In this document: piece after piece, positions 1 to 64,000 of the stretch
Position numbering within the stretch: the first letter of the stretch is position 1
Layout of the letters: every line of letters starts with the position of its first letter
IMG/VR virus record: IMGVR_UViG_3300042340_000379
Coordinates: 124,001 to 188,000 of that record
Length of the DNA: 64,000 bases
Strand: one strand, 5' to 3'
Notes under the pieces: generated by a model
The model's input: the letters and a program-made list of their open reading frames with translations, nothing else
The model's database searches: none
What the model was told of the DNA's origin: nothing
Position numbers and translations under genes: made by a program

Positions 1-838
1 CCCTTACAGCAATTTCTATGGGGCGAAGACTCGCTCTTTCAAAAGACACTGCTACGCCTAAAGGAAGAAATGGCAAAACTCTCTGGCGGAGCTGATCTTG
101 AAACTCATCTGTCAGTGGAGAGTCTAAATCAAGATAAACTCTAACAAAGCCAGGAGCTAGCGTTGTTACCCAAGCCCGATTAACTGGGAGATAAGAACTG
201 ATAGCGCTTTCAAGCGTTGGCCCCTGCCCGTCCTTAAACTCAGCAATCCGTTGACGGAGGGCCACGTCTGTTTCTTGAATTGTCCCGCCTGAAAGATTTC
301 CGCAGATAGACCCGTCAGAAGCTCTTTCATATCCAACAATCGCCTTTACTTGTAAGAGGCTAGGATTATTTGTCGCATTAAGGTAAAGGGGAGTCCCAGA
401 GGCTAAATTTGCCTCAGCTCCCTCAGCCACACTTAAAACATCTACAGTTATGTCTAAAGTTGGAGTAACAGTAATCGGGCCTTCAACAGTGATGTACTGA
501 AGCCCTCGATTAAGCTCTGTAAGAAGTGTGCCTCTAGGTACGATTAAAGAAACATTTGCGTCAGTAGAAAAAATAACAGTACCTCTAGCCAAAGTTCCAG
601 GCTTTCGGTAGATATTAAATTGAGCCACCGCGTAGTCGTCAAGATATGAACCTGACATTTTAGCTGGGTCTAAATTGTCTAAAGTTTCTTGAAGACGGTT
701 ATCTTGTTCTAGAGTAACTGAAGAGGCTGAACGGACTATTGCACTTAAAACAGACCCAGGGCTCAGATCATCGGCGGGAGAGTTCGCAATAGTTAGAGCG
801 GCTATCATAGCCTGCTGAATTTCTTCTAGAGATCTCAT
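1..838 (-). CDS. Baseplate J-like (P2 gpJ / Mu gp47) wedge protein, runs off the left end of the window
   Basis: Not in the ORF track. ATG at 838 overlaps the stop of the upstream gene (ATGA). Manual translation MRSLEEIQQAMIAAL...GSYLDDYAVAQFNIYRKPGTLARGTVIF...SGGTIQETDVALRQRI matches the gpJ motifs G.yLD, R..a..A.G.v and GG.d.EtD..LR.R. Confidence 0.85.
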   Translation of the reverse strand, partial: MRSLEEIQQAMIAALTIANSPADDLSPGSVLSAIVRSASSVTLEQDNRLQETLDNLDPAKMSGSYLDDYAVAQFNIYRKPGTLARGTVIFSTDANVSLIVPRGTLLTELNRGLQYITVEGPITVTPTLDITVDVLSVAEGAEANLASGTPLYLNATNNPSLLQVKAIVGYERASDGSICGNLSGGTIQETDVALRQRIAEFKDGQGPTLESAISSYLPVNRAWVTTLAPGFVRVYLDLDSPLTDEFQDQLRQRVLPFLPLGVAVSFERASLRPIEIAVR

Positions 839-1317
839 AGCTGGTAATTAAGTAATTGAATAGCGTCCCGGCCTCGAATACGGTACTTAATCTCAAATGT
901 AAGAGGGGAGTTCATAGAACCTTTATTCCCTGTCACATTCAAGATTTCAATCCGGCCATCTATCTCAGCCGCCTTTTTCAAGTAATTAATAATCTCATTT
1001 ACTAAAGCATCTGACTTTAACGAGGATAGCTTTGAGTAAGTCTTATTTTCAAGATTAGAATTAACAAGTCGGATGCCTGTATGAGCTCTATAGTACCGTT
1101 CATAACCTCCAGTCCCTGTGGATAGCCTCCGCATTAGAGAGGTAATAATTGACCGCGCTCCAGATGCTAAGGCAAGATCTCCTTCTGAAATACCTAACTC
1201 AAAGTTCTCGCTTTGGTAATCAATCGTAATGTCAGAGCCTAGCCAAGGCTCAACATCAGCTACCTTAAAGGGTCTCGGTGTGCCAGCAAGAGAAGTAGAG
1301 TTGCGATCGTAGAACAT
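835..1317 (-). CDS. Baseplate wedge / sheath initiator, gp25/gpW-like
   Basis: 160 aa with GDLAL..G..SI...L.RRL.T and DGRIEIL..., immediately upstream of baseplate J. Confidence 0.65.
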   Translation of the reverse strand: MFYDRNSTSLAGTPRPFKVADVEPWLGSDITIDYQSENFELGISEGDLALASGARSIITSLMRRLSTGTGGYERYYRAHTGIRLVNSNLENKTYSKLSSLKSDALVNEIINYLKKAAEIDGRIEILNVTGNKGSMNSPLTFEIKYRIRGRDAIQLLNYQL

Positions 1318-1854
1318 TTACGCCAAGTTTATAGCTGAAATAGCCGCGCCCATCTTACATTCTAAAGTTGATGTTGGACTGGGAACTGTCCAACATTTCT
1401 CAACTTGCTTTATAGGACTCTGATTCAAATACTGAGTAACCCTTAATCTGTACGTGCCTTCCGGAAAAGAACCTCGTACTTGAGCTTTACAGTAGCCAGG
1501 GTTTAGCTCATCATTGCCAGTTAAGATTAATCTAGAGCCATAGAAGAGTTGCCATCTGATTCCACCCTGGCGACTAGTAATGCATTGAGCGCAAAATTTA
1601 GACTCCTCGGTACCAACAAAAAATAACTGGGGAACCAAAATAGTAAATGACGGCTGGGCTAGTTTCCACCAGGTTAAAACTTTTCCAACTGAAACAGAAG
1701 AGGAGTTAGATAGTTTTACACCGTAAGTTGTGTCATTATAAGTTTGGGTAATAATTCCGAAGCTTGACTCAAATTGAACTCGTGCGCCAATAGCTAGCTT
1801 TCTAAAACTAGAAACGGTGGCGTAATCTTCTTCTTGACTTACAACAGTAATCAT
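1318..1854 (-). CDS. Hypothetical virion/baseplate-region protein
   Basis: 178 aa beta-rich ORF, translationally coupled within the baseplate operon. Confidence 0.6.
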   Translation of the reverse strand: MITVVSQEEDYATVSSFRKLAIGARVQFESSFGIITQTYNDTTYGVKLSNSSSVSVGKVLTWWKLAQPSFTILVPQLFFVGTEESKFCAQCITSRQGGIRWQLFYGSRLILTGNDELNPGYCKAQVRGSFPEGTYRLRVTQYLNQSPIKQVEKCWTVPSPTSTLECKMGAAISAINLA

Positions 1855-3011
1855 AAAGTAGGTCTAGTTATAGATTGATCAGGCAAATTCTCATCTCGGT
1901 TATAAACCGGGGCGGTGATAGGAGAGGTTGAAATTCTTCCAGCAGGAGAGATACCGGCATAAGCTCCTGCTGTTCCCTGAGGTGGTGATACAACTTCTTG
2001 GCTTCCCATTTGAATACCCCCTGCTGACTGCGTTTGAAGTAAAGAAGTTTTCTCGTAGATAGGAACTTCTGAAAACTTAGAAGGTTTATGTCTTTCAATT
2101 ACTTCAATAGGAATCCTACCCGGCGCAGCAACTCTAGCTCCATTAATCATAACTGGAGAACCACTAATTCTAAGAAGACCAGCGGCCCCAACATTTGCTG
2201 AAGAACCATATACAGTAGTTGTGCTGCCTGAAAGGGTTAGTCGATCGGCATGAATAGTATATTGATTCGCCCTCTGTAAGACATTCTCTGCATTTACCGT
2301 CCAGTTTTCAAACTCAAAGCCAGCTCTTAAAGCAGTTATAGTTAACTTGCCCCCATCTTGATTAAAGCCTTTCTCAGCGCCAACTGTAATTAATAGGTCG
2401 TCTGCGTACAGAATTCTCTTGCCTGCTTGTTCAGTAACCGTTGCCGCAGAAACTTCGTAATTATTTGCGTGAATTAGAAACTTGTTTGACTGGTGAGTCT
2501 CAAACTCTGACCTATAAAAAGAGCACTGGCTAAATAGCTGGTATAGATCAGAAATAACATGGGTGTAAGCTGACTGTTGAAGTAACTGCTTTGCGTTAAG
2601 GAGAGCGGCACCCGTCTCTAAAACATAGGTTGTTGAAGAGATCGTATTAAGGGTTGACGAAGAACGAATGTCAGCACCGGCTAAATTAACTTGCCTACCT
2701 TGGCCATAATCTTGAAACGTTCTTGCTACCTGGCCAAGATGTATACCAGCAGAAATTAGTATGTCTTTATAGTCGTCAAAAACATTCCCGAGAATAGACT
2801 CAAGAATAGGAATGTCCTTATCATAGTGAGCGTCTCGAAGAATTGCCCTAGTTGTACCAACTAAACGATCAAGCGTAAATGCGTCTTGATATTGAGTAGA
2901 TGCCTGGGCAGTCTGAGTTTCTGTTTGACTAAACAGGCCTAGCTGGGCCGGGTTTAGAAAACCGTAGTGCTCATACAGTGCTGTGGCTAAGGGATTAATT
3001 AAATCTTCCAT
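1851..3011 (-). CDS. Putative baseplate spike-related protein (beta-helix-like central part)
   Basis: 386 aa; short repeating beta-strand pattern (LLRISGSPVMING) typical of gp5/gpV C-terminal regions; operon context. Confidence 0.45.
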   Translation of the reverse strand: MEDLINPLATALYEHYGFLNPAQLGLFSQTETQTAQASTQYQDAFTLDRLVGTTRAILRDAHYDKDIPILESILGNVFDDYKDILISAGIHLGQVARTFQDYGQGRQVNLAGADIRSSSTLNTISSTTYVLETGAALLNAKQLLQQSAYTHVISDLYQLFSQCSFYRSEFETHQSNKFLIHANNYEVSAATVTEQAGKRILYADDLLITVGAEKGFNQDGGKLTITALRAGFEFENWTVNAENVLQRANQYTIHADRLTLSGSTTTVYGSSANVGAAGLLRISGSPVMINGARVAAPGRIPIEVIERHKPSKFSEVPIYEKTSLLQTQSAGGIQMGSQEVVSPPQGTAGAYAGISPAGRISTSPITAPVYNRDENLPDQSITRPTL

Positions 3012-4360
3012 TATGGCTTAAAGTCCAGAGGAATATTTTCAAAAAGGAGACTGTTTGACATAAGCTCTTGACCTACAGCTCGAGCAGAGCCATAGCCAGC
3101 TTCAGCAATCTCAACGGTTATCTTCTCAGGCTTATTCGCTTTGAGAACTCTACGTTCTGGGATAAAGCTTGCGTCACCTGACGACTCAAGGGTAATCGCC
3201 GCAGAAGAAACGGTTGCGCTTAAAAGCGTAATCGTAAATGTCATAAATTGGCTAGTAATATATTGGTCAGCTGCTAGCAAAATAACAGCTTCACGAGTTC
3301 GAACAGGTGAAGCAGGCCTATAAGTTAGACCAGGTTCTACTTGTAGACTAATTTCTTTAATTCCAAACCCTACCCGACCTTCTAAAAGAATAGAAGGTTT
3401 ACCTGATTGAAGAAGCCAAGCTTGTGCCATCTTGTGATATGACTGGGCATAGCTCGCCGCGTATTCAAAATTAAACATTGCCATAGACGTAAAAGCGTCC
3501 GAGACCTGAGCAAACAGCTCAGCCAACTTATAGGGCTGAGTTACATCAGATAGTATAAGTCCATCTGCTGTTTTGTAAGCTTCCAGCAAACTCTGCACTG
3601 CCTCAGCTTGAAATGCTAAAAGGAGGCCAGCGGTATACCCAATAGAAAGAGTAGACCTTACAAACTGAAGCGCGGTTTCTGGGTCGTATCTAGGTAAGCC
3701 CCCTCCAAACCTATTAGAAATACTTTGAAAGTATTCAATTACTTGAATAAGGTTGTGGTCAAACTCACCAAAAAGAAGCCTGTACTTTAAGCTACTAACG
3801 GAAGCTTCTGTTAGCCCACTGCGAATTAGAAGAGGATGCTCTAGACGAGCGGCTTCAACAAGTTTTGTCTCAAGCACATCAAAGTAAGACTCATGCTCAT
3901 AAAAGCACAACTGTTTTAAAAGTGCTGGAATCTTTAGTGATGCATTAGATAAACCGTGATCGCGCCAAAAGAGATCCAACAACTGTTGGACAACTTGAAT
4001 CGGCTCACCTTGAAGACCGTACTTAACAGAGACATACCCAAGAGAGCCTAAGTGACCAGCTAAGGAAACAGACTCATCCCGTCTTACATTATGCTGACGG
4101 TGAGGAAAGTACTGAAAGAATCGCCTGGCGTGCCTAGTTAGCTTTCCTTCTGATTGAGAAACCGAGCGAATAACCAACCGAATTATTGTAGCGAGTAGTG
4201 CCCCTTTTAGTTCGGCAGTATTTTCTATATAAAATGGATCATAAAAATTAGCCAGCCGCTGAGCTTCTAATCTAGATTTAACAACTTGAAGATGCGTCTG
4301 AATATTTGGGTTGCTTTTAGCTCCATAACGGATGTGGTCTGGTTCAATTAGATAGATCAT
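3011..4360 (-). CDS. Hypothetical protein, baseplate operon
   Basis: 449 aa ORF with overlapping start/stop junctions to both neighbours. Confidence 0.65.
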   Translation of the reverse strand: MIYLIEPDHIRYGAKSNPNIQTHLQVVKSRLEAQRLANFYDPFYIENTAELKGALLATIIRLVIRSVSQSEGKLTRHARRFFQYFPHRQHNVRRDESVSLAGHLGSLGYVSVKYGLQGEPIQVVQQLLDLFWRDHGLSNASLKIPALLKQLCFYEHESYFDVLETKLVEAARLEHPLLIRSGLTEASVSSLKYRLLFGEFDHNLIQVIEYFQSISNRFGGGLPRYDPETALQFVRSTLSIGYTAGLLLAFQAEAVQSLLEAYKTADGLILSDVTQPYKLAELFAQVSDAFTSMAMFNFEYAASYAQSYHKMAQAWLLQSGKPSILLEGRVGFGIKEISLQVEPGLTYRPASPVRTREAVILLAADQYITSQFMTFTITLLSATVSSAAITLESSGDASFIPERRVLKANKPEKITVEIAEAGYGSARAVGQELMSNSLLFENIPLDFKP

Positions 4361-7128
4361 TGGCGATACCCAAATTCCTGTTTGATTAGACGAACCATTC
4401 GTTCATACGCTTTAGGATGTGCTGGAAGCCACTCCCCCGTTTTCAGATAAATAAGTTGGGTAAAGAACTCGGGCAACTCCCCAAACATAAGATGCTCCGT
4501 GCTTTTTGTGAGAGTTGGTTCATTATTCTCAATCCAACTTACCAACTCTAGAGGATTCTCTATCAACTTTGTTGTATCAAGGGGCGTGTATAAAAGAGTG
4601 CTCATTGCCTCAGTTAAAGGAAGTTCTGTAATCCGTTCGACTATTTCGGGACTACACCCAGAGACACTTCGAACAAATTCTCTATCATTTACACCCATTG
4701 TCTCAAGAGTAGATGAGGTAGCGAGCTGAAATGACAGAGGTGCAGTTGCACCGACAGCTTTTAGAACCGAGGTTACTGATTGATTGTCCTTTACAGCTTT
4801 AACCTCTTTTGCAACCTGGGCCGGAATCCCATAACTTTCAAGGAATGCTTCTAGTGGATTTTTTGATGTAGAAGTGTCATAAATAGGGTTTGGGAGAGAT
4901 GGGGAGATCGGGTTAGTTGTAATCGCGCCAACTAGATTTGAGGGCCACTCGCTAAAGTCAGCAATGTTAAAGTTCTCTTTATTCTGAATAGGAATTTTAC
5001 CTACATCAAGATAACCGTCTTTCTTAATAGAAGAGGCATGACAACTAACGTCAAAAGACGGAATCTGGTATTGCTCAGCAGCTGGGATAGACGGAGAGAT
5101 AGACGCATCCTCACCAAACGCTGAAAGACATTCAAGTGTGGATAAAAGAAGAGGAATAGGAGAGCCCTGGCGAGTTTCAGATAAGTTTAGCTCAGGCCAC
5201 TCTCCAAGATACCCACCTCTATTAAGAGTCTCATCTTCAGACTCTGACGGCTCGAGCTGGTCATAAGGAAGTGCAACCTCAAATGTAGTAGAAGCTAAGA
5301 AATCTTGAATCAAGCCATCGGGCAAAAAATCTAAAACTCCCTGAATATTTAGACCCCCTACCGTTTTGGCAAGGTCAAGTCCTAACGTAAGATTACCTCC
5401 GTCTACTTTTGCTGAGAGCGGGCCTAAGGTTACGCCAGAAATCTTCCCGTCTTCAGAGCTAATTCCAAGTTGAAGCTGGGAGGGAAGCTTCTTATTTAAC
5501 TCAGCTACCCCAAAGTTATAGATCGCCTCGGGATTGATAAAGACAGAATTACCGTCTAAAGAAAATACGCCCTTTAGTTCAGCAGGCAGATAGTTAGTAA
5601 GAATCTGAAGCGCGGCCTCTGGGTTTTCCACTAAGCCAACAGCCATTTGAATCTTGGCAATTAACTGCTCAACAGAAAACGGCTTTGAAGTAATCGTCTG
5701 GTCTCCATACTCTAGTTGAGCTAGCTGTTGCAGCTCAATTGGAAGAGTGCATCTAAGGGCATCAATCGCAATTGTTACTGGGTTACCAATTGTCGTTTCT
5801 ACAACTAGAGCTTTGCCCTCTGAGATAAAAAGACCAGGCGTGATTCTAAGCGCTGTTACTCTATCTGAACCATAAGTTTCAAACTTAAGGCTGGCTGGAA
5901 GTCTATTGTTAAGACCCTTAAGACACTGAACAAGAGTAGAAGGAATCTCGCTATAGGTATCGTTAGTAGTAATCTCAAATCCGCAGACGGTTAAGCGATT
6001 GGCAGTGTAAACAAAAGCTTCTTCGGCAAGAGCCTCATTGATTTTGGCTATGCCTTGACTAATGTCTAAAGTTAAATCTAAAGTTTTGAGATCTAAAGTA
6101 GTAACGCCAACCGTTGCGCGTTGATCCGACTTTCCAAATAAAAGATCCTTTATCTTTAGTGCTTTAGGAAGCCATTTGTTAAGCTTAGCCATCACATCCA
6201 CTACTCCACCCAGCCCAGCTTCCTGAGTTAGATTTTGGACTAATCCAGCCACAGGGTTGTCAGTTGTACCAGACCAGGCATCCGCCGCTAAGTTCTGAAG
6301 AAGACAGTAAACAACCTCTCGATATTTCTCATTTAGAATAGGAAGCTCAATCAACTGTTCTAAAACGTTAACCCATCCAGAATCAGCGGGGCTAGCCTGA
6401 ATCTCATTGACCTCGGTTGAGCCATCCAGCAGATTTATCCCTAGCGTGCCATCATAGATGTGGTTATAGTTTGTGACTGCTTCCCGAAGCGCGATCTCTC
6501 CCATTAAACGGTTAGTTGTTGTTGAAAACGCGCCCGTGTTTTGGGTAACCGTTTGATTCTCAGCAATGACCTCTGTACCTACAGAGACATGATAGTTAGT
6601 CGCCGTTTGGTTAGCGAAGAACATCTGGTTAGCAGGCATTTCAAGATTAAGTTGGGTGCCCTCATTATCTGGTTTAGGAATATAAGATATGAATGTTAAA
6701 CCATCCATACTCACCGCCGCTGGGGCTAGCCAAGGTGATGAGACTACAGGAAGATCAGTTCCAAGTTGAAGGGCCCCTTCACCCACTTCATCATTCCCGC
6801 CATGCTGAAAAATCTCGCCCAGGCGGACAGACATGCTTTGCCCCACCTCACCCGTTACAAGCCTAGCACCCGGCCTCGGTGGCGGCGGCAGGAAGCCTCC
6901 TCCATTAAATAGACCAAAGCCCGTTTGGTTAACTTGCCTTAGACCTGACGGGGGTTCAGATGCTAAATATTTGCCATAATAAATATGCTCAGGAGATTGA
7001 AGCGCTTGAGCCATGCGAATATGAAGAGGATATCCCTGGCCCACACGAGCCTGCATGGATCGATGCTTCTGATAGAAGCCCAAGTTCTGCCCGCCAACTG
7101 AGCGCTGGCTGTCGGAGATAGAAGTCAT
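4357..7128 (-). CDS. Large baseplate/central-spike-like protein
   Basis: 923 aa; N-terminal GGGFLPPPPRPGARLVTG resembles the gp5/gpV OB-fold P..G..V motif; next minus-strand gene after the hub gene. Confidence 0.45.
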   Translation of the reverse strand: MTSISDSQRSVGGQNLGFYQKHRSMQARVGQGYPLHIRMAQALQSPEHIYYGKYLASEPPSGLRQVNQTGFGLFNGGGFLPPPPRPGARLVTGEVGQSMSVRLGEIFQHGGNDEVGEGALQLGTDLPVVSSPWLAPAAVSMDGLTFISYIPKPDNEGTQLNLEMPANQMFFANQTATNYHVSVGTEVIAENQTVTQNTGAFSTTTNRLMGEIALREAVTNYNHIYDGTLGINLLDGSTEVNEIQASPADSGWVNVLEQLIELPILNEKYREVVYCLLQNLAADAWSGTTDNPVAGLVQNLTQEAGLGGVVDVMAKLNKWLPKALKIKDLLFGKSDQRATVGVTTLDLKTLDLTLDISQGIAKINEALAEEAFVYTANRLTVCGFEITTNDTYSEIPSTLVQCLKGLNNRLPASLKFETYGSDRVTALRITPGLFISEGKALVVETTIGNPVTIAIDALRCTLPIELQQLAQLEYGDQTITSKPFSVEQLIAKIQMAVGLVENPEAALQILTNYLPAELKGVFSLDGNSVFINPEAIYNFGVAELNKKLPSQLQLGISSEDGKISGVTLGPLSAKVDGGNLTLGLDLAKTVGGLNIQGVLDFLPDGLIQDFLASTTFEVALPYDQLEPSESEDETLNRGGYLGEWPELNLSETRQGSPIPLLLSTLECLSAFGEDASISPSIPAAEQYQIPSFDVSCHASSIKKDGYLDVGKIPIQNKENFNIADFSEWPSNLVGAITTNPISPSLPNPIYDTSTSKNPLEAFLESYGIPAQVAKEVKAVKDNQSVTSVLKAVGATAPLSFQLATSSTLETMGVNDREFVRSVSGCSPEIVERITELPLTEAMSTLLYTPLDTTKLIENPLELVSWIENNEPTLTKSTEHLMFGELPEFFTQLIYLKTGEWLPAHPKAYERMVRLIKQEFGYRQ

Positions 7129-7201
7129 ACAAATGGTAAGCTAGTATTCAACATACTAATTTGTTCAACGTAAATCTAACTGTTCATTCAACCCCAAAAT
7201 T

Positions 7202-7669
7202 ATGTCAGCAAAAGAAGATCAATCTGTAATTCTATGGAATCCGGTAAACTGCCTTATTGTTGTTGACACAATGACAGACGGAGATAACTATCCATTCTTA
7301 GTCATTCAACAGACCAGCTCAGAATCAGAGCCTCTCTACGTAATCATCCCTTCCCAAGAACCTTTATCTAAATCAGACATCCGTAAAATGGGTGCGAGTT
7401 TTGGGGCGTTTATGAAAGGCTTTGACCTTTGGGATGAGCCGATCAGAACTGTTGACGTTACTATTTTTGATAATGATGGAATTGGTGAGTCAGCTGTTCT
7501 AGCCTCCTATCTTAAAAAGAATGGAATGGAAGAACTACTAAAAAACTGCTCTGGTAAGAAAACTCGAGAGGTTGTTCTCATAGATATGAGCGCGGAGGGT
7601 CAGGCAAGTGACTCAATCATTCGAGATCTACGGTATGCTTTCTCGAGATGTGTACGAGTGGGTTTATAA
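7202..7669 (+). CDS. Hypothetical protein (accessory cluster)
   Basis: 155 aa ORF, first of a tightly packed plus-strand cluster. Confidence 0.6.
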   Translation: MSAKEDQSVILWNPVNCLIVVDTMTDGDNYPFLVIQQTSSESEPLYVIIPSQEPLSKSDIRKMGASFGAFMKGFDLWDEPIRTVDVTIFDNDGIGESAVLASYLKKNGMEELLKNCSGKKTREVVLIDMSAEGQASDSIIRDLRYAFSRCVRVGL

Positions 7670-7808
7670 GACTCTCTACTCCTCAAAAGAAGAGGCACAA
7701 TCCGTTGGCAGAAAGCTAGAGAAGATGGGAAAGCTTCCCGTTGGTCCAATCCTATGGAATGTTTGCCCTAGCACAACTCCATGCCCTGAATTAGTAAAAA
7801 GAGATTAG
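7635..7808 (+). CDS. Small hypothetical protein
   Basis: ATG at 7635 within track ORF 7608..7808; fills the gap in the cluster. Confidence 0.35.
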   Translation: MLSRDVYEWVYKTLYSSKEEAQSVGRKLEKMGKLPVGPILWNVCPSTTPCPELVKRD

Positions 7809-7812
7809 TCAG

Positions 7813-8100
7813 ATGACTGAGTCAAAAATAAAAGTGTTTGTCCTTCAAGGAGACCCTAGAGATGACGAAGGAGAAATTCTAGCTATCCATCAAGATAGAG
7901 AATCTCTGAGACCTGCCATTATAAAATACCTCAAGTCAAAAAATATTGATGAGTACGAAAGCAACTCAGAAGTCGGCGGCTGGACTAGCGTAAGAAAGTT
8001 CAACCAGTGGGCTAAAGGCAAAACAATTGATGAGTTGCTGAGTATTCATCCGCACTGCTGTACTCCCTACATTACAGAATGGTTCGTTTCATATGGCTAG
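7813..8100 (+). CDS. Hypothetical protein
   Basis: 95 aa; KVFVLQG..D.GEILAIH start is typical of small phage early proteins. Confidence 0.6.
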   Translation: MTESKIKVFVLQGDPRDDEGEILAIHQDRESLRPAIIKYLKSKNIDEYESNSEVGGWTSVRKFNQWAKGKTIDELLSIHPHCCTPYITEWFVSYG

Positions 8101-8204
8101 AGCCTACCTAGAAGTAACTTTTGACAAAAAGTTAATCCGCCGTTTTGGTGGCAACAATCAAGAGGTAAGAGAACTGCGCTATCAATATATGAACGAAGGT
8201 AAAA

Positions 8205-8534
8205 ATGACTGACACATCTTTTGAATGGCGAGGGTTTCAAGTTAGAGTTAAAGTGTCCAGTGGCAATAAACGTGTGTACCTCTACACCAAAGCAAACAAA
8301 GAACAGTCTCCAGCGCGTTTTGACGCGAAGGTTTCTAGTGATATCCTTGAGTTGAAACCAGTGATGACTATAGCCAGTATTGAAACAAGGGATAGCCAAA
8401 AGATTTCAGAGTTTCAAGAGTTAGCTGCTGCGACTCTAATCATAAGAGATCACATAGAGCATGGGCGTTTTGAAAGATGGATTGAGCAGTGCGAGCTGGA
8501 CAAATTAATCCAAAATGATGAAATCAGTATCTAA
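8205..8534 (+). CDS. Hypothetical protein
   Basis: 109 aa, preceded by GAAGGT RBS. Confidence 0.6.
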   Translation: MTDTSFEWRGFQVRVKVSSGNKRVYLYTKANKEQSPARFDAKVSSDILELKPVMTIASIETRDSQKISEFQELAAATLIIRDHIEHGRFERWIEQCELDKLIQNDEISI

Positions 8535-8540
8535 AATCAA

Positions 8541-8804
8541 ATGCTCCAACATCAAAAAGTCGTAAGCTTCACCGTCACTCTTAATAAAGAGGCGTATAAG
8601 GAAACGATCGGCCCCGTGCCCATTCGACTTCATCAGCCACGTACTATTCTTTACGCTACATCGCTTAATTGGAATGGAGAGATTACTTCAGCGATAAAAG
8701 AGTCTCTTATTATGAGTTACTGGAATAAAGTTGGCGGGACAGGAAGCCAAAATATTCCAGAAAAGATGAGCCAAGATCTATTCACTATTGAGATTAAAAT
8801 ATGA
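8541..8804 (+). CDS. Hypothetical protein
   Basis: 87 aa, ATGA coupling to the next gene. Confidence 0.55.
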   Translation: MLQHQKVVSFTVTLNKEAYKETIGPVPIRLHQPRTILYATSLNWNGEITSAIKESLIMSYWNKVGGTGSQNIPEKMSQDLFTIEIKI

Positions 8805-9103
8805 AAGCATTACAAAAAATGGGCTACAGAGAAATGAAGGAAGGCCTCTGGGGAAAGCCTATTGGTCACTCAATTCTTATCTATAGAATAAAGGAAAAAA
8901 CTCTTTATCACCAAACAGTTGGAATAACAGATCGGCCTATTACTTGGGATAGCCAAAATATCGACTATGAAGTCGAGAACTTTCTAGAACTCATCCAAAA
9001 TACTGAGGCTGAGTTTGCTATGGGCAGCGGAATGTCCTATCACCAACCGCATGATTTGAGCTTTTTAACTCAAAGAGAAGTTATAGAAACACTACTTCAA
9101 TAA
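8801..9103 (+). CDS. Hypothetical protein
   Basis: 100 aa, coupled to the previous gene, converges on the hub gene. Confidence 0.6.
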   Translation: MKALQKMGYREMKEGLWGKPIGHSILIYRIKEKTLYHQTVGITDRPITWDSQNIDYEVENFLELIQNTEAEFAMGSGMSYHQPHDLSFLTQREVIETLLQ

Positions 9104-12100
9104 GGACTCAGTAATACAAGCTCACTAGTCCATCCCTGGCTACCTGCCGAGTTTAGCGTATGCCGTACACCCTCGATTCTCCAAATAGATCGAGGGTCTT
9201 GCGTGAACCCAGACTTTCGCCAGTGATTCTCGCCCCACTCTTCAGTTGTCGCTGCTGCGTTATCTCCCTCAGTATCCTTTTCTACAACCGTGGCTGTTTC
9301 TTTTTTAGTGGCAGAGCAAAAGATGTCCTCAGCGCTCTTCTTAAACTCAGCTTTTCTAGCCCTAATTTTATAGTCTTCATCAACTCGCTCATAGCCGTCA
9401 GGTGAAGGTTCAGATGAATAGTTCCCTGTAAGAGGGGCTGAAGTCTCAGCTCTAGATTCAATTCCCTGGCGCGTAACTTCTAATGCACTCAGGTAACTAG
9501 CACGAGTCGCGCCTTCATACTCAACAATAGACTGTCGCTCATCAATATAAGTCTGAAGAGTCTGAGAGTAAATAGGTGAGTTAATAGTTTGAACCAGCTC
9601 GCCAGGGGTTAACGAAGCATCACCTAACACAGTCATTGATGCCGTGCGCAACTCTTTAGCATAGAGACGAGCAACTGAAGCTGCAACCGCTGCCGCCTCT
9701 CCAATATTTTTGATCGTCTCGTCAACAATGTACATGTTGCGGCCACCAATTTCATGTCCTCGAAGAAACGCGGGCCTGGCTGACATGTGCATAATAATCG
9801 CGTCACCGGCCACACTCCCGTTAGGAGATTGGTTAGCAATAAAGAAGTTAGTCTTCATACCAAGAGAGGACAGCTCTTCTTTGAAGTTGATCGTCATCTG
9901 GTTGTAATCAACCTGGCCAAAGATGCGACTGTAGTCAAACGTTTGGGTAAACTCGCAACCTTCAGTCTCTAGCCTTTCTATAATGGACTCAAACGAGGGC
10001 TTAGGAATGCTACCAGAAACCTGCGGGGGAATAGTACGGTGGTAGTACGTCCTGTAAAATCGCTTAGGGTCAGCTAAGCCTGAAACATCATTTACTCTAG
10101 GGGTGTAATAGAACTGCCCGTCAAGATGGTTCATAAAAGTCTCAGTTGGGTAAGGTTCCTGAGCTGAGAGAACTCGAATAAACTCAATCGGAATCTGAGT
10201 TTCAATTGAGAAATCTTTGCTGATAATATCAACCGAGTAGGGTAATCGCCCGGTAAAGATGTTAAACCTCATTTCTGAGTCTAGGTCTAATAACTCTTTT
10301 GGGTTAGAAGTGCGAGCGCGGCAAGGGATAATATCTTTAGAAAATTCGTTTTTACATGTGTAGAAAAAGTCGGGGCGTTTTGCTTCTGTTAAAGGTCTAA
10401 CAAATGAATAACCTCCCGGCCCGCTAGAGCTTTCAGAAGGAGAACCTGTAAATGTGGGATCAGCACCTCCTAAATGGCTACCTAAAAAGTCATAAATTTG
10501 TTGAGGGGTTTTAGTTCCTTGACTAGGGTAACAAAAAGATCCATTGCTTCTTGGAATGCTGGCCCACTCACAAGCAATTTTATCTAGCACAGTAGGCCAG
10601 TCTTGTTTAAGAACCGCGTCATAAGCCCCTCTTTGTTTAAGAAGATCGATCGCAGCTTTGTCTTGATTCTCAGGACTAAAAGATGTCAAGCCCAATTTGC
10701 GAACTAGCCCATCCCAAGTTCTTATAAGAAATTGATATCGACCACTAGCAGATGACCGTAATCCAGTTCCTAAAATCTGGCGAGGGTGATCGCGATAGCC
10801 ATTATTAAATAAACGGCCAGTATACTGAACGTTGTAACCTCGATCACTTCCAGCTATTGTGCTAGTACCCTCTGCCCACGCGATCATATCTAACACCGCA
10901 CGAAGATTTGGGTCAGAAGTTCCTGACGCAGTTGTTGGTTGAGATGGCTGGGGAGTTGGTGTGGGTGCTGCTTGAAGTGCTTCTCCTCCAGACCCAAGTT
11001 CTACATTATAAACAGCAGGGTCTTGATGAAGCATCTGCAAAGAGACACCATCTGGAAAAGTGACTGCGGTGTAAAGGCCTCCACCACCCCGATCACTAAT
11101 TACTCCAGAAATCTTTTCTATAGGAACAGTTGAACGAATCTCTGTTCCTATAGAAGCTGCATAATCGATACCATAGTGCTTGCGTCCGTACCTCGCAGTT
11201 CTGCCAGGGTTTCTAGTCCAGTGTTCAGATGTAATTTGGACACTACCTAAAGGAACTCCATTTAAGGCAATACGGTTGGCATGTTCGTCTGTTACTCTAT
11301 TTCTGCTCGGGTCATAAGAGCGGGCGTATTGAAGATGGAGGTGAGGCCCTGTACCAACACCTGTTTGACCTGTGATTCCTAATAAAGCTCCAGTCCCAAC
11401 AGTCGCAGCACCCCCTCCACCTCTTAAAGCATTACCAGAACTACTGTTGTACTGAACATAAAAGCCCAAATCTTGAATAAAGCCCTTCTTAATAACTCGG
11501 CCATTTAGATTGCAGTCGTCAGTCTCACCTTGAATAGCAACATGGCCAATTCCCAACTGGGAAATCTTTAGGATCAAATCTGACCGCAAGACATTCTCGT
11601 TTCCTTTTGCAAATGCTTTTGCGAGTGTGCTAGCGTTCTTGTCATTACCGTATGATGGATCAAATGTTACTTCGCTATCAGACAGGTAACGAACACGATC
11701 TCGACACTGGATTGTTAATGAGATACCCTTTGGCGTTCCTATGGCTGCGATTGTGTCGATCACGCCAATATAGTTTCGTAAAAGAAGGGAGTTTTCTAGA
11801 TCCTCAGGAGCGACAGGTCGCATTGTCGGCAAATAGCCCATCCAAACGCAAATTTCATCCTCAGGGCCGAGTCTTGAAAGAACTTCCTCGTTGTCAATTT
11901 TCTTTTTGTAAAGAGGTAGTTCAGGTGGCATATCATGAACTGAAGTCAAGTTACATGACAATGAAATTGTTGCCGTCGAACTTGCAAAAAATCTCTGTTG
12001 ATAAACCGTCGCACTACTAATTACCCATTGGGAGGGCTCAGAATGAACGTTCGAGAATAAGATCTGAGTATGGTCAAGACTCGTGATCGCCCAAACCGGG

Positions 12101-12171
12101 ATAGCACCCTGACTTCTCATGTGACATTTATCCCCAAGGGTTGGATCGAATCTCGGTTCGGGAATACTCAT
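9097..12171 (-). CDS. Baseplate hub (gp27/gpD-like) tail-associated lysin with inserted M23 peptidase and lambda-type lysozyme domains
   Basis: Hub motifs GVIDTI...LTIQCRD and ASMTVLGDASLTPGE...WRIEGVRHTL...GWTSELVL. M23 motifs HYGID and GTGPHLH. Lambda lysozyme motifs LRAVLDMIAWAEGT, SASGRYQFL..TW, FSPENQD and EWASIP. Confidence 0.85.
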   Translation of the reverse strand: MSIPEPRFDPTLGDKCHMRSQGAIPVWAITSLDHTQILFSNVHSEPSQWVISSATVYQQRFFASSTATISLSCNLTSVHDMPPELPLYKKKIDNEEVLSRLGPEDEICVWMGYLPTMRPVAPEDLENSLLLRNYIGVIDTIAAIGTPKGISLTIQCRDRVRYLSDSEVTFDPSYGNDKNASTLAKAFAKGNENVLRSDLILKISQLGIGHVAIQGETDDCNLNGRVIKKGFIQDLGFYVQYNSSSGNALRGGGGAATVGTGALLGITGQTGVGTGPHLHLQYARSYDPSRNRVTDEHANRIALNGVPLGSVQITSEHWTRNPGRTARYGRKHYGIDYAASIGTEIRSTVPIEKISGVISDRGGGGLYTAVTFPDGVSLQMLHQDPAVYNVELGSGGEALQAAPTPTPQPSQPTTASGTSDPNLRAVLDMIAWAEGTSTIAGSDRGYNVQYTGRLFNNGYRDHPRQILGTGLRSSASGRYQFLIRTWDGLVRKLGLTSFSPENQDKAAIDLLKQRGAYDAVLKQDWPTVLDKIACEWASIPRSNGSFCYPSQGTKTPQQIYDFLGSHLGGADPTFTGSPSESSSGPGGYSFVRPLTEAKRPDFFYTCKNEFSKDIIPCRARTSNPKELLDLDSEMRFNIFTGRLPYSVDIISKDFSIETQIPIEFIRVLSAQEPYPTETFMNHLDGQFYYTPRVNDVSGLADPKRFYRTYYHRTIPPQVSGSIPKPSFESIIERLETEGCEFTQTFDYSRIFGQVDYNQMTINFKEELSSLGMKTNFFIANQSPNGSVAGDAIIMHMSARPAFLRGHEIGGRNMYIVDETIKNIGEAAAVAASVARLYAKELRTASMTVLGDASLTPGELVQTINSPIYSQTLQTYIDERQSIVEYEGATRASYLSALEVTRQGIESRAETSAPLTGNYSSEPSPDGYERVDEDYKIRARKAEFKKSAEDIFCSATKKETATVVEKDTEGDNAAATTEEWGENHWRKSGFTQDPRSIWRIEGVRHTLNSAGSQGWTSELVLLSPY

Positions 12172-12215
12172 CTAATAATCTATTCATAAATATACTTTGA
12201 CCTTAACTGCCTAAG

Positions 12216-12244
12216 TTGCAAGCTAAGTGCGCAAGGTATATAGT
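12216..12244 (+). promoter_or_regulatory. Sigma70-type promoter P1 of repeat RNA 1
   Basis: TTGCAA-17 bp-TATAGT. Confidence 0.65.
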
Positions 12245-12249
12245 AGAGA

Positions 12250-12360
12250 AGTCGCCTCCGCTCTCCTCTGCTCACCTCGACTCAGCTCAGCTCTTCTCCA
12301 CTCGACTCAACTCGGCGTTTTGCAAACCCTCAGTCCTAACCGGCTGGGGGTTTGGCCTTT
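12250..12360 (+). ncRNA. Putative small RNA 1: (CUC-NN)12 array plus 3' hairpin
   Basis: 12 perfect CTCNN pentamers at 12256-12315; stem CAAACCCTCAGTC/GGCTGGGGGTTTG at 12323-12354. Confidence 0.6.
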
Positions 12361-12403
12361 CTACCCCTTTATGTAAAGCAGGCTCGCCACCCAGCCAAGC
12401 AGC

Positions 12404-12433
12404 TTGCACCTAGTCGCGGCAGTGTGTTAGATT
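12404..12433 (+). promoter_or_regulatory. Sigma70-type promoter P2 of repeat RNA 2
   Basis: TTGCAC-18 bp-TAGATT with extended -10 TGn. Confidence 0.55.
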
Positions 12434-12437
12434 GTTC

Positions 12438-12576
12438 AAGTCAGCTTCGGTTGACAAAAACCGCCTCTTCTCGGCTCAACTCCACTCTGCTCTACTCGAC
12501 TCAACTCAACTCGACGTAGCCTGAAAATGGCTAAAGAAACCCCAGGAAGTTTAGGCCTCCTGGGGTTTCTACTTTG
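12438..12576 (+). ncRNA. Putative small RNA 2: 5' cUUCGg hairpin, (CUC-NN)10 array, 3' terminator-like hairpin
   Basis: GTCAGC-TTCG-GTTGAC at 12440-12455; 10 CTCNN units at 12465-12514; AGAAACCCCAGGA/TCCTGGGGTTTCT stem at 12535-12570. Confidence 0.65.
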
Positions 12577-12602
12577 TATCTACTCTGGGCTTTTAGGCCC
12601 AG

Positions 12603-12631
12603 TTGTCGTTCTGAAGATTACAAACTAGAAT
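12603..12631 (+). promoter_or_regulatory. Sigma70-type promoter P3 of repeat RNA 3
   Basis: TTGTCG-17 bp-TAGAAT. Confidence 0.6.
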
Positions 12632-12635
12632 TGAA

Positions 12636-12735
12636 AAGTGCTTAGGCACAGCGTCTCAACTCAACTCGGTTCATCTCAACTCGACTCCCCTCATCTCCAC
12701 TCAACGCAACTCGTCTGCCTGGGAAGGCTGTTAGA
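12636..12735 (+). ncRNA. Putative small RNA 3: 5' hairpin, (CUC-NN)12 array, short 3' hairpin
   Basis: GTGC-TTAG-GCAC at 12638-12649; 12 pentamers at 12655-12714 (two variant triplets, TTC and CGC); GCCT-GGGA-AGGC at 12717-12728. Confidence 0.6.
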
Positions 12736-12764
12736 GCATGCCCTAACCAAAACTCCACCCTATA

Positions 12765-13502
12765 CTAAAGAGCGAAAGTGTTTCCGTTTTGCAAAGCCCA
12801 AGTAGGCCGAGCATCATTAACAATAGTGGCCTGGTTATAAAATACAGAGTTTGTATTCTGACTGTCCGCAGGCGTAAAGGGATTACCAACAACAGTCCCG
12901 GCCCACACAGACGAGGAATCGACGTAACTGATCCCTTCAGCCAGGCCTTCCCAACGAACAGCAATTACTGAACGTCCGGCCATCGCGCCGATAGTCATAC
13001 TGTCAACTTTACAATAGACCAATCTATATTGGCCGACCGAGTGACGCCGACGACGGGAGTTATCATTTCCGTTGACTAGCAGTTCGCCAAGATTATTGTT
13101 CCGAAGATCAACGTTGTTGAGTGACCGTTCGTCAAGTTCAGGTGCAGAAAGATCAAAGGTGATTACCATCCTTGGGCTGCGACCAATGCGCATTTCACGA
13201 CGAATGTCATCAAAGCCAAAGGTAGACTCTAGAAGACGGGTGTCAATAAGACCCCGTTCTAAAACCCAACCGAACTGAAATTCACCATCAAGCATTCGGG
13301 GAATGCGTTGGTTAAATTCCATGTAAGGCTCAGTCGCGTTTCGGATAGTTAGCTGGATGCTGGTAAAGCGCCCAACTAAAAGCTGGTTGCCGGTCGCTTG
13401 GTCAATGACCCAGACATCGGCGTCAAAGCCCTGCATTGGATCCTTAATAGAATTATTAATCGCGGCCCCAGCAGGGGAAGAATTTGCTGTGAAAATTGCC
13501 AT
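12765..13502 (-). CDS. Tail tube protein
   Basis: 245 aa directly downstream of the sheath; beta-strand pattern of tube proteins (VGRFTSIQLTI, FGWVLERG, YRLVYCKVDS, VRWEGLAEG). Confidence 0.7.
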   Translation of the reverse strand: MAIFTANSSPAGAAINNSIKDPMQGFDADVWVIDQATGNQLLVGRFTSIQLTIRNATEPYMEFNQRIPRMLDGEFQFGWVLERGLIDTRLLESTFGFDDIRREMRIGRSPRMVITFDLSAPELDERSLNNVDLRNNNLGELLVNGNDNSRRRRHSVGQYRLVYCKVDSMTIGAMAGRSVIAVRWEGLAEGISYVDSSSVWAGTVVGNPFTPADSQNTNSVFYNQATIVNDARPTWALQNGNTFAL

Positions 13503-13542
13503 GTTAGCTTATCGGGGGTTAAGGTCTACTGGGGTGGAAAAC

Positions 13543-16500
13543 TTACTGGGTTTGCAGGCTCAGGGAATCTGCAATTTCTCGGGTAACGCTGACCCTGATA
13601 AAGTCAGCCGGGTATACTGGCGTGTAGAGCAACGCGATGTTTAGAATGCCCTGAGAGATAGTGGTTGGTGTGTTGTTACTTTCGTTACAAATCGTGTTTC
13701 GGAAGCTCGAGATTCGCCCTTCACGGGTCAGGCTTTGAAGATAGGCGTCAACCGCAACTGCTACCTGGGCTCTTAAAGAAGTGGTGTTCCTATTTGAGCG
13801 AACCCACACTAGATTAAGATACAGGTCGTGAAGAATTTGGTCAGCCATCCGTCGCACAGAGACGTACCGATCACTACTGTTAGAAGTAGTTGACAAACCA
13901 TTTAGAAACTTATAGACTCCAAGGCCCGCGTCGTAGAAGAGAACTTCAGTCCGAGCGCGAGTGACGGCATCCAGATAGGTTGTGTTTGAAGGAGTGTCAA
14001 CAGAAACGACGCCATTTGGAACCATTCCCTCGCCAGCAGCAGCGGGAGATATTTCAGGAGGGTTAGCTGCCAACAAACCTACATAAAAGCCAGCCCCAGG
14101 AGTATTGTTAAAACCGCTAACTCCAGCCATTGAGGTGTGCCCACCAACCAAAACAATTCGAGGATTGTTCTGGGCAGAGGCTAAGCTCAAAGCTTGAGTC
14201 CCAGAAAGATTACGGGGGGCTTGAATAACACCCGTTCTTAGACCAGTAGAAACATTAGCCCGATTGACCTGGCCAATAATCTCTTCGGTCACGCCCGAGA
14301 AGTTACGGTCGCCCGCATCATACCCAGCGGCATATAAGATTGAAATATCTTGACCTTCTAGCTCCTGAACAGCCTGGCGAAGAATAGCAGCTCGATCGGC
14401 AGCAGGCAAACTTGCAACAACAGTGTCTTGGCCTTCACTCAAGTAAATATTTTGGAGATAAGAATCACCAAAAGCCGCTTGAGCATAAAGAGGAAGAGAG
14501 AACGAGCTGGTAGATTGGTTTGCGGTATTAAAGACAGGAATGCGATCGCCATAAGACGGCGCAAGTCGAACAGGAACTTTATTTAGTTCTAGTTCAGTCA
14601 ACTCTTTACCATCAACAGCGGGTAGATAGTAACAACGAACCAGTCGGCTATTAGCCGAGGCGTTAAACAAACCGTCAGTTTCAACATCCCGAGTCGAAAG
14701 CGCCATCGTTTCCGAACCAGGAACATTTTGGTAAGAAGAACTATCTTCATCTAAAACAAAGAGAGTAAACTGACCGTCCCGTCCGGGGGTGACACTAACC
14801 TTAAGCTTATTGCCGTAAGCACCTTCTGATAAGGCTACAACTCGAAGCAGTGGGTCAGAATCAATAGAGTAGAAATCTTGATAAGCAGCGCTGGAACCAT
14901 CAATCGCCCCACTAAACCTTAGATCCGCTCCATACTTAGAGTTGGAATCGGAAATGTTGCTAGAGTTAAACAAAAGGTCATCAGCAGTAACACCAGAAGA
15001 CACCCCCTTAACTTCGCGAGTTAGAGTAGCCCGAATGCGATTTGCGTCAGTGCCTGTATACCCGGTGGCAAGACTCAGAGTTGGGGGATTCAAGTTAGCC
15101 GAAATAATAGGCTCTCTAAGAAGACCCATCATCATCGCGTCAAGTTCAATCGCTTCTTTTAGTTCAGTGAGAATTTGGGAAGCTGTCATACCAACCGAGA
15201 AGTCTTGCTCGCCAGCAGCAGAACCTAAAGCTACGGAAGCATAGGCAACAGGAACGTTAAACGTACCCCCCTTAAGAAACGCAATCTTATTAGAGGTCGA
15301 AATGCCTGGTAGGTCAACTTGAATGCCAGACGAGGGAGCAAAGATAACTCCATCTTCACGCTCAAACAGAATGCGATTGTCAAAATTGTTAGCTTGAACA
15401 GCTTCAGTTGAAACAAGAAATGCGTCAACAAGAGCGTTGCGGTCGTCTACCTCAAAAGCAGTCTGAATGAATTTATACTCTAGAGGATCAGAAACTGTGC
15501 CGACAGTAGTTGCGGCAACAGGGCCAGAAAGAGTACCAGAAATAGTAGCCGATGAAACAGAGGCAGGAGTTTGAGTGCCAACTGTAAATTTTGACCCGTT
15601 GGAAAAGTTAATTTCAAAGCCGGGGTCAAGTCGGTAAGGAACAGATGCTACAGAAAGAGAAACAGCTCCGTTTATCGCGTTTGAAGAAACAGTAACGCTA
15701 GCCGAAGGATTTTTTACGTACTCTGGGAGACCGCCAGATCTTGCCCTAAATGTGGAAGAGAAGATGTAGAGATTCTTAGAAGTTTCGTAGAGAGAAACCG
15801 AAGCGTTAGTCAGAACGGTCGCGATCTGCCCTTTAACTAAAAACCGAACTCGGTTTGGGTTAGAAGGGTCATCAGCAGCAACTGACATTACCATCAAGGG
15901 AGTGCTAGAAGTGCTGTTAAAAACAACCGCTGAACCAGAGTACAAAAGCCGACCGGGCTTTAAGTTAGCAACAAAAGATTGGTTGCTTTCTAAAGTGCGA
16001 TCAGCGTACATCCATTGAATCTGGTTCTCAACAGAACCAGAAACTGGAATATAAGTTGCAGGGGCGCTAACCGTCGCGGTTGATGAGATGATTTGCTCAA
16101 CAGATGGAATAGCGCCTTGGGGAATGATAACTCCAACAGAGGTTGAGCTTAAAACGCCTTTTAGAGAAACCGGGTTATTTGAGGGGTCAGCGTTTTCAGT
16201 TAGCTTAAAACTTGCGTTAGAAAAGTAGAGATAGCTGTCTTTTGCTAGACTAGTGCGAAGACTTGCAATCTCAAGAGTTTTAATCTGGCGAGCAGAATAA
16301 GTCGCGGCAGGTAGAGTGCCTGGATTTTTAGTGACGGTTGCAGTCGTTGCAGAAGCAATGGTAATTTGCATACCATTAGTTAAAACGTAAACTTGTCCAA
16401 CTACCGGAACACCGTCAACGTTAGTTAGAGTAGAAAGAGTTAAAACATCATTTAGAGCTAACGTTACGCTAGAAGCGAGAGTAAAGCCAATTGTGTTTGA

Positions 16501-17070
16501 CCGGCCAGTCAAAGCCGTCGAAACAACAAAACCAGGATCACCTTTCAAATACTCTTCAGCGACGTACTCAAAAAGACCCAGCCCATTGTAATCAACACTA
16601 CTAGGAAGAGCGCTAGTATCTCGAACGTTAAGTAAGCCAGCTGCCCGAACAGTCTCAAAGCTCTGGCCAACGTATCGAACATTCAGCTTTAGACCAGTAG
16701 TTTGAACTTGATTGCCAGCATTAAACTGCTGGATGTTGCCAATAAAACCAACTTGAGCTTGGTTAGTAGGAAGAACGTTGGCAAACTTTAGATCAAGAGT
16801 AGCTGCGGTAGCCCGAGGGGTAGCGCGAGAAATGACAATGTCAGTTGCACCTTGAAGTAGAACCTGACGAACAGCAACCGCACCAGGAGAGTTGTCATCT
16901 CCATAGAGATAGGCTGCATCTTGCCGGTTAGTAACTCGGACTGCACCACGAGGGCCTCGACGAAAAATACCGGCAATGCCCACCCGGTTGCGGTAGTTTG
17001 TATTGAATGGGATAGGCCCGACGAGAGTTTCCTGAAAACTAACGTTAGGAAAAGATAGTTGTTGGTTCAT
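13543..17070 (-). CDS. Contractile tail sheath protein, enlarged by a long insertion
   Basis: N-terminal FPNVSFQE..GIAGIFRRGP; ALSEGAYGNKLKVSV; C-terminal YVSVRR...AYLQSL...ICNESNNT...GILNIALLYTPVYPADFIRV. Confidence 0.9.
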   Translation of the reverse strand: MNQQLSFPNVSFQETLVGPIPFNTNYRNRVGIAGIFRRGPRGAVRVTNRQDAAYLYGDDNSPGAVAVRQVLLQGATDIVISRATPRATAATLDLKFANVLPTNQAQVGFIGNIQQFNAGNQVQTTGLKLNVRYVGQSFETVRAAGLLNVRDTSALPSSVDYNGLGLFEYVAEEYLKGDPGFVVSTALTGRSNTIGFTLASSVTLALNDVLTLSTLTNVDGVPVVGQVYVLTNGMQITIASATTATVTKNPGTLPAATYSARQIKTLEIASLRTSLAKDSYLYFSNASFKLTENADPSNNPVSLKGVLSSTSVGVIIPQGAIPSVEQIISSTATVSAPATYIPVSGSVENQIQWMYADRTLESNQSFVANLKPGRLLYSGSAVVFNSTSSTPLMVMSVAADDPSNPNRVRFLVKGQIATVLTNASVSLYETSKNLYIFSSTFRARSGGLPEYVKNPSASVTVSSNAINGAVSLSVASVPYRLDPGFEINFSNGSKFTVGTQTPASVSSATISGTLSGPVAATTVGTVSDPLEYKFIQTAFEVDDRNALVDAFLVSTEAVQANNFDNRILFEREDGVIFAPSSGIQVDLPGISTSNKIAFLKGGTFNVPVAYASVALGSAAGEQDFSVGMTASQILTELKEAIELDAMMMGLLREPIISANLNPPTLSLATGYTGTDANRIRATLTREVKGVSSGVTADDLLFNSSNISDSNSKYGADLRFSGAIDGSSAAYQDFYSIDSDPLLRVVALSEGAYGNKLKVSVTPGRDGQFTLFVLDEDSSSYQNVPGSETMALSTRDVETDGLFNASANSRLVRCYYLPAVDGKELTELELNKVPVRLAPSYGDRIPVFNTANQSTSSFSLPLYAQAAFGDSYLQNIYLSEGQDTVVASLPAADRAAILRQAVQELEGQDISILYAAGYDAGDRNFSGVTEEIIGQVNRANVSTGLRTGVIQAPRNLSGTQALSLASAQNNPRIVLVGGHTSMAGVSGFNNTPGAGFYVGLLAANPPEISPAAAGEGMVPNGVVSVDTPSNTTYLDAVTRARTEVLFYDAGLGVYKFLNGLSTTSNSSDRYVSVRRMADQILHDLYLNLVWVRSNRNTTSLRAQVAVAVDAYLQSLTREGRISSFRNTICNESNNTPTTISQGILNIALLYTPVYPADFIRVSVTREIADSLSLQTQ

Positions 17071-17122
17071 ATTACTTTTCTAGCTTTGTTTGTTTTATCA
17101 AAATGAAGACGGTCAAGGGTGG

Positions 17123-18370
17123 TCAATCGCTAGCGAGAATTACGCCAATAGCTCTTCCTCTATTAATTTCTGTTCCTTCAGAAGGTCTAATTAAACTGAC
17201 ACTAAAAAATCTGTCGGCTGGAAGGGAAAGCTCTCCAGCTGTCTTAAACGTAATTACTTGTGTCTCTTCCCCAACATCAAACTCGAGAGAATCCAAAGGA
17301 TATTCTAAATCCTCAAAATGAATAGCTAAAGCGGGAAGGGGGCCAGTGCCCGTAACCTGCCAGTTAACTTCGCTAATAATATCCAGGTTTCCGATTCTTG
17401 TAACAGTAAACGTAAATTGAGTCTGCTCTGTCAAGGCAACTTCACTAGTTGTCTGAGAAGTAATGCTCAATGTTGGAGGGGTATATCCTGGATACTGTAT
17501 TACAGTATATAGATCTACAGCATCTCGGACTGGGCTATTTGTCCAAGGCTCTTCTCCCTCTTCAGGTTCAGGAGGAACAAAGTAGTTAACTAAGTTTTCA
17601 AAGTCAACCTCAGTTGACTCATCTTCAATTAGAAGAGTTTTGACTGTCTCGACTATAAATAGACCTTGGTTTGAACGAGCGAGGTTTGTCTCATAAATAT
17701 CAAATTCAATTACTGTTTCAGCCCTGTGAAACACTAAGTTCTCTGGATTGGTTTGACTAATTGTTGATGTAGTTGGATAGTTTGTATAAAGAATAGATGG
17801 GTTGCGAATACCGTAAGGCTGAAAATGACCTATATCTCGGACTATGTACCGAATCATAGTCATTAAGTCTCGAAGCATTTCTTCAGAAGGGACAACATAA
17901 ATGATTGCTTCCCCTGTTACTTCAGCTGGTTCGTCTTGATTAGCAGGCTCGACTAATTCAAAACGCTGGCCAAAAGGCCCGTATTCTTCACTCTCTTGAA
18001 GAGAATAGGAGACAGCAATAGGAACATCAAAACTTGCCTCAATAATAGAGGCTTGAATCGTAAGCCTAAATCTCGTGCGATCAGAATATTCGCCAGGGTC
18101 AGGCCGACCCATTGTGTAATGCTCATTTTCTAGAGAGGCTGTCGATGTGTATCCACCTGTTGGAAACACGGATAGCGTTAAGCCAGGCTCTGGTAATTCA
18201 AGACCCGAGTAAGTTCTAAATTTCTGGACAGCAACTCTAACTGGTGGCTGACCAACCGGGGTACCCACTTCAAAAATGGGCAGCTCTTGCATGAGAGGAT
18301 GCTTCTGAAGTGCAAGCGCTACTGCTAGTACAACTTGCCGGTCAGTGGCTGAATAAATCCTATCTGCCAT
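17123..18370 (-). CDS. Putative neck/tail-terminator protein with C-terminal Calx-beta-like Ig domain
   Basis: C-terminal FTFTVTRIGNL...VNW...LEFDVGEETQVIT...FFSVSL..PS...AIGVI fits Calx-beta; lies upstream of the sheath. Confidence 0.55.
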   Translation of the reverse strand: MADRIYSATDRQVVLAVALALQKHPLMQELPIFEVGTPVGQPPVRVAVQKFRTYSGLELPEPGLTLSVFPTGGYTSTASLENEHYTMGRPDPGEYSDRTRFRLTIQASIIEASFDVPIAVSYSLQESEEYGPFGQRFELVEPANQDEPAEVTGEAIIYVVPSEEMLRDLMTMIRYIVRDIGHFQPYGIRNPSILYTNYPTTSTISQTNPENLVFHRAETVIEFDIYETNLARSNQGLFIVETVKTLLIEDESTEVDFENLVNYFVPPEPEEGEEPWTNSPVRDAVDLYTVIQYPGYTPPTLSITSQTTSEVALTEQTQFTFTVTRIGNLDIISEVNWQVTGTGPLPALAIHFEDLEYPLDSLEFDVGEETQVITFKTAGELSLPADRFFSVSLIRPSEGTEINRGRAIGVILASD

Positions 18371-19962
18371 TAGTAAAAGTAGAAAGGATCATGCATAGCT
18401 TCAAACTGGCGGGTAGCATCATTAACATTGTCTAGAAGTTTGGAACGACTAAAGCCAACCATCTTAGGTGTTCCAGCTAAATCAAGCCCAGTAGTTGTAG
18501 TCACAGTTTCAGCAGCTCTTGCATAAGTCGCCCGTACTCTTAAAGAGCGAGGCTTATTTGAGAATTTGCTATAAGGGCCATTATAATCACCCAATGAAAT
18601 TTCTATATCAGCCGGAACCTGAAGAATATCAAGAACAAGAATAACCTGAGGATTCATTACCGACCAAGCAAATAGCTCTAGAACAGCTACAGGGTCAGCG
18701 GCTGTTGAAGGGTCGTTGCGAATAATCGCGGAAACCATAAAGTTTTCGTCTCTACTAGCCGTGATTGTATTGAGAAGACTTAAAGCAAACTGTTGATAGC
18801 GCTCAGCGTCTAGAGTTTCTTGTTGAGCACCCGTTACTCGGTTGAATGGCACAGTAATTAGAGTTTCATCAGTAACTGGGAACCTTAGTTGGTACTGATC
18901 AGTTGTGGAAGCATTAACAAGAGAGTTCTTTCTGATATACAGAATTGTTGGCAGGAACTCATCCTGTGTTGTGTCCTGAGCCTCACCAATTTTACTAGCT
19001 ACAAAATATGTTGCGCGGGTTAAAAGTAGAACACTATTAAGTGGGTACTTTGACATGTTTTCAACATCTAGTCCCCACATAAAGGGAAGGTCAGTTGAAT
19101 CATAATCTGCGCCAGCTTGAAACTTAAACTGGATTGTAATTAGGGTGGCTGTTCTATCAACCACCACCGTTCTAGGACTCAGTTCAATGTAGTGAGTGTT
19201 TTGTACGCCAGAAAGAACAGGGGAAGCTAAAAGGTTCCCACCATCTACAGTAAGAGAAGCTTCATTAATTTTGTCGGCTATGTCACTAACAATCTCTGCT
19301 GTAGAGAGGTTTCCTGGAGTGTAGACAATTGGAGTGAGGTCTGACAGCGTTCCAGGGAATGTTATGTAAACAGAAAGAGGAATCTCAAGTTGGTGAGTTA
19401 GACGTTGGAAATAAATGCGGCCAGTATTGACTTCATCTTCAGTAGCAGCACTAGTTGAGCCAGATGGCGCATTAGCCGGAATCTCAAGTAAAAACTTTAG
19501 CTCGCTAGTTGCTCTATCTTTAAGAGCTTCAGCATGAGCAAGTTGCTCTTTTAATGTCGCAAACTGAGAGATTAATTCAGCGGCTGCGAAGCAAGCAGAT
19601 ATGCGCCGGATACCATCTGCAAATTTGTTCTGGTACTCAGAAACAAGCTCTCCAGTAGCCGGGGAATAGATAAACTTTTTAACGTCATTAATACCGGCAT
19701 AACGCCAGTTGCCTTCAGAGTCTTTAGCAGAACCAAGAATTAAGCCAATCTCAGGGTCAGCATGGTCTGTAATGGCATAATAAATTTGTTTTACAGGAGT
19801 GCTCTTTAACAACACTGAAAAACGCCTCACCATTTGAGCTAAAGAATTCAACTCTGGTGAAGCGTTTATAAGTTGCGCGTCTGTTGCGCTCTCGATGGCA
19901 GTCTCGAGAGCAGCAAAAGTCGGGTTGTTATACGAAAAGCGATCGCCAAACGTAAACGTCAT
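18370..19962 (-). CDS. Putative head-tail connector/neck protein
   Basis: 530 aa between capsid and sheath genes; helical N-terminal part followed by beta-rich domains. Confidence 0.45.
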   Translation of the reverse strand: MTFTFGDRFSYNNPTFAALETAIESATDAQLINASPELNSLAQMVRRFSVLLKSTPVKQIYYAITDHADPEIGLILGSAKDSEGNWRYAGINDVKKFIYSPATGELVSEYQNKFADGIRRISACFAAAELISQFATLKEQLAHAEALKDRATSELKFLLEIPANAPSGSTSAATEDEVNTGRIYFQRLTHQLEIPLSVYITFPGTLSDLTPIVYTPGNLSTAEIVSDIADKINEASLTVDGGNLLASPVLSGVQNTHYIELSPRTVVVDRTATLITIQFKFQAGADYDSTDLPFMWGLDVENMSKYPLNSVLLLTRATYFVASKIGEAQDTTQDEFLPTILYIRKNSLVNASTTDQYQLRFPVTDETLITVPFNRVTGAQQETLDAERYQQFALSLLNTITASRDENFMVSAIIRNDPSTAADPVAVLELFAWSVMNPQVILVLDILQVPADIEISLGDYNGPYSKFSNKPRSLRVRATYARAAETVTTTTGLDLAGTPKMVGFSRSKLLDNVNDATRQFEAMHDPFYFY

Positions 19963-20420
19963 CAGATTGCGCCATTCGCCTCAAGAATGCGATCGCACTC
20001 AGCAACAACAGACGCATAATTAGGAAAGCGAGTTTTCACTGCTTTGATTCTAGCTAGATCAACCGGATTTGCTTCCTCAAGATCAAGGACATAAGCCTTA
20101 ACCTTTGAGTGATGCGCATCTGATTCTAAAGGAAGAACTACTTCGTCTTCGCTAGTTTCAGCTAGCTTAGCCGAGTCAACCTGAAGACCAACAACCAGTT
20201 TAGTGTCTTCAGTTGGTTCGGCCTTAACTTTTACAGGCTTTTGGTCAGTAACCAAGTGAACATGAAAAGCGCCAGGGTAGTAAGAGATCAGCTTTTGGGC
20301 CACTTCATCTTCTACAGTCAGCACATCACCAGAGTAGACAGCTGAAAGCTCACCGGGTTTCCATTGCCCCTCAGTGAGGGGGACATTTACGTTGCTAATA
20401 ACAATCAGGGTGTGAGCCAT
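19962..20420 (-). CDS. Hypothetical head-region protein
   Basis: 152 aa, coupled within the head operon. Confidence 0.6.
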   Translation of the reverse strand: MAHTLIVISNVNVPLTEGQWKPGELSAVYSGDVLTVEDEVAQKLISYYPGAFHVHLVTDQKPVKVKAEPTEDTKLVVGLQVDSAKLAETSEDEVVLPLESDAHHSKVKAYVLDLEEANPVDLARIKAVKTRFPNYASVVAECDRILEANGAI

Positions 20421-21103
20421 TAGATAACGATTTCAACCTCTTTAGCGTCTACAGTTGCGGTGACAACATCACCAGTTGCAGCAGTAGTAGAAGTAACAAC
20501 TGCAATTAGTAAAGAGCTGTCGTAACGAACGTAATGAGCAGCAGGGGCAGATAAGAAAGGCGAAGAAACGTCTTTGCTATGCACCATTTTCTCAGGAGCA
20601 ACACCCACGGTAGCCCCAACAATCTCGTTGTGGGGAAGATTCCCGTAATCAAGAGTCGGGGGATCAAAGATGATATCGTGTTTAGCCCAGGCGCTGCCAG
20701 AATACTTGTAGAAATTAACGAGTTTGAAGTACTCGCCCATGTCTACAGCATGAAGACGCACGGGGCCAGTGCCTCCAGTAGGAGGAGCTGCGGCGTTAGA
20801 AGCAGGGGCAGAAGTTACAACTGGGTTGGCGCGAGTGGGAAGAACATAAATGGGAGTCACAACAGTTGCAGAACTGGGAACCGCTGCAACGGTAACAGAA
20901 CTCGCGCCGATAGAATACTTCTTACCATCGAGCCGAACAACGCCAGCAGCATAAGGGATGGTTAGAACATCAGTGGTAGCGTTATAGGCTACAGTCCCAA
21001 TGGTAAGGCCAGAAACGACCCCACCGTAAGGATAAACTCGCATCCCGCCGCGCATTGCCTGCGGGAAGCGATCAAAGTCAAATTGTTGGCCGACAGATGG
21101 CAT
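20420..21103 (-). CDS. Putative capsid cement/decoration protein
   Basis: 227 aa, V/T/A-rich, immediately downstream of the major capsid gene. Confidence 0.5.
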   Translation of the reverse strand: MPSVGQQFDFDRFPQAMRGGMRVYPYGGVVSGLTIGTVAYNATTDVLTIPYAAGVVRLDGKKYSIGASSVTVAAVPSSATVVTPIYVLPTRANPVVTSAPASNAAAPPTGGTGPVRLHAVDMGEYFKLVNFYKYSGSAWAKHDIIFDPPTLDYGNLPHNEIVGATVGVAPEKMVHSKDVSSPFLSAPAAHYVRYDSSLLIAVVTSTTAATGDVVTATVDAKEVEIVI

Positions 21104-21149
21104 GGATTACTCCTAAAAAGCAGATTGGCGAGATGGTGAACAAAAAGAT

Positions 21150-22478
21150 CTAGAAAGTACCGAAGCTTTCCATCGAACCCAGAATGAGGGTATCGTTGAT
21201 CTCAGTAGCTTCACACACAGTGAGGATAGCAATCCACTCTGGGTATTTAGCAAAGGGAAGGAAAGAGTCACCCATCTGCATAGTCCGTCCGGGAGGAGAA
21301 GGAGGCTGCTGGTCAGGGCCAGTTCGCATCCACAGACCAGGAGAAGCATCAGGAGATTCACCCACACAGTGGTGAGTAAGACCGAGAGTTTCCTGGGCAT
21401 CTTGGTAATGGCGGGGTGCCATCAGAGCAACCTTATTCGGGGGCCAGTAGTTGGTGACAGTGTTGGTCTGAGGATGGCGGAAGAGACCGTCAAGAATACG
21501 GATTTTTACACCAGCAATAGCTTCAATGTCCCCACCTGGGCCGTAGCTAATAAACTGAGGACTGGTGACAGCACCCACTCCAGTCGCAGTAATGCTGCGA
21601 CCACCAGGCTGACCATCTGCGCGAGCATAATCACCAAAGAGACCCAGTTGACCTGAGTAAGCTTTCACAAACTCGTTTTCTTGAATCACAGTATAGAGTT
21701 CGCTAGAGATAACCATCTCAGTGAACTTATTCTTGTTGGTCTTCCAAAGGAAGTGCTTAATAAGGCGCAGAGTGCGAACAAGATCAGCTTGCGGGTGAGT
21801 CCAAGGGACGCCAGCGCGACCATTGGCATCAGTAAAGAGAAGAGCCTCAGTCCGACCTTTATCGTTAGTCAACGCGGTAGCTGCGGTATAAGCAGTACCA
21901 GTAATAGTTGCGTTAGCTGCTACAGTAGCGTTAAAGCCTTTGTAGTGGAAAAGGTTGTGAACAGGAATGTGGGTCGAAACGTTGATCGACTGGTTGGTGC
22001 GGGGGTCAGTATAATTAATCCCACCCAGCAGAACTTGAGCCCGGAAAAAGTCCATCGTCCGCTTGTGACGATTGATCATTTTCCGCACACGATCAGCGAT
22101 GATTTGTTGAGGGTTGTACTGATCGTTGTAGGTACCAGCTTTGCGCAGCTGGTTGATCAGGCCTTGGTCAAGAAAGTCATCTTCACGAACAACAGCGGGA
22201 GAAACTTCGCGCCGACGAATGCGCTCATTCTCAGCGAAGTTACCAGCAGGAACGCCAAAGCGAACAATGGGCATAATGCCTAAACCTTCAACAACCTGTT
22301 CGATTGTGATGGTACGCTCAGGAATATTCTGAGAAGGGAAAACATCGTCTAAAGAGCCGATTTCAATCTGCTCGTAAGAACGGGCCAGCATAGTCAGGTT
22401 CAAGGAACCTAGCGCTGTAACGTCACCGATGTATTCGTAATTTGTTGAGGAGGGGGTTAACTCGGGATGCGTAGACAT
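21150..22478 (-). CDS. Major capsid protein (HK97 fold, lambda gpE-like family)
   Basis: 442 aa downstream of protease/scaffold; LDDVFP, IMPIVRFG, AQVLLGGI.Y and C-terminal FLPFAKYPEWI pattern of gpE-type capsids. Confidence 0.8.
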   Translation of the reverse strand: MSTHPELTPSSTNYEYIGDVTALGSLNLTMLARSYEQIEIGSLDDVFPSQNIPERTITIEQVVEGLGIMPIVRFGVPAGNFAENERIRRREVSPAVVREDDFLDQGLINQLRKAGTYNDQYNPQQIIADRVRKMINRHKRTMDFFRAQVLLGGINYTDPRTNQSINVSTHIPVHNLFHYKGFNATVAANATITGTAYTAATALTNDKGRTEALLFTDANGRAGVPWTHPQADLVRTLRLIKHFLWKTNKNKFTEMVISSELYTVIQENEFVKAYSGQLGLFGDYARADGQPGGRSITATGVGAVTSPQFISYGPGGDIEAIAGVKIRILDGLFRHPQTNTVTNYWPPNKVALMAPRHYQDAQETLGLTHHCVGESPDASPGLWMRTGPDQQPPSPPGRTMQMGDSFLPFAKYPEWIAILTVCEATEINDTLILGSMESFGTF

Positions 22479-22494
22479 TTATCAGTCAGGTTCC

Positions 22495-23760
22495 TTAATA
22501 GAGTTGAGCGGAACGCTGACGCTGTTCGCTCAATTGGTTATGCTTTTGGATAATGTGAGCGTAAGGATTTTCATCCGAAACATTAGAGCCTTCAGCGTTC
22601 TGGTCAGAAGTATCATCTGATTGAGAACCTTGCTGCTTAGTCAAAAGCTGGGCATTTTGAGCGCTCATTTCAGATAAAGCGGTAAACACAGCCTCTTCTT
22701 GTTCAGAAGGAAGACCAGCTGTAATAACAGCCTTAAAAGAATCTTTAACAGGCTGGCTTAAATTAAGCTTTTCAATTTTGTCGAGCTTAGAAGCAAGTTC
22801 TTGGCGAGCAAGTTTTTGATTTGCTTCATCGGCTGAAGCTTTTGCTTTCTCAGTCTCAAGCCGCTGGGTCTCAACCTGCTGGGCAAGAGTAATTAGCTGA
22901 GAAGCCAGTTGAGAAGGATCAGCAAAACTTTCGGAAGCAGGGGCCGCAGGTTGATTTACAACAGCGGGTGCTTCGATAGTTTCAGGCTGAGCCGAGGTGG
23001 CTTGAGTTGTAATCATAGAACCTGGTGATTTATCAGTCTGGGTTAAGCTAAACACAAATGTATTTGCCAAGTCTGCGCAACTTGAGTAAACTTCTGTCAG
23101 AGCAACGTTTCGAGGCATCCGGGTTAAGAAAGGGCGGTTGGTTAACGCGCAGCCAACCAACAGAGTCCCAAGGGATTCTCCGTTTTCTTTAGAAACAGCA
23201 TTCCGAATAATTTCAGCCGAGGAATACCTAAAGTAGTCTTCAGCAACTTGGTAATAAGCATCAGGCTTAGCATCAAATTCTCCAAAGAGAGTATCGCCAA
23301 GTTGATACAAACGATCCAAGAAAGCAACAGCAGGAGCACCTTCCATAGTGTCCCGATTAATCGGGTGGCCATAGAATAAAGGAGGCTCATACCCAGTTAC
23401 ATTCGCGTTGAAGTTGCGCATCATATCCGCAAAGTCTTCAGTAGTAAATGAGATCGGCCCATACTCTGGGTGTTCCCAAGTGCCAAGAACAGCGATAGGA
23501 ACTCGGAGTCTAAAACCCTGGCTTAAAAGAGGGCCGTATTGAAGACCAAACTCATCAGAGAGTTGGATAGTTACGGTTGCATCCCTGTTCTCGGACAGAG
23601 TTTCTGAAGTGGGTTCGTCTTCCGATAGTTCTTCAAGTACCTCTGAGCTTTTAACATTAGGCGCATCTGCCTGATTGGAGTTGTCTTCGGTAGGCTCAGA
23701 GAAGAGTTCATCAAGGTCATCGTCTAGAAGGGCAGCAATTTGGGTGGGAGTTAAAGACAT
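22495..23760 (-). CDS. Prohead protease-scaffold fusion (Mu gpI-like)
   Basis: G.W.HP.YG..., FYGH, FRYSSAEI and LVGCALTNRPFL protease motifs, then a coiled-coil scaffold. Confidence 0.85.
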   Translation of the reverse strand: MSLTPTQIAALLDDDLDELFSEPTEDNSNQADAPNVKSSEVLEELSEDEPTSETLSENRDATVTIQLSDEFGLQYGPLLSQGFRLRVPIAVLGTWEHPEYGPISFTTEDFADMMRNFNANVTGYEPPLFYGHPINRDTMEGAPAVAFLDRLYQLGDTLFGEFDAKPDAYYQVAEDYFRYSSAEIIRNAVSKENGESLGTLLVGCALTNRPFLTRMPRNVALTEVYSSCADLANTFVFSLTQTDKSPGSMITTQATSAQPETIEAPAVVNQPAAPASESFADPSQLASQLITLAQQVETQRLETEKAKASADEANQKLARQELASKLDKIEKLNLSQPVKDSFKAVITAGLPSEQEEAVFTALSEMSAQNAQLLTKQQGSQSDDTSDQNAEGSNVSDENPYAHIIQKHNQLSEQRQRSAQLY

Positions 23761-23775
23761 TTTGTATAATACAAA

Positions 23776-24603
23776 TTAAACAGCAGATTTTTTCTTGCGG
23801 TACTGAGTCATTTTTTCTTTGGCGGCATAAGCAAAGGCCTCGCTAAGCTCTGAGTCAGTAGAAAATGCGCCTTCAAGTGAGCCTGTCTTTTCTTTAAAAG
23901 CTTTCTTGTATAAAACGACGGCATAGACTTCTTGATCCTCGGGTGAAAGGTCAGGTCTAGAGTTAGCTTTTTCAGTTGCCTCAGCAAAAAGCTTTGCGTC
24001 AGAGGCCATTACGACTGGCTCTTGAGCCTTAGATTCTACCTGTTGAACTTTTGCCTCAACGGGCTTAGCTTGCTGAGGCTGACTAAAAACTTGGTGTGAA
24101 GCGCAAATATAGTTCGAGAGAACTAAAACCCCATAACTTTGGCAAGTAAGTTGGTTTAAGCTAGAGTCTAGAGTGGAAGCTTTACAAGTAGCGCAGGAGG
24201 GCGCTTGAGAAAATTCAGGAATAACGGCAGATGCATCAGCGTGGATCTTTCGGGACATCGCTGCTGGATCTGAGAGTCTTGACAATGCTTGAGCCAAAAT
24301 CTGAGACATAGATTCGCTATGATTAGATTCTGGCTGTGTAAATACAGAAGGATGGGGCTCGGTTAAAGTAGTGTAATCAGTACTGCGTGCAACAATCTCA
24401 TGAGGTTGTGCAGCAAGAGTTACAGGGCCAGGCGGCTCAGCAACCACAGGCTGAGCAGGCTGTGTCGCGGCAGACGGCTCTACAGGTTCAGAACTTGATT
24501 CAGATAAAACTTGCTCAGATGGCAGTGGGTCAACACCATTTTCTCTGCGATGTTGATTTACTGATTGAGCGAACAAGTTGTTAATAAGTTGAGTTTCCTG
24601 CAC
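23776..24603 (-). CDS. Hypothetical protein with Cys cluster and ChaB-like C-terminal helices
   Basis: GTG start; CATC..C..C..H motif; LFAEA..KA...VYAVVLYKK.FKE..G. Confidence 0.5.
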   Translation of the reverse strand: MQETQLINNLFAQSVNQHRRENGVDPLPSEQVLSESSSEPVEPSAATQPAQPVVAEPPGPVTLAAQPHEIVARSTDYTTLTEPHPSVFTQPESNHSESMSQILAQALSRLSDPAAMSRKIHADASAVIPEFSQAPSCATCKASTLDSSLNQLTCQSYGVLVLSNYICASHQVFSQPQQAKPVEAKVQQVESKAQEPVVMASDAKLFAEATEKANSRPDLSPEDQEVYAVVLYKKAFKEKTGSLEGAFSTDSELSEAFAYAAKEKMTQYRKKKSAV

Positions 24604-24683
24604 GTAAAGCGCCCATAACTATGAGCTCAGAGTAAACGCTCAGCATAAATTTACGGTGTTCAATCTAAAGGTATTAATATAAA

Positions 24684-25298
24684 ATGATGCCATCGTTTTC
24701 AAACCTACTGGCAAATAGGTGTCTCGTTTGGAACTTAAGTGGCCGGTTGGGTGGTCTTCCTAAAGAGAGAATTCCAATTCCAAGCTTGAGAGCTAGATTA
24801 GAAGTATCCGACAAGATTTTGAATCAAAAAGGAAACTCCTATGCTAGCCCTAACATATGTCAAGCCATCCTCCAAATTGAGGCAGACTTTGAGAGCCTTA
24901 TCACAAGTTCTCAAATCGAGAACGGCAAGCTAACCTGTTGGCTAGAAGATGAGTTCAGAAATTCTACTCAGCAGAGCTTCGACGTTTCTGACTGGATAGA
25001 TGGAAGCCGGTTTGGTAAATCAGGAGAGGCTATTAGCTATCAAAAGTTAATAGCCGCGCAGATGATTCGACATGGGTACTCAATCCATGAAGAAATTGGG
25101 ATTGGGTTTACTGTGCTCGACTTTGCGGGCCAGTCAGCGTCTACCAATTTGAGCCGCTGCAACTGCTCTAGCAAGCAATCGCCCTGTGAGCATATGCTGC
25201 TTGCTAAAGAGTACGCCGCGCCTGGAAATCGAAAACTGTTAAAGGAGATTATTGGTTTTGAATACGTCCCAGCTAATAGTGGTCGCTCCATTAACTAA
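24684..25298 (+). CDS. SWIM zinc-finger protein
   Basis: CNC-x6-CEH-MLLA, matching CxC-xn-CxH. Confidence 0.6.
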   Translation: MMPSFSNLLANRCLVWNLSGRLGGLPKERIPIPSLRARLEVSDKILNQKGNSYASPNICQAILQIEADFESLITSSQIENGKLTCWLEDEFRNSTQQSFDVSDWIDGSRFGKSGEAISYQKLIAAQMIRHGYSIHEEIGIGFTVLDFAGQSASTNLSRCNCSSKQSPCEHMLLAKEYAAPGNRKLLKEIIGFEYVPANSGRSIN

Positions 25299-25406
25299 AG
25301 AGACTCTCTCCCTTCGGCAGCTGCGAAGAAGGGAAGCTCCTATAGTCGATCGCATCTATATCTCTGTAGGTGCGATCGCAACACACAAACATTTGGAGGC
25401 GGCAAA

Positions 25407-25730
25407 ATGATTGAAGTAGGACAAGAATTATTCGTAACAGGTGGGAGGTACAATAGTGTTGGCTGAAAACGAGTCGAAAAGATCGGGAAAGTATATTTTA
25501 CTTTTGAGGGCGATCGCGGGCGTTTTTATATAAGCAACCTTCGAGAGGATATCAAAACCAACTATCCCAGGCAATGTTATCTGACTGATAAGGAACACTT
25601 TGAAAGACTTGAGCTTGAGAGACTAACATCGGCTATCAAGGATCGAGTCAGGTATCCTATTAATTTAGGGCAGGCGCAGGCGATCGTAGCTATTCTTGGT
25701 CTTACGTCATTGTCTAGTCATGATCAATAA
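25407..25730 (+). pseudogene. Small phage gene interrupted by an in-frame TGA at codon 20
   Basis: GGAGG RBS; MIEVGQELFVTGGRYNSVG*KRVEKIGKVYF...LSSHDQ, otherwise open for 107 codons. Confidence 0.6.
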
Positions 25731-25999
25731 GCGTATCCACAGCTATGCACCGCCTTCTATCATCGGATGGATTGGCGACTACCATCGATCGCGCAATCGT
25801 CCCAAAGCCCATCTAGGGGGCAGGCGATGTTCACATACTTCATCTCGTATCTTTGGGCTAACAGTTGGTGTAACTGAAAGCATTCATGACACTTGATAGC
25901 ATCACCTATGAAGAAAATCAAGAAATATTTATTGAAGGATTGATGGAATGTGTCTATGTGCTAGCTGAAGTGCGAGGACTGTTGTAGGAATTTTCTATT

Positions 26000-26398
26000 A
26001 TGAACACTCAAGAATTGCAGGAAGCTTACTATGAGCTTCCCTATCACACTCGGCATAAATACGTTCGTATACTCCGATTAATTGATAAGGGCGTCGATAC
26101 ACTAAACGAAATATGCGCTGAGTTAAACGAGAAACCTCAATCCTTAGACCAGAAGTTAAAACGCCTCAAGGAACTAGGAATAATTGAAAGAGACCGAAAA
26201 ACACCAAGAGGTATGCTGGAATATCAATATCGATGGGCCGATGGTATAGAGAAAGATGATCTGTTTCAACTTATGAAAGAAACTATAACTTCAGATGGTA
26301 AACTACTAGAAAAACTATCTGACTTCAATCCTGCCTGGTCTAATAAGGCGGCTATAAAATGGTTTGATTGCTTCATTGAGCTTGCGGATAAAATATAG
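26000..26398 (+). CDS. Winged helix-turn-helix DNA-binding protein (ArsR/MarR-like)
   Basis: ILRLI...TLNEICAELNEKPQSLDQKLKRLKELGIIER...YQYR. Confidence 0.75.
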   Translation: MNTQELQEAYYELPYHTRHKYVRILRLIDKGVDTLNEICAELNEKPQSLDQKLKRLKELGIIERDRKTPRGMLEYQYRWADGIEKDDLFQLMKETITSDGKLLEKLSDFNPAWSNKAAIKWFDCFIELADKI

Positions 26399-26404
26399 AA
26401 AACC

Positions 26405-27187
26405 ATGAGTTATCAACCTCGCCTTTCAGACAAAAAACTTTCCGACGCTTTAGAGAAAGCTAGCGAGCTTATCCCTGAATTCAAAGACATACAAGAGAGA
26501 GACTCTCGCTCCCTTCCTCTTCTACTCGCTACTGTGTTTGATTCTCTAGCCTACGGAGAATTAGACTTAGACTTTAATGTACTGAGGTGGGCAATTGAAG
26601 CTTATGCTGGCATTAGGCTAATTCGGTGTGTAGATCCTCTTTTGAAGATCCACGCCCAATTAGTGAAGAAGGGTTATAGCTATGAAAAACCTATTCAGTA
26701 TGCTGCGGGCGATCGATATGTAGGTTATGTTAAAGACCCGTTAGAAGACTGGTCTGTTCTATCTTTTAGCAGCCAACACCCTGGATTTATCGTTCTTGTT
26801 CGTCAGGGCAGAAAAGAAATTAGAGATGAATGTGCAAAGTGGGAGAAAGCTGGAGAAGACATTCGACTTCACAAAGCTGATCTTCTTACCCGCGAGATTC
26901 ATATTCGCCTGGCTGACAAAGAAGACGGTTCTCTATACAAAGTTTTGTCTCATGGTAAGAACTGCTTTCTAGTTGATGGGCCTAATTCAAGCCCTTTCTT
27001 TCGGTATGGAAGTTTTAACGACATTGGATTTATAGCTAGTGCAAAAGAGGACAGCTTCAACTTGTTTCAGGCTGAGGGCGCGATGGTGCATTGGAAGAAT
27101 ATGAATTGCGCTATGTATGATATGGCTTTCCTGATTGAAATCTTTGAGGAAGTTCTTGCTAAAGAAGAAGAAGAGGTGGACTCTTGA
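26405..27187 (+). CDS. Hypothetical protein
   Basis: 260 aa ORF in the accessory cluster. Confidence 0.65.
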   Translation: MSYQPRLSDKKLSDALEKASELIPEFKDIQERDSRSLPLLLATVFDSLAYGELDLDFNVLRWAIEAYAGIRLIRCVDPLLKIHAQLVKKGYSYEKPIQYAAGDRYVGYVKDPLEDWSVLSFSSQHPGFIVLVRQGRKEIRDECAKWEKAGEDIRLHKADLLTREIHIRLADKEDGSLYKVLSHGKNCFLVDGPNSSPFFRYGSFNDIGFIASAKEDSFNLFQAEGAMVHWKNMNCAMYDMAFLIEIFEEVLAKEEEEVDS

Positions 27188-27768
27188 AAACCGAATACTA
27201 CTCTATCCGTAGTCAAACAGGCGAACTACTCTACATCCACTCTAGCAGCAATGGCAATGCTGATTGTTGTGGCGATCGCACCTACAATCTAGACTATGTG
27301 GGTGACACGGTATATAAAGCTGAGGACTACACTACCGCCCTCTATGCCAGCCACCATTCAACTGAGTGGTATAACAGCACAGAAGACAGACCTAAGTGGT
27401 ATACACCCAAGATTGGTCAAGATGTTCTAACTGTAGTCAAGGTTGTAGAGACCATCGAGATTGAAGACCTGGAACCTCAATATGATCTAGCTCCTTCTTA
27501 TTCTGATGACTTAGCTTTTGTACTGAACTATAGTGCTGTTTTTGATATCGAGCACACTAAGGATCGTAATAAGACCGTATTCTTCATGAAAGGCAGAAAA
27601 GCCAAGTCAATAGATTTTCACCCTGGGAGATGTGTTTTTCGGAACCTTCATCTTGAGGGCATCACCAGTCACCCTGAATTTCCCTTAAATAAAAGAGCTG
27701 ACAAGTTCTTCCAGGAAAATCCCAATGCTTTTATTTTTGTAACTGAACCTATAGGAAAGCTAACATGA
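27184..27768 (+). CDS. Hypothetical protein
   Basis: 194 aa, TTG start with GAGGTG RBS, coupled on both sides. Confidence 0.6.
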   Translation: MKTEYYSIRSQTGELLYIHSSSNGNADCCGDRTYNLDYVGDTVYKAEDYTTALYASHHSTEWYNSTEDRPKWYTPKIGQDVLTVVKVVETIEIEDLEPQYDLAPSYSDDLAFVLNYSAVFDIEHTKDRNKTVFFMKGRKAKSIDFHPGRCVFRNLHLEGITSHPEFPLNKRADKFFQENPNAFIFVTEPIGKLT

Positions 27769-28093
27769 TCAATGACGCAATTCAACCATTTTTAGATGCT
27801 GGGTTTAAGAAATTTCCTAAAAATGACTTTCAAGAATACGCTGAATTTGGATTACAAAAACGAATTGAAGATGAAAAAGGAACCAAATATTTTGTAACTT
27901 TATACGTGTACGATTTCTCAAAAATTCCGAATTACCCAAATCCTAAAAAATTGACTTCCATTTAGATTTTCGAATTGAGTCTGAATTGCTTGACAAAGGC
28001 GTTGAAATTGACGTGGCTATCATATCTCCTAAAGACGCGCTACAGACAGCAGAGACACTTTGGATGGCCTTGAAAGGTAAATACTATGAGTAA
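27765..28093 (+). pseudogene. Phage hypothetical gene split by a frameshift at an A6 run
   Basis: The 66 aa ORF stops at 27965, but the -1 frame from the A6 run (27945-27950) reads IDFHLDFRIESE...LWMALKGKYYE* to 28093, overlapping the next ATG. Confidence 0.55.
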
Positions 28094-28487
28094 GTTTACT
28101 ATTCTAGTAAAGCATCCACCAGGAATTCAAACGCAATTTAGTAATTGTGACATTGAATACACCATCTCATTCTCTACTATTCATAAGTTTGAGACAGATG
28201 AAGCTCAAATCCTTAAAGCTTTTCAAGATGCTGTAGAAAGCTGGGTGACTTCTACAATTGAAGGTAAAGAGCGTTATCTAGTGGCAGGGCGGTATATTGA
28301 TATCGAGCAACTTCTTCGCTCGTTAGATAAACCGTCACTTCATAAGTGCTTAGCAAAACATGGGATATTAGATTTCAAAATAGCTGAACCACCTATGACG
28401 TTTGATTGTTGGAACTCTCAGACTAACCTAACGCCCCATGATTTAGACGTTGAGGATATAGGAGAATGGTCAGACGACTGGCCTTAG
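28086..28487 (+). CDS. Hypothetical protein
   Basis: 133 aa, last gene of the plus-strand cluster. Confidence 0.6.
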   Translation: MSKFTILVKHPPGIQTQFSNCDIEYTISFSTIHKFETDEAQILKAFQDAVESWVTSTIEGKERYLVAGRYIDIEQLLRSLDKPSLHKCLAKHGILDFKIAEPPMTFDCWNSQTNLTPHDLDVEDIGEWSDDWP

Positions 28488-28502
28488 TAAAAGCAAGGAG
28501 GC

Positions 28503-29924
28503 CTAAGCCAATTTCCCAGTAGGCTTCTGAGCAGTTTTAGGCCGTGCGGTCTGCAAAGGTTTCGATACCCCAGTAGGCCGACCGGCTCCCTTCACTTCTT
28601 TGTAAAGCACTTTCTTAATAAACTCGGTGTCGCCTTTATCGTGCGGGCGATCCAAAGCGCGAACCATCTGCCGAACCATTTGGTGATCAGACGCGTTGTT
28701 CGGGTTGAAATAACCTTTGTCGGTCATGCCGCTTACAACCTGCATCATAGCCACTCTATCTTCAGCTCGATCGCTATATATACGAGAGAATGAAGCGGGA
28801 TGCCTGGCTGACTCGCGGTTAAAGTTGTATTGAATTAAACGCCCAAACGCCTGGCGGGCAATCGGCATCATGAACAGATTTCTGTAATGCTCAAGGTTGC
28901 CGTAGTAAAGTTCCATCCTGCGCTCAACCCCAGCTTCGTTATTGTTGAGTTCATTAGTAATTAGGAACGGGGGAATACCAAGAGGAAGCATTTCTTGTTC
29001 ACTCACGTATCGAATCGAGTCAATAAAGATAGAACCGATGTTGTTGCCTGGGGTTAAAGAACCAACATCAGGCTTGTTTGTCCCATCTTGCTGTGGCAAA
29101 AACAGCATGTTGCCGCTTGAGTCCAGGTTCTGAATAGTCTCTTGAAATACTTCCTGAGTTGTAAGAGTTCTTTCTTCTCCAGTAGAAGGATCAATCGCTG
29201 TTCGACTAGTAGGGTAAACCGGCATTTTTACATACAGAAGCGGGTTGCCGTACCGGTCAAGTGCCGAGGCCATCATATCAACCAGGGCGTCTTTCAGCCG
29301 ATGCCATTTATAGCAAGGCGCAACCGCTGAGTAACCATAGTAGTTACCAAACGCCGCGTTGTTCGCAATATATATGGTCTTCCAAAAAGACAAGCTTTGC
29401 TCAGGCTTAAATCGATTAGGAGTTTGATAGATACCAGATTTCCAGTAGCCACCAGCTGTCTCCTTACCTTCAGTCAACATCCCATTTTTATCAGGACGGA
29501 TGACAATTGTGTTGGGCTGGTAGGTAACTAACCCATCTAGAGAAAGCGTACCAAACTTTAGGTCATACAAATTCTCGCTAACAGAGAAGCCAGCCCAAAG
29601 CGTAGTAAATATAATCTGGTATAAAACTTCATGCCACTCTTGGTTAGTGCCATCTTGGAGAGTTTGAATATTAAAATTCAGAAACTCTTGGATTTCAGGG
29701 TCTGGATGGTGAACCGGGCCCACAGTTGAAAGAATAGATTTCACCATCATATTCAAAGCTGTAAACAGAATGGTGTCTTGATAGACCATCTGCTCATACG
29801 TTTTCAGCTTTTGCATAGACGGGCGCAGGGTAGCGATCGGCATCGAACCCTGCTGACTAAAATGTCCTCGAGCCTGTCGTTTAGACTCGAACCGCTTATC
29901 TGTTACATAAAGAGATTGGGGCAC
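28503..29924 (-). CDS. Portal protein (Mu gp29 / DUF935-like)
   Basis: YEQM..D, TLWAGFSVSE.LY, FGNYYGYSAV..CYK.H..K, LDRYGNP motifs; 473 aa. Confidence 0.85.
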   Translation of the reverse strand: MPQSLYVTDKRFESKRQARGHFSQQGSMPIATLRPSMQKLKTYEQMVYQDTILFTALNMMVKSILSTVGPVHHPDPEIQEFLNFNIQTLQDGTNQEWHEVLYQIIFTTLWAGFSVSENLYDLKFGTLSLDGLVTYQPNTIVIRPDKNGMLTEGKETAGGYWKSGIYQTPNRFKPEQSLSFWKTIYIANNAAFGNYYGYSAVAPCYKWHRLKDALVDMMASALDRYGNPLLYVKMPVYPTSRTAIDPSTGEERTLTTQEVFQETIQNLDSSGNMLFLPQQDGTNKPDVGSLTPGNNIGSIFIDSIRYVSEQEMLPLGIPPFLITNELNNNEAGVERRMELYYGNLEHYRNLFMMPIARQAFGRLIQYNFNRESARHPASFSRIYSDRAEDRVAMMQVVSGMTDKGYFNPNNASDHQMVRQMVRALDRPHDKGDTEFIKKVLYKEVKGAGRPTGVSKPLQTARPKTAQKPTGKLA

Positions 29925-30194
29925 TTAGAGAACGCCAGCTTTAAATAGCTCTTCTTGAAGTTTGTAGCCTTCGAGCAGCCACATTTGGTCTTCTACTTTT
30001 TTCCTGGCAACTCTACGGCCAATCTCAAGATTGAAATTGGATGGGTCAACACAAGAGCCGCTGCCCTCTAAAGTAAAACCATTCTTCAGCTTGTAGGACA
30101 CAACCAAGCATTTGCCCCAGAAGACATGCTCTTCAGTTTCCGCTTCATCCAATAGCTTTGCAATTTGGTCTAGAGTGACCCGGTTCTGACTCAT
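29925..30194 (-). CDS. N4 gp49 / Sf6 gp66 family protein (possible Acb4-like nucleotide sponge)
   Basis: LKNGFTLEGSGSCVDPSNFNLEIGRRVA...QMWLLEGYKLQE family signature. Confidence 0.8.
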   Translation of the reverse strand: MSQNRVTLDQIAKLLDEAETEEHVFWGKCLVVSYKLKNGFTLEGSGSCVDPSNFNLEIGRRVARKKVEDQMWLLEGYKLQEELFKAGVL

Positions 30195-30261
30195 GTCTCT
30201 AATCCTAGAGTGTGCGCAATTCTGATTAAACTACCCAAGCACCCCGTTAAGGTGCTCAGGT

Positions 30262-30798
30262 TTAGAAAAAGCGTGAGGTTGAAGAAGTGGGCGCTTGAGG
30301 GAATTGAAGCTTAGAATTCTGCTCCATACGCTGCATTTCCATCTTGCGCTCGGCCTGGCGATTATGCGATTCTCGCTCGCGAACGATGTTTTCCACCTCA
30401 TGCGCAATCGCCTTTTTGAGCATGTCGTCTAAACCGTGCCTTTCAAACCAAGGGTCTTTACCTAACCAATCTTGTACAGGAATTGGTACAAGTTGGTTTA
30501 TGGCTAGCCAAGATGAAAAGTCATACTTTTTAGCAACTCGCTTGATATCATCTTGAGACTGGTTGTATTCGTCAAAAATCTGCTGCTCGGTAAGTCTGTA
30601 CCTAACACGGTCGAAAAACTCAAACAGCTCAAGAGGGTCAAGCCTTCCAACTAATTCATAGAACACATCAACAAGTTCTGTTCTATGAATGGGGAAGTTC
30701 TCTAGGAAACGATGGCCTTGCGGGATGCAAGGCTCATAGTATCCTCGGTCAACTCGCTGGCGACGGCGGATGATTTGGGCTTGAGTTCGCCACCGAGC
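30262..30798 (-). CDS. -1 frameshift extension (GT form) of the tail assembly chaperone
   Basis: The -1 frame is open from the heptamer at 30804-30798 into track ORF 30262..30666. Confidence 0.75.
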   Translation of the reverse strand, partial: ARWRTQAQIIRRRQRVDRGYYEPCIPQGHRFLENFPIHRTELVDVFYELVGRLDPLELFEFFDRVRYRLTEQQIFDEYNQSQDDIKRVAKKYDFSSWLAINQLVPIPVQDWLGKDPWFERHGLDDMLKKAIAHEVENIVRERESHNRQAERKMEMQRMEQNSKLQFPQAPTSSTSRFF

Positions 30799-31484
30799 TT
30801 TTTTGCATCATCCATGTCTGACTCATCAATAGTAAACATATTGATAAAGACGGTCGCTGCAAACTGAACGTCAGCAATGTCCCATTCATCAAGAACTGAG
30901 ATGACATCTTTAGGATGCTCTACTGGTACATCGTTTACAGCCGAGAGGCAGTAAGCCAAAAGAAACTCTTCAAGGCTGCAGCCCATTTCAGCCATGCCGG
31001 TGTACTTTTGGTCAGCAGCAAACTGAACGCCAGTAGAAGGAGTACGAAACTCAATCGAGAGATTTGGACTAGGAAAGCGCCCTTTAGGAATACGGTAAGT
31101 AGGCTGGTACTGCTTGGTAAGATTCTCAGCAATTGCTTTAGCAGCTTTAGCCTGATCTTTTGACATAAAGAAAGCTTCAGTAATCGCCACAGTTAGAAAC
31201 TGGCGGTCACGAATCGGGAAAGGCTCAAGCCGATCAACCATGTCGCGAGGCTGAGCGTCCAAAGGCTGGTCGTTGATTTCCTGCATACTCTGAGCTAGCA
31301 TTAGCTCTTCTACAGAGTATGGGTTGCGATCACGCTCAGGGTAAAGACGGCGGGCGCTGCGATAGGTGCCGTAAGTCGGCTCGTTAAAAGAGATAGAATA
31401 CTGCTTAGAAGGAAGCTTTTCTGCTGCAATGCGGATCATAAGCTTTTTATTAGGAACAATCTCATTCTCACTTTTATTAATCAA
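30702..31484 (-). CDS. Tail assembly chaperone (G form), two internally duplicated domains
   Basis: Repeats SISFNEPT..SVEELMLA..INDQP..IRDRQF and SIEFRTPS..SLEEFLLA..VNDVP..IADVQF; slippery A AAA AAG near the 3' end. Confidence 0.7.
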   Translation of the reverse strand: MINKSENEIVPNKKLMIRIAAEKLPSKQYSISFNEPTYGTYRSARRLYPERDRNPYSVEELMLAQSMQEINDQPLDAQPRDMVDRLEPFPIRDRQFLTVAITEAFFMSKDQAKAAKAIAENLTKQYQPTYRIPKGRFPSPNLSIEFRTPSTGVQFAADQKYTGMAEMGCSLEEFLLAYCLSAVNDVPVEHPKDVISVLDEWDIADVQFAATVFINMFTIDESDMDDAKKLGGELKPKSSAVASELTEDTMSLASRKAIVS

Positions 31485-31499
31485 GCAAAGTGGTCAATT

Positions 31500-32141
31500 A
31501 TGCAAAAGCTCATTTTTACTTTAATTTTAAGGTTAGGTTTGCTAGGAGCTGTACTTAGCGCGGGATTTCTCCTAGCTTTAGGCAAACTACCTGGCAAGAA
31601 TCAGCTAGCCGAGTTTGTGTTCTCAGATAAAGTTGATGTCGATGTGCGCGAGATTAAGCTGTCTGAGATCCAAGCAGTTGCTAAACTTATAACCGCTGAG
31701 CAAGATTACGAGGTTAATATTCCTCTGCGCTCAGACCGGGAAGTTTTAGGAACGGTTGTGGGTAGTACCAAGCTTATTTACATCGCAAGGGGAACCGTCT
31801 CTGCTGGAGTAGACTTAAGCAAAGTGACTATTAAGGATATTGAGAACACACCTGAAGGATTAGTCTTAAACCTACCCGCTCCAAAAATTCTCGAAACAGA
31901 ACTGGATGTATTTAAGTCTGCAGTGTTCGGGGAAAGCAAAAGTGTCTTTGGGCCTGACGTACTTGATAAGCTAGTCGTTCAGGGTCAACAAGAAGGAAAG
32001 ATTGCCATTATGGAGCAAGCTTGTAATAGCAACCTTCTCCTAGAAGCCGCCCAGAATGCTGAAAAGAGCCTGGCCGCAATTATCAAAGTTAACATACCTA
32101 ACGGTGATTGCTGGCAGGCTGAACAGACAAAAATGTCGTAA
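31500..32141 (+). CDS. DUF4230-like membrane-anchored protein
   Basis: N-terminal hydrophobic helix; YIARGTVSAGVDLSKV...LNLPAPKIL signature. Confidence 0.75.
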   Translation: MQKLIFTLILRLGLLGAVLSAGFLLALGKLPGKNQLAEFVFSDKVDVDVREIKLSEIQAVAKLITAEQDYEVNIPLRSDREVLGTVVGSTKLIYIARGTVSAGVDLSKVTIKDIENTPEGLVLNLPAPKILETELDVFKSAVFGESKSVFGPDVLDKLVVQGQQEGKIAIMEQACNSNLLLEAAQNAEKSLAAIIKVNIPNGDCWQAEQTKMS

Positions 32142-32175
32142 AGTAGTAGGGTAATCCTAAAGCTTCTATAACGTC

Positions 32176-32403
32176 ATGCTAGCCTATAAAAAAAGAGACA
32201 TTATCACTTATCAGTCTTTAGTCCTAATTATGTTAGGTCTAATTATAGCTTTGGCTTCCATTGGCTCTGTTACAATGGGGACACTCTCAAGTCGTATTGA
32301 TATTCTTGAAAAGAAAGTGGATGCTCAAGCTGATCAGCAAATAGAGCAGAAAGCTAAGTCAGAAGCGATTACTAGAGAACTCACCATCCTTGAGAATAAC
32401 TAG
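32176..32403 (+). CDS. Small membrane protein (single TM plus coiled coil)
   Basis: LVLIMLGLIIALASIG followed by heptad-rich tail. Confidence 0.55.
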   Translation: MLAYKKRDIITYQSLVLIMLGLIIALASIGSVTMGTLSSRIDILEKKVDAQADQQIEQKAKSEAITRELTILENN

Positions 32404-32404
32404 C

Positions 32405-32725
32405 ATGCAAAAGCTAATGAGAAAGCTTTTCCATCTTGGCCCTCCTGAATCGCTCATCGAAAACGTAAGCGTAAACTTTGATTCTCATCCAACTCTACCC
32501 GGCATGTTAGAGGTAGAAATTACAATCAGAGCTGTAGTCAGCCCGCATATCCTCAAGCATAAACTAACTAGTGTTGCTTTTGGCCCTAAAGGAAAACTAG
32601 AACAGTTTCTCCGTCTGGCCATGCCCTATGTCAACAGCGGAGAGAATTTAGAGGAGGTTCTTAATTTTGCCAATAAGCTTATCTCTAAAAACAAGCCGCA
32701 GAATCCTGGGACGGCTAAAAGCTAA
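32405..32725 (+). CDS. Hypothetical protein
   Basis: ATG right after the previous stop; 106 aa. Confidence 0.55.
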   Translation: MQKLMRKLFHLGPPESLIENVSVNFDSHPTLPGMLEVEITIRAVVSPHILKHKLTSVAFGPKGKLEQFLRLAMPYVNSGENLEEVLNFANKLISKNKPQNPGTAKS

Positions 32726-32771
32726 GCGATTTGAGCACATTGACAAATTAAGTTTCTACTAGTCTGATGGG

Positions 32772-35700
32772 ATGGATCCCCTCTTCCCAGAATTAGACCC
32801 GGCTTTAATTGATAACCAGAACTCCGAAGTTCGAGAGCAAATCAGACGGTTAGAAAAATCAACCCCTGAAGATATTGCTCGCCAAGAGTTAACCACCCCT
32901 GACCTTAACTCCATAGGGATTAGTCGGGGGTTTAGACTTCACTACGGAGAAGTATCCGATCGCCCTGGCACACGCTACAACATGCTAGGGCAAAAGATCT
33001 ACGAACCACCGACTCTAGCAATGGAGTCTCAAGTTGGATTTTATGAGCCGGTCAGCGTTCGCGCCAACGTTTCTCTAGACCAATCCCTACAAGTTAGAGC
33101 TGTTAATGCAATCGACTCTATTAACTATGGACGTTCTGTATTAACTGGGCAGCAGCGAACTGTAACGAGTGGCTTAAACACTATGTTTGGGCGGCAGTTT
33201 AGAAGTTTAATGTATGACCAGCAAGTAAGAGCTGCCGGTCTTATGGGGTTAAGCCGAGAAGACACCCGCGCTCTTTTAGGAGAACCTGCAGTTAGAGAAG
33301 GGCTTTATCAAGACGCTGGCTTTAGAACACCCAGCCTTGAATCGATTATGGAGAATATGGGCACCGGGATGCCTAGCGCTGAACGCATCAGTGACATAAA
33401 TAGAATGGGCTTCTACGCCGATCGCTATGCAGATCCTGAGAGCGTTCAGAAACTTTATCGAGAAGTCAACCAACTAAAAAATGCCCTTGGCGATGGAATC
33501 AAATCTGTAGAAAAGCGCTATGCATACCGAAAAGTTAACGGCATGTACGAAAAAGTCCTTGTTGGCTTAAAGGTTGGAGTAAGAAATTACAATGACCTTT
33601 TTGACGGAATGGGTCTCTACAGCGGAACCAGCGCTCCTGCTGTTGAAAGAGAAACTGCTTTTAACTTTACTGTTGACTCTAAGGGCCAAGTAATTGAACT
33701 TAATACTAATAGGGTAATTAGTGGTTCGCTTATGGCCCTTGGGCCGTCCAGCATTTCTACTATTGTGGGTTCCTCTCTTATTGGAGGAGAAGGTCGCCGC
33801 CAAAGTAGTTCGGCTACAGCGCTGGGCCTTTTAGCTACTTACGCCAGGTCATCAGAGCTTGAAGCTCGGCACGGTGTTGTAGATGGTGTGTTTAACACCA
33901 TGATCGCACAAGGAGAATATGGTGCTCTTGGAAGAGTCTTTGCAGAAGCTCTTGTGTCTCGTAATGAGAAGTATGTCGCCAGCCGGGGCTTAAAATTTGG
34001 CGAAGTTGCTGGCCAAATGCTCAGCTCCGTCGGCCATAAAGATTTTAAGAAAGGTATTCATGAACTAATTGAGAGTATTTCCTATCGCGGTCTTGAGTAC
34101 TATTCCAGTCTCCATACTGTATTTAAGGAAAGCTTTGATGAAAACACAGCCCGCATGGAGCTGTTTAGAAACCGGCAGTCTCTTCTTACAGCTGCCTTTG
34201 ACCCTCTTCTAAATTACACGGGTGGGGAAGGCTCCAGATTTGATGGGTTAATTGACACCACAATGAAGCGGGTAGTTGACCTAATTCAATCTGATAGCAG
34301 TACCCAGCGGTTAAAAATTGCAGGTCAGGATGTAGACATTTCTCTATTTGATGACTTAAAAGTTGCGGCTTTAAACATGAGCCCAACAGGTCGAAGTGCT
34401 TACGACTTAAGAAAGAGTCAAGTCAGCCGCTCGATTCTGCAACTTATGATGTCGCCATTCCTAATGCCGCATGAGTCAGGCTACTCAGGGTCTCAGTCTT
34501 CCTCCCGCCTTGGATTGTTTGCCATGTCGGAAACTAGGGGTCAGCGGGGTATGTACGAGCTTTTTGCCATAAGCCCGTCAAAGCATACCCACGGAATGAA
34601 GAGCACAAAGCCTGGTGAGTACTACAAACCTATTGGCTCACAGAGCGCTAAAAGCTCTGTTATGAAATATATTGGCGGATTTTATAAATTTGACGACACT
34701 GCTGCTAAAGTAGCTGAGTTTTATGAGACAAAGACTTTATTTGCAGGTATGCCCTCATTAAAGCGTGCCAAGCTTGATGACATTCAGATTCACATGCAAA
34801 AAGCTGGATATAAAAGTTCTCGAGAGATTATCGAGAAGTATCGAGCAGAGATGCAGCTAAAAGAGGATAAAGATATTGAAGTTCTACTCATGCCATTTAG
34901 AAAGCCTGAGCAGATCTCCCAACGTCTTAAAAACTTGGTAGGGGGTAGACCCATGCTAGAAATAGCAACGGGTCTTCGCCGCGCAGTGATGAGCCAGAGT
35001 GGGCAGCAACTTCGAAGTTATTTCTCTGGAGGAGACTATGGCGTTTCCCTTGATGTGGGGAAAGCGTTAAGCGGCAACATTCCTGCCGCGCTAAATGACA
35101 TCCAGTATCAGCAGATGGAGCAAGAGAGATCGCGCATTATTGCTGAACTGGGTCTAGATGAAAAGAAAATAACGCCGAGACAGCAATCAGAGTTATCTCG
35201 TTTGCTAACCTCTCGTATGCGGGAAATTGAAACTCAGTTTAATGAAGGCGGCGGGTACATTCAAGGTAAAGCCGCTCGCTTAACCATGGTGGGCATGGGC
35301 GTGAACATGCTCTCTGACTTTATGCTCGTCAACCAGGAGTACGTCAACAACACAGCTTTTGGCTATCTACATCATTCCAAGTTTCGAGTTTCAGCTACTC
35401 AAAACGTTCGGTATGAAGGAGTGGGGCGAGTTACAGAAGCTGACCCTTATTTTGACTGGAAGACTAATCGCCTGGCGGAGGTGTTTAAAGCTGGTACCTC
35501 TATCTATCTATCACCTACCCCTCTAAAAAATGAGAGGGCAATGGAGATTCTTAAAAAGACCGCGCAAAGCATGAGGTCTGAGTTTCTTGCTCGAGGCATT
35601 AGCAAACGAGAGAGTGACGCGCAAGTAAGGCGCACGCTTCAAAGCAACTTCAAATTTTTAGAGAGCGTAGACATCAAAGATGGAGAAGTCACCAACGCAA

Positions 35701-38700
35701 CGATGCGGGCGGGTGCGTACTCGTTTGATGGGAATGATATGCGGTTCCAAGGTGAATTGGTTGGTTCCTCCCTCCGTCTTGGAATGCTGCCCACAAATAA
35801 TCGTCAGAGGTTAGGTGAGACTGGATTAAGCGGGGCGACTTCACTTGACTTCTTCGATGTAAAAATCCCCGGTGTAATCCGCTCAGTGTCTAAAGGCTTA
35901 GTTACGGTAGCCAATGACATAAACTTTGCTCCTTCTAGTGGGGGATATGAAGCAGACATTAATTTTCTGGTAACTTCAGATATTCCAAGTGGCTCTAGAT
36001 CCTCTTCTCTTACAAAAGGCCCTTGGTCTATGTATGAAAGTGAATCATTTTGGGCACGCGCTCGAGAGCAGGCTATTCAACATAGTTTTGTTTCTAAGCA
36101 AACAGCTCAAGAAGGGGTGTTTGGAATCTTAAGCCCAACCGCGTTTAAGGGTTACAACTACGAAGCTGGCTTAGATATTCTTAGGGATGCTGAATCTCGA
36201 CGGGATCTGCTAGCTATTCCTGCTGACCAAACTGCTTTTCTACTTGGTATAGCCTTTATGGAAAAAGGCGAGAAAGGCCAGCGGTTAAAAGCGGCTATGC
36301 GTGAGTATGCTAAAACTCAAAGCTTAGGCTCATCTGTCGGTCTTCTATTAGAAGATGTTAACTCGGGGTCTAGCATTGAAAAAATGCGGAATTTAATGCT
36401 CTCCACGCCTGACATTATTGAGTTTGCTGGGGGACAAAGCCTAGACCAAATGGGAGACTACCTTGCTCAACGATTTGAGACAGGAGACTTCGACCCGATT
36501 AAAAAGAGCTTAAACCGCATTGTTGGAAAAGCTCTGGACAAGTCTGTTCAAATGGAGCAGTATGTTGAAGGGCAGTCTAGTCTAGTTAGAACTTTCCAAG
36601 AAGGAGATTTTAGCGTTAGAAGTGCCGGTTTAGTTGCTGATGTACTCAATACAACTCGCCAATTAATTTATGGTGGCATGACTGTAGGTGATGACCCCCT
36701 CCAAGGATATGCTCTTGTAGACAAAGAGAAGGGCGCTCGAGTCGATCGCTTTATTGAAGATAAAGACTTCCGAGCCGCAACTTTAGATATAGCACAAAAG
36801 ATGGGAGTTAGAAGTCTGCTTCCTTCCCAGCTTAAGTTAGAGGGAGCCCTAAGCAGCCTTAAAGAAGGAGACGAACTCTACTCTCAAGTAGAGTCAATGC
36901 TCTATTTAATGCATGGTCATTTTAGTACTTCTCCTTTAGTAGCTCGCGCTTCAAATATGCTACCTAGCAGAATCCTAGTAGCCGCTGGTTCAGAAGATGC
37001 CGTAGCTCTAGAATTTCATTACTCTCTCAACTTAAGCAAGCGAGAGTTTGGCATGTTGCGCGGAACAGGCGTGGACATAGAGAAGTTTACAGACTTACAA
37101 GCCGCTTATGGCGTTGTGGCTACTCACGGCTCAGCCAACAGTACCTCTCGAATGATGCAAGTTATCAGCCCGTTTAGTACTGATAAGACTCAAGCAGGCG
37201 TGGCTAAAACAATGTCCCGTCTTATCGAGGGTTACAACGACTTTAGCGGCAAGTTCAAATTCTTAGGCAGCGTTGGAAATCTCAGCCTTCTTGATGAAGT
37301 TGTTCGGTCAATGGTGACTGGAAAGACCGATCGCACGCTACAGCTAATGGCTAGCTATGACTTAGCTAACAGAGCGCTTCGTCATCAAAAAGGTTTAGGG
37401 CAATTTACTGAGCAGACGGTAATGAACGTCGCCGGGGCCTTTAACCCAGGAAGCCTTGATTTAGACAGTGCTTCATTTAGTCAATTGGCCGACCTGGCTA
37501 ACATTTATGGGGTAAAAGGAAATACTAAAGAAGAGCTAGCCAAAGGGTTACGAGAAACTGGGCCAATACTTGGCAGAGGTATTCCCTACTATGGGCCTTC
37601 AAGAAATCCGTTCGAGATTAAGCGGATGGCAATGGCTCGGGCTGTTATTGACTTATCTAAACGACAAAAACAAAAAGGGCACGGCTCCCTAGTCTTTGGA
37701 GTCACTTCAGATAATGAAGATGTCAGAGACATCATGAAACGGGAGCGACTAAGCGCTTATGGATTTGGCTACTCAGACTTTAGGCAAGCTCTTGATTTAG
37801 TAAGTGATACTCAAACAGGGCGTCTTCTTTCTGACGGGAATGGCGACAAAGATCACGTTCAAAGAATTGCGGGGCGGCTGCAAGATCATGACCGCTCAGT
37901 AGAACTTATGATGGAAAAAGCGGCGGGCACCTCAGACACAGAGTCTTTTGTGGATGTTCTATATAAAGTAGTCTCTGGTGCTCAGCAAGTTATTGAAAAT
38001 ACTGAACGAGGTTCTGATGATTATAAGCGGGCCGAACGCTTAAGAAGTGAGGTCTATCAAACCAAGTCTCTTTTGATGCCTTTTGTTCAAACAGCTCGGG
38101 ATGGGTCGAAAGGAATCATTAGTCTGTATGACCCAACAGAAATGGGCGGTCAGTTACGATTCACCGGAACACCTGCCATTCGCTTGGGTCTTGATGTTCT
38201 GTCTAAAGTCCCCGCCCAGTTTGAGGATCACATTTCTGAGGTTGTAGATCGGCAGCGGCAGATATGGGAGATTCTCCCTGAATTCCAAAGCATTATGGAT
38301 AGGCTCACAACCGGGCCCATCATGGATGCTAACTTAGGTGAGATTTCTGTCATTGAAGAGATGCAGCGCCTGGCTATTCAAAGCCAAGAGGATGCCGCGC
38401 TTCTCTTTGGTAGCGTTATGGCCCAACGATCGCAAGGGGAGAAAATTAAGTACCCTGGCGTTTCCTTTGTTGCAGTAGCTGATTATCTAGCTACTCCTAT
38501 GGAAGCTTTTGTTGGTAGCCGGGTTATGGGAACTGGCTTAGACCAAGTTGTCCGAGATGCCCAAGCTAGCCTAAATGGAGAAGAGCGGAGAAACAATCGA
38601 TGGGAAGCAGAGAGAGAAAGGCTTCTAAAGCGAGCGGTTACTCATAGCCAATCAACTGAAAAATCAGTCCAGAATAAATTTAAGCTGGCCCAGCGTCGGC

Positions 38701-41700
38701 GTATGGAGCTTCTACGCCAGCGAGTAAACATTAGAAAAAACCTTAACGAGAATGTTGGGCGGTTAAAAGAAGAGCAGCGCGTTATTAAAAAAACTCGTGA
38801 GAGAGTTTTTAAGCAAGAACGGGGTGCAAACTACCAAGCGTATAGACTTGATGGGCTTAGCCAAAGATATAACCATGCTCAAGCTGAGATATATGGTGCT
38901 AGAGATAACTCTCAACGAGAACTGAGAGAGCTAAATCCTGAACTCAATCGATTGCGCAAAGATACAAAATTTATGCAGCGGCAGTTTGTTCAAAACAAAC
39001 TTCACCAGTTTGTTGTTGAAGGCCAGCACGTTTCTATCTTTAACAAAGAATTTATTGCTGGAATTGGCGCACGCGATGGAGTTGTGCAAAGCGAGCTACG
39101 AAGCATGATTGCTCAAGCTCCTGAGGGATTTGTCGAAGGACTTAGCTCAGGAGAAATTTCAGACCAAAACTACTATGACAAGTTTGTGTCAGTTCTAAGT
39201 AAAGTAGACCAGCAAGGTCAAAACATCTACAGAGCTGAGCTGGCCGGAATTGAAAGCGCAATGGGCCACGCTCTTAGAGATGGCTCAGGTTCTAGAAGCG
39301 ATCAGCGTCAAATCAAAAAATACATGGGGCGGCGAGCTGCCTTTAACCAAACTCAGCAAATTGGGTTTGACTTCAAACCTCAAGAATTCGCTGCTCTTCA
39401 AAAGCTTCAATCACTGACTGGCTACGTTAACAGAGCGGGTGGCCCTAGCGGCGGCTCTATTGTTAACCAGCAGCACTCAATCCAAAACGTTGAGCGTCTA
39501 AAAAACAAACAAGTCTCTGAAGGCAACCAACTCTCACTAGCTCTTGATGGAAACCAGACCGCGCTAATTGTCTCAATGTATGGCCGGTTTGGCGTGCAGG
39601 GCGGTGACTTTGACGGTGACGCTTACCAGCTCGTCTTTGGATTTAGAGACATTCAAGAGTCCTTAGTTAAATCAATCAACAAACGGAATCAGATGGAAGA
39701 TTCCAAATTGGCCCTTGAGCTTGAAATGGGGAGCGGGGAATATGGCAGAGATGTTCTTTTGCGTCGAGCCCAGCTTAGCAACCAAATTCGAGTTGAACAA
39801 CAAGGAATTGACGGTCTAATCGGAAAACTTGATAACCAATTCCAAATGGCTGGAGAGCAGATAAGCCAAGGTGTTCGTCGTCACGTCTCTTCTTTAACAG
39901 GTGTTCCCTTGTCAATTATGTTGAACAAGGACGTGTACAGTGATGAACAAGTCTCTAATATGATCGAGCAGCAACGGGGGATTACGCCTGGCTTAACCGA
40001 CTTTGGAGATTCTTATGGTGGCGAGGCCACGTCTTACGGCTTCTTATTCAACGACATTAACCAAGACCTTGGAAGTCTAAACGGAAGTCTTGGAGATTAC
40101 CTAGACACTAAATTGGAAGGAAAGCCCTACGGATTAGACAAAGCTCAGCTTAGCCAATTTAAGCAGTTGACAGAAGAAGCCATGTCTAAACTTGACTTGG
40201 TAAACTCAAATGCTTCTGAACGAGCCCAAGCCTTTGGAGTAGAGTTGGGAACTCTAAATAACCTGCGCATGAGTTTGGATACCACCCAAAAGTTCATTCA
40301 GTCAGCGGCGGGTACAGTTCTTGACATGAAGTCTTTTGATTTAATGCAAGATGCAATTGGTTATGTGGGTACTTCTCTAATCGGGGAAGGCTACAACGCA
40401 ATCACCAGCATGATAGGCCGGTCTACCCTAGCGCGAACTTTAGCTCATGGACTTGGCGCTGAGTCAATGGTCGGCTTAGACACCGCAGCCCTAAATCTTG
40501 GAGGACAAATTCAAGAAAGACTTGATTATCTATTTGCTGGTGGAGAGAAAGCAAATACGTCCAGCAATATTAAAGAGAAGTTCGCAGTCGATGAGATAAA
40601 ACGCACCGCCTATTTTGCTCAAGAGAAAAGCCAACAAATTAGCGGTAAGCTGACCATGATTCAGCAAATGATCCGAGACTCTCTAAAACCCAAAGAGGCT
40701 GGAGGTCTTATTGGAGCCATAGTTGATAACTCTGCAGATGGGGAAGCGTTCAGAGAAAAGTTTGACCGACTAGAGAAAAAGGAAGAGCGTTTAGACGCGC
40801 TACGAAACTTTGTGTCTACTAGAGCCGTTACCTCAATGGTAGATACAAATGAGCGGGGGCTCATCAACGCTTTTGGTGCCATCTTCTTAATGGCTGATTA
40901 CACCAAGGAAAGTTCTCCTGAGAAAATGCTTAGCGACAAATCTGATCGCTATAGTGTTCTGCGCCAAACTCGAGAGCTATATGAAAAACAGTCTTCCAGG
41001 CTTCAGCAAGGTAAAGGTTTAAGTTCAGATTTAGATACTATCACGCGCCTCCGTCTTCAAGACCCAGAGTTTAGAGACAAGATGGTAAATGATGATGGGT
41101 TCCTAATCCGTCAGACCGTTGTTGACTTAATCAATAGTGCTACTGCACAAGAGACAACCTCCAAATACTTAGGTTACGATGCTAATGATAGAGTTAGACA
41201 AGCCAACGTAATAAGAGAACAGTACATTGGTGCTTTAGCATCAGAGCGTGGACTTCTCGATGCTTCGTCTGACTTCTACTTTAAAAACGAGCAGCATCAA
41301 ATGGCTATGATGAGTGCTCTTAATATCAAAGAACAGGACATTCTTGGCTATACTCAAGGCCAAGTTCAGAATGTATTTTCAGATAGTAATGCAGCTTTTA
41401 AAGCTTTAACGGAAAGAACATTTGTTGAGTCAACTTATCTAGGAATGGGACAGGAAGACTTAGAGTTCTCCAGAAATGTCATTCAGGCTGGTCGCTCCTT
41501 AGAGTTTATGGAGTTTGGGAACCAAATAGCATTTGCGCCTTTTGCAGCAGCTCAAAGCGAAAACCTTGTAGCTATAGAACAGTTAATGCGTCGGGGTAAA
41601 TTAGATGACCCTGCTTTAATGAGAGAGGTTCAAATCAACAGCTCGGCAAGATTGTTTGATGCAATCGCCAAGGTCAGCACAAAACTTACCTCTCAGTATG

Positions 41701-42854
41701 GTTCTTTAGAATCAGCCATTAGTAAAGAGGAAGTGTATAAAGGCTATTCTCAAATGGCAGAGCTGGCTGGAGTATTTGATGTTAGTCGTGATGAATCTAA
41801 CATGCTTTCTTTAGCCATGGCAGCTAAACCTGACGGTAAGCAGTCTATCTTCGAGCAGCTTGCTGATTTGTCAGCTGGTCGCGCTAATGTTGAAGAGAAA
41901 TATAACCAAATTTCAGATATTCACCAGGAAATGAGTACTGCTACTGGAACTCGTAAACAGTTTCTAGAGCAGCATCTAGCTCTACTTGAAGGTTCACTTG
42001 ACTCTTATAGACAAGGAATTTCAACAAATGACACCAGCGCAGTAAGAACCGCACTGGCTGAAATTGGAAATAAAGAACGTCAATTTAGAACTGATCAGTT
42101 TAAAAAAGACGAGCGCGGCAGGCGGCTATTAATTCATAGCGCTGGAATGATGCACGTCGCGTCAGGTTCTCAAAGTATGGGCGTGGTCAATACGCTTGGT
42201 CTGTTTGCAGCCCCTGTTGTTGGAGCTGCTCTTATGAGTGGCGCTGGATTAGATGAGCGGCTAGTCCTGGGCGGGTACGATTTAATGCAGGGTCTATCTA
42301 CAGCTGAAGGATTTGCGGATAACAAAATGGCTCAGGCGACTAACAGCATGTTTATCATGAGCCGATTACGCCAGCAAATGGCCGAGCAAGAAAGTCTATT
42401 TCTAGGTTCTGTAAAAGGCGTAGCGACAGAAGCACTTTACACAGGCCTAGCAGGGCTCGCCAGCCAAGCGTCCACCAGCCTTATGCGAGCAGCCGGGGCG
42501 CGGCAGGCAGCAGGAGGTTTAGGATCCGCACTTGCTGAAGCAGTCGTGACAGCGGCTGCTTTAGCTTTTTCTCGTAAAGGAAGCCAGTATGGCGTTCAAG
42601 ACGAGGATTACAGTAGTCTAATGGCGCAATCTTTGTTAGACATGGCTCAGTCTACAGAGAACATGATACAAGCTATGATTGAGAGGGCCCAAGACATTGA
42701 GGTCGAAACAGAAGACCAAATTGTCACGTTTGACTTTGATGCATCTATGGCACCCACAGAATATGAAGAGCGGGTGACTGCTGGGTGGATTGAGTTCTCT
42801 GTTGCCTCTGATGAGTTTGATTCTGTCTACTCTGAAATTGGAAATTACGCTTAA
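32772..42854 (+). CDS. Giant protein with two-barrel RNA polymerase motifs (putative virion RNA polymerase / ejected protein)
   Basis: 3360 aa; GGDFDGD (DFDGD at 39606-39620, residues 2279-2283) preceded by VNRAGGP; hydrophobic Gly/Ala-rich C-terminus; located among virion genes. Confidence 0.7.
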   Translation: MDPLFPELDPALIDNQNSEVREQIRRLEKSTPEDIARQELTTPDLNSIGISRGFRLHYGEVSDRPGTRYNMLGQKIYEPPTLAMESQVGFYEPVSVRANVSLDQSLQVRAVNAIDSINYGRSVLTGQQRTVTSGLNTMFGRQFRSLMYDQQVRAAGLMGLSREDTRALLGEPAVREGLYQDAGFRTPSLESIMENMGTGMPSAERISDINRMGFYADRYADPESVQKLYREVNQLKNALGDGIKSVEKRYAYRKVNGMYEKVLVGLKVGVRNYNDLFDGMGLYSGTSAPAVERETAFNFTVDSKGQVIELNTNRVISGSLMALGPSSISTIVGSSLIGGEGRRQSSSATALGLLATYARSSELEARHGVVDGVFNTMIAQGEYGALGRVFAEALVSRNEKYVASRGLKFGEVAGQMLSSVGHKDFKKGIHELIESISYRGLEYYSSLHTVFKESFDENTARMELFRNRQSLLTAAFDPLLNYTGGEGSRFDGLIDTTMKRVVDLIQSDSSTQRLKIAGQDVDISLFDDLKVAALNMSPTGRSAYDLRKSQVSRSILQLMMSPFLMPHESGYSGSQSSSRLGLFAMSETRGQRGMYELFAISPSKHTHGMKSTKPGEYYKPIGSQSAKSSVMKYIGGFYKFDDTAAKVAEFYETKTLFAGMPSLKRAKLDDIQIHMQKAGYKSSREIIEKYRAEMQLKEDKDIEVLLMPFRKPEQISQRLKNLVGGRPMLEIATGLRRAVMSQSGQQLRSYFSGGDYGVSLDVGKALSGNIPAALNDIQYQQMEQERSRIIAELGLDEKKITPRQQSELSRLLTSRMREIETQFNEGGGYIQGKAARLTMVGMGVNMLSDFMLVNQEYVNNTAFGYLHHSKFRVSATQNVRYEGVGRVTEADPYFDWKTNRLAEVFKAGTSIYLSPTPLKNERAMEILKKTAQSMRSEFLARGISKRESDAQVRRTLQSNFKFLESVDIKDGEVTNATMRAGAYSFDGNDMRFQGELVGSSLRLGMLPTNNRQRLGETGLSGATSLDFFDVKIPGVIRSVSKGLVTVANDINFAPSSGGYEADINFLVTSDIPSGSRSSSLTKGPWSMYESESFWARAREQAIQHSFVSKQTAQEGVFGILSPTAFKGYNYEAGLDILRDAESRRDLLAIPADQTAFLLGIAFMEKGEKGQRLKAAMREYAKTQSLGSSVGLLLEDVNSGSSIEKMRNLMLSTPDIIEFAGGQSLDQMGDYLAQRFETGDFDPIKKSLNRIVGKALDKSVQMEQYVEGQSSLVRTFQEGDFSVRSAGLVADVLNTTRQLIYGGMTVGDDPLQGYALVDKEKGARVDRFIEDKDFRAATLDIAQKMGVRSLLPSQLKLEGALSSLKEGDELYSQVESMLYLMHGHFSTSPLVARASNMLPSRILVAAGSEDAVALEFHYSLNLSKREFGMLRGTGVDIEKFTDLQAAYGVVATHGSANSTSRMMQVISPFSTDKTQAGVAKTMSRLIEGYNDFSGKFKFLGSVGNLSLLDEVVRSMVTGKTDRTLQLMASYDLANRALRHQKGLGQFTEQTVMNVAGAFNPGSLDLDSASFSQLADLANIYGVKGNTKEELAKGLRETGPILGRGIPYYGPSRNPFEIKRMAMARAVIDLSKRQKQKGHGSLVFGVTSDNEDVRDIMKRERLSAYGFGYSDFRQALDLVSDTQTGRLLSDGNGDKDHVQRIAGRLQDHDRSVELMMEKAAGTSDTESFVDVLYKVVSGAQQVIENTERGSDDYKRAERLRSEVYQTKSLLMPFVQTARDGSKGIISLYDPTEMGGQLRFTGTPAIRLGLDVLSKVPAQFEDHISEVVDRQRQIWEILPEFQSIMDRLTTGPIMDANLGEISVIEEMQRLAIQSQEDAALLFGSVMAQRSQGEKIKYPGVSFVAVADYLATPMEAFVGSRVMGTGLDQVVRDAQASLNGEERRNNRWEAERERLLKRAVTHSQSTEKSVQNKFKLAQRRRMELLRQRVNIRKNLNENVGRLKEEQRVIKKTRERVFKQERGANYQAYRLDGLSQRYNHAQAEIYGARDNSQRELRELNPELNRLRKDTKFMQRQFVQNKLHQFVVEGQHVSIFNKEFIAGIGARDGVVQSELRSMIAQAPEGFVEGLSSGEISDQNYYDKFVSVLSKVDQQGQNIYRAELAGIESAMGHALRDGSGSRSDQRQIKKYMGRRAAFNQTQQIGFDFKPQEFAALQKLQSLTGYVNRAGGPSGGSIVNQQHSIQNVERLKNKQVSEGNQLSLALDGNQTALIVSMYGRFGVQGGDFDGDAYQLVFGFRDIQESLVKSINKRNQMEDSKLALELEMGSGEYGRDVLLRRAQLSNQIRVEQQGIDGLIGKLDNQFQMAGEQISQGVRRHVSSLTGVPLSIMLNKDVYSDEQVSNMIEQQRGITPGLTDFGDSYGGEATSYGFLFNDINQDLGSLNGSLGDYLDTKLEGKPYGLDKAQLSQFKQLTEEAMSKLDLVNSNASERAQAFGVELGTLNNLRMSLDTTQKFIQSAAGTVLDMKSFDLMQDAIGYVGTSLIGEGYNAITSMIGRSTLARTLAHGLGAESMVGLDTAALNLGGQIQERLDYLFAGGEKANTSSNIKEKFAVDEIKRTAYFAQEKSQQISGKLTMIQQMIRDSLKPKEAGGLIGAIVDNSADGEAFREKFDRLEKKEERLDALRNFVSTRAVTSMVDTNERGLINAFGAIFLMADYTKESSPEKMLSDKSDRYSVLRQTRELYEKQSSRLQQGKGLSSDLDTITRLRLQDPEFRDKMVNDDGFLIRQTVVDLINSATAQETTSKYLGYDANDRVRQANVIREQYIGALASERGLLDASSDFYFKNEQHQMAMMSALNIKEQDILGYTQGQVQNVFSDSNAAFKALTERTFVESTYLGMGQEDLEFSRNVIQAGRSLEFMEFGNQIAFAPFAAAQSENLVAIEQLMRRGKLDDPALMREVQINSSARLFDAIAKVSTKLTSQYGSLESAISKEEVYKGYSQMAELAGVFDVSRDESNMLSLAMAAKPDGKQSIFEQLADLSAGRANVEEKYNQISDIHQEMSTATGTRKQFLEQHLALLEGSLDSYRQGISTNDTSAVRTALAEIGNKERQFRTDQFKKDERGRRLLIHSAGMMHVASGSQSMGVVNTLGLFAAPVVGAALMSGAGLDERLVLGGYDLMQGLSTAEGFADNKMAQATNSMFIMSRLRQQMAEQESLFLGSVKGVATEALYTGLAGLASQASTSLMRAAGARQAAGGLGSALAEAVVTAAALAFSRKGSQYGVQDEDYSSLMAQSLLDMAQSTENMIQAMIERAQDIEVETEDQIVTFDFDASMAPTEYEERVTAGWIEFSVASDEFDSVYSEIGNYA

Positions 42855-42885
42855 AGCCCTCGTTCGTTTAACCCCTATCTATTAA

Positions 42886-43084
42886 TTGACACTCCTCAGC
42901 CTAAAGGCGTGAGGATTCTTGGACTCACTATTGCCTGTAGGACTTGTCCTAGCATGGTCTTACTTAGTGATACCTAGTCTTGCAACTAGCTTCTCAAGCG
43001 TGAATTGCCGTATGCCCTGCGGTACTACACCTATTCTAATATAAAGCCGTGCTAGAAGCACGGGGTTTTAAACCCATTTTTTCG
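42886..43084 (-). mobile_element. Non-autonomous IS200/IS605-family element (about 200 bp, both ends plus omega-RNA-like region, no tnpA/tnpB)
   Basis: Minus strand ends AGAATCCTCACGCCTTTAGGCTGAGGAGTGTCAA (right-end hairpin plus TCAA); left-end hairpin CCGTGCTTCTAGCACGG; internal GTACCGCAGGGCATACGGCAATTCACGCTTG resembles tnpB 3' ends. Confidence 0.75.
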
Positions 43085-43126
43085 ATAAAAACCTTTTCTT
43101 TGTAAGGATTAGAGACAACCGGCGAT

Positions 43127-44002
43127 CGTCAAGAATCCTTGGACGCCAAGATGGCACAAAGAACCCCCTTTGGGGGGTGGAGGACTTGTGAGCGAGGATG
43201 CCTTTGTTATTAAGAACCTGGGTATGAGTTCTCGAATAGCCATTCACCCTGAACCATTCCTCCCGTTTTTGAAAGGCGATCTACAATCTCGGTCGTAAAA
43301 GCCGTCTTGGGCTTTGTGTTGATCCGCTGGGCTTCAATGTCTGCAACTCTAAGGTCATACTTCGGGCCGTCAGGTATCTGGTCAGCAGAGAGCTGGTCAG
43401 TCGCAGTCCTCATGTTTTTTACATACTGCTGATAGTCGTTCCAACCCATTTCCTTTAGCTGGTCGAGGGTATATATTCGGCTACCCTCTCCATCGACCAA
43501 GACTATGTACTTGATATTCTCCTGAGCCAGAGGGGCTGAGAGCCAGTCGCCCACGTCTAGGGTGCCCAGTTCATTCTTGTACCCCATACTCTGGCCCCAG
43601 GGTCTACATGCTTCGGCTGACTGCTCATGCCAGAACGCAGCGACCATCTCTGTATGATTGTTGCGATCGATGGTGGCTTGCTGATCGATCGATATCGTCT
43701 CGGTTGGGTCGATGTCTGGGGAGACTTCTACCTCTCCGCATTCGTAGTAAGACTGCGCAGCGACATCCTGCTTAGGCCTTTCTGCGAGAATCTTGGGCGC
43801 TACGAATTGCGATCCCGCCACGATCGCGCCAACGCTAGATAGCGTCAGTATTGTGGAAACAATCTTGCTCATAAGTTTCGTCCGTTGTGGTTGTAAAGGT
43901 CGGTCCACAAGAATACGTTTACTCTTGTCGACACTTTTTAGTATACGCCTAATTGCCGATCGCCACCCGTCAAGAATCTTTGGATGCCAAGATGGTCAAA
44001 GA
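43127..44002. repeat. About 35 bp imperfect direct repeats flanking a secreted-protein gene
   Basis: CGTCAAGAATCCTTGGACGCCAAGATGGCACAAAGA (43127-43162) vs CGTCAAGAATCTTTGGATGCCAAGATGGTCAAAGA (43968-44002). Confidence 0.7.
43210..43872 (-). CDS. Exported or membrane-anchored hypothetical protein
   Basis: ATG at 43872 gives an N-terminal signal/TM segment MSKIVSTILTLSSVGAIVAG; opposite strand to its neighbours. Confidence 0.65.
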   Translation of the reverse strand: MSKIVSTILTLSSVGAIVAGSQFVAPKILAERPKQDVAAQSYYECGEVEVSPDIDPTETISIDQQATIDRNNHTEMVAAFWHEQSAEACRPWGQSMGYKNELGTLDVGDWLSAPLAQENIKYIVLVDGEGSRIYTLDQLKEMGWNDYQQYVKNMRTATDQLSADQIPDGPKYDLRVADIEAQRINTKPKTAFTTEIVDRLSKTGGMVQGEWLFENSYPGS

Positions 44003-44038
44003 TCCATTGGCATAGCAACTCATCATGTTAGTCTAACA

Positions 44039-44200
44039 ATGGAGGAAGCAAACGCCTTTGTTCAAGCCTGGTCACAAGATAACCGGCCTCACATTCAAAA
44101 TATGCCTGAGGCTGCTAAGCTTAAGGCAGGCGATCGAGAGTTCTTTATTAGTGGGATACCTCCCGAAGCTTTCGACAAAATGTTTTCTGACGAAGAATAA
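44039..44200 (+). CDS. Small hypothetical protein
   Basis: 3' part of track ORF 43793..44200 from ATG 44039; followed by a hairpin and T-run near 44235-44268. Confidence 0.3.
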   Translation: MEEANAFVQAWSQDNRPHIQNMPEAAKLKAGDREFFISGIPPEAFDKMFSDEE

Positions 44201-44316
44201 TAATGGATCTCTCTACTGCCTGTAGAGATTAATAGAAAGACGGGCTGCATCCAGCGGCCCTCTTTTTTGCCAAAAATTGAACGGTTTAGCTAAGCTGCCG
44301 CTGGTAAGCTTAGTAA

Positions 44317-44832
44317 ATGAGCGCCTCTACCCCCCTTATTGGAATTGCCCACCAAATTACCCGGTTTCTTAGAGACCAGGTTCACCTTATGGCGATAGGG
44401 AATACTGTCACACCCTGGGCTACAGAAGGAATCGCGCCTTCTATTCCAACTACTCTGCTAGCTCTTCCTGAAATCTGCGGCTACTTCCCAATCAAAAGAG
44501 CAAGCCCAATTGTCCCTCACCAAAATGGAGAGATTCTTTCAGATGGGAGAAAATGGATTGAAGTTCATGGAAATGAGACAGACCTAGCCGCCGCTGCTTG
44601 TCGAGCTATTCTGTTTGAAGCCGACATTCGCCACTCGGTTATTCCTATTCAAGTTCTTAAATATAGAAGCGCGGGGCTGTTCACAGGCTGCTTTGTCAAT
44701 GAGGCGATCGACGCTCAAAGCTTCTTTCTGCCTAACGAAATCGTTGGCTACTTAGACAGCGCTTGGTACTTTCCTGCAATAGAAGTTCAAAGCAATCAAA
44801 TTCAAACTCTCCAACTTATTAGGAGATTCTGA
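44317..44832 (+). CDS. Putative baseplate structural protein
   Basis: MAIG.T.TPW..E..P..P......PEICGY pattern, seen in ~170 aa baseplate proteins of large myoviruses. Confidence 0.55.
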   Translation: MSASTPLIGIAHQITRFLRDQVHLMAIGNTVTPWATEGIAPSIPTTLLALPEICGYFPIKRASPIVPHQNGEILSDGRKWIEVHGNETDLAAAACRAILFEADIRHSVIPIQVLKYRSAGLFTGCFVNEAIDAQSFFLPNEIVGYLDSAWYFPAIEVQSNQIQTLQLIRRF

Positions 44833-46232
44833 TGCTCGCAAACTTTGCTCTCCTAACAGGTTTAAGAGCGTTAATTGACCGCTTTGGTGGTCGGCAAAAC
44901 ATTCCCGAAGAAGAAATTACGGCTTTTATTGGAGCTCAAGCAACAGGCTCTACAGCCAGAGCTGATATAGAAAAGTTGTTTGAAACTCTTGAAGAAGCTC
45001 CTGAGATTATAGAAACACTTGCAGAAGAAGCTGCTGTAAGGTCTATTCTTTCAGACCTTTCTCCAAACTTACAGTACGAAGATGAATCCCAAAATGGATT
45101 CTCTGCTTATGGTTACTTAGACTCAATTGTTTCTTCAGGTGGTGATAGCGCTAGGATCACTCGGCTCTTCGACCCTGACCGGCAAGACTACTTTGGAATC
45201 AAATACTACGACAAGTTTACTGGCAAAGGGCGCTACTTTAGATTTAGTTTATTGCCCGCCATTGAGAACAAAATCTCTCCTTTAATTCCTGGGCAAACAG
45301 TCCCAGGAGTTCAACCTGGCATTATGATCAATACCGCCATGCGCCACAGGAATATTTTAATTCCTGGCTCTACTCCTGTTTATCAAGCAATTGGCCTCGA
45401 GTCCGTTGAGATTCGTCTTTGTGGTTTGCTTAGCGGAGATGAAACTGTTATAAATGACACGCCAGGCCCAATAACATTTACAGATAACGAGTTAGGTAAT
45501 GCAACTAGTGGGTATGACCTCGCGCAATTTTTTAGAGAAGAAGTTGTAATTCCTGGGGTTCCTGTTGATGTTGAAATCTATGCTTCAGCAGGCCAAGTCG
45601 CGCCACTTCAACGAGAGGGCGCTAACCCTAACGGCTCAATTAAAATTAATGGGAGCCTTTTAATTAAAAGCTTTCGATCACTGTCAGCTCGAGCTTCAAG
45701 AGAATACTACTGCATCGATGCTTTTCTTATCAACTATAAATTAGAAAAACGAGCCGACCCTAAAGGAACTCAAAGCGCGGCAGACCTTGAGATTTGTCAG
45801 CTTTCAGCTCAGCAATGGAGAGAAAGCATAGGTGCTACAGATACATCTCCAGAGTCAGCTAGAGAAGGAAATCAAAATTCACCAGCTCCAGCCGAAGGGC
45901 AACCCGCAACCCCTACAGTAGTCCAGTTACCAGAACCTGTATCAAACGCTTGCTTAACCCTTCTTGCATCTAATGGGTTTGACATTTCAGATTTAAACAA
46001 AGCCCCTGAGCCCCCTCCTGTTCCAAGCACTGTTCCTGCTGCAATGGTTGGAGAAGGAGAGAGGGATAATAATGCTACAACGCCAGCTACAAGTGAAGTT
46101 GGAGCAAATGCTCAAACTGCTGGACAAGCTGCTCAACAGGGATTAGAAAATTTTTCTAATGTTGTTGGTGCTCAAGAACCTCTAAGAGCCCCTCAAGTGC
46201 TTATACAAAGAAACACTCAAGTAGCCCCTTAA
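44832..46232 (+). CDS. Putative tail tube initiator / baseplate core protein with low-complexity tail
   Basis: IPGSTPVYQAIGLESVEIRLCG resembles the P2 gpU-type P..Q..G....I.L.G motif; coupled operon. Confidence 0.45.
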   Translation: MLANFALLTGLRALIDRFGGRQNIPEEEITAFIGAQATGSTARADIEKLFETLEEAPEIIETLAEEAAVRSILSDLSPNLQYEDESQNGFSAYGYLDSIVSSGGDSARITRLFDPDRQDYFGIKYYDKFTGKGRYFRFSLLPAIENKISPLIPGQTVPGVQPGIMINTAMRHRNILIPGSTPVYQAIGLESVEIRLCGLLSGDETVINDTPGPITFTDNELGNATSGYDLAQFFREEVVIPGVPVDVEIYASAGQVAPLQREGANPNGSIKINGSLLIKSFRSLSARASREYYCIDAFLINYKLEKRADPKGTQSAADLEICQLSAQQWRESIGATDTSPESAREGNQNSPAPAEGQPATPTVVQLPEPVSNACLTLLASNGFDISDLNKAPEPPPVPSTVPAAMVGEGERDNNATTPATSEVGANAQTAGQAAQQGLENFSNVVGAQEPLRAPQVLIQRNTQVAP

Positions 46233-46237
46233 CTTTT

Positions 46238-47542
46238 ATGCTGCCGATCGCACTACAAAATCATATCGCGGCGGTATCCGAACAGTTCGGAGGATATTCT
46301 GCTGTTGAAAAGCTAATTCCTAAAAGCCAGCTCTACTATCTTTCGCTTTTTCCAGGCCCATTTTTTGTAACTTCTCCCTGGGTTCTATACAGCGCTCAGT
46401 TTGAAAACTACGCCCCTGAGTTAAAGTTAGCTGGGCATATTCTTGGCGAGCAATACAAAGTTTATAACCGAGAGCTATCATTCCTCTTCAAAGGAAACTC
46501 CGCTCTTTTTGGAGAATCAGAACAAGAAAAGCTTCTAATTAACTCTGCTTACAATGGTGAGTTCTTCCATATTCAAGTTAGCACTCAGTATGGCCCAAAA
46601 CTTGTAGTCCTCTGGGTATCAAAAGTTGTTCCTAGAAATGTTCAAGAACGAGCCGGACGAGCACTCAGGGAAAGTGTTAAGCCAGTTAGCCAAAACTCTC
46701 ATGAAATATTTCTCAGCTCTGAAGGATTTTCATCAGTAAGAATCTACTCTTACAGAGGTGTTTCAAAACTAACTGCTAAAGAAATAGAAAATTCGGGACA
46801 AGCGGAAGTTATTGAAATTACTAATGGAAGAACGATTAGACTTACTCCAAAAGTCAGTACTTGGTATGCTTTTGAAGCCAACGGAAGCTCTTTAAGAGTA
46901 GCGCCTACAGGAGTGGGTGAAGAGCGGTGGACAAATCATGGCGATGTTTACCATTTTGAGAGTCAAAATCAATACTTAGTCGGCAGGGACAAGCTTGATC
47001 TAAGTGATTTTTCGCTTAGTCGTCAAAATCAAGCCCATCTCTTTGGCCAGTTAACAAGCCCGCTGGTAAGTTCAGGAGCTATTAGTGGGAGTAGTGAATT
47101 TGCAGGAATTCCGTCAGAACCAACTCAGTTGCTTGTTACTGGATCAATTATTCGTAAAGGCTTGCTAACATCTGTAAATAGTGATAATATTAACCCACGA
47201 ATTGTCGTTTTTGGTCTAGGGGTTATTCAAGGGGCAAGCCTTGAATTAAGTGGAGGGGAGTTTAATTCAACTACTATAACTTACGGGTCTATAGAAGGAA
47301 ACTCTCCAAGTTCAACTGCTGCCTTTGAACAAAAGATTGAAACTTCTGGCTTGATTACTGTAGAGCCTATATTAGTCTCTCCGTTTACTCAAGAGTTTCA
47401 AGAAAGCGCGTTTGAAAGCTTCTTTATACCTAGAAGTACAGGATCGCTTGAGTTACAGATTTTTCCCCTCTACTTAAATATAAATTTCGATTTTTCCGAC
47501 ACACATAGTTCACTAACACTAGGGCTCCTAGGAACGCTATAA
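46238..47542 (+). CDS. Hypothetical structural protein
   Basis: 434 aa, beta-rich, in the virion operon. Confidence 0.55.
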   Translation: MLPIALQNHIAAVSEQFGGYSAVEKLIPKSQLYYLSLFPGPFFVTSPWVLYSAQFENYAPELKLAGHILGEQYKVYNRELSFLFKGNSALFGESEQEKLLINSAYNGEFFHIQVSTQYGPKLVVLWVSKVVPRNVQERAGRALRESVKPVSQNSHEIFLSSEGFSSVRIYSYRGVSKLTAKEIENSGQAEVIEITNGRTIRLTPKVSTWYAFEANGSSLRVAPTGVGEERWTNHGDVYHFESQNQYLVGRDKLDLSDFSLSRQNQAHLFGQLTSPLVSSGAISGSSEFAGIPSEPTQLLVTGSIIRKGLLTSVNSDNINPRIVVFGLGVIQGASLELSGGEFNSTTITYGSIEGNSPSSTAAFEQKIETSGLITVEPILVSPFTQEFQESAFESFFIPRSTGSLELQIFPLYLNINFDFSDTHSSLTLGLLGTL

Positions 47543-47543
47543 A

Positions 47544-48188
47544 ATGCCAAACATTCAAGGCAAAGACGCTAACAACGCAACTATTTTTATCCGCTCAACT
47601 CGGGCGGGGACGGACTTAGATCCTCATTCTTCAAATGAAGATACTATTGATCGGCTTGGCCCTGTTGGCGAGACTGCACCAGCTAGTGATACAGCCAGCT
47701 CTGGGCTAAATGGGCGATTGCAACGGATAGCCCAGCGACTCACATCATTAATCAGCGGGATAGGAGCTACCAACGACGCAGCCGCTACCAGTGACACAGG
47801 GACGTTTAGCCTAATTTCGCTGGTTAAGCGACTGCTATCTAGGCTGGGCGCGACCCGGCTTTATGTCGCCACTACAATTGCAACCAGTGGAGACAATACG
47901 GTAATTTCTGCCCCTGCTGCTGGGGTGCGAATCGTTATTACTGGTTTGCGGATTCAGAATAACACATCCACGACAACCACACTTTTGTTAAAAGATGGTG
48001 CGGCCACAACTGTATCAAGACTTAGGGCTGTTAGCGATGGGAGCGGCCTGAGTGAAAACTATGGGCTTGGGGATGAGATTAGGCTGACTGCCGCAACAGC
48101 CTTTGTTATTAACCTTAGTGGGGCAAATTCCCACGGGGTTTCTGTGCGTTATTGGCTTGAAAATGCCTCAACCGGGCTACCTATTTAG
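47544..48188 (+). CDS. Putative fibre / receptor-binding module protein
   Basis: T/A/S-rich; repeated A..DT....L....RL helices followed by a beta-sandwich C-terminus. Confidence 0.5.
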   Translation: MPNIQGKDANNATIFIRSTRAGTDLDPHSSNEDTIDRLGPVGETAPASDTASSGLNGRLQRIAQRLTSLISGIGATNDAAATSDTGTFSLISLVKRLLSRLGATRLYVATTIATSGDNTVISAPAAGVRIVITGLRIQNNTSTTTTLLLKDGAATTVSRLRAVSDGSGLSENYGLGDEIRLTAATAFVINLSGANSHGVSVRYWLENASTGLPI

Positions 48189-48199
48189 GAATATGCAAA

Positions 48200-48733
48200 A
48201 TGACGTTATTGATGGGTTCAGTAATTGGATTTACCTACGACCAACAGGCCGAACCGAGTAGCCCTACCGCTGGGCAAACCTGGCGAGAACGCAGTAGTGG
48301 CGACGTTATCATTGGCGAATGGGAATGGTCTGGGAGCCTTTGGCTTACTTCAACACCGTCTCTTTCTGTACCCTTTGAAACTACCTCTTTCTCCTTAACG
48401 GCTGCGTCTTCTACTAGGTGCATCATTGGTGTCAGAGCCGTAGTCGTTGAAGTAGGATTTTTCGCGCGGATGACCGTACCGCCTTTGGACGCAGCTAACA
48501 GTTACCTAGTTACTATTAATTATGGCAGGGGCGATGGTGTTGCGGGATCTACTGCGCTTGGATCTGCACAAACGTTAAACGCCAACGAAATTAGCTATAA
48601 AAGCTCAACGTTAAATGTCTTGGGTTTAAACGCATACAACAACCATGCCGCCTACTTTACGATGACAATATCTGCGGGAACTCCGGGTGCCGTTCGTTTT
48701 AATCCTTATGCTTTGTATAAAAGGGTGCGCTAA
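48200..48733 (+). CDS. Putative fibre-associated protein
   Basis: EPSSPTAGQTW...WEWSGSLW motif common in phage fibre/appendage proteins. Confidence 0.5.
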   Translation: MTLLMGSVIGFTYDQQAEPSSPTAGQTWRERSSGDVIIGEWEWSGSLWLTSTPSLSVPFETTSFSLTAASSTRCIIGVRAVVVEVGFFARMTVPPLDAANSYLVTINYGRGDGVAGSTALGSAQTLNANEISYKSSTLNVLGLNAYNNHAAYFTMTISAGTPGAVRFNPYALYKRVR

Positions 48734-49149
48734 TGCAAATTACAATCACGACCGCAGACGAATTAATGCACGGCCCTTTTGAAGTAGTGGATGGAGCGCC
48801 CAATCTATCTAGTATTGCCAGCCCCAATACCCAATCCGCATTGGCCGCTGCCTATGCCGCTGGGAGCTACGCTACCTATACCCCGCCGCCAACAACCATC
48901 ACAGCACCACCCACACCCACCCCCTCGGCCTTCCGTGCGGCTCTAGCGCAGACCGCTACCTGGATAGCCTGGGCTGAGACTCTATCCTTCGTGAGATACA
49001 TCAACCTCACGACCGCCGCCGCCCTAGACAACTGGGCCGAAGCGCAGGCCATCTACAACGCCATCAAGGCCACCACTTCACCGCCAGAGGCATCAATTAC
49101 AGCCTGGCAGGCGTTGGCGGATGATAACGGCATTCCTATCACGTTCTAA
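48733..49149 (+). CDS. Putative fibre assembly chaperone-like protein
   Basis: 138 aa, Ala-rich, coupled after the fibre-like genes; higher GC. Confidence 0.45.
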   Translation: MQITITTADELMHGPFEVVDGAPNLSSIASPNTQSALAAAYAAGSYATYTPPPTTITAPPTPTPSAFRAALAQTATWIAWAETLSFVRYINLTTAAALDNWAEAQAIYNAIKATTSPPEASITAWQALADDNGIPITF

Positions 49150-49275
49150 GCCTCCTCCCAGCCCCGCCATGGCCCCGCCATGGCTTTAATCGTCAACACA
49201 CAGGCAAAAACGATTGATGCATTCTTGCCACAACTATTGGAGCTATAAGCAAAGTAACCCTTCTCATCCACCTAG

Positions 49276-49569
49276 CTAAGTTAAGCCAACGCGCTCATCA
49301 ATATGTTGCAGCAAAGTGTAAAGAACAGACAGCTGGTTTATTTCCATTGGTGATAAACCTCTTTCTTGCATTCTTCTTATATTACGAATAAGAAGATCAA
49401 AATGGCGCATATAGTAGAAATCAACTAACTGCCGAACAGCAAGGTCATGACTAAGCCCATGCTGTTCGGCAAACTCATCGATCGCTATTTTAACAGGGTC
49501 ACTAACTAATAGTCTGCACTTACTGTTTGCAGTTGTTCTGTGGCTTGCGAGTCTTGAGTCTTTTGGCAT
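49276..49569 (-). CDS. Ribbon-helix-helix-like small regulator
   Basis: RLLVSDPVKIAIDEFAEQHGLSHDLAVRQLVD strand-helix-helix pattern. Confidence 0.5.
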   Translation of the reverse strand: MPKDSRLASHRTTANSKCRLLVSDPVKIAIDEFAEQHGLSHDLAVRQLVDFYYMRHFDLLIRNIRRMQERGLSPMEINQLSVLYTLLQHIDERVGLT

Positions 49570-49772
49570 GGTTCAAAATCAGGGTCACAGTTTATCAATA
49601 AATACTCGCCGTTTAGAACGACCGGCTTATCAGAATAAACCCATACCCCGTCACCTAATGTAATCGCGTAATGGTCACTTGAAATTAAAAGGCAGTTGTC
49701 CTGAACTTTTGCATATTTAGCCAAGTAGGCTAAAACTTTAATCAGATTAATTAGCTTAGTTAACAAAGACAT
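49506..49772 (-). CDS. Small spike-associated hypothetical protein
   Basis: 88 aa with short beta repeats ending VVLNGEYLLINC; next to the PAAR-like gene. Confidence 0.45.
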   Translation of the reverse strand: MSLLTKLINLIKVLAYLAKYAKVQDNCLLISSDHYAITLGDGVWVYSDKPVVLNGEYLLINCDPDFEPCQKTQDSQATEQLQTVSADY

Positions 49773-50007
49773 TTGGACTCCCTTGAATAGCTATACCCCG
49801 CCCTGAATTACGATCGCCAATCCTATGAACCGCTCGATTGCCAGCAAAAACAGTAGGCGAACCACTAATTGCAAAAAAGTTAGTAATTATATCTCCAACT
49901 GATGAGGCCTTTCTATTGTTGACAAAAACGTTTCCAAAACAACGAGTCACAGGCCTTTTCCCCACAAAAGTTGTCTCTAGATCCCTAAGTCTAGTCCAAG
50001 CTGGCAT
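49756..50007 (-). CDS. PAAR-like spike tip protein (T4 gp5.4-like)
   Basis: NVFVNNRKASSVGD, GSPTVFAGNRAVHRIGD and GSPNVFVN repeats. Confidence 0.8.
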   Translation of the reverse strand: MPAWTRLRDLETTFVGKRPVTRCFGNVFVNNRKASSVGDIITNFFAISGSPTVFAGNRAVHRIGDRNSGRGIAIQGSPNVFVN

Positions 50008-50785
50008 TTGTAAAATCCTTTATAGTCAGACTGTTTTTGATTTGATTATAGAGCTCAGTTTTTAAGTTTGTGCTCAAAGTAAAGTCAGGCATATAATCTA
50101 AAGTATAGCTTGAGAGCCCGTGAGAAGAAGTAAACCCAAAGCTGTAATCAATCATTAGCTTGTCAACAACTTCGATCGCTAACTTCTCGACACTCTTTGT
50201 TTCTACCGTAACCCCATACACAACACGGTCAGGTAGGGCTTTAAGTGCAGCGGGTGTAAGTGGTCTATACACATTTAAGCTCACAAATGGGTAGTCTTCT
50301 AGCAAAATTGTCTCTTCATCGAGAAGTCTCTGCCGTCGAGTTTTTTCAGCAAGTAGTAGTTTCAGTTCCCATTCATAAGGAAGTCCATTGTAAGGCTCGT
50401 TAACAAACCGGGCGACAACACTTTCTGAAAGACTAACCTCATCAGTCTGAGACCACAGCTCAAATGGCCCCTTTTGATAAACTGTTCCGTCATAAGCTTC
50501 TTCAAGCAAAGCAGGAGTCGCAGATGTTTCTTCCGAAAGTAAAACATAACTATGGATAAAATAAGCAAACTTTACTTCGAGTCGGTTAGGCCAAAGCGTC
50601 AGTGAAAGCTTGAATGGCCGATTTGATAAAGCTTCGAGAGACTGAAAGCGGAAAATTTTGTTGTCTAAAAGATTTAACTCATACTGCCATTGCTGATAGA
50701 GAAAGGGGTCGTCTAAAGATTCAGTCCTATAGAAAAGAGGAAACGTGTCTCCCTCAAAGTCAAAATCGCGGAAAGAAATTTGCAT
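49991..50785 (-). CDS. Hypothetical protein, possibly baseplate
   Basis: About 264 aa from ATG 50785; coupled to the PAAR-like gene. Confidence 0.55.
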   Translation of the reverse strand: MQISFRDFDFEGDTFPLFYRTESLDDPFLYQQWQYELNLLDNKIFRFQSLEALSNRPFKLSLTLWPNRLEVKFAYFIHSYVLLSEETSATPALLEEAYDGTVYQKGPFELWSQTDEVSLSESVVARFVNEPYNGLPYEWELKLLLAEKTRRQRLLDEETILLEDYPFVSLNVYRPLTPAALKALPDRVVYGVTVETKSVEKLAIEVVDKLMIDYSFGFTSSHGLSSYTLDYMPDFTLSTNLKTELYNQIKNSLTIKDFTNASLD

Positions 50786-50830
50786 GAAAAATCCCAAGCT
50801 GTACCTCTAAGTATAGCTTGGGATTTTCAT
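50784..50830. terminator. Long hairpin downstream of the parR-like gene, overlapping the next start codon
   Basis: ATGAAAAATCCCAAGCTGTAC / GTATAGCTTGGGATTTTCAT inverted repeat. Confidence 0.55.
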
Positions 50831-50847
50831 CAACAAAAGGTAAACTT

Positions 50848-51138
50848 TTAATCGTCCATATCTAACTGTATATCAGAAAACTCAACCCCTCCTGTAGAAG
50901 GAGAAGATATTTTTGACTGCTGATATTCGTAAGCAGTTGGTGCATAGTTAGCCGAAAATGACGGGCTAGACGATCTAAGTTGGGGTTCCGGCATTTGTTG
51001 AGAAGTTCGATAGCTCCTAAGAAGAAAGGCAAATACTTCAACGTTAGTAACTTTTCTCGAGAATTCTTCTTTGCTTAGCTCCTGCCTGATGTTTTCTAAT
51101 TCTTCTTCTAGTTGACCCGTTAAAGCGATCTTTGCCAT
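50848..51138 (-). CDS. ParR-like centromere-binding adaptor
   Basis: 96 aa directly after parM; N-terminal strand-helix-helix, disordered linker, acidic/hydrophobic tail (FSDIQLDMDD). Confidence 0.6.
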   Translation of the reverse strand: MAKIALTGQLEEELENIRQELSKEEFSRKVTNVEVFAFLLRSYRTSQQMPEPQLRSSSPSFSANYAPTAYEYQQSKISSPSTGGVEFSDIQLDMDD

Positions 51139-51144
51139 CTTATC

Positions 51145-52200
51145 TTAGGCTCCCACTGTTACAGCATGTCGGTTTAAGTTATCCAATGCCATAATGTTAG
51201 CAAAATCAGGGTGCTGAGGAACATAAATTCCAGCATTTGCGGGAAGCCGACCTTTAAACAAGTAAGCACAGCCACCAAACAACATACGACCGGAAGTAGG
51301 AACAAACTGATTAAAGTTGTTTCGAATCTCACCTTGAACTAACTCAAAGAAGTTAGCAAGAGCATGCTTGGTAAGATCGGTGAAGTCGATCATCTCATTG
51401 TTGTCAGCAGGGTAAAAATAGGTAGAGCGCCCATTCTCTCCAGGAATAGGATTAGCCAGCGCAGTCATGACATCATCAAGGTCTAGTTGACCTCCAACAC
51501 GTTGGATCATCAAAGGATTGATTTTAATCATAGAAGCCAAAGCCTTACCACCAGCTAAAGTTGATCCTTTAACTCCATCATAGGAACTACGAAGTAGGAT
51601 GTTGTTGCGAGGGCCGATCGCAGTAATATCCAGTGTGCCGCCGCCAATGTCAGCGCCGATCACATTTCCGACAGAAGGAAGGTGGTTAAGTTCACGAGCC
51701 ATAATAATCGCGTCAACCCCTTCGGGCCGAGGAGCCTCAGGATAAATGCGAACTTTCATGTCAAATGTACCCTTGTCAGACGTATAGGTGTACTCAAAAG
51801 TATCAGTGAGTTTTTCGCGAAGGAACTCGCCTACAGTTCGGCCATCGGTTCGGCGCTTACTTGGGTCAGGTAGACTCCATTGAAGTACAACCTCGTAATT
51901 GGTTTTGTTTCCAATGGGGCCAAGAGTAGAAAGGAGAAAAGGAATAAAGTACTTGGGATCTAGCTTATCGCGGTTAACCAATCCACTCGCGGCGGCACCA
52001 TACTCAGAAGCGCGATCGCCAATATGAAAGCGACCAAAATCCCCCTCAACAATAATAGAGTCGCTGCCAGGGTCAATTGCGTCACCACCAGGAAAGATGG
52101 GAGCAACAATAGATTTTAGATAAATCGGCTGGGTGTGAATCCCATGACTAATAGCCAGAGTAGAAAAGTTGCCAACATCAATAGCGTGCTGAGTTTTCAT
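51145..52200 (-). CDS. parM: ParM/StbA-family actin-like ATPase
   Basis: Phosphate-1 AIDVGNFST, connect PEG, phosphate-2 ADIGGGTLD, adenosine LFGGCA, terminal P.FAN. Confidence 0.9.
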   Translation of the reverse strand: MKTQHAIDVGNFSTLAISHGIHTQPIYLKSIVAPIFPGGDAIDPGSDSIIVEGDFGRFHIGDRASEYGAAASGLVNRDKLDPKYFIPFLLSTLGPIGNKTNYEVVLQWSLPDPSKRRTDGRTVGEFLREKLTDTFEYTYTSDKGTFDMKVRIYPEAPRPEGVDAIIMARELNHLPSVGNVIGADIGGGTLDITAIGPRNNILLRSSYDGVKGSTLAGGKALASMIKINPLMIQRVGGQLDLDDVMTALANPIPGENGRSTYFYPADNNEMIDFTDLTKHALANFFELVQGEIRNNFNQFVPTSGRMLFGGCAYLFKGRLPANAGIYVPQHPDFANIMALDNLNRHAVTVGA

Positions 52201-52263
52201 ACAAAAATTTGGGTAATAAGTGTTCAACAGACTCCCTTAGTATAAGCTAAATTTTTGGGTTGT

Positions 52264-52408
52264 GGGCCATAAAAGGCCCGACGCGGGCCCTAATCGGACT
52301 TTCTAGGGCCCTAAAGGGCCCAACGCGGGACGTGAAGGGCCCTTCACGGGACATAGACGGCCCGACGCGGGCCCTAAAGAGACCAAAAAGGGCCCGTGAA
52401 GGGCCCTA
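52264..52408. repeat. parC-like array 1: about 14 GGGCCC/GGGAC-type boxes at 10-11 bp spacing, upstream of parM
   Basis: gggccataaaa-ggcccgacgc-gggccctaatc-ggactttcta-gggccctaaa-gggcccaacgc-gggacgtgaa-gggcccttcac... Confidence 0.75.
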
Positions 52409-52432
52409 GGCAAACTTGTATCGTACAAAAAC

Positions 52433-52816
52433 CTAAGCCCAGATTACATTCCCAGGGCGAAAGTTGGCATTAGTATCAATGCGCTTAAGCTGCAATCCGG
52501 CTGGCTCTCCTAGCTCTTGCTTAAATTCGCTATAAGAACCAAACTCAATCTTAACGCCCCGCTCCTGGTAATAAGGATCATGCTTGATCTGGGCTCGTAA
52601 ACTCTGCCACTTCTTATATAGATCCTCATTCGTCTGGCGGCTGCACTCGCAAACCCTAAGAGTCTTGTTGTATAAGGCGCGAGGACTAGCTTTTCTATCC
52701 TTCCCGCAGCTAATACATATAATAGAGTAGCGAGCGTCAGAACCGTAATCTCCAACCTCCCATCCATTAACGATTGAAGGAACCTGCTTTGTGGGTCGTC
52801 CGCGATATCGCTTCAT
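52433..52816 (-). CDS. Degenerate phage HNH-family protein with Zn ribbon
   Basis: CISCG..VCEC; YQERGVKI...F..ELG.P....KRIDTNANFRPGNVIWA, compared with the consensus DRIDN.G.Y.P.NCRWA. Confidence 0.65.
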   Translation of the reverse strand: MKRYRGRPTKQVPSIVNGWEVGDYGSDARYSIICISCGKDRKASPRALYNKTLRVCECSRQTNEDLYKKWQSLRAQIKHDPYYQERGVKIEFGSYSEFKQELGEPAGLQLKRIDTNANFRPGNVIWA

Positions 52817-52927
52817 TTTAAGTAAGGGGTAAACGCAACCTCTTTAGTTTAAGTTGTAAGCCGCAATATAGAAAGGGTTTTTAAAAACAACATCAAAATA
52901 AGTGCTACTTTAACTCCACACTATTTC

Positions 52928-52973
52928 AAGAAAGGGGCCGCTAGATCTATTAGATCTAGCGGCCCCTTTTTTT
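52928..52973. terminator. Strong intrinsic terminator, probably bidirectional
   Basis: AAAGGGGCCGCTAGATCTA-T-TAGATCTAGCGGCCCCTTTTTTT. Confidence 0.8.
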
Positions 52974-52986
52974 GAGCAAATCTAGG

Positions 52987-53114
52987 TAAGTATTTATACT
53001 TACGATCACAAAGCTGGAGAAAATATGACGCGGATTTTAAGAGACTATCTTTAACTAAGTATAAATACTTATGATCGCAAAGCTGGAGAAAATATGACGC
53101 GGATTTTAAGAGAC
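52987..53114. repeat. Tandem 59 bp direct repeat (69 bp period), each copy starting with a TAAGTAT-N2-ATACTTA palindrome
   Basis: Copies at 52987-53045 and 53056-53114 differ at 4 positions. Confidence 0.85.
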
Positions 53115-53363
53115 CAATTATGAGGGATATCAACTATGCCCCCCTCCGACTTTGAGAAATTCAAAGCATCGAAGGTACGGGTATGACGAGTTTGCTCACC
53201 ACAATTTTTGTGCGTGAGAACAACTCATCTCTTTGATTGAATGTAATTAAACATTTCACATCAAAGACTTAGTTTATTTCTCATTCACAACACAAGCTAT
53301 CTGTACTTACTCTCTTACATGAATGAGTACAGATAGCCTACCTACCACGCATCTACACACCCA

Positions 53364-53400
53364 AGCCCGTGCCTACACCCTAGGCACGGGCTTCTTTTTT
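53364..53400 (+). terminator. Hairpin plus T-run upstream of the first early-type gene
   Basis: AGCCCGTGCCTA-CACCC-TAGGCACGGGCT followed by TCTTTTTT. Confidence 0.6.
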
Positions 53401-53432
53401 ATTCACCTAGTACACACCAAGGAGAACACATC

Positions 53433-53804
53433 ATGTCTATCTCTTCTTTTCTCATTCCATCCATTAAAGGACTAGTCAAGCTAGGACTGCAAGACAGCAA
53501 CCCACTGTGGGTGCATGACTGTATTCATGCACACGTATCTACACAACTACCACCCATACCCATGGGTACACACCAGGTGACTGGTGTTGATGGTCTATCC
53601 ATCAAGGAGTTCTGGGGTACACACCCACACACACCTACCTACCCAGGTGAACTAGATGAGGCACGGGTTGGGATACATCAGTTCCTAGCCTCACCACTAG
53701 GTAGCCCTTGCTACCTAGCTAGGTACATCTACTGGTGTACCTACCTAGCCACACAGGGTATCAACCCTGTGATGGTGACCTATCACCACTGGAGGTCTAT
53801 GTAA
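53433..53804 (+). CDS. Early-type hypothetical protein (His/Pro-rich)
   Basis: AAGGAGAACA RBS; 123 aa. Confidence 0.65.
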   Translation: MSISSFLIPSIKGLVKLGLQDSNPLWVHDCIHAHVSTQLPPIPMGTHQVTGVDGLSIKEFWGTHPHTPTYPGELDEARVGIHQFLASPLGSPCYLARYIYWCTYLATQGINPVMVTYHHWRSM

Positions 53805-53852
53805 TGACCTATCCATACAGGTACCCCTATATAGAGACCCCTCTATATAGGG

Positions 53853-53914
53853 GGCCTTATATACACCCCCCTACACCATGGTGGTTTAACTAGGTTCGAT
53901 TCCTAGGTAGGGCC
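53853..53914 (+). ncRNA. tRNA-like element (acceptor-like stem plus T-arm, no canonical D-arm)
   Basis: GGCCTTAT/GTAGGGCC stem; CTAGG-TTCGATT-CCTAG T-arm. Confidence 0.4.
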
Positions 53915-53974
53915 TTGCCCGTAGCTACTTCTAGCTACGGGCTTTTGTTTATTTACCCATAGAGAACAAACATC

Positions 53975-54370
53975 ATGCAATCACTCACTTCCCTTACAGC
54001 AGAACGGGATTTTAAAAAGGCCTGTTCAGAAAAGTACCAAATGGTTTCCCTAGACAGGCGGCTTGTTTGTCAGGTAGCTCGAAAGCTACCTAAACAGCGC
54101 CGGATAAAAGCTATGGCCCACCTGCTAGAAGAGTACGGCAGGCAAGAGGCAGTTCCGACAGGCGAGCTAGTGGATAAGCTTTTTGCCCTGGATGCCGTTT
54201 ATAAAATTAACGACTTGGTAATCGGGGTAGATGTGACCCTCGATAAATCTCGAATTGTAGAAAAACGGCAAAAACTGTCTTCCTTATCTGAAGCCCACAA
54301 AGCTTTAGGTATCGACAGAACAATAGTGTTTTGTCCAAAGATCCATAAGGATCTTCAGTCTGCTCTCTAA
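53975..54370 (+). CDS. Hypothetical protein, possible PD-(D/E)xK-like fold
   Basis: GAGAACA leader; D.LFALD....IGVDVT...K pattern. Confidence 0.6.
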   Translation: MQSLTSLTAERDFKKACSEKYQMVSLDRRLVCQVARKLPKQRRIKAMAHLLEEYGRQEAVPTGELVDKLFALDAVYKINDLVIGVDVTLDKSRIVEKRQKLSSLSEAHKALGIDRTIVFCPKIHKDLQSAL

Positions 54371-54443
54371 ACCCTTTAATTCATAGCCGAGCCACAGGCT
54401 TAATTGTTCATGGCAAAACGCAAACATTACCTGGAGAACATCT

Positions 54444-54644
54444 ATGTCTTTTCATGGAATCTATTACAACCACGCCGCTTCAAACCAAGAGTGGATTCGT
54501 CGCTACACCAAAATTGTATGCATTGGCGCTTGTAAGTGCCAAGACGGGAAAAAGCGCGTGGCCTACATCGCCAGCTTTGGCGATCAGAACAAAGACTTCA
54601 TCCGCCGCAAAGAAGCTGAAGCTTGGATTCAATCTAAGCTCTAA
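54444..54644 (+). CDS. Small early-type hypothetical protein
   Basis: GGAGAACA RBS; 66 aa. Confidence 0.65.
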   Translation: MSFHGIYYNHAASNQEWIRRYTKIVCIGACKCQDGKKRVAYIASFGDQNKDFIRRKEAEAWIQSKL

Positions 54645-54662
54645 TCCCAATCTTTTTATCAT

Positions 54663-55216
54663 GCACGCCCAGTAAAGCCTGGGCTTTTTTGTGTCTAAAA
54701 CTATCTGGAGAACATCAAATGTCTACTCAAATCTTTTCCACTGCCCAAGCTTGCGCCGATGAAATCGCCAAGCTTCGCGCCCAGGGCGTTGCTTGCCGTC
54801 TTCAGAAAGTTGAAGGCGGTGGCTTCACCGTCGTTCTCATGAACGGTAAAGCCCAGCCTCAGAGCAAAACTAAAGCTAAAACTGATCCTGCTCCTCACAT
54901 CCAAATTCGCCAAACTCTCGATGGCGGCGTGTGGTGCAACAAGGGTGCAGGGTTCTACCCTGTCGTCAAGTTCACCTTGGATGAGGCTATCAAAGCTTTG
55001 ACTGATCGGTCTTACGTAAAGACCGACAAGAACCTGGATACGAAGAACTACAACACGACTTGGGAGTTTAGTCTTAAGTCTCTTGTAGAAAAGGATGAAG
55101 CTGAAGAGTGGGGCAATCAAAACGATATGGACGATGAGCTGTACATGAATCGCAACGGCCTCCTCTAGTCAACAACCTTTTATCACGCACGCCCAGTAAA
55201 GCCTGGGCTTTTTTGT
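54663..55216 (+). repeat. Intergenic repeat B: two identical 30 bp hairpin/T-run copies (54663-54692, 55187-55216)
   Basis: GCACGCCCAGTAAAGCCTGGGCTTTTTTGT. Confidence 0.9.
54719..55168 (+). CDS. Early-type hypothetical protein
   Basis: GGAGAACATCAA-ATG; 149 aa. Confidence 0.7.
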   Translation: MSTQIFSTAQACADEIAKLRAQGVACRLQKVEGGGFTVVLMNGKAQPQSKTKAKTDPAPHIQIRQTLDGGVWCNKGAGFYPVVKFTLDEAIKALTDRSYVKTDKNLDTKNYNTTWEFSLKSLVEKDEAEEWGNQNDMDDELYMNRNGLL

Positions 55217-55238
55217 ACTTATTTAGCGGAGAACTTCA

Positions 55239-55418
55239 ATGGCCCTCTTTCTCTTCATTCTCTTTTTCATTTCCCTCTGTCTTTTCTTTGCAGAGGACAA
55301 AGTAAGCCAACCCAGAATTACGCCTGACATGCTCCTTAGCAAAAAAGGCAAGCCTCTATATGGGGCAACTTTGCAGGCTCGCATCGAAAAGCTAGAGCGA
55401 GCTGGGTACATCCTTTAG
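55239..55418 (+). CDS. 59 aa membrane-anchored protein sharing a 31 aa motif with the downstream polymerase
   Basis: Not in the ORF track; GGAGAAC RBS; MALFLFILFFISLCLFFAEDKVSQPRITPDMLLSKKGKPLYGATLQARIEKLERAGYIL. Confidence 0.75.
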   Translation: MALFLFILFFISLCLFFAEDKVSQPRITPDMLLSKKGKPLYGATLQARIEKLERAGYIL

Positions 55419-55492
55419 TTCACAGCCGAGCCACAGGCTTAATTGTTCATGGCAATTTTCAAGCAACAACTAATCAACTGGAGAACAAACCC

Positions 55493-58400
55493 ATGAAATC
55501 CTTCACCAAATCTCTGAATTCTTTTGTTACCCGCTCCTTCTCTGTGGGTAAGCGCCAAATGATCTCTAAGGTCAAAATCGTTCACTCTAAGCGCGAGTTC
55601 ATCTCGCGTGTTTCTGGCACCTTTCGCCAGCGCTTGAACCCTGCTACTCCAAAGTCCATTTTTGCTTGGGACGATGTTCAGCTCTCCTTAGCCTTTACTT
55701 ATGGCCAAGGTTCTCTAGGAATCAAAGCTGACCGCGCCAACGCTGGCATTGGGTTTGGTAGTGATACCAAACCTAAATCTAAATCTGTTAAGTCCGATTC
55801 CATCAAAATCGCACACACCTTTAAGGAGATCCTCGCCCAAACCAAAGCTACCGCTGTCAAAGTCTTCGAGGCCATTTCCACCGTTTCTAAACTGATTACT
55901 CCCGATCTTCTGCTCTCTTCTACAGGTAAGCAGCTCTATGGAGCTGCTCTTAAAAACCGGATTGCCAAACTTGTTCGTGAGGGCTACGCAGCCCCTGTTT
56001 CTCAACCTGCAGCGGTAAAGGCCGTTGACTTCATGGCGCTTGCTCAAGAGCGCTGCGCCCAAAGCCTTGCTGCGATCGAAGCAGCTATGGGCTTCACATC
56101 CACGGGCACCGTTGTGGCCATGCTTCAATCCGGCCAGGAGCCTGCGCCCATTGCGCGGCAGTCCGCCTCAAATATGGAGAACATCTCATTGTTTGAACTC
56201 AGGGCAAAAGAATTTCCAGCTCCTTCTGTCGAGGAGCTAATGTCTGACCTAAATGGCGATCGCGCCACCCGCGCTGAAAAGTGCAAAGCCATCTTGGCTA
56301 AGCACAACCTCAACACAGTTGGTGAGCTGATCGCTCGCGGCATGGTGTCTCGCACCCGCAAAGACTTCTGGCTCGATAGTGCAAGCACTGCGTTCAGTGT
56401 GATGCTACTGGGCCACACTCTTGGCCAAATGCCCGCGCCTCTGGACTTCAAGGCTGGGAATACCTACCTGGTAGGTTTCCCTCTGTTTGATCGCACCTCT
56501 GGCGACAAGCAGATTTCCCCGTACAAGTGCGTCATAGGAGATATCGATCTCCTGATGGCGTCTGTTCGTAGAGAAGAGCACGACATAAAGAACCTATCTT
56601 CTCCTGCTACCAAGAAGGTGTTTAAGAAGCACTTTAAGGTGCTAGAAGATAACTGCAAAGCCCTGGGCCTGTGGTTGTCTAAGGACGAAGTGGCTAACAT
56701 GGCCGCTGCGTTGGCCATTAATGAAGTGGCTACCAAGCCCACCACTTTCGCGGTGCTGGCTTCCCACCTCTGCGAAGTCCTTGATGCTATGGGCATGATG
56801 CCCAACCGCGTGTATGCGGTGAATGCTGCGTGGAACCTTCCCCGCTACAAAGCGGATCGCGTTATTGTGCGTAAGTTGGTAACCGCACTGCTGCGGGCCC
56901 AAGAGGGCATCGGCATGACAGGGTTCAAGTTCATCGACATGTCCACCAGCGAGCAAACTGGTGAGCTATTTGATGAAGTCGTTATCTGTGGCCAACGCTT
57001 TGTCATGGATGACGAAGGCGTTATCTTTGATGACGCAGGTACATCAAAACGGCTAAACCAGATAATGTTGGCTGCTCCCATTAAGGTAGGCCGCAGTCTA
57101 CACCCCAACGAGTTCTCTATCTTGAGCGCTCACGACGTGTTGTTGTATCTGCTGGACAACATTGTGCTGCCCATGCTCAACCGAAAGGATGTCAAATCTG
57201 ACAAGAGCTTGGAAATCAGCCGTGTTGAGGAAACCAACGCTCGTGCTGCCCAGTCCATCAAATCGTTTATTGGCAAATCCATGCCTCTAAACGAGCGGGC
57301 TGTTGCGCTTGGTGTTGAAGATGCTGCCTCCAGCATTCTGACCAGCGGCGAAATCAGCTGCGTTGTCAAGTGGCATCAATCTCTCTTCCGTCGCAACATT
57401 GCGGCTGAGGGTTCAGCAGAGATCGCCATCTTCAAAGAAGGCATGCTAGTTGGGCCTGATAGTCCCTACAAACGCTCGGCTGATGCTACCGAGTATATGA
57501 TCTTTAGCCAAATGGAGTTAAAGACCTCCACCAATTTCACCGACTATCACCCTCTCATCGAGCCTATGATCGCTCATGGCAAAGTGATTCAGCCTTTTGG
57601 CAACATGAATGCTGTAAGCCTTTCTGCTCACGGTACTCACTATGCCAACCTTGATGTGAGCATTCAGAAAGAAGCTGTCAAAGCTTTCTGGGCTAACCAA
57701 GGCCTTGATGAGCAACAGCTGCGCTCTAAGTTCAACCTTGAAGGTGTAGTCGGTGATGTGTGGATGCACATTGCTGAAGAAACCCTCAACTTCTTGTCCT
57801 ACAAGGGCTCTAAGCGTTTCAAGCGCTCGGCTAACTTGTACGCTCAAGTCACCAGCTTCGCGTTTGAAGAGACCAGCCGCTTCCAGTGGTCTGGTCACGT
57901 TGATCACCAGATCACCGGCCTGGCGCTCAAGGCTGTGTTAGCTCCTAGCTACGTTTTCTCTGGGCCTGGTATGGCCTATATGAACTCGCACAAGCGTGCT
58001 CAATACGAGATGCGCTACCCCTTGGCTGGTGGCATGCATGACTACTACGATCGCGCTGCTGTGTTCAGTAACTTCGCGATTGATGATACTGCTATCATCA
58101 CCAATCCTCTCACGGGCTGGAGCCATATTGACCTGGACATCAAAGTCCGGGAAGGGCAGGAGACTGGCTTGTTTATCGTGAACGAACATGGCCATCAGGT
58201 TCCTCTAAAAGCTGAGCACAATGGTGTGCTTTGCAAAATTCGTTTCCGCACTGTCGATAAGTTCTCCGTTAACGGCGTATTGGAGTGTCGCCTCTTTTAT
58301 AAAGTGTCTGAGTACGACTTCAAACTGCGGGCTGGCTATAAAGCCATGACTACCTATCATGACGGGTCGATCTTTGACCATAACGCCTACGCTCCCGAGT

Positions 58401-60982
58401 GGGACATCATCATCCCTGGTGATGCCAACAAAACCCTCGACCTTTTAACTTGCTTCCTCCCCGAGGCTGCTGAGTCATTCGGTCGCGCTCCTGAGGGCAC
58501 TTTGGTTGATGGCGTTGATGTACGTGCCCTGCTGCGTTCACTTAATGCTGAGGCATTTGGTCGTGAGGGCATCATTAAAGATGCGCCCAACGACAGCCTC
58601 TATGTCAACATGCTCATGTTGAATGAGGGTCGCTACGAGCAACTCCGTAAGTTGTTCATGACCGCATTTGGTCAAGTTATATGGATGAGCGTTGAGTCTG
58701 TAGAAATGCAGATCTTTGTCAACAAATTCTATTCTGCCAACGTTGCTGGTGGTGGCAAATGGCGCGAGCTGTCTGAAGCTGAGCTGGAAACAGTTGCTAA
58801 AGATGGTCTACCCAAGGGTGCTCGCGGCTTCTGCGACACCGCTGATATCAATGACCAGAGCAACATTCTGGTTACCTACACTGAGAACGGGAAGTGCATG
58901 TCCCTTCACCGTCAGTGGGTCTACGCTTCCACGCCCGAGCTTGGCATGTACATGCTAGGTAAGCCTGAGTACACAACTGTGAGCCAGGCCGTTTCTGAAT
59001 CCAGCGTTATGGGCAACGTCATCTATGACCTGGCCCTACGTAGCAACAAAGCTGCGTTGGAATTCGTCAACCGTGGCGAAATCAACCGCGTGCGCTACTC
59101 TCTTATCCATCGCCTAGCAAAAGGCCTTCCTATTGCTATTGATGGCGGCGAAATTCCTGTGATGAAAATCCAGGGCTCGATCGCTGAAATCGTGGGTAGT
59201 TGCAGCGCCAACTTGGCTGCTGCATACGCGGAAGGGCCTAACCAGTTCTTCCAAGTACTCCTGGAAATCTGCCAGGACAAAGTGCTGCGCTTTGAAGCCG
59301 ACAACAGCACCTGGGTTAGCATCTACCTCCCTCTTCTCGCTTCTTACGGCGGGCAGGATCTTGAATCCAACGAAGGCATGACTCTTGCTAGCAAAGTCTA
59401 TGAGTTGATGACCTCTTGGTACAACGGGGCCGACCCTAAGTCTCAGGGCATCAAAGTCATCGCGGGGGAAATCTCCAAGATGATGAATAAGTTGGCCGAT
59501 GGTGGCCGGATGCAGAAGTCTTTGACCTACGGCCCTAAAGGCGTAGGTTTCAAGGTCGCCGCATTGCCCAACATTCCTACTGGGGAAGTGTGGGTCTATG
59601 CTGGCGGTGAAGTCTTTGCCAAAATGCGCAAGCTGTTTGGCAAAGACTTTGCTGAAAACGCCAAAACTGGCGATAGCTACATCGGTCTGGTGCGTGCGCC
59701 TATGACTCGTGTTGCTGTGCTCAAAGTCGTAGTCATCACCAAAGATGACAACCGCGCCTTGGCCTACAAACTCAATGGCGTGCAGGGCTACATCAGCCCA
59801 TTCTCCCAGTATTTCAACATGGGAGACTTTGACGGTGATGGTGACTTGTCTATGGACGTTAGTGATATCGTCCGTAGCGGTGAGCTTCAACAGGACTCTT
59901 TTGCGTCCATGCTCAAGTTCCAGCGGGAAACCCTGGGCTACGACATGATGCTACCCGAGTTCTGGAAGTCTGCTGCACCCGAGCAGTACTACGCCGACCA
60001 CTTCTATGTACAGAGCTACACCTCTGTCATGGCTAAAATCGGTGGGCGCGGCCTGAACTTGGAATCTTCCGAGAAGGCCAACGTCATCACCCGTGCTCAA
60101 CTGCTAGCCGGTGAGCACGGTGCAATCGGTCAGCAGACCGGCTATGTGTCCAGCTCATATCAAACCCAGTTCTTTATCACGCTGGCAGCTGAGATTCTGG
60201 GTCACCACAACGTAGCTGCATTCGAGTGGATTAAAGGCTCCACCTATCAAACCCAGGCCTTGTACGAAGTAGCGTTAGGCGGCTACTCTCCTGATATGTG
60301 CCGCGTGGCGTTTGGTCTTCTTGACCGCGCCTTCCGTTTGAGCACCACTCAAGATTGGTGGCTAAAGCGTGTTGACGCTGAGGTTGCCGGTATGTTGCTT
60401 GACGGTACCAAGCACACAGCTTCTTCTCTCCTAGGTACCGAGCCTATGGATAAAGAGAAGACCCTGTTCACTTCCCTGAGTGAAGGCCAAGTGTTCCCCG
60501 CAATGCAGGCTTGCGGTTTTGGCTGGAATGGCTTTGAGGATGACCGCAACCAAGTGCAACAGTTTGTTAAAGCTGCTGCGCTCGCTGGCGTTGCTAAAAA
60601 GCGTGTCAGCGAAATCAAGAACGATGATGCTGGAATTGGTAGCGGCACCTACCAAAAGCTGGTGAAAACCTACGGCAAGAACATGGCCCTTGTCATGTGT
60701 CTTGCTCAACGTCTAATGGACATCAGCCGTAATAAGGCTGAGTTTGGTAAGGACTACGACAACGAACTCCGCGCTGAACTCGACCAAATGCTCAAAGGTG
60801 TTAAAAGCGATTCTATTTCCGTCGATCTCTATCGTCGGATTGAGAAGACCCTAGACGACTCTGTGTCCGCAGAAGTCGTAAGCTATGACAGCGCTGCTAT
60901 CAACAAGCTTTGCCGCTTTGTTGAAACCGAAGACGCTGCTCCCATTACTCTGGAGGTTGCTGCCCAAGTTATCGCCAATTAA
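55493..60982 (+). CDS. Single-chain two-barrel DNA-dependent RNA polymerase candidate (non-virion / early)
   Basis: 1829 aa; beta'-like LVRAP and NMGDFDGD (DFDGD at 59825-59839, residues 1445-1449); beta-like FKLRAGYKAM...WDIIIP; GGAGAACA RBS. Confidence 0.8.
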   Translation: MKSFTKSLNSFVTRSFSVGKRQMISKVKIVHSKREFISRVSGTFRQRLNPATPKSIFAWDDVQLSLAFTYGQGSLGIKADRANAGIGFGSDTKPKSKSVKSDSIKIAHTFKEILAQTKATAVKVFEAISTVSKLITPDLLLSSTGKQLYGAALKNRIAKLVREGYAAPVSQPAAVKAVDFMALAQERCAQSLAAIEAAMGFTSTGTVVAMLQSGQEPAPIARQSASNMENISLFELRAKEFPAPSVEELMSDLNGDRATRAEKCKAILAKHNLNTVGELIARGMVSRTRKDFWLDSASTAFSVMLLGHTLGQMPAPLDFKAGNTYLVGFPLFDRTSGDKQISPYKCVIGDIDLLMASVRREEHDIKNLSSPATKKVFKKHFKVLEDNCKALGLWLSKDEVANMAAALAINEVATKPTTFAVLASHLCEVLDAMGMMPNRVYAVNAAWNLPRYKADRVIVRKLVTALLRAQEGIGMTGFKFIDMSTSEQTGELFDEVVICGQRFVMDDEGVIFDDAGTSKRLNQIMLAAPIKVGRSLHPNEFSILSAHDVLLYLLDNIVLPMLNRKDVKSDKSLEISRVEETNARAAQSIKSFIGKSMPLNERAVALGVEDAASSILTSGEISCVVKWHQSLFRRNIAAEGSAEIAIFKEGMLVGPDSPYKRSADATEYMIFSQMELKTSTNFTDYHPLIEPMIAHGKVIQPFGNMNAVSLSAHGTHYANLDVSIQKEAVKAFWANQGLDEQQLRSKFNLEGVVGDVWMHIAEETLNFLSYKGSKRFKRSANLYAQVTSFAFEETSRFQWSGHVDHQITGLALKAVLAPSYVFSGPGMAYMNSHKRAQYEMRYPLAGGMHDYYDRAAVFSNFAIDDTAIITNPLTGWSHIDLDIKVREGQETGLFIVNEHGHQVPLKAEHNGVLCKIRFRTVDKFSVNGVLECRLFYKVSEYDFKLRAGYKAMTTYHDGSIFDHNAYAPEWDIIIPGDANKTLDLLTCFLPEAAESFGRAPEGTLVDGVDVRALLRSLNAEAFGREGIIKDAPNDSLYVNMLMLNEGRYEQLRKLFMTAFGQVIWMSVESVEMQIFVNKFYSANVAGGGKWRELSEAELETVAKDGLPKGARGFCDTADINDQSNILVTYTENGKCMSLHRQWVYASTPELGMYMLGKPEYTTVSQAVSESSVMGNVIYDLALRSNKAALEFVNRGEINRVRYSLIHRLAKGLPIAIDGGEIPVMKIQGSIAEIVGSCSANLAAAYAEGPNQFFQVLLEICQDKVLRFEADNSTWVSIYLPLLASYGGQDLESNEGMTLASKVYELMTSWYNGADPKSQGIKVIAGEISKMMNKLADGGRMQKSLTYGPKGVGFKVAALPNIPTGEVWVYAGGEVFAKMRKLFGKDFAENAKTGDSYIGLVRAPMTRVAVLKVVVITKDDNRALAYKLNGVQGYISPFSQYFNMGDFDGDGDLSMDVSDIVRSGELQQDSFASMLKFQRETLGYDMMLPEFWKSAAPEQYYADHFYVQSYTSVMAKIGGRGLNLESSEKANVITRAQLLAGEHGAIGQQTGYVSSSYQTQFFITLAAEILGHHNVAAFEWIKGSTYQTQALYEVALGGYSPDMCRVAFGLLDRAFRLSTTQDWWLKRVDAEVAGMLLDGTKHTASSLLGTEPMDKEKTLFTSLSEGQVFPAMQACGFGWNGFEDDRNQVQQFVKAAALAGVAKKRVSEIKNDDAGIGSGTYQKLVKTYGKNMALVMCLAQRLMDISRNKAEFGKDYDNELRAELDQMLKGVKSDSISVDLYRRIEKTLDDSVSAEVVSYDSAAINKLCRFVETEDAAPITLEVAAQVIAN

Positions 60983-60987
60983 TCGCT

Positions 60988-61141
60988 AGGGCCCTATAGG
61001 GCCCGCAAAAGTCCGATTGGGGCCCAACGCGGGCCCTTTACGTCCCGTGAAAGTCCTTTTAGGGCCCGCGTTGGGCCTTTCATGTCCCGTCGAGGGCCCT
61101 AAACGTCCCGCAAAAGTCCGATTAGGGCCCGTCAAGGGCCC
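60988..61141. repeat. parC-like array 2: phased GGGCCC/GTCCC boxes, inverted relative to array 1
   Basis: AAAGTCCGATTAGGGCCCG is the exact reverse complement of CGGGCCCTAATCGGACTTT at 52284-52302; 10-11 bp period. Confidence 0.75.
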
Positions 61142-61473
61142 AACCCCTATTTTGCTGCGCTCTACCCTGCGCGGTTAGAGGGGGAATGTTAGTTTTATTT
61201 GTTTGTTGTTAGCAGGTTTAGCTAATGGCAGTGGGTCTGTGTGTTATGCGGTTGGGCGGCAGGATGTAGATGCTAATAGGTATTTATGGCAGCACTATTA
61301 TTTAATTGGAGCCTGGTCGCAGCGATCGCGCTGTGTATCTGGCTCGACAAATGATTTGCCGACTGCCGTCCCCTGTGCGCGATGCGTTGGGACGGCAGCG
61401 GGAGAAAGAAACGCAAATTGCCGTGACTTAATGTCCGGCAGTTTGTAATCCGTTGAATTAGAGACTTGCTGCT

Positions 61474-62154
61474 ATGTCTACTTCCTCTTCTGTCTACACC
61501 GAAAATTTCTCCCTAGAGCACGAAGTCACTTGCAGCCACTTTGCTGCGCAGCTCGCAGCCAAAACTGAAGGTCGCTGTCTGGAAGTCTCTCGTGAGCTCG
61601 TCCGTGGGAAAGATCACGACGCGCTCTTTAGCCTAAGCTGCATTTTCCCAACCGAGAGCGATAATGGGGTTGTAGTACAAATCGCTCTCAGTGGGTACCT
61701 AGATGCGTCTAGTATGAACATCAATGGAAACCTGTATAGGATGGCCGTGCCGTTCACAAAAGGTGACCAGCGCCAGACTGACAAGCCCATGCGAATCAAG
61801 ACTGGGGCTATGAAGCCTCAGGAGTTCAAAGGTCTTCTCTCTGACGAGACCATTCTCGAGTTGCAGAAGTGGGCGGAGTTGAATGCTGGCGCAAAACGCG
61901 CTAGCTTTGACCTGGAGATTCCTGAAGGGGTGGATCTGTATTTCACTTTGTCCTTCCGTAAAGGAAAGGAAAACCCTTATGCAGTAGACCCGCTGCATAT
62001 CCTGAAAATGGATATCATTGGTGGTCTCTTGCAGGAGGTTGAGAAGCCCTATGGGACAAAAGTTGGGGGTGTGGAGGATTCCCGTTTAGCTGCAAAGAGA
62101 GCTGCCCTTGCTGCTTCCACCCTGCCCACGCCTGCTGACGATGACGTGATGTAA
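61474..62154 (+). CDS. Hypothetical protein (possible SSB-like, acidic C-terminus)
   Basis: 226 aa, beta-rich, ends PADDDVM. Confidence 0.6.
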   Translation: MSTSSSVYTENFSLEHEVTCSHFAAQLAAKTEGRCLEVSRELVRGKDHDALFSLSCIFPTESDNGVVVQIALSGYLDASSMNINGNLYRMAVPFTKGDQRQTDKPMRIKTGAMKPQEFKGLLSDETILELQKWAELNAGAKRASFDLEIPEGVDLYFTLSFRKGKENPYAVDPLHILKMDIIGGLLQEVEKPYGTKVGGVEDSRLAAKRAALAASTLPTPADDDVM

Positions 62155-62224
62155 GGTTCTATGCAAGCTGCCGTAATCCTACAATAGGGTTGCGGCAGTT
62201 TGTATTCACTCTTGGAGAAATCCC

Positions 62225-63031
62225 ATGAAAGCTATGACCATCATCCTGTCTAATGCCTTGACTGAGCTAGTTTCTTCTGCAGGAAACTGGGACGAGCAGA
62301 AAAAGGTAGAGACCTTTCAAGAGTCACTAGAAGAGTTATCTCGCAAAGGGGAGCTTCCCCTTTGCGAGATAACGCTAGACATAAAAGAGAGCCGTAATTA
62401 TTACGGCTTGATCGCCTATCTCGAAAATGTCAATGTCTCTCTCTTTGAGAGAGGCTTTCGGCAGACGACTGTCGAGAGCTTCAAGGTCACGACACCCTAT
62501 TCCATCAAGGAGGTGAGGAACAAAATCCTCAAATCCTTGCTTACCAATTCAGCGGTTGTCCCTGCTGAATTGGTAAAGTGGCTCAAATTTGAGCCACTGG
62601 TGTTCGGGCTAGACAAGAATTTCGTTCACGGACTCGCACCAGGTCACTACTCAGGGGAAATGCTGATAGTGAAAAAGGGGCTGTTCGCAAGAACACCCTG
62701 CTATCCCATGCCCATTAAAGATACGGAAGGCTGGGAATCAGCCTTCATTGATGGAACGTATGTATACAAGACGCCCTCGTCTTGGAGTGCGAGTTTGGTC
62801 TCGCGTGAAGATGAGGATAAGGCTGAGGCTAAGGCTGAAGCCGATGCCTCAATCCAGCAGATTGAGAAGGCCCAGCAATACGTAGGCTGGACAATCAGCG
62901 CGATCGCCAGTGGAATAGTCACTCTTACCTCTCCAACTGGAGAAGTAACTCAATTGACTTCCAGACACAGTGTCTGGAATTATGGGGATAATTCCGAAGA
63001 CTGGATTGATATAGGGGGGATCTCAATCTAG
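62225..63031 (+). CDS. Hypothetical protein
   Basis: GGAGAAA RBS; 268 aa. Confidence 0.7.
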   Translation: MKAMTIILSNALTELVSSAGNWDEQKKVETFQESLEELSRKGELPLCEITLDIKESRNYYGLIAYLENVNVSLFERGFRQTTVESFKVTTPYSIKEVRNKILKSLLTNSAVVPAELVKWLKFEPLVFGLDKNFVHGLAPGHYSGEMLIVKKGLFARTPCYPMPIKDTEGWESAFIDGTYVYKTPSSWSASLVSREDEDKAEAKAEADASIQQIEKAQQYVGWTISAIASGIVTLTSPTGEVTQLTSRHSVWNYGDNSEDWIDIGGISI

Positions 63032-63177
63032 TTTCCATAAACTGCCACTGGCGATCGCGCTGGCGGCAGTTTGTATTCAATCGAGGCAACCACTACTCAC
63101 CCCTGAGCCTCGCAGGGAATGCCCAAGAAAACCACTTTAATCATTTAGCGCACCGCCGGGAGTAGCGCCCCGGCATT

Positions 63178-63405
63178 TTGGGAGATACCATCGTGGACGC
63201 CGAAACCGCATACGAATGTTTTGTTGGATCTATAACGCCTTTTGAATTTGTCGATAAATTTGACTGTTTGGGCGATGCTATTAAGCAGCTAATAGCTGAA
63301 GAATGGTGGGCTGGCACAGGCCAAGTAGCCCCTGACAATCTGGCTGAACTCATTCGTGAGTACGCTGCCGATTGGTTAATTGCTAACTATGAGTCTATCC
63401 TATGA
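63178..63405 (+). CDS. Small hypothetical protein (start uncertain)
   Basis: 75 aa acidic ORF. Confidence 0.4.
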   Translation: MGDTIVDAETAYECFVGSITPFEFVDKFDCLGDAIKQLIAEEWWAGTGQVAPDNLAELIREYAADWLIANYESIL

Positions 63406-63529
63406 CCACTACGCCTGTCCCTATGCCTAGACTCCCTGCCCGTATAGCCCAGGCGATCGCCAGCCTGGGCATAACTACCCTACTGCCGTGACTAGGAGTC
63501 ACGGCAGTTTGCTGTCAACAAAAGCCAAC

Positions 63530-63823
63530 ATGTATATTCCAGAACTCGACTGCCTTAGAACAGAAATTGTTCATCGGAGGCTTACAGAGGACAAAAACTT
63601 TTACCTATCTGTTCGAGAGTCTCTTTCGAGAACCAGTGGCGAGAAAGACTATGACCGCTTTGAACATTGGAGTCATGGGTTTGAAAAGCGGCTTAGAACG
63701 GCTACTGCTAGAAAAGATATGAGAGCCAAAATGAGGGAGGAGCGTAGATTCTCAGCTCTCTTCCGTGAGGGCTGGTTAGCTTGCGATCGCCTTCTTCAAC
63801 CCGAGTTCTATCCCAACCCCTAA
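63530..63823 (+). CDS. Hypothetical basic protein
   Basis: ATG 63530 after a hairpin; 97 aa. Confidence 0.5.
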   Translation: MYIPELDCLRTEIVHRRLTEDKNFYLSVRESLSRTSGEKDYDRFEHWSHGFEKRLRTATARKDMRAKMREERRFSALFREGWLACDRLLQPEFYPNP

Positions 63824-63841
63824 CCCAATAAGGAGAGGTTA

Positions 63842-64000
63842 ATGGTTATTACCTATAAAGTAAAAAGTCTCACAAGCAGCGGTTGCTTAGTAGAACCCCC
63901 TAATTGCGGGCCCTACTACAATCTATACCGTCCGTTTAGCAGTAGCTTTGAGAGTGAAGAGAGTGCTCTCGCTGCCATACATGAGTGCCTGCTGAAGAGC
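63842..64000 (+). CDS. Hypothetical protein, runs off the right end of the window
   Basis: AGGAGAGG RBS; open frame MVITYKVKSL... Confidence 0.5.
   Translation, partial: MVITYKVKSLTSSGCLVEPPNCGPYYNLYRPFSSSFESEESALAAIHECLLKS

Follow-up and report, generated by a model that had tools for sequence, protein, structure and literature searches.

Candidate CUC-type VIPR guide RNAs without a nearby vipr gene in a freshwater jumbo cyanophage

A gap between two tail genes of a freshwater jumbo cyanophage holds three parallel units built of CTC-NN five-base repeats. What could these repeats encode? We examined a window of 64,000 nucleotides, positions 124,001-188,000 of a 207,855-bp contig (IMG/VR record IMGVR_UViG_3300042340_000379). 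The original prediction proposed that the units are a CUC-triplet variant of the VIPR RNAs, which combine a fixed triplet with variable NN, and that no RAMP partner lies in the window. Our analysis supports this central idea. The units are most likely VIPR RNAs (vrRNAs) of a non-canonical CUC type, although their transcription and their function as guides are inferred. The coordinates of the features are collected in the table.

Features of the repeat cassette and its surroundings (positions in the 64-kb window)
Feature	Position	Strand	Description	Score
Lysin/hub-like gene	9097-12171	-	Flanking gene, 1024 aa, with lysozyme and M23-like stretches; context only	
Intergenic gap	12172-12764		593 bp	
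Unit 1 promoter-like site	12216-12244	+	TTGCAA, 17 nt, TATAGT	9 of 12 matches
Unit 1 repeat tract	12256-12315	+	12 exact CTC-NN pentamers; NN = CG TC TG AC GA AG AG TT CA GA AA GG	
Unit 1 3' tail	12314-12362	+	13-bp G+C-rich hairpin (12323-12354) followed by UUUGGCCUUUCU; terminator-like	-23.7 kcal/mol, z -3.7
Unit 2 promoter-like site	12404-12433	+	TTGCAC, 18 nt, TAGATT	8 of 12 matches, below the threshold of the scan
Unit 2 5' hairpin	12440-12455	+	GUCAGC-UUCG-GUUGAC, cUUCGg tetraloop, at the predicted transcript start	-7.6 kcal/mol, z -2.2
Unit 2 repeat tract	12465-12514	+	10 exact CTC-NN pentamers; NN = TT GG AA CA TG TA GA AA AA GA	
Unit 2 3' tail	12517-12570	+	Small hairpin (12517-12533) plus long G+C-rich hairpin (12535-12570), then a U-rich stretch	-30.5 kcal/mol, z -5.6
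Additional terminator-like hairpin	12585-12602	+	Between units 2 and 3; its T-rich tail (TTGTCGTTCT) overlaps the -35 of unit 3	-11.7 kcal/mol, z -3.0
Unit 3 promoter-like site	12603-12631	+	TTGTCG, 17 nt, TAGAAT	9 of 12 matches
Unit 3 5' hairpin	12638-12649	+	GUGC-UUAG-GCAC	-5.7 kcal/mol, z -1.9
Unit 3 repeat tract	12655-12714	+	12 pentamers, 10 with CTC, unit 4 TTC, unit 11 CGC; NN = AA AA GG AT AA GA CC AT CA AA AA GT	
Unit 3 3' tail	12715-12764	+	Only weak hairpins and no U-tract; end of the transcript undefined, may run antisense into the tube gene	z +0.3
Tail-tube-like gene	12765-13502	-	Flanking gene, 245 aa, phrog_34837; context only	
Tail sheath gene	13543-17070		Next to the tube-like gene	

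The gap is located inside the late structural module. The tube-like gene follows the sheath gene, and major head and portal genes lie further along the same strand. The three repeat tracts keep an exact period of 5. The NN strings given in the original prediction are correct, but its description of the CTC as fixed is slightly overstated for unit 3. Positions 1-3 of the pentamers carry 1.8-2.0 bits of information, and positions 4-5 carry 0.1-0.3 bits. No other triplet forms a period-5 run of four or more units in the 64 kb, apart from a 4-unit ACT run (12494-12511). It consists of a frame-shifted read of unit 2's own tract.

A promoter-like -35/-10 pair precedes each tract. The promoter scan found 3 sites against 1.1 +/- 1.1 in shuffles, and one of the 3 is on the minus strand at 11961. 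The scan called the sites of units 1 and 3. Units 1 and 2 end in strong hairpins followed by U-rich stretches, while the tail of unit 3 folds no better than shuffles. The repeat tracts themselves are predicted to be largely unpaired. Rfam and tRNA scans of the window gave nothing, and no DNA similarity to isolate phages was found. Coding ORFs through the tracts were rejected, since a period of 5 is not a codon multiple. Likewise, the gap shows period 5 only and no direct repeats of the CRISPR kind, so we rejected a CRISPR array.

We then asked whether the tracts could be microsatellites. A scan of viral contigs for nine CTCNN units returned more than 120 stretches. Most of them are slippage repeats with one or two distinct NN. 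In contrast, the tracts of the window have 9, 7 and 6 distinct NN (2.2-3.1 bits). Slippage is therefore rejected as the origin of the tracts, although one in-register unit insertion in a variant strain shows that unit-level change does occur. A handful of other contigs had equally diverse tracts, often several in a row.

These contigs led us to Vipr. An all-against-all comparison of their ORFs showed one shared protein of ~200 aa next to the arrays. A profile of five of these proteins hits PDB 36pp, "SUSP1 Vipr protein", at E 1.4e-10. The match covers the C-terminal half, including the G-loop GxGxxRPR. The proteins fall in phrog_4652 and have no Pfam family. VIPR was described only in 2026, and its code has been worked out for GGY repeats. 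In this system a RAMP protein, Vipr, polymerises on RNAs made of 9-16 GGY-NN pentamers, and the NN pair with DNA while every third target base is skipped (10.64898/2026.04.26.720920; 10.64898/2026.04.26.720927).

We fetched 80 viral relatives of the protein. They show period-5 arrays beside the gene, essentially all on its coding strand. The fixed triplet differs from locus to locus: GGC (68 arrays), CTC (21), CGC (18), GAC (12), CAC (8), with smaller numbers of other triplets, GTC among them. On a tree of 82 Viprs the triplet is clustered, with 30 changes against a shuffled mean of 46 and 0 of 200 shuffles as low. CTC occupies one clade plus two or three separate rows. Within this Vipr family the residue just before the G-loop covaries with the triplet: L for CTC, F for GGC and GAC, G for CGC. 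It aligns next to a residue that lines the pyrimidine pocket in SUSP1 (10.64898/2026.04.26.720927). However, shared ancestry confounds this observation.

High-entropy CTC-NN arrays of the same build flank the Vipr protein in 13 unrelated viral and bacterial loci. In these loci, 43 of 45 arrays are on the vipr coding strand. They have 6-25 units, carry 1.8 bits at positions 1-3 and 0.04 bits at positions 4-5, and 26 of 43 end in CTCAA-C. Many have their own -10 box and a hairpin terminator, and one contig has at least eleven such units in tandem. Canonical GGC arrays occupy the same positions on the same strand in close relatives, and the published RNA sense is GGY-NN. The RNA sense here is therefore inferred to be CUC-NN and not GAG-NN.

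The units of the window have the same build. Each would give an RNA of roughly 110-130 nt, antisense to the late tail operon, with a short leader, 10-12 pentamers, a junction CUCAA-CUCGN-C and a 3' hairpin (strong in units 1 and 2). By homology with the solved SUSP1 and P. fulva systems, we infer that one Vipr protomer binds each pentamer, sequesters the fixed triplet and presents the NN dinucleotides. These might pair with double-stranded DNA of the form (NNx)n and silence transcription of a competing mobile element. None of these functions is shown here, and the 1-nt-skip rule has been shown only for GGY-type systems. We hold this reading of the units with fairly good confidence.

The likely host agrees with it. 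The only relatives of the sheath protein among isolate phages are Microcystis and Microcoleus phages, at about 29% identity. The cyanobacterial HIP1 octamer occurs 13 times in the window against 0.66 expected, and the CTC-type Vipr loci are also HIP1-rich. Among 46 bacterial genomes with a relative of this Vipr, all three cyanobacteria (Allocoleopsis, Microcoleus and Pantanalinema) have CTC arrays. CTC also occurs in a Massilia, a Flavobacteriaceae and a Lichenihabitans genome. The DNA of the phage comes from lake-water metagenomes.

Where is the protein? Six-frame hmmsearch and hhalign detected no Vipr in the window. We extended the readable part of the contig to 114,835-206,426 with exact-protein look-ups, up to a 4386-aa gene that blocked the way upstream. 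No Vipr or further arrays appeared in these 92 kb, so that no vipr lies within 21 kb on one side of the cassette or 70 kb on the other. The contig is not among the best 80 viral relatives of the CUC-clade Vipr, and no contig of its length appears among the best 120 of 5,564 database relatives, which is not conclusive. In every Vipr locus examined, the arrays lie within about 2 kb of the gene. By architecture, then, this cassette is solo. The Vipr it needs is either encoded in the unread 56% of the genome or supplied in trans. The trans source would be CUC-type VIPR elements of the cyanobacterial host, which exist in Allocoleopsis, Microcoleus and Pantanalinema genomes and in HIP1-rich viral contigs, some from lake metagenomes.

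The cassette looks like an insertion that is maintained. Viral contigs gave only distant relatives of the tube protein without the cassette, and metagenome contigs gave 5 distant relatives. Phages whose tube protein is 55-66% identical lack the arrays, and in the closest one the tube gene is followed after 68 bp by the next ORF. On the other hand, two independent Logan assemblies carry an identical cassette. One lake run holds a strain about 91% identical in the neighbouring gene. In that strain, 12166-12270 is replaced by 110 other letters, an extra TTCAT unit sits after 12305, and the contig continues differently at the start of unit 2's tract. The stretch 12271-12459 (189 bases) has only 5 substitutions and 8 gaps. 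This strain gives the only comparative hint that guide content changes while the scaffold stays, and the hint rests on contig-level data.

We searched for targets of the NN strings. Local scans with 0-3 skipped bases and mismatches allowed, over about 5 Mb of fetched sequence including the readable phage genome and all Vipr loci, did not exceed shuffled-NN controls. Exact 1-nt-skip patterns of unit 1 gave no hit, either for units 1-10 and 3-12 in viral contigs or for units 1-11 in 185,579 genomes and in the metagenome collection. Likewise, all 10 units of unit 2 gave no hit in viral contigs. These large searches were exact, while the published work accepts 80% or more NN match. Units 1-10 of unit 3 hit one gene present in two 24%-GC contigs without HIP1. 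The hit is in frame with the skipped base at the wobble position, but units 11-12 do not match. Given the A-rich pattern, it is probably chance. Finally, 42 CUC guides from other loci showed no targeting of this phage above the null.

Other explanations were considered. The RNAs could be real CUC vrRNAs that soak up Vipr made by a resident prophage or other element, or steer it to harmless sites, and so protect the infecting phage. The lack of a vipr near the cassette, the failure to find a target and the three strongly promoted units in a row would agree with such a sponge or redirector. Moreover, CUC-array elements occur in the same lake runs, and satellites use solo vrRNAs to redirect a helper's VIPR (10.64898/2026.10.15.759431). 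However, unit 1 has no exact site in the species' genomes searched, and the NN strings are as diverse as those of vipr-linked guides. Nothing distinguishes this reading from the guide reading on sequence alone, and we consider it unlikely. A decaying relic, picked up by recombination and no longer used because the phage and its hosts lack a matching Vipr, seems more doubtful still. The two degenerate triplets and the missing stable 3' hairpin of unit 3 favour it, as do the absence of targets and of a Vipr in the sequence and lists examined. Nevertheless, units 1 and 2 have 22 of 22 perfect triplets with intact promoters and terminators, the cassette is identical across independent assemblies, and the stretch retained in the divergent strain also counts against decay.

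The least likely alternative places the element on the minus strand. The late tube-to-hub mRNA would carry three (GAG-NN)n tracts that bind a TRAP-like or other oligomeric RNA-binding protein and control hub translation, or the repeats would act as DNA, for example as protein-binding iterons. Both flanking genes are on the minus strand, so that strand is surely transcribed late, and about eleven GAG/UAG triplets spaced by 2-3 nt are probably what TRAP binds. Conversely, the orientation of the arrays in the Vipr loci argues against it. The promoter-like sites and the hairpin-plus-U ends are on the plus strand, and the closest phage relatives manage without the insert. The TRAP/GAG reading raised in the original prediction is thus not supported, although no TRAP-like gene was searched for.

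A more speculative reading is that the phage carries no Vipr of its own and brings three CUC-type guide RNAs that load onto Vipr made by prophages or other elements already resident in its host. The silencing machinery of the resident would be turned against a third party, or disarmed. This possibility is tentative and, in our view, rather unlikely. If true, it would extend the "guns for hire" logic beyond enterobacterial satellites, and it would show that orthogonal fixed-triplet dialects (CUC, GGC, CGC, GAC) decide who can borrow whose Vipr. More generally, the cassette and the Vipr loci it led to show an all-pyrimidine fixed triplet within one Vipr family that also uses GGC, CGC, GAC, CAC and GTC. 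Mutually orthogonal VIPR systems may therefore exist. This matters for understanding cross-talk between competing elements and for building multiplexed programmable repressors.

Compared with the TRAP binding sites of Bacillus trp leader RNAs, which appear to have about eleven trinucleotide repeats with 2-nt spacers, the minus strand here reads GAG-NN by complementarity. The strand, the promoters and the family context all point to the CUC strand, and no TRAP seems to be known in cyanobacteria or was seen here, without a dedicated search. In Class 1 CRISPR, as is inferred for the present units, a RAMP protein polymerises along a guide RNA and flips out bases at a fixed period. However, the period here is 5 with three bases hidden, rather than 6 with one, and there is no repeat-spacer array, no cas genes and no adaptation module.

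The type II VIPR vrRNAs of Escherichia phage SUSP1 and the P. fulva prophage (10.64898/2026.04.26.720920; structures in 10.64898/2026.04.26.720927) are RNA genes of about 100 nt with a structured 3' end. Like the present units, they have 9-16 tandem pentamers with a fixed triplet and hypervariable NN and several units in a row in an intergenic region, and the partner family is homologous. The fixed triplet here is CUC in 32 of 34 units, and the two guanines read by SUSP1 Vipr are absent. Only the pyrimidine at the third position is shared with GGY (YNNGG), and the listed alternatives NNNGG, YNNNG and NNNNG do not apply either. The 3' end is a plain hairpin in units 1 and 2, and no pseudoknot tail is evident, although pseudoknots were not examined. 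Units 2 and 3 have a 5' hairpin, there are no adjacent vipr or vap genes, and the host is a cyanobacterium. The cassette is inferred to work like a VIPR vrRNA set, but it fails the literal GGY definition and lacks an adjacent vipr, so we do not file it as a canonical member.

Solo vrRNAs are known from F5 satellites and from VIPR-null SUSP1-like phages (10.64898/2026.10.15.759431). They too have no vipr in the neighbourhood and are carried by a mobile element that would depend on a Vipr made elsewhere. Those are GGY-type, sit where vipr-vap1 was deleted and have predicted targets (vipr, other vrRNAs, satellites, host REP elements). The present cassette looks like an insertion in the tail module of a jumbo cyanophage, with no known target and with part of the genome unread. 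It would extend solo guide RNAs from E. coli satellites and phages to a freshwater jumbo cyanophage, in hosts that include bloom-forming and mat-forming cyanobacteria. The claim of novelty in the original prediction needs tempering, because non-canonical arrays (GAC/NN, CAC/NN, WGT/NN, TGH/NN) next to Vipr-like folds, found by entropy periodicity, were reported in October 2026 (10.64898/2026.10.21.760802). CUC is not named in the text of that work that we could consult, the figure listing all patterns excepted, and neither CUC nor CTC occurs in the main text of the discovery paper, its supplement not having been searched for them. We recovered GAC and CAC arrays in the same Vipr family as the CTC arrays. 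The arrays reported in that work are vipr-linked, whereas the CUC cassette described here is not.

The window carries a 21-nt tandem repeat (5.5 copies, consensus GGGCCCTAAACGGCCCGACGC) right next to an ORF that matches a phage 'partition protein' family (phrog_691). This repeat may be a centromere-like site, which would fit a plasmid-prophage lifestyle. Besides these elements, very large ORFs of 3360 and 1829 aa lie in the window. Just upstream of it, we observed a 4386-aa gene with an SNase domain and a 1087-aa gene with intein and LAGLIDADG domains. The cyanobacterial HIP1 palindrome GCGATCGC occurs 13 times in the window, against 0.66 expected from base composition. Likewise, the CTC-type Vipr loci have 7-16 copies per 8 kb.

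Coordinates of additional features in the window and in other loci
Sequence	Position	Feature
window	52264-52378	21-nt tandem repeat
window	51145-52227	ORF matching phrog_691
window	14542, 19939, 19989, 25372, 25510, 27272, 52012, 56256, 61322, 62900, 63051, 63453, 63783	HIP1 palindrome
window	32772-42854, 55493-60982	very large ORFs
L291 (just upstream of the window)	15364-18627 and 19871-end	1087-aa and 4386-aa genes
window	12166-12459	region that differs in the strain of run X5
L130 (IMGVR_UViG_3300042561_001378)	5196-6668	tandem CUC vrRNA units
L122 (IMGVR_UViG_3300005669_000002)	5211-5263	high-entropy CTCNN tract
L287 (24%-GC viral contig)	2272-2300	match to units 1-10 of unit 3
L288 (24%-GC viral contig)	5211-5239	match to units 1-10 of unit 3

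A ~91%-identical strain, seen in the lake run X5, has the start of the cassette replaced (110 letters in place of 105). It also presents one extra in-register pentamer (TTCAT) after 12305 and a different continuation at unit 2's tract. In the L122 locus, another high-entropy CTCNN tract ends in CTCAA-C, with no Vipr in the 9.9 kb fetched. This locus shares a 33%-identical protein with window 53975-54370. It may be a second solo CUC vrRNA in a related phage.

Under the 1-nt-skip rule, units 1-10 of unit 3 match, in frame, a 310-aa ORF in L287 and L288. However, we judged this match to be chance because of the composition, the host mismatch, and the mismatch at units 11-12. (CTCTG)n microsatellites of 9-17 units were found in sample 3300045988 (L010, L014, L021, L022, L032, and about 30 other loci). 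They sit in a conserved frame (agattgttccgtcaa...ctctg / aggattgtgctgtgg...), often at contig ends. It consists of an unrelated, recurrent, length-variable repeat in one group of viral contigs.

In L130, at least eleven CUC vrRNA units stand in tandem at about 160-nt spacing, downstream of vipr and a second shared ORF. Each has a CATAAT or TATAAT box and a near-identical terminator hairpin. The promoter sequence of this element also appears as loose ends in a lake run that holds a relative of the phage. Finally, the Vipr loci (L130-L209 and L293-L338) were compared within one Vipr family (5,564 clusters, all named 'hypothetical protein'). The fixed triplet of the flanking arrays differs by lineage: GGC, CGC, CTC, GAC, CAC, GTC, and AGT. 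Nevertheless, the third base is nearly always a pyrimidine. The residue before the G-loop GIGRFRPR covaries with the triplet. It is L in the CTC type, F in the GGC and GAC types, and G in the CGC type.

What the first reader, a model, noticed from the sequence alone, without database searches (positions are those of the whole stretch)
13422..13457. Array 3 NN string, read with every third base skipped, partly matches the start of the tail tube gene
Seen in sequence: unit 3 gives AA.AA.GG.AT.AA.GA.CC.AT.CA.AA.AA.GT. Tail tube codons 16-27 (minus strand, 13457 to 13422) read AAt AAt TCt ATt AAg GAt CCa ATg CAg GGc TTt GAc. Eight of the first nine dinucleotides match (8 of 12 overall, six consecutive), and the skipped base is the wobble position. 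Inference: the RNA could target the homologous tube gene of a related competing phage, with the mismatches avoiding self-targeting, or tune its own gene. I found this by eye after trying several readings and the last three units do not match, so chance is not excluded.
Basis: partly seen in the sequence, partly recalled or inferred. Interest (0 to 1): 0.7.

Follow-up and report, generated by a model that had tools for sequence, protein, structure and literature searches.

The report
Orphan VIPR-type guide RNAs in cyanophage
Three small repeat arrays between the tail tube gene and the next tail gene of a 208-kb cyanophage look like guide RNAs of the recently described VIPR system, and one of them spells out, two letters per codon, the tube gene of a near-identical sibling phage but not quite the phage's own copy.

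Summary
The match is real as described: 8 of 12 dinucleotides, six consecutive, and the skipped base is the wobble position. On its own it is weak. Shuffled strings reach 8/12 somewhere in the genome in about 10% of trials, and 17/24 bases in 96%.

The context changes the picture. The three (CTCNN)10-12 arrays are the only period-5 arrays in the 208-kb genome. The same kind of array (CUC plus a variable NN) sits beside a ~190-aa Cas7-like protein in five cyanophage contigs and three cyanobacterial MAGs. By fold, that protein is Vipr of the VIPR system (bioRxiv 2026). In VIPR, the NN dinucleotides of pentanucleotide-repeat guide RNAs read double-stranded DNA with a one-nucleotide skip, usually at the wobble position.

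A near-identical sibling strain in another metagenome differs from the window at only four bases over 343 nt, and all four lie inside the site. Two of them turn codon 18 from TCT into GGT, which is the guide's "GG". This gives 9 of 9 matches for the first nine units.

The last three units probably belong to the RNA's tail. The genome has no recognisable vipr gene, no expression data were listed, and no perfect 12/12 target was found.

Verdict: a new variant of a known kind.

The parts
12216..12244 (+). Promoter-like site (TTGCAA, 17 nt, TATAGT) 11 nt upstream of repeat tract 1
12256..12315 (+).
12323..12362 (+). 3' hairpin (13-bp stem) followed by GCCTTTCT; a terminator-like tail for RNA 1
12404..12455 (+). 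Promoter-like TTGCAC, 17 nt, TTAGAT (12404-12432, found by eye) and a 5' hairpin (12440-12455), both upstream of tract 2
12465..12514 (+). Repeat tract 2: 10 x CTCNN, with NN = TT GG AA CA TG TA GA AA AA GA
12517..12602 (+). Tail of RNA 2: a small hairpin (12517-12533), a strong terminator hairpin with U tract (12536-12577; z = -4.1 for the whole RNA), and a second terminator-like hairpin (12585-12602)
12603..12649 (+). Promoter-like TTGTCG, 17 nt, TAGAAT (12603-12631) and a 5' hairpin (12638-12649), both upstream of tract 3
12655..12699 (+). Repeat tract 3, units 1-9, the probable guide: NN = AA AA GG AT AA GA CC AT CA (unit 4 has TTC in place of CTC)
12700..12714 (+). No terminator hairpin is predicted downstream.
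   Evidence: inference
13422..13457 (-). Codons 16-24 (13457-13432) match guide units 1-9 at 8/9. The X5 sibling strain has 13451 A>C, 13450 G>C, 13446 A>G and 13437 T>G (+ strand letters), which gives 9/9.
11930..11964 (+). Best genome-wide match of the tract 1 NN string (8/12, 18/24, skip = wobble), in codons 70-81 of the 1024-aa gene, on the strand opposite to the gene's sense strand. The evidence is fragile: 7/10 if the tract is cut at its CTC-AAC.
12765..13502 (-). Tail tube gene (245 aa): 42% identical to Ma-LMM01 gp092, which follows the sheath gene there; matches phrog_34837
13543..17070 (-). Tail sheath gene (1175 aa)
9097..12171 (-). 1024-aa tail-associated protein with lysozyme-like and M23 peptidase-like parts

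Best explanation
The 570-nt gap between the tube gene and the 1024-aa tail gene holds three small genes on the + strand, antisense to the structural operon. Each has a promoter-like site, a tract of 10-12 pentanucleotide repeats (a constant CUC plus a variable NN) and a 3' tail.

They are guide RNAs of the VIPR type (vrRNAs), in a variant whose constant triplet is CUC rather than GGY. In VIPR, a small Cas7-like protein (Vipr) coats the repeat tract. The NN dinucleotides pair with one strand of double-stranded DNA, skipping one target base per repeat (usually the codon wobble base). The bound complex represses the target, which is typically a competing phage.

Here the first nine NN of RNA 3 specify codons 16-24 of the tail tube gene. 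The match is perfect for the allele of a near-identical sibling strain (codon 18 GGT). It is broken at both bases of one unit in the phage's own allele (codon 18 TCT). The most likely function is therefore allele-specific interference with sibling phages, with the phage's own gene spared.

The genome has no vipr gene, so the protein would have to come from elsewhere: the host, a resident prophage or a co-infecting phage.

What is shown:
- the anatomy of the three arrays;
- the link between CUC/NN arrays and Vipr homologues in other genomes;
- the fold identity of that protein with the published Vipr seeds;
- the sibling polymorphism at the site.

What is inferred:
- that the three RNAs are transcribed;
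- that they are loaded onto a Vipr supplied in trans;
- that they bind DNA and that the double mismatch protects the own allele;
- that the guide ends after unit 9.
For: Anatomy:
- These are the only period-5 arrays in the 207,855-bp genome, and all three are on one strand.
- Promoter-like hexamers lie just upstream on the CTC strand, and strong hairpins with U tracts follow tracts 1 and 2.

Class:
- Clustered CTCNN arrays with variable NN occur in cyanophage contigs G001-G005 and in L149. Each array there has its own -10 box and terminator. G001 has ten in tandem, with near-identical flanks and unrelated NN strings.
- All five contigs encode one conserved ~190-200-aa protein next to the arrays on the same strand. 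It was the only protein family shared by all five.
- Its AlphaFold model (pLDDT 88.6) matches Cas7/Csm3.
- Its best AFDB-cluster hits are X1U2U4, A0A0F9A1L0, A0A661D0E2, A0A1F4YLN4 and A0A2D6XG06, the five Vipr seeds named in the preprint.
- 46 of 51 homologous loci in GTDB genomes carry period-5 arrays. The triplet reads CTC in all three cyanobacterial MAGs.

Rule:
- The one-nucleotide skip, wobble alignment, targets on either strand and competing phages as targets come from the preprint.

Target:
- The X5 contig covering 13216-13558 differs at four places, all within 13437-13451. Codon 18 changes from TCT to GGT, which equals guide unit 3; the other two changes are at skipped positions.
- The chance of all four differences falling in the 36-nt site is 1.2e-4. 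Counting at least 4 of that strain's 6 differences over 727 nt gives 8e-5. No permuted guide gave a run of nine units (0/3000).
- Under the nine-unit parse, the own allele is the unique best hit in the genome (P = 0.0023).
- The number of apparent units (10-12) lies within the published range of 9-16.
Against: - The genome has no Vipr or vap homologue, although it is estimated 97% complete. This holds for an HMM built from 21 homologues, for phrog_4652, for phrog_5926 and for hhalign against 148 ORFs.
- No RNA run was listed, so transcription, strand and RNA ends are predictions only.
- RNA 3 has no predicted terminator.
- The three tails are not alike, whereas vrRNA tails within one published locus are conserved.
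- Counted over all 12 units, the sibling allele reaches 19/24 (79%), just under the preprint's 80% criterion for natural targets.
- Under the nine-unit parse, the own allele is 89%. That would count as a self-target by the same criterion, and the preprint found no self-targets.
- The nine-unit boundary is soft, because any AA unit followed by CTC creates CTCAAC.
- The N-terminus of the tube protein is variable between close alleles anyway (P0122 differs at residues 6, 8, 15 and 19), so the clustering probability may be too optimistic.
- Tract 2 has no match, and the match of tract 1 does not survive re-parsing.
- Silencing a rival's structural gene would be complemented in a mixed infection, unless the carrier's own late genes are off or the bound complex also blocks replication or packaging.
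- CUC as the constant triplet is not mentioned in the preprint's text.
Confidence: 0.6

Rival explanations
1. The arrays are vrRNA-type guides, but the tube match is coincidence. Their real targets lie in other elements not sampled here, and the sibling polymorphism reflects ordinary variability of the tube N-terminus.
For: - At 12 units the match is chance-level genome-wide: 17/24 bases is reached by 96% of permuted strings, and 8/12 units by about 10%.
- The parse and the 'local' restriction that give small P values were chosen after the fact.
- P0122 shows that close alleles differ often within the first 20 residues.
- The same test on 14 arrays from other family members shows no general tendency to near-match neighbouring DNA (Fisher about 0.33).
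- Perfect 9/9 matches to unrelated AT-rich phages occur in IMG/VR at the number expected by chance.
Against: - All four differences of a 343-nt, otherwise identical sibling contig fall in the 36-nt site, and the two that are read by the guide change exactly to its GG.
- The best genome-wide hits of two of the three strings lie in the two flanking genes, which make up 1.8% of the genome.
Confidence: 0.25
2. Decoy: the orphan arrays are Vipr-binding mimics that soak up the Vipr protein of a rival phage or of the host. This would be an RNA anti-VIPR, analogous to RNA anti-CRISPRs, and the NN content would be irrelevant.
For: - There is no vipr or vap gene in the genome.
- There are three independently promoted copies.
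- The tails are not conserved.
- G001-type VIPR promoters and arrays are present in the same metagenome as the sibling strain (loose end in X5).
Against: It does not explain the 9/9 match to the sibling allele or the clustering of differences in the site. Nothing here tests binding.
Confidence: 0.07
3. Self-regulation: RNA 3, and perhaps RNA 1, bind the phage's own tube and 1024-aa genes imperfectly and tune or time late-operon transcription.
For: - The own allele is 8/9 units (16/18 bases) under the nine-unit parse, above the preprint's 80% line.
- The best own-genome hits of tracts 1 and 3 lie in the two flanking genes.
- The arrays sit inside the operon they would regulate.
Against: - The preprint found no self-hits at or above 80% among the roughly 200 vrRNAs it checked against their own contigs, and reports that disturbing NN pairing abolished silencing.
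- The sibling allele matches better than the own allele, which is the pattern expected for sparing, not tuning.
- The arrays are absent from all more distant relatives that have the same gene order.
Confidence: 0.06
4. The minus strand is the RNA. In that case (GAGNN)10-12 in the operon transcript would be a binding site for a TRAP-like ring protein, as in the Bacillus trp leader.
For: On the minus strand the arrays read GAG plus 2 nt, 10-12 times, with GAGUU commonest. That is the consensus TRAP site (my own knowledge of TRAP). They would lie within the sheath-tube operon transcript.
Against: - In the related loci each array has its own promoter and terminator on the CTC strand and lies on the vipr strand.
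- On that strand the triplet varies by lineage (GGC, GAC, CGC, CTC and others), matching the published GGY orientation.
- There is no TrpBP domain in the genome.
- TRAP is a Bacillus-group protein.
Confidence: 0.02

Closest known systems
VIPR systems (Vipr RAMP protein, vap accessory protein and vrRNAs); bioRxiv 10.64898/2026.04.26.720920, dated 2026-06-25
   Same: - Phage-borne tandem pentanucleotide repeats (9-16 units) with a constant triplet and hypervariable NN.
- Each RNA is about 100 nt, and there are several per locus.
- NN is read against DNA with a one-nucleotide skip that falls on the wobble position.
- Targets can be on either strand.
- Targets are closely related competing phages.
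- The own genome is spared.
   Different: - The constant triplet is CUC, not GGY or the NNNGG, YNNNG and NNNNG variants named in the text.
- There is no vipr or vap gene in the genome.
- The cassette lies inside the tail operon, antisense to it, rather than flanking vipr in an early region.
- The three tails are unlike each other.
- The best natural target found reaches 79% (12 units) or 100% (9 units).
Virus-borne mini-CRISPR arrays without cas genes (Medvedeva et al., Nat Commun 2019) and cas-less CRISPR arrays in cyanophage N-1. Recalled from my own knowledge; not checked here.
   Same: - Guides carried by a virus that lacks the effector and relies on one made by the host.
- Spacers aimed at near-identical sibling viruses.
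- The carrier's own site differs by a few bases.
- The proposed role is exclusion of relatives.
   Different: - Those use contiguous spacers between CRISPR repeats and Cas effectors.
- Here the guide is a gapped dinucleotide code and the effector would be a single Vipr protein.
TRAP (MtrB) binding sites: 11 (G/U)AG triplets separated by 2-3 nt. From my own knowledge.
   Same: A five-nucleotide period, a constant triplet, free spacers, and about 11-12 units that are bound one per protein subunit.
   Different: The triplet is on the other strand. The partner is a RAMP filament rather than an 11-mer ring. The spacers carry information. There is no TrpBP domain in the genome.
RNA anti-CRISPRs (Racr; repeat mimics that sequester Cas proteins). 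From my own knowledge.
   Same: Phage-borne, effector-less RNAs that resemble the guide scaffold of a defence system.
   Different: This is only a rival reading here. The NN content appears to be meaningful.

Membership tests
VIPR vrRNA | Tandem pentanucleotide repeats, 9-16 units, with a constant triplet alternating with a hypervariable NN | tested here: met
   There are 12, 10 and 12 apparent units. Across 22 related arrays (306 units) all 16 dinucleotides occur, and adjacent identical NN are not enriched (18 observed against 20.4 expected).
VIPR vrRNA | The constant motif is GGY (YNNGG), or NNNGG, YNNNG or NNNNG | tested here: not met
   The constant triplet is CUC. However, CUC/NN arrays accompany Vipr homologues in G001-G005, L149, L240, L251, L253, L269 and L277. 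On the vipr strand the triplet differs by lineage: GGC, GAC, CGC, CTC, GTC, GTT, CAC and ATT.
VIPR system | A vipr gene (a small RAMP with a G-loop and thumb) next to the arrays | tested here: not met
   Nothing was found in the 207,855-bp genome (97% complete by CheckV) with the A1 profile, phrog_4652 or hhalign. A Vipr type too divergent for sequence methods is not excluded.
VIPR system | A vap accessory gene | tested here: not met
   No phrog_5926 match and no match to the profile of 'protein B'. The other five vap families were not tested.
VIPR vrRNA | Expressed as a discrete RNA of about 100 nt that co-purifies with Vipr | not testable with these tools
   No RNA run was listed. The only evidence is promoter-like and terminator-like sites on the CUC strand.
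VIPR vrRNA | An invariable, structured 3' tail after the repeat tract | tested here: inconclusive
   RNAs 1 and 2 end in strong hairpins; RNA 3 does not (z = 0.16). The three tails are unlike each other. Tails also differ between CUC-type lineages (AAC..., TTGCAA..., AGCTTT...).
VIPR vrRNA | A natural target with at least 80% NN match under the one-nucleotide skip rule, skip on the wobble position, in a competing element, and no self-hit at or above 80% | tested here: inconclusive
   The sibling allele scores 19/24 (79%) over 12 units or 18/18 over 9 units. The own allele scores 17/24 (71%) or 16/18 (89%). The skip falls on the wobble position. No convincing target was found for tracts 1 and 2.
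TRAP-binding leader | (G/U)AG repeats on the transcribed strand, together with a TrpBP-domain protein | tested here: not met
   The orientation evidence favours the CTC strand. PF02081 is absent.
Diversity-generating retroelement (variable repeat derived from a (CTCAA)n template) | A template repeat with adenines at the variable positions, together with a reverse transcriptase | tested here: inconclusive
   There is no (CTCAA)n template array in the genome; only the three arrays exist. A reverse transcriptase was not searched for. The idea was dropped once the Vipr link was found.

The most novel reading that the evidence does not exclude
A virus carries only the guides of a VIPR system and borrows the Vipr protein from its host, a prophage or a rival. 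The guide cassette is placed between the genes it targets, so each guide stays genetically linked to the resistant allele of its own target (a poison-antidote or homing-like arrangement). This drives allele-specific exclusion between sibling cyanophages. The TCT/GGT polymorphism at codon 18 of the tube gene would then be the first escape or target polymorphism for VIPR seen in a natural population. CUC would be one of many lineage-specific constant triplets that co-evolve with Vipr.
Probability: 0.35. Interest if true: 0.8.

Novelty: new variant of a known kind. Interest (0 to 1): 0.64.

Why it matters
VIPR was described only in mid-2026, from proteobacterial phages and by searching outward from the protein. 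This window adds several things.

- A guide-only cassette with no effector gene, which protein-centred searches cannot find.
- A constant triplet (CUC) outside the published consensus.
- A broader pattern: across 46 Vipr loci the triplet changes with lineage, which suggests protein-RNA co-evolution that could be exploited for orthogonal tools.
- A natural pair of near-identical phage strains that differ almost only at the predicted target, one matching the guide and one not. That pair is a ready-made test of how many NN mismatches protect a site.
- An extension of the system to freshwater cyanophages related to Ma-LMM01.

Tried and rejected
- **TRAP-like GAG-repeat RNA on the minus strand.** This was my first idea. 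I rejected it on orientation and on the absence of a TrpBP domain.
- **Rfam.** Nothing passed at gathering threshold. The weak His_leader and NsiR1 hits are only the terminator hairpins.
- **Replication slippage as the source of NN diversity.** Adjacent identical units are not enriched.
- **DGR-like adenine mutagenesis of a (CTCAA)n template.** There is no template array. I dropped the idea once the Vipr link was found.
- **Translation of the arrays.** There are no start codons. The CTC strand is stop-free in all three frames simply by construction.
- **Relatives found through the tube protein.** IMG/VR, JGI metagenomes and GenBank phages gave 14 distant homologues, none with arrays within 4 kb and none matching better than 6/12.
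- **Target hunts in IMG/VR with partial patterns for tracts 1, 2 and 3.** These gave only chance-level hits. L232 is an isolated 37-nt similarity. The 9/9 hits for tract 3 are in AT-rich contigs that are not cyanophage-like.
- **Exact search for the sibling allele in IMG/VR.** None was found.
- **Validating the skip rule on Vipr-linked CUC guides.**
  - Locally, in 2.3 Mb of collected sequence, no skip length stood out.
  - In IMG/VR, one G001 guide gave nothing. One G004 guide gave a single 24/26 hit in an unrelated phage, with the skip on codon position 2, which is ambiguous.
- **Tract 1.** Its 8/12 match to the 1024-aa gene looked striking (local in-frame P = 1.5e-4). It falls to 7/10 (P = 0.74) if the tract is cut at its CTC-AAC, so I do not rely on it.
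- **RNA runs.** None was listed.
Full report
**1. What is at the coordinates**

The window is part of a 207,855-bp single-contig virus record. CheckV estimates it as 97% complete.

- The octamer GCGATCGC (the HIP1 repeat typical of cyanobacteria, from my own knowledge) occurs 37 times in the genome.
- The sheath gene is 13543..17070 (-) and the tube gene is 12765..13502 (-). The tube protein is 42% identical to Microcystis phage Ma-LMM01 gp092.
- The window therefore belongs to a freshwater cyanomyovirus assembled from lake metagenomes.

Codons 16-27 of the tube gene read AAT AAT TCT ATT AAG GAT CCA ATG CAG GGC TTT GAC. The NN string of array 3 is AA AA GG AT AA GA CC AT CA AA AA GT. That gives 8/12 dinucleotides, six in a row, with the skipped base at codon position 3.

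**2. Is it more than chance?**

Taken alone, no.

- Permuted or resampled strings reach 8/12 somewhere in the genome in 4.5-11% of trials.
- By counting bases, 17/24 is reached by 96% of permuted strings.

One thing looked odd. The NN string of array 1, read the same way, has its single best genome-wide hit (8/12, 18/24, skip on the wobble) in the other flanking gene, at 11930-11964. Restricting to in-frame sites within 3 kb gives P = 1.5e-4 for array 1 and 4.5e-4 for array 3. That restriction was chosen after seeing the data, and the array 1 result later proved fragile (section 5).

**3. What the arrays are**

The three (CTCNN)10-12 tracts at 12256-12315, 12465-12514 and 12655-12714 are the only period-5 arrays in the genome. 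On the minus strand they read GAGNN, which first suggested a TRAP-type protein-binding RNA.

A pattern scan of IMG/VR settled the strand. Most hits were plain microsatellites, but a few contigs had clusters of CTCNN arrays with variable NN. In those contigs each array has a -10 box a few bases upstream and a GC-rich hairpin with a U tract downstream, both on the CTC strand.

Contig G001 has ten such units in tandem. Their promoters and terminators are almost identical, while their NN strings are unrelated and their lengths range from 12 to 25 units.

The window shows the same layout on its + strand:
- promoter-like hexamers before all three tracts (12216-12244 and 12603-12631 from the scan, 12404-12432 by eye);
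- strong terminator hairpins after tracts 1 and 2;
- no terminator hairpin after tract 3.

**4. The partner protein and the literature**

An all-against-all comparison of the six array-bearing genomes found one protein family shared by all five of the other contigs. It is encoded right next to the arrays on the same strand.

- It is about 190-200 aa, has no Pfam domain and matches phrog_4652. More than 3,300 relatives exist in metagenomes.
- Its AlphaFold model (pLDDT 88.6) is a ferredoxin-like fold with a C-terminal glycine-rich loop.
- Foldseek places it with Cas7/Csm3 of type III and type VII CRISPR systems.

[quoted passage not shown] It describes VIPR as follows:
- a ~20-kDa ancestral RAMP protein (Vipr), an accessory protein (vap), and ~100-nt vrRNAs made of 9-16 pentanucleotide repeats with constant GGY and hypervariable NN;
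- the NN dinucleotides pair with double-stranded DNA with a one-nucleotide skip that mostly falls on the codon wobble position;
- targets can lie on either strand, and no PAM is needed;
- natural targets are competing phages, satellites and prophages;
- natural targets were called at 80% NN match or above, and no self-hits reached that level.

The top AFDB-cluster matches of my model are exactly the five UniProt entries that the preprint names as its Vipr seeds. The neighbouring protein is therefore Vipr, and the cyanophage CUC/NN arrays are vrRNAs with a different constant triplet.

In GTDB genomes, 46 of 51 loci with a Vipr homologue carry period-5 arrays. Read on the vipr strand, the triplet is lineage-specific: GGC, GAC, CGC, CTC, GTC, GTT, CAC or ATT. 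It is CTC in all three cyanobacterial MAGs (Allocoleopsis, Microcoleus, Pantanalinema).

**5. The target**

Distant tube homologues do not match better than the window's own gene.
- Fourteen alleles with 37-68% amino-acid identity give 4-6/12.
- A 93%-identical allele (P0122) gives 7/12.

The decisive observation came from laying the contigs of four other metagenome runs on the site. Run X5 holds a strain whose 343-nt contig (13216-13558) differs from the window at only four bases.
- All four lie between 13437 and 13451, inside the site.
- Two of them change codon 18 from TCT (Ser) to GGT (Gly). GG is the dinucleotide of guide unit 3, the only mismatch among the first nine units.
- The other two fall on skipped (wobble) positions.
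- Elsewhere in the tube gene the same strain shows 1 difference in 144 nt and 1 in 277 nt.

The statistics are as follows.
- The chance that all four differences fall in the 36-nt site is about 1e-4.
- The chance that the two informative changes hit the guide's bases adds a further factor of about 1/9.
- Against the sibling allele the guide gives nine consecutive units. No permuted guide did so in 3,000 trials.

The three units that match nothing (CTCAA CGCAA CTCGT) begin with CTC-AAC. That is the boundary immediately following the repeat tract in 17 of the 27 Vipr-linked CUC arrays I examined. They also contain a degenerate triplet, CGC. I infer that the guide has nine units and that the tail starts there.

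Under that parse:
- the own allele is the unique best hit in the genome (8/9 units, 16/18 bases; P = 0.0023 and 0.02);
- the sibling allele is 18/18;
- array 1, cut the same way, drops to 7/10 (P = 0.74), so I do not build on it;
- array 2 has no match by any measure.

**6. What is missing**

- The genome has no recognisable vipr or vap gene.
- No RNA data were listed.
- RNA 3 lacks a predicted terminator, and the three tails differ from each other.
- Searches of IMG/VR for better targets found only what chance predicts, and the sibling allele is not in IMG/VR.
- An attempt to validate the rule on two Vipr-linked CUC guides gave one ambiguous hit.

The X5 data show that the ~90% strain there carries different arrays at this locus. 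The 5' part of tract 1 is replaced, an extra unit is present, and a different array follows position 12650. A G001-type VIPR promoter with its array also occurs in the same sample. Guide cassettes therefore differ between close strains, and Vipr-encoding cyanophages share the habitat.

**7. Mechanism proposed**

The three + strand genes would make guide RNAs that load onto a CUC-type Vipr supplied by the host, a prophage or a co-infecting phage. RNA 3 would then direct binding to codons 16-24 of the tube gene of sibling phages carrying GGT at codon 18. The carrier would be spared by the double mismatch.

The closest analogue in logic is the virus-borne mini-CRISPR array without cas genes that targets sibling viruses (recalled from my own knowledge, not checked here). 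Placing the guides between their targets would keep each guide and its resistant allele linked.

One weak point is that silencing a structural gene can be complemented in a mixed infection. The effect would be clearest if the carrier's own late genes are silent, or if the bound complex also blocks replication or packaging.

**8. Verdict**

The reading rule and the 'competitor's allele' idea hold up. RNA-RNA targeting, a 12-unit target and a self-contained system do not.
- The class has been known since June 2026. This instance is a new variant: a CUC triplet, guides only, inside the tail operon, with a natural target polymorphism.

Noticed in passing
L129:7400-8872 (contig G001, IMGVR_UViG_3300042561_001378): Ten tandem vrRNA genes. 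Their extended -10 promoters and terminators are nearly identical, but their NN strings are unrelated and they have 12-25 units. There are two alternative 3' end types (...CTCGA CTC AACCGAA... and ...CTCGT CTCGC CTCAG CTC AGCACAAGGC...).
   Followed up: partly
L240-L290 (51 loci with Vipr homologues in GTDB genomes): 46 of 51 loci have period-5 arrays. The constant triplet on the vipr strand changes with lineage (GGC, GAC, CGC, CTC, GTC, GTT, CAC, ATT) and almost always ends in C. This suggests that Vipr and its repeat scaffold co-evolve.
   Followed up: partly
L151:4640-5000 and 5587-5670; L065:3856-3928(-) and 5661-5743(+): In some VIPR loci the arrays have no terminator. They end 15-25 nt before the start codon of vipr, vap or another gene, so they lie in the 5' leaders.
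   Followed up: partly
window 12166-12270, 12305 and 12650 onward, as seen in run X5: A ~90% related strain has the promoter and first units of tract 1 replaced by 110 other bases, an extra 5-nt unit after 12305, and a different array after 12650. The guide cassettes turn over faster than the flanking genes.
   Followed up: partly
window 12675-12713, as seen in runs X3 and X6: Contigs of 3.4 kb and 2.9 kb share 34 of 39 nt with units 5-12 of tract 3 but differ on both sides. Another element carries a partly identical repeat tract.
   Followed up: no
L293:267-305: The 13-unit guide of contig G004 matches 24/26 NN bases inside a 196-aa ORF of an unrelated AT-rich phage contig. By eye the ORF resembles an XkdF-type protease; I did not test this. 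The skipped base is codon position 2, not the wobble position.
   Followed up: partly
window 52264-52378: A tandem repeat of a 21-nt unit (GGGCCCTAAACGGCCCGACGC), 5.5 copies, 64% matches.
   Followed up: no
window 32772-42854 and 55493-60982: Two very large ORFs on the + strand, 3360 aa and 1829 aa. Neither was annotated here.
   Followed up: no
window 11652-12020 (+): A 122-aa ORF antisense to the start of the 1024-aa gene overlaps the near-match of tract 1. It is probably spurious.
   Followed up: no
window 12531-12644: Weak Rfam hits (His_leader 32 bits, NsiR1 20 bits), both below threshold. They are due to the terminator hairpins between tracts 2 and 3.
   Followed up: yes

What the first reader, a model, noticed from the sequence alone, without database searches (positions are those of the whole stretch)
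32772..42854. 3360 aa putative virion RNA polymerase in a contractile-tailed phage, with a membrane-like C-terminus
Seen in sequence: VNRAGGP followed by GGDFDGDAY. An upstream segment (SRSSSLTKG...FGILSPTAFK) parallels the KLRAGYKA...WDIIIPGDANK segment of the 1829 aa protein. A long basic coiled-coil-like insert precedes the catalytic barrel, and the C-terminus has Gly/Ala-rich hydrophobic helices. Knowledge: DxDGD is the Mg-binding motif of two-barrel polymerases, and crAss-like phages package giant single-chain polymerases of this kind. Inference: an ejected polymerase, possibly also acting as a tape-measure or channel protein, since it lies near the tail chaperone and no separate tape measure gene is evident in the window.
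Basis: partly seen in the sequence, partly recalled or inferred. Interest (0 to 1): 0.8.

Follow-up and report, generated by a model that had tools for sequence, protein, structure and literature searches.

The report
Giant cysteine-free phage RNA polymerase candidate
A 3360-residue protein of a freshwater contractile-tailed phage carries the catalytic core of a cell-type (two-barrel) RNA polymerase and looks built to be injected with the DNA, which matters because its cultured relatives, the Microcystis bloom phages, are published as having no polymerase of their own.

Summary
The ORF (32772-42854, +, 3360 aa) and all quoted motifs are real. It has no Pfam, PHROG, PDB-sequence or GenBank-phage BLAST match. 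An exhaustive profile search found about 40 clusters of giant proteins (3000-5100 aa). All full-length members keep GD[FYW]DGD, plus an upstream R-x-G-x-P and downstream G..YN and QQ..RD..K.K motifs.

One member is gp080 of the cultured Microcystis phage Ma-LMM01. A model of a connector-less ortholog matches bacterial RNA polymerase beta' in its top 43 PDB hits (probability 0.87-1.0, but E only 0.009-0.14). The second barrel is inferred, not shown.

Evidence for injection is indirect:
- The gene sits between head and baseplate genes.
- About 35 family members have no cysteine at all, as do the proven virion polymerases N4 gp50 and P23-45 gp96.
- The C-terminus has conserved hydrophobic Gly/Ala helices.

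The 1829-aa protein (18 Cys) resembles YonO/RdRP-type polymerases and is the likely non-virion partner.

No "tail chaperone" is nearby. No tape measure gene is seen, and the slot after the tube gene is empty, so a tape-measure role stays open. Verdict: a new variant of virion two-barrel polymerases, not yet recognised in this phage group.

The parts
32772..42854 (+). ORF of the 3360-aa giant protein, with no cysteine
   Evidence: Purifying selection in a second lake population: 31 synonymous, 6 non-synonymous changes, no indels.
34893..34952 (+). N-terminal invariant motif PF.K.EQI.QRLKN..G.RP (aa 708-727). It belongs to a conserved N-terminal module (about aa 550-1130) of unknown function.
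   Evidence: K711, Q714, Q717, R718, K720, N721 and R726 are invariant in 25 of 25 aligned members, as are D849 and N854.
35994..36170 (+). It is conserved (R1076, K1082, P1084, K1126, G1133), but its function is unassigned.
   Evidence: Conservation. No similarity to the 1829-aa protein. No structure model was made for it.
38016..38531 (+). Candidate beta-like barrel (DPBB-B) with a helical insert, aa ~1749-1920. G1896 and R1917 are invariant; basic residues at 1885/1886/1891 are mostly kept.
   Evidence: It is the conserved block at profile positions 200-400 in all family members. It abuts the DFDGD barrel in P0002. The fold assignment is inferred, not matched to a beta subunit.
38544..39371 (+). 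Variable basic coiled-coil connector, aa ~1925-2200, in the position of the clamp connector
   Evidence: Absent in P0002 and more than 1000 aa in P0032. Low-confidence long helices. K+R-rich.
39414..39656 (+). Beta'-like catalytic barrel (DPBB-A), aa ~2215-2295, with R2221-x-G2223-x-P2225 on its first strand
   Evidence: Invariants. Strand pattern. Foldseek top 43 PDB hits are bacterial beta'.
39606..39620 (+). DFDGD (aa 2279-2283), the presumed Mg-binding aspartate triad
   Evidence: D2279, D2281, G2282 and D2283 are invariant in 34 aligned sequences.
40305..40397 (+). Bridge-helix-like conserved block, aa 2512-2542 (AAG.VLD ... GTSLIGEGYN)
   Evidence: G2538 is invariant; G2514, G2530, G2533, Y2541 and N2542 are nearly invariant. 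The block is helical in both models. The assignment is inferred from position and conservation.
40650..40706 (+). Trigger-loop-like conserved block, aa 2627-2645 (IQQ..RDSLKPK..GG)
   Evidence: Q2632, R2635, D2636, K2639 and K2641 are invariant. tblastn to Ma-LMM01 gp080 covers this region. The functional assignment is inferred.
42177..42251 (+). Hydrophobic Gly/Ala-rich segment 1, aa 3136-3160
   Evidence: Hydropathy. Conserved in orthologs and in the family consensus.
42513..42569 (+). Hydrophobic Gly/Ala-rich segment 2, aa 3248-3266, followed by an acidic tail
55493..60982 (+). 1829-aa second polymerase-like protein (18 Cys), the candidate non-virion RNA polymerase. It carries VRAPMTR ... 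NMGDFDGDG.
   Evidence: Motifs. ESM Atlas look-alikes score 0.95-0.96 with 195-204 shared features and are clusters carrying PF05183 RdRP. The Pfam HMM itself does not hit.
59825..59839 (+). DFDGD of the 1829-aa protein (aa 1445-1449)
   Evidence: Conserved in P0004.
55407..55455 (+). 49-nt conserved element 38 nt upstream of the 1829-aa ORF, with a second copy at 54368-54416. It is a candidate promoter or regulatory site.
   Evidence: (2 exact 22-mers; 0 expected). Its function is untested.

Best explanation
The ORF encodes a giant single-chain protein whose central third (about aa 1750-2800) is a two-barrel, cell-type RNA polymerase module. In order, the module consists of:
- a beta-like barrel;
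- a dispensable coiled-coil connector;
- a beta'-like barrel that holds the Mg-binding DFDGD;
- a bridge-helix-like block and a trigger-loop-like block.

The protein is most likely made late, built into the virion and translocated unfolded through the contractile tail into the host. There it would transcribe the first phage genes independently of the host enzyme. Those genes would include the 1829-aa YonO/RdRP-like polymerase, which would then take over as the intracellular (non-virion) enzyme. The conserved hydrophobic Gly/Ala C-terminus would serve in membrane insertion or exit.

What is shown: motif conservation, family, synteny, predicted beta'-like fold, absence of cysteine. What is inferred: polymerase activity, packaging, ejection, the division of labour with the 1829-aa protein, and where in the virion the protein is stored.
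For: 1. **Motif conservation.** GD[FYW]DGD, R2221/G2223/P2225, G2538/Y2541/N2542 and Q2632/R2635/D2636/K2639/K2641 are invariant or nearly so in 34 sequences that share only 16-45% identity.
2. **Predicted fold.** An AlphaFold model of the connector-less ortholog P0002:1700-2500 (pLDDT 76.7) has bacterial RNA polymerase beta' chains as its top 43 PDB matches, with probability 0.87-1.00, E 0.009-0.14 and about 350 aligned columns. In the viral library, after Ma-LMM01 gp080 and one low-probability uncharacterised protein, the next confident match is a 'DNA-directed RNA polymerase' (probability 0.96). Tape-measure and minor-tail hits have probability below 0.2.
3. **Module layout.** Two conserved blocks separated by a connector of 6 to more than 1000 aa fit the barrel-connector-barrel plan of single-chain two-barrel polymerases (PMC10770324).
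4. **Cysteine.** There are 0 Cys in 3360 aa. Other window proteins average 0.67%, which gives P about 2e-10. About 35 family members also have none. The experimentally proven virion polymerases show the same trait: N4 gp50 0/3500, P23-45 gp96 0/5002, phi14:2 gp66 2/2180. N4 replication enzymes have 1.1-1.4% Cys and the window's 1829-aa protein has 18 Cys.
5. **Gene position.** The gene always lies beside the portal and head genes, and in the window is followed by baseplate-wedge and PAAR genes.
6. **Second polymerase.** A second polymerase-like gene sits at the end of a run of small genes, each followed by a terminator-like hairpin and T-run. Ma-LMM01 has the same pair, gp080 plus gp064 (QRTPMG ... 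GDADGDQ), and gp064 lies next to its early cluster.
7. **Selection.** The gene is under purifying selection in nature.
Against: - No Foldseek match reaches E 0.001, TM-scores are low (about 0.15), and model confidence is moderate (pLDDT 66 and 77).
- The first, full-length-connector model of the window protein gave no significant match.
- Profile searches against PDB sequences, and hhalign against rpoC, rpoB, gp96, gp64 and gp66, found nothing beyond the motif.
- The second barrel has no structural match.
- There is no proteomic, biochemical or transcript evidence for packaging or activity.
- The published Ma-LMM01 transcriptome was interpreted as fully dependent on host sigma-70, with no host shut-off (PMC5780444).
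- Low cysteine also occurs in some other structural proteins of this window, and P23-45 gp64, a non-virion enzyme, also has none.
Confidence: 0.55

Rival explanations
1. The protein is the tail-lumen tape measure or ejection conduit of this contractile tail, with a polymerase module fused inside it. This would be a myovirus counterpart of P23-45 gp96. It would sit in the tube, leave first on contraction, form the channel with its hydrophobic C-terminus, and transcribe the entering DNA.
For: - No ORF in the window matches a tape-measure family. The only hit is a weak one inside the M23 peptidase part of the 1024-aa hub-like protein.
- The canonical slot after the tube gene is a 590-bp gap with no minus-strand ORF of 50 aa or more and no chaperone gene.
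- ESM Atlas look-alikes of aa 2195-2800 and aa 2801-3360 are mostly tape-measure families, including Gly-zipper ones, though only at scores of 0.82-0.88.
- There is a precedent in P23-45 gp96, which is also cysteine-free and has a membrane domain (PMC10770324).
Against: - The gene is not in the tail module. It lies next to the portal, on the other strand from sheath and tube.
- No tape-measure Pfam or PHROG profile hits.
- Foldseek tape-measure hits have probability below 0.2.
- Atlas scores under 0.9 are stated by the tool to be leads only.
- The window covers only part of the genome, so a tape measure may lie outside it.
- Ma-LMM01 has a 623-aa gene (gp093) directly after its tube gene.
Confidence: 0.15
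2. It is a genuine two-barrel RNA polymerase, or a related nucleotidyl transferase, that is not packaged. It would work inside the cell, for example on middle or late genes, and the 1829-aa protein would have another role.
For: The catalytic-module evidence is the same as for the best explanation. No direct evidence of packaging exists. Phages with non-virion single-chain two-barrel polymerases are known: YonO, and P23-45 gp64 (PMC10770324).
Against: - A size of 3360 aa, of which only about 1100 are polymerase-like.
- Family-wide absence of cysteine, in contrast to the 1829-aa protein.
- Conserved hydrophobic C-terminal segments.
- Constant position among virion genes.
- N-terminal PLD-like domains in most relatives, which suit an injected effector better than a housekeeping transcriptase.
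Confidence: 0.15
3. It is a structural or ejection protein without polymerase activity. The GDxDGD loop would bind metal for another purpose (for example Ca-dependent folding after ejection), and the beta' resemblance would be a modelling artefact driven by long helices.
For: - Foldseek E-values never pass 0.001 and TM-scores are low.
- No sequence-profile link to any polymerase.
- The language-model look-alikes are tail proteins.
Against: - The motif is not isolated. The spacing and identity of R-x-G-x-P ... (about 55 aa) ... GDFDGD-[SA]-Y mirror NRAPTLH ... NADFDGD of beta' (comparison from established knowledge of beta').
- Further invariant blocks lie where the bridge helix and trigger loop are expected.
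- 43 consecutive top PDB hits to one protein family, at probability 0.87-1.0, would be an unusual artefact.
- The genome carries a second polymerase-like gene, as the known virion/non-virion systems do.
Confidence: 0.12

Closest known systems
P23-45 gp96 (tape-measure-fused virion RNA polymerase) together with gp64 (non-virion polymerase), Thermus siphovirus (PMC10770324)
   Same: - A giant virion-type protein with DFDGD, paired with a second, smaller two-barrel polymerase gene in the early region.
- No cysteine (0/5002).
- A hydrophobic membrane-like part.
- No sequence similarity to other polymerases beyond the motif.
- A short or disordered connector between the barrels, as in P0002.
   Different: - The host phage has a contractile tail.
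- The polymerase module is central (about aa 1750-2800), not N-terminal.
- The gene is next to the portal, not in the tape-measure slot.
- No metallopeptidase domain and no tape-measure profile.
- hhalign finds no relationship to gp96 or gp64.
- The two window proteins do not resemble each other. The smaller looks like the RdRP/YonO type, while the larger matches beta' best.
crAss-like phage virion RNA polymerase (phi14:2 gp66, PDB 6VR4)
   Same: - A large single-chain two-barrel enzyme with a DFDxD motif.
- Encoded among virion genes and packaged.
- Almost cysteine-free (2/2180).
   Different: - crAss-like phages have short tails and infect Bacteroidota.
- There is no profile similarity, and 6VR4 is not among the 50 PDB matches listed, of which 48 are RNA polymerase largest-subunit chains.
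- The window protein is 1.5 times longer, with a conserved N-terminal module and a hydrophobic C-terminus.
N4 gp50 virion RNA polymerase (3500 aa)
   Same: - A three-part plan: a long N-terminal region, a central polymerase of about 1100 aa, and a C-terminal region.
- Similar size.
- No cysteine (0/3500).
- Delivered with the DNA.
   Different: N4 gp50 has a T7-like right-hand polymerase fold, not a two-barrel one, and N4 is a podovirus. The resemblance is functional, not homology.
Multisubunit virion and non-virion polymerases of jumbo myoviruses (phiKZ, AR9)
   Same: - Contractile-tailed phages that inject a beta/beta'-like polymerase and encode a second one.
- The best structural matches of the window module are beta' and phage 'DNA-directed RNA polymerase' entries.
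   Different: Those enzymes are split into four or five subunits of ordinary size. Here everything is one 3360-aa chain, and the phage group is unrelated (Ma-LMM01-like).
Ma-LMM01 gp080 (YP_851094.1, 3562 aa, 'hypothetical protein'; UniProt entry named 'PLD phosphodiesterase domain-containing protein')
   Same: - Member of the same family: profile E 6.5e-70, LGDFDGDTF at 2535, one cysteine, same position beside the portal.
- Best match in the viral structure library (E 3.5e-5).
   Different: - Only about 26% identical, in the best-conserved block.
- Carries an N-terminal PLD/HKD domain that the window protein lacks.
- Its genome is about 162 kb.

Membership tests
Two-barrel (double-psi beta-barrel) RNA polymerase superfamily | DxDxD metal-binding aspartate triad on a loop of the beta'-like barrel | tested here: met
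   DFDGD lies at aa 2279-2283. D2279, D2281, G2282 and D2283 are invariant in 34 sequences, and GD[FYW]DGD is present in all full-length members. In both models the loop sits between predicted strands.
Two-barrel (double-psi beta-barrel) RNA polymerase superfamily | Fold of the catalytic region resembles the beta'/Rpb1 core (barrel A plus following helices) | tested here: met
   The model of ortholog P0002:1700-2500 has bacterial beta' as its top 43 PDB hits, with probability 0.87-1.00, E 0.009-0.14 and about 350 aligned columns. Caveats: no hit has E below 0.001, TM is about 0.15, and the coordinates could not be inspected. The longer model of the window protein itself gave only E 4-8 hits to Pol I A190 and beta'.
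Two-barrel (double-psi beta-barrel) RNA polymerase superfamily | Second (beta-like) barrel supplying conserved basic residues to the active site | tested here: inconclusive
   The conserved block at aa ~1749-1920 has predicted strands, invariant G1896 and R1917, and mostly basic 1885/1886/1891. It has no structural or profile match to a beta subunit. A second candidate at aa 1075-1133 has near-invariant K1082 and K1126 but was not modelled.
Two-barrel (double-psi beta-barrel) RNA polymerase superfamily | Bridge helix and trigger loop downstream of barrel A | tested here: inconclusive
   Invariant helical blocks lie at aa 2512-2542 and 2627-2645, at plausible distances from DFDGD. The assignment rests on position and analogy only.
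Two-barrel (double-psi beta-barrel) RNA polymerase superfamily | Template-dependent RNA synthesis | not testable with these tools
   Needs biochemistry.
crAss-like virion RNA polymerase (gp66 family) | Detectable sequence, profile or structural kinship with gp66, in a crAss-like genome | tested here: not met
   hhalign of the family profile against phi14:2 gp66 gives probability below 1%. 6VR4 is not among the top PDB matches. The genome is Ma-LMM01-like, with sheath and tube genes.
Tape-measure-fused virion polymerase (P23-45 gp96 type) / tail tape measure proteins | Gene in the tape-measure slot (after tube and chaperone genes), and a match to tape-measure profiles or domains | tested here: not met
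   The gene lies beside the portal, on the opposite strand from sheath and tube. There is no Pfam or PHROG tape-measure hit. Only weak Atlas look-alikes appear, at 0.82-0.88. This lowers membership but not the possibility that the protein travels through the tail.
Virion-packaged, ejected proteins | Presence in purified virions and entry into the cell with the DNA | not testable with these tools
   Only indirect evidence exists: no cysteine, as in N4 gp50 and P23-45 gp96; position among virion genes; hydrophobic C-terminus. No virion proteome of a relative was found in the literature searched.
YonO / QDE-1-type single-chain polymerases (Pfam PF05183 RdRP), for the 1829-aa protein | Match to the RdRP family and a DxDGD motif preceded by an R-x-P strand | tested here: inconclusive
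   The motifs VRAPMTR ... GDFDGDG are present and conserved in P0004. ESM Atlas scores are 0.95-0.96, with 195-204 shared features, to clusters carrying PF05183; 67 of 100 hits fall in that set.

The most novel reading that the evidence does not exclude
The giant protein is a multi-enzyme injected 'toolkit' that also takes the place of the missing tape measure of a contractile tail. Stored unfolded in the tube lumen, it would leave first and insert its Gly-zipper C-terminus into the membrane as the DNA conduit. It would then transcribe the incoming DNA at the pore, so that transcription helps pull the genome in. In most relatives it would also deliver a PLD-type nuclease or phospholipase. This would account for the empty slot after the tube gene, the absence of a chaperone gene, and the tape-measure-like language-model features.
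Probability: 0.15. Interest if true: 0.9.

Novelty: new variant of a known kind. Interest (0 to 1): 0.78.

Why it matters
- Virion-delivered two-barrel RNA polymerases have been demonstrated in only three kinds of phage: crAss-like podoviruses (single chain), one group of Thermus siphoviruses (single chain, fused to the tape measure) and jumbo myoviruses (multisubunit). A single-chain, 3000-5000-aa version in ordinary-sized contractile-tailed phages would be a fourth, independent solution.
- This family has no sequence-detectable link to the others, and its best structural matches are to cellular beta'.
- It includes gp080 of Ma-LMM01 and thereby the Microcystis bloom phages. These are stated in the literature to lack any RNA polymerase and to depend on host sigma-70 throughout infection (PMC5780444, PMC9927357). 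If gp080 and gp064 are polymerases, the model of how these phages take over bloom-forming cyanobacteria needs revision. Because Ma-LMM01 is in culture, the question can be tested directly.
- The complete absence of cysteine in the two proven virion polymerases checked (N4 gp50, P23-45 gp96; phi14:2 gp66 has only 2 in 2180 aa) and in this whole family suggests a simple sequence marker for giant ejected proteins.

Tried and rejected
- **Family scans of both large proteins.** Pfam and PHROG gave nothing.
- **GenBank phages.** Megablast and tblastn of the giant gene, and tblastn of the 1829-aa protein, found no match.
- **PDB sequence searches.** Profiles of 4 and of 34 sequences returned only coiled-coil noise. 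A profile of the 1829-aa pair returned nothing.
- **hhalign.** The family profile, and its two sub-blocks, against single sequences of E. coli rpoC and rpoB, P23-45 gp96 and gp64, and phi14:2 gp66 gave probabilities below 2%, anchored only on the motif. This is uninformative, because the templates were single sequences.
- **First structure model.** The model of the window protein with its 265-aa connector gave no significant Foldseek match. I replaced it with a model of the connector-less ortholog.
- **The 1024-aa ORF 9097-12171 as a tape measure.** Rejected as unlikely. It has M23 peptidase and lysozyme hits, and termini that I read as baseplate-hub-like. That reading is from the sequence and my own knowledge, not a profile hit.
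- **RNA genes.** Rfam and tRNA scans of the window found none.
- **Promoters.** A sigma-70 and terminator scan around the gene showed no enrichment and no promoter-like site upstream of the gene.
- **RNA-seq.** No run holds this phage, only three small metatranscriptomes with 7% of the capsid-gene words, so expression could not be examined.
- **Literature.** Searches found no description of this family as a polymerase.
Full report
**Observation**

The window has one uninterrupted ORF at 32772-42854 (+), 3360 codons.
- VNRAGGP at aa 2219-2225
- GGDFDGDAY at aa 2277-2285
- SRSSSLTKG starting at aa 1075
- FGILSPTAFK at aa 1117-1126

The 1829-aa ORF (55493-60982, +) holds GDFDGDGD at aa 1444-1451. 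The basic helical insert (aa ~1925-2200) and the two hydrophobic Gly/Ala segments (aa 3136-3160 and 3248-3266) are also real.

The gene is a working gene. A 95%-identical copy exists on an independent contig (P0001). A second lake population differs over the last 5 kb by 31 synonymous and 6 non-synonymous changes, with no indels.

**Genome context**

The phage has a contractile tail:
- sheath at 13543-17070
- tube-like gene at 12765-13502
- major head protein at 21150-22478
- Mu-type portal at 28503-29924

By head, portal, tube and sheath proteins (27-43% identity) it is a distant relative of the Microcystis phages Ma-LMM01 and MaMV-DC and of a Microcoleus phage. It occurs in several lake-water metagenomes.

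The giant gene lies divergently from the portal. On its own strand it is preceded by a DUF4230 gene and a 111-aa ORF. After one convergent gene it is followed by a 'baseplate wedge 3 tail fiber network' gene (PF25691). A PAAR gene lies further on. None of these is a tail chaperone.

**Family**

Neither large protein matches Pfam, PHROGs, PDB sequences or any GenBank phage by BLAST. A word-indexed search found three relatives. An exhaustive profile search with aa 1520-2700 found 41 cluster representatives, nearly all 3200-5100 aa long.

Two blocks are shared by all of them, corresponding to aa ~1720-1920 and aa ~2205-2685. The stretch between the blocks varies widely:
- 6 aa in P0002
- 265 aa of coiled coil in the window protein
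- more than 1000 aa in P0032

GD[FYW]DGD is kept in every full-length member. Across 34 sequences of 16-45% identity the invariant residues are G1896, R1917, R2221, G2278, D2279, D2281, G2282, D2283, G2538, Q2632, R2635, D2636, K2639 and K2641.

The N-terminal half has its own invariant signature: K711, Q714, Q717, R718, K720, N721, R726, D849 and N854. Its function is unknown.

About 17 of 25 members carry an N-terminal PLD/HKD domain (seven of them also hit Pfam PLDc_2). The window protein and its closest relatives lack it.

Ma-LMM01 gp080 (3562 aa, annotated as hypothetical) belongs to the family. The profile E-value is 6.5e-70, LGDFDGDTF sits at aa 2535, and the gene has the same position beside the portal. 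The synteny portal <- -> giant gene holds in all contigs examined.

**Is it a polymerase module?**

The sequence pattern is R-x-G-x-P on a strand, about 55 residues, then GDFDGD-[SA]-Y. This mirrors NRAPTLH ... NADFDGDQM of bacterial beta'. That comparison rests on established knowledge of beta'; it is not a tool result.

I made two AlphaFold models:
- **Window aa 1650-2840.** pLDDT 65.9, with the connector disordered. It gave no significant Foldseek match, though four RNA polymerase largest subunits appeared at E 4-8.
- **Connector-less ortholog P0002:1700-2500.** 44% identical to the window protein over the full length, with the same invariant residues; pLDDT 76.7. It gave bacterial beta' chains as the top 43 PDB matches, at probability 0.87-1.00, E 0.009-0.14 and about 350 aligned columns.

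In the viral structure library the best match is a piece of Ma-LMM01 gp080 (E 3.5e-5). After one low-probability uncharacterised protein, the next confident match is a 'DNA-directed RNA polymerase' (probability 0.96). Tape-measure and minor-tail entries have probability below 0.2.

In both models DFDGD sits on a loop between strands, with the strand-strand-helix-strand pattern expected of barrel A.

- The E-values are weak.
- The TM-scores are low.
- I could not inspect coordinates.

The second barrel is not demonstrated. The block at aa 1749-1920 has the right place and predicted strands, and it directly abuts barrel A in P0002. But no beta subunit was matched.

**Is it injected?**

No direct evidence is available. 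The indirect lines are these.

1. **No cysteine.** The protein has none in 3360 residues. The other 35 ORFs of the window average 0.67%, which gives P about 2e-10. About 35 family members of 3000-5100 aa also have none, and gp080 has one. The comparators are:

| Protein | Role | Cys / length |
|---|---|---|
| N4 gp50 | proven virion polymerase | 0 / 3500 |
| P23-45 gp96 | proven virion polymerase | 0 / 5002 |
| phi14:2 gp66 | proven virion polymerase | 2 / 2180 |
| N4 DNA polymerase, primase, helicase | intracellular enzymes | 1.1-1.4% |
| window 1829-aa protein | candidate non-virion polymerase | 18 / 1829 |
| Ma-LMM01 gp064 | candidate non-virion polymerase | 24 / 1673 |

   This fits a protein that must pass unfolded through a narrow channel and an oxidising compartment. 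The trait is not fully specific: P23-45 gp64, a non-virion enzyme, also has no cysteine.
2. **Position.** The gene sits among virion genes in all relatives.
3. **C-terminus.** Conserved hydrophobic Gly/Ala helices are followed by an acidic tail.
4. **A partner polymerase.** Residues 1100-1829 of the 1829-aa protein have ESM Atlas look-alikes at 0.95-0.96, with 195-204 shared features, that carry PF05183, the RdRP (YonO/QDE-1) family. The gene ends a run of small genes, each followed by a terminator-like hairpin and T-run, and is preceded by a 49-nt element that occurs twice.

Ma-LMM01 has an analogous pair. Its gp064 (1673 aa) carries QRTPMG ... GDADGDQ and aligns weakly (E 0.012) with the catalytic region of P0004. 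It sits next to the published early cluster gp054-gp063 (PMC5780444).

**Tape-measure question**

I found no tape-measure match in the window. The space between the tube-like gene and the 1024-aa protein is a 590-bp gap with no minus-strand ORF of 50 aa or more. It is filled with 5-nt-period GAGTT-type repeats and hairpins. I read the 1024-aa protein as baseplate-hub-like; it has M23 peptidase and lysozyme hits.

Language-model look-alikes of the central and C-terminal parts of the giant protein are mostly tape-measure families, but below the tool's own reliability line.

Against a tape-measure role:
- The gene is not in the tail module.
- It hits no tape-measure profile.
- The window is only part of the genome.

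I keep this as a rival at 0.15, and as the most novel reading.

**Comparison with known systems, and novelty**

The system works like the virion plus non-virion polymerase pairs of P23-45, phiKZ and N4, and like the packaged crAss polymerase. It fails the membership tests for the crAss gp66 family and for tape-measure-fused gp96.

I found no paper that describes this family as a polymerase. Papers on Ma-LMM01 and MaMV-DH01 state that these phages lack an RNA polymerase and rely on host sigma-70 (PMC5780444, PMC9927357).

I rate it a new variant of a known kind, with interest 0.78. The probabilities are:

| Claim | Probability |
|---|---|
| Central module is a two-barrel polymerase-like domain | about 0.8 |
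| Full model (packaged, ejected, early transcription) | about 0.55 |

Noticed in passing
window 12172-12764: The gap between the tube-like gene and the 1024-aa hub-like gene has no minus-strand ORF of 50 aa or more. It contains three blocks (12246-12323, 12445-12517, 12645-12712) of imperfect 5-nt-period repeats, GAGTT/GAGNN on the minus strand, plus hairpins with T-runs. The repeat occurs almost nowhere else in the window. This is where a myovirus normally has its chaperone and tape-measure genes.
   Followed up: partly
window 52284-52410 and 60988-61141: There are two arrays of GGGCCC-containing repeats with a 21-nt period. One lies just upstream of the ParM/Alp7A-like partition gene (51145-52227, minus strand). 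The other lies immediately after the stop codon of the 1829-aa gene. They may be centromere-like or regulatory iterons. Together they bracket the early-looking region.
   Followed up: no
window 54368-54416 and 55407-55455: A 49-nt element occurs twice at 92% identity, with an exact shared 22-mer (none expected by chance). Each copy lies just before a gene start, and the second is 38 nt upstream of the 1829-aa ORF. It is a candidate phage-specific promoter.
   Followed up: partly
window 52987-53045 and 53056-53114; 54639-54692 and 55163-55216: A tandem 59-nt duplicate includes a palindrome, a ribosome-binding site and a start codon. Separately, a 54-nt terminator-containing element is repeated after two small genes. 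The region 52.9-55.5 kb is a chain of small genes, each followed by a terminator-like hairpin and T-run.
   Followed up: no
window 56000-62000: G+C is 52% across the 1829-aa gene, against 43-46% in most of the window. This could reflect a different origin or a different constraint on this gene.
   Followed up: no
window 9097-12171 (-): A 1024-aa protein combines an M23 peptidase motif (aa ~255-330), a lysozyme domain (aa 414-543; phrog_90, E 6e-35) and termini that look like a baseplate hub. It is probably the cell-wall-digesting hub of the tail.
   Followed up: partly
family members P0013, P0017, P0020 and others; Ma-LMM01 gp080 aa ~287 (L002:5204-15892, -): Most members of the giant-protein family carry an N-terminal PLD/HKD (phosphodiesterase) domain with two H.K motifs. 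The window protein and its nearest relatives lack it. If injected, it could act as a nuclease or phospholipase.
   Followed up: partly
L012:41312-46333 (-) = Ma-LMM01 gp064: This 1673-aa hypothetical protein (24 Cys) carries QRTPMG ... GDADGDQ at aa ~1300-1352 and has a marginal BLAST match (E 0.012) to the catalytic region of P0004. It lies next to a 42-bp repeat array and the published early gene cluster gp054-gp063. It is a likely counterpart of the window's 1829-aa protein.
   Followed up: partly
window 44317-44832 (+) and 49756-50007 (-): The first is a baseplate wedge 3 tail-fiber-network component (PF25691, E 2.8e-8). The second is a PAAR spike-tip protein (PF05488, E 4e-8). Tail-tip genes are therefore split between two distant parts of the genome.
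   Followed up: no
window 31500-32141 (+): A DUF4230 protein (E 4.7e-24) is encoded directly upstream of the giant gene on the same strand. It has no counterpart next to the giant gene in the two related loci compared, L001 and L003.
   Followed up: no
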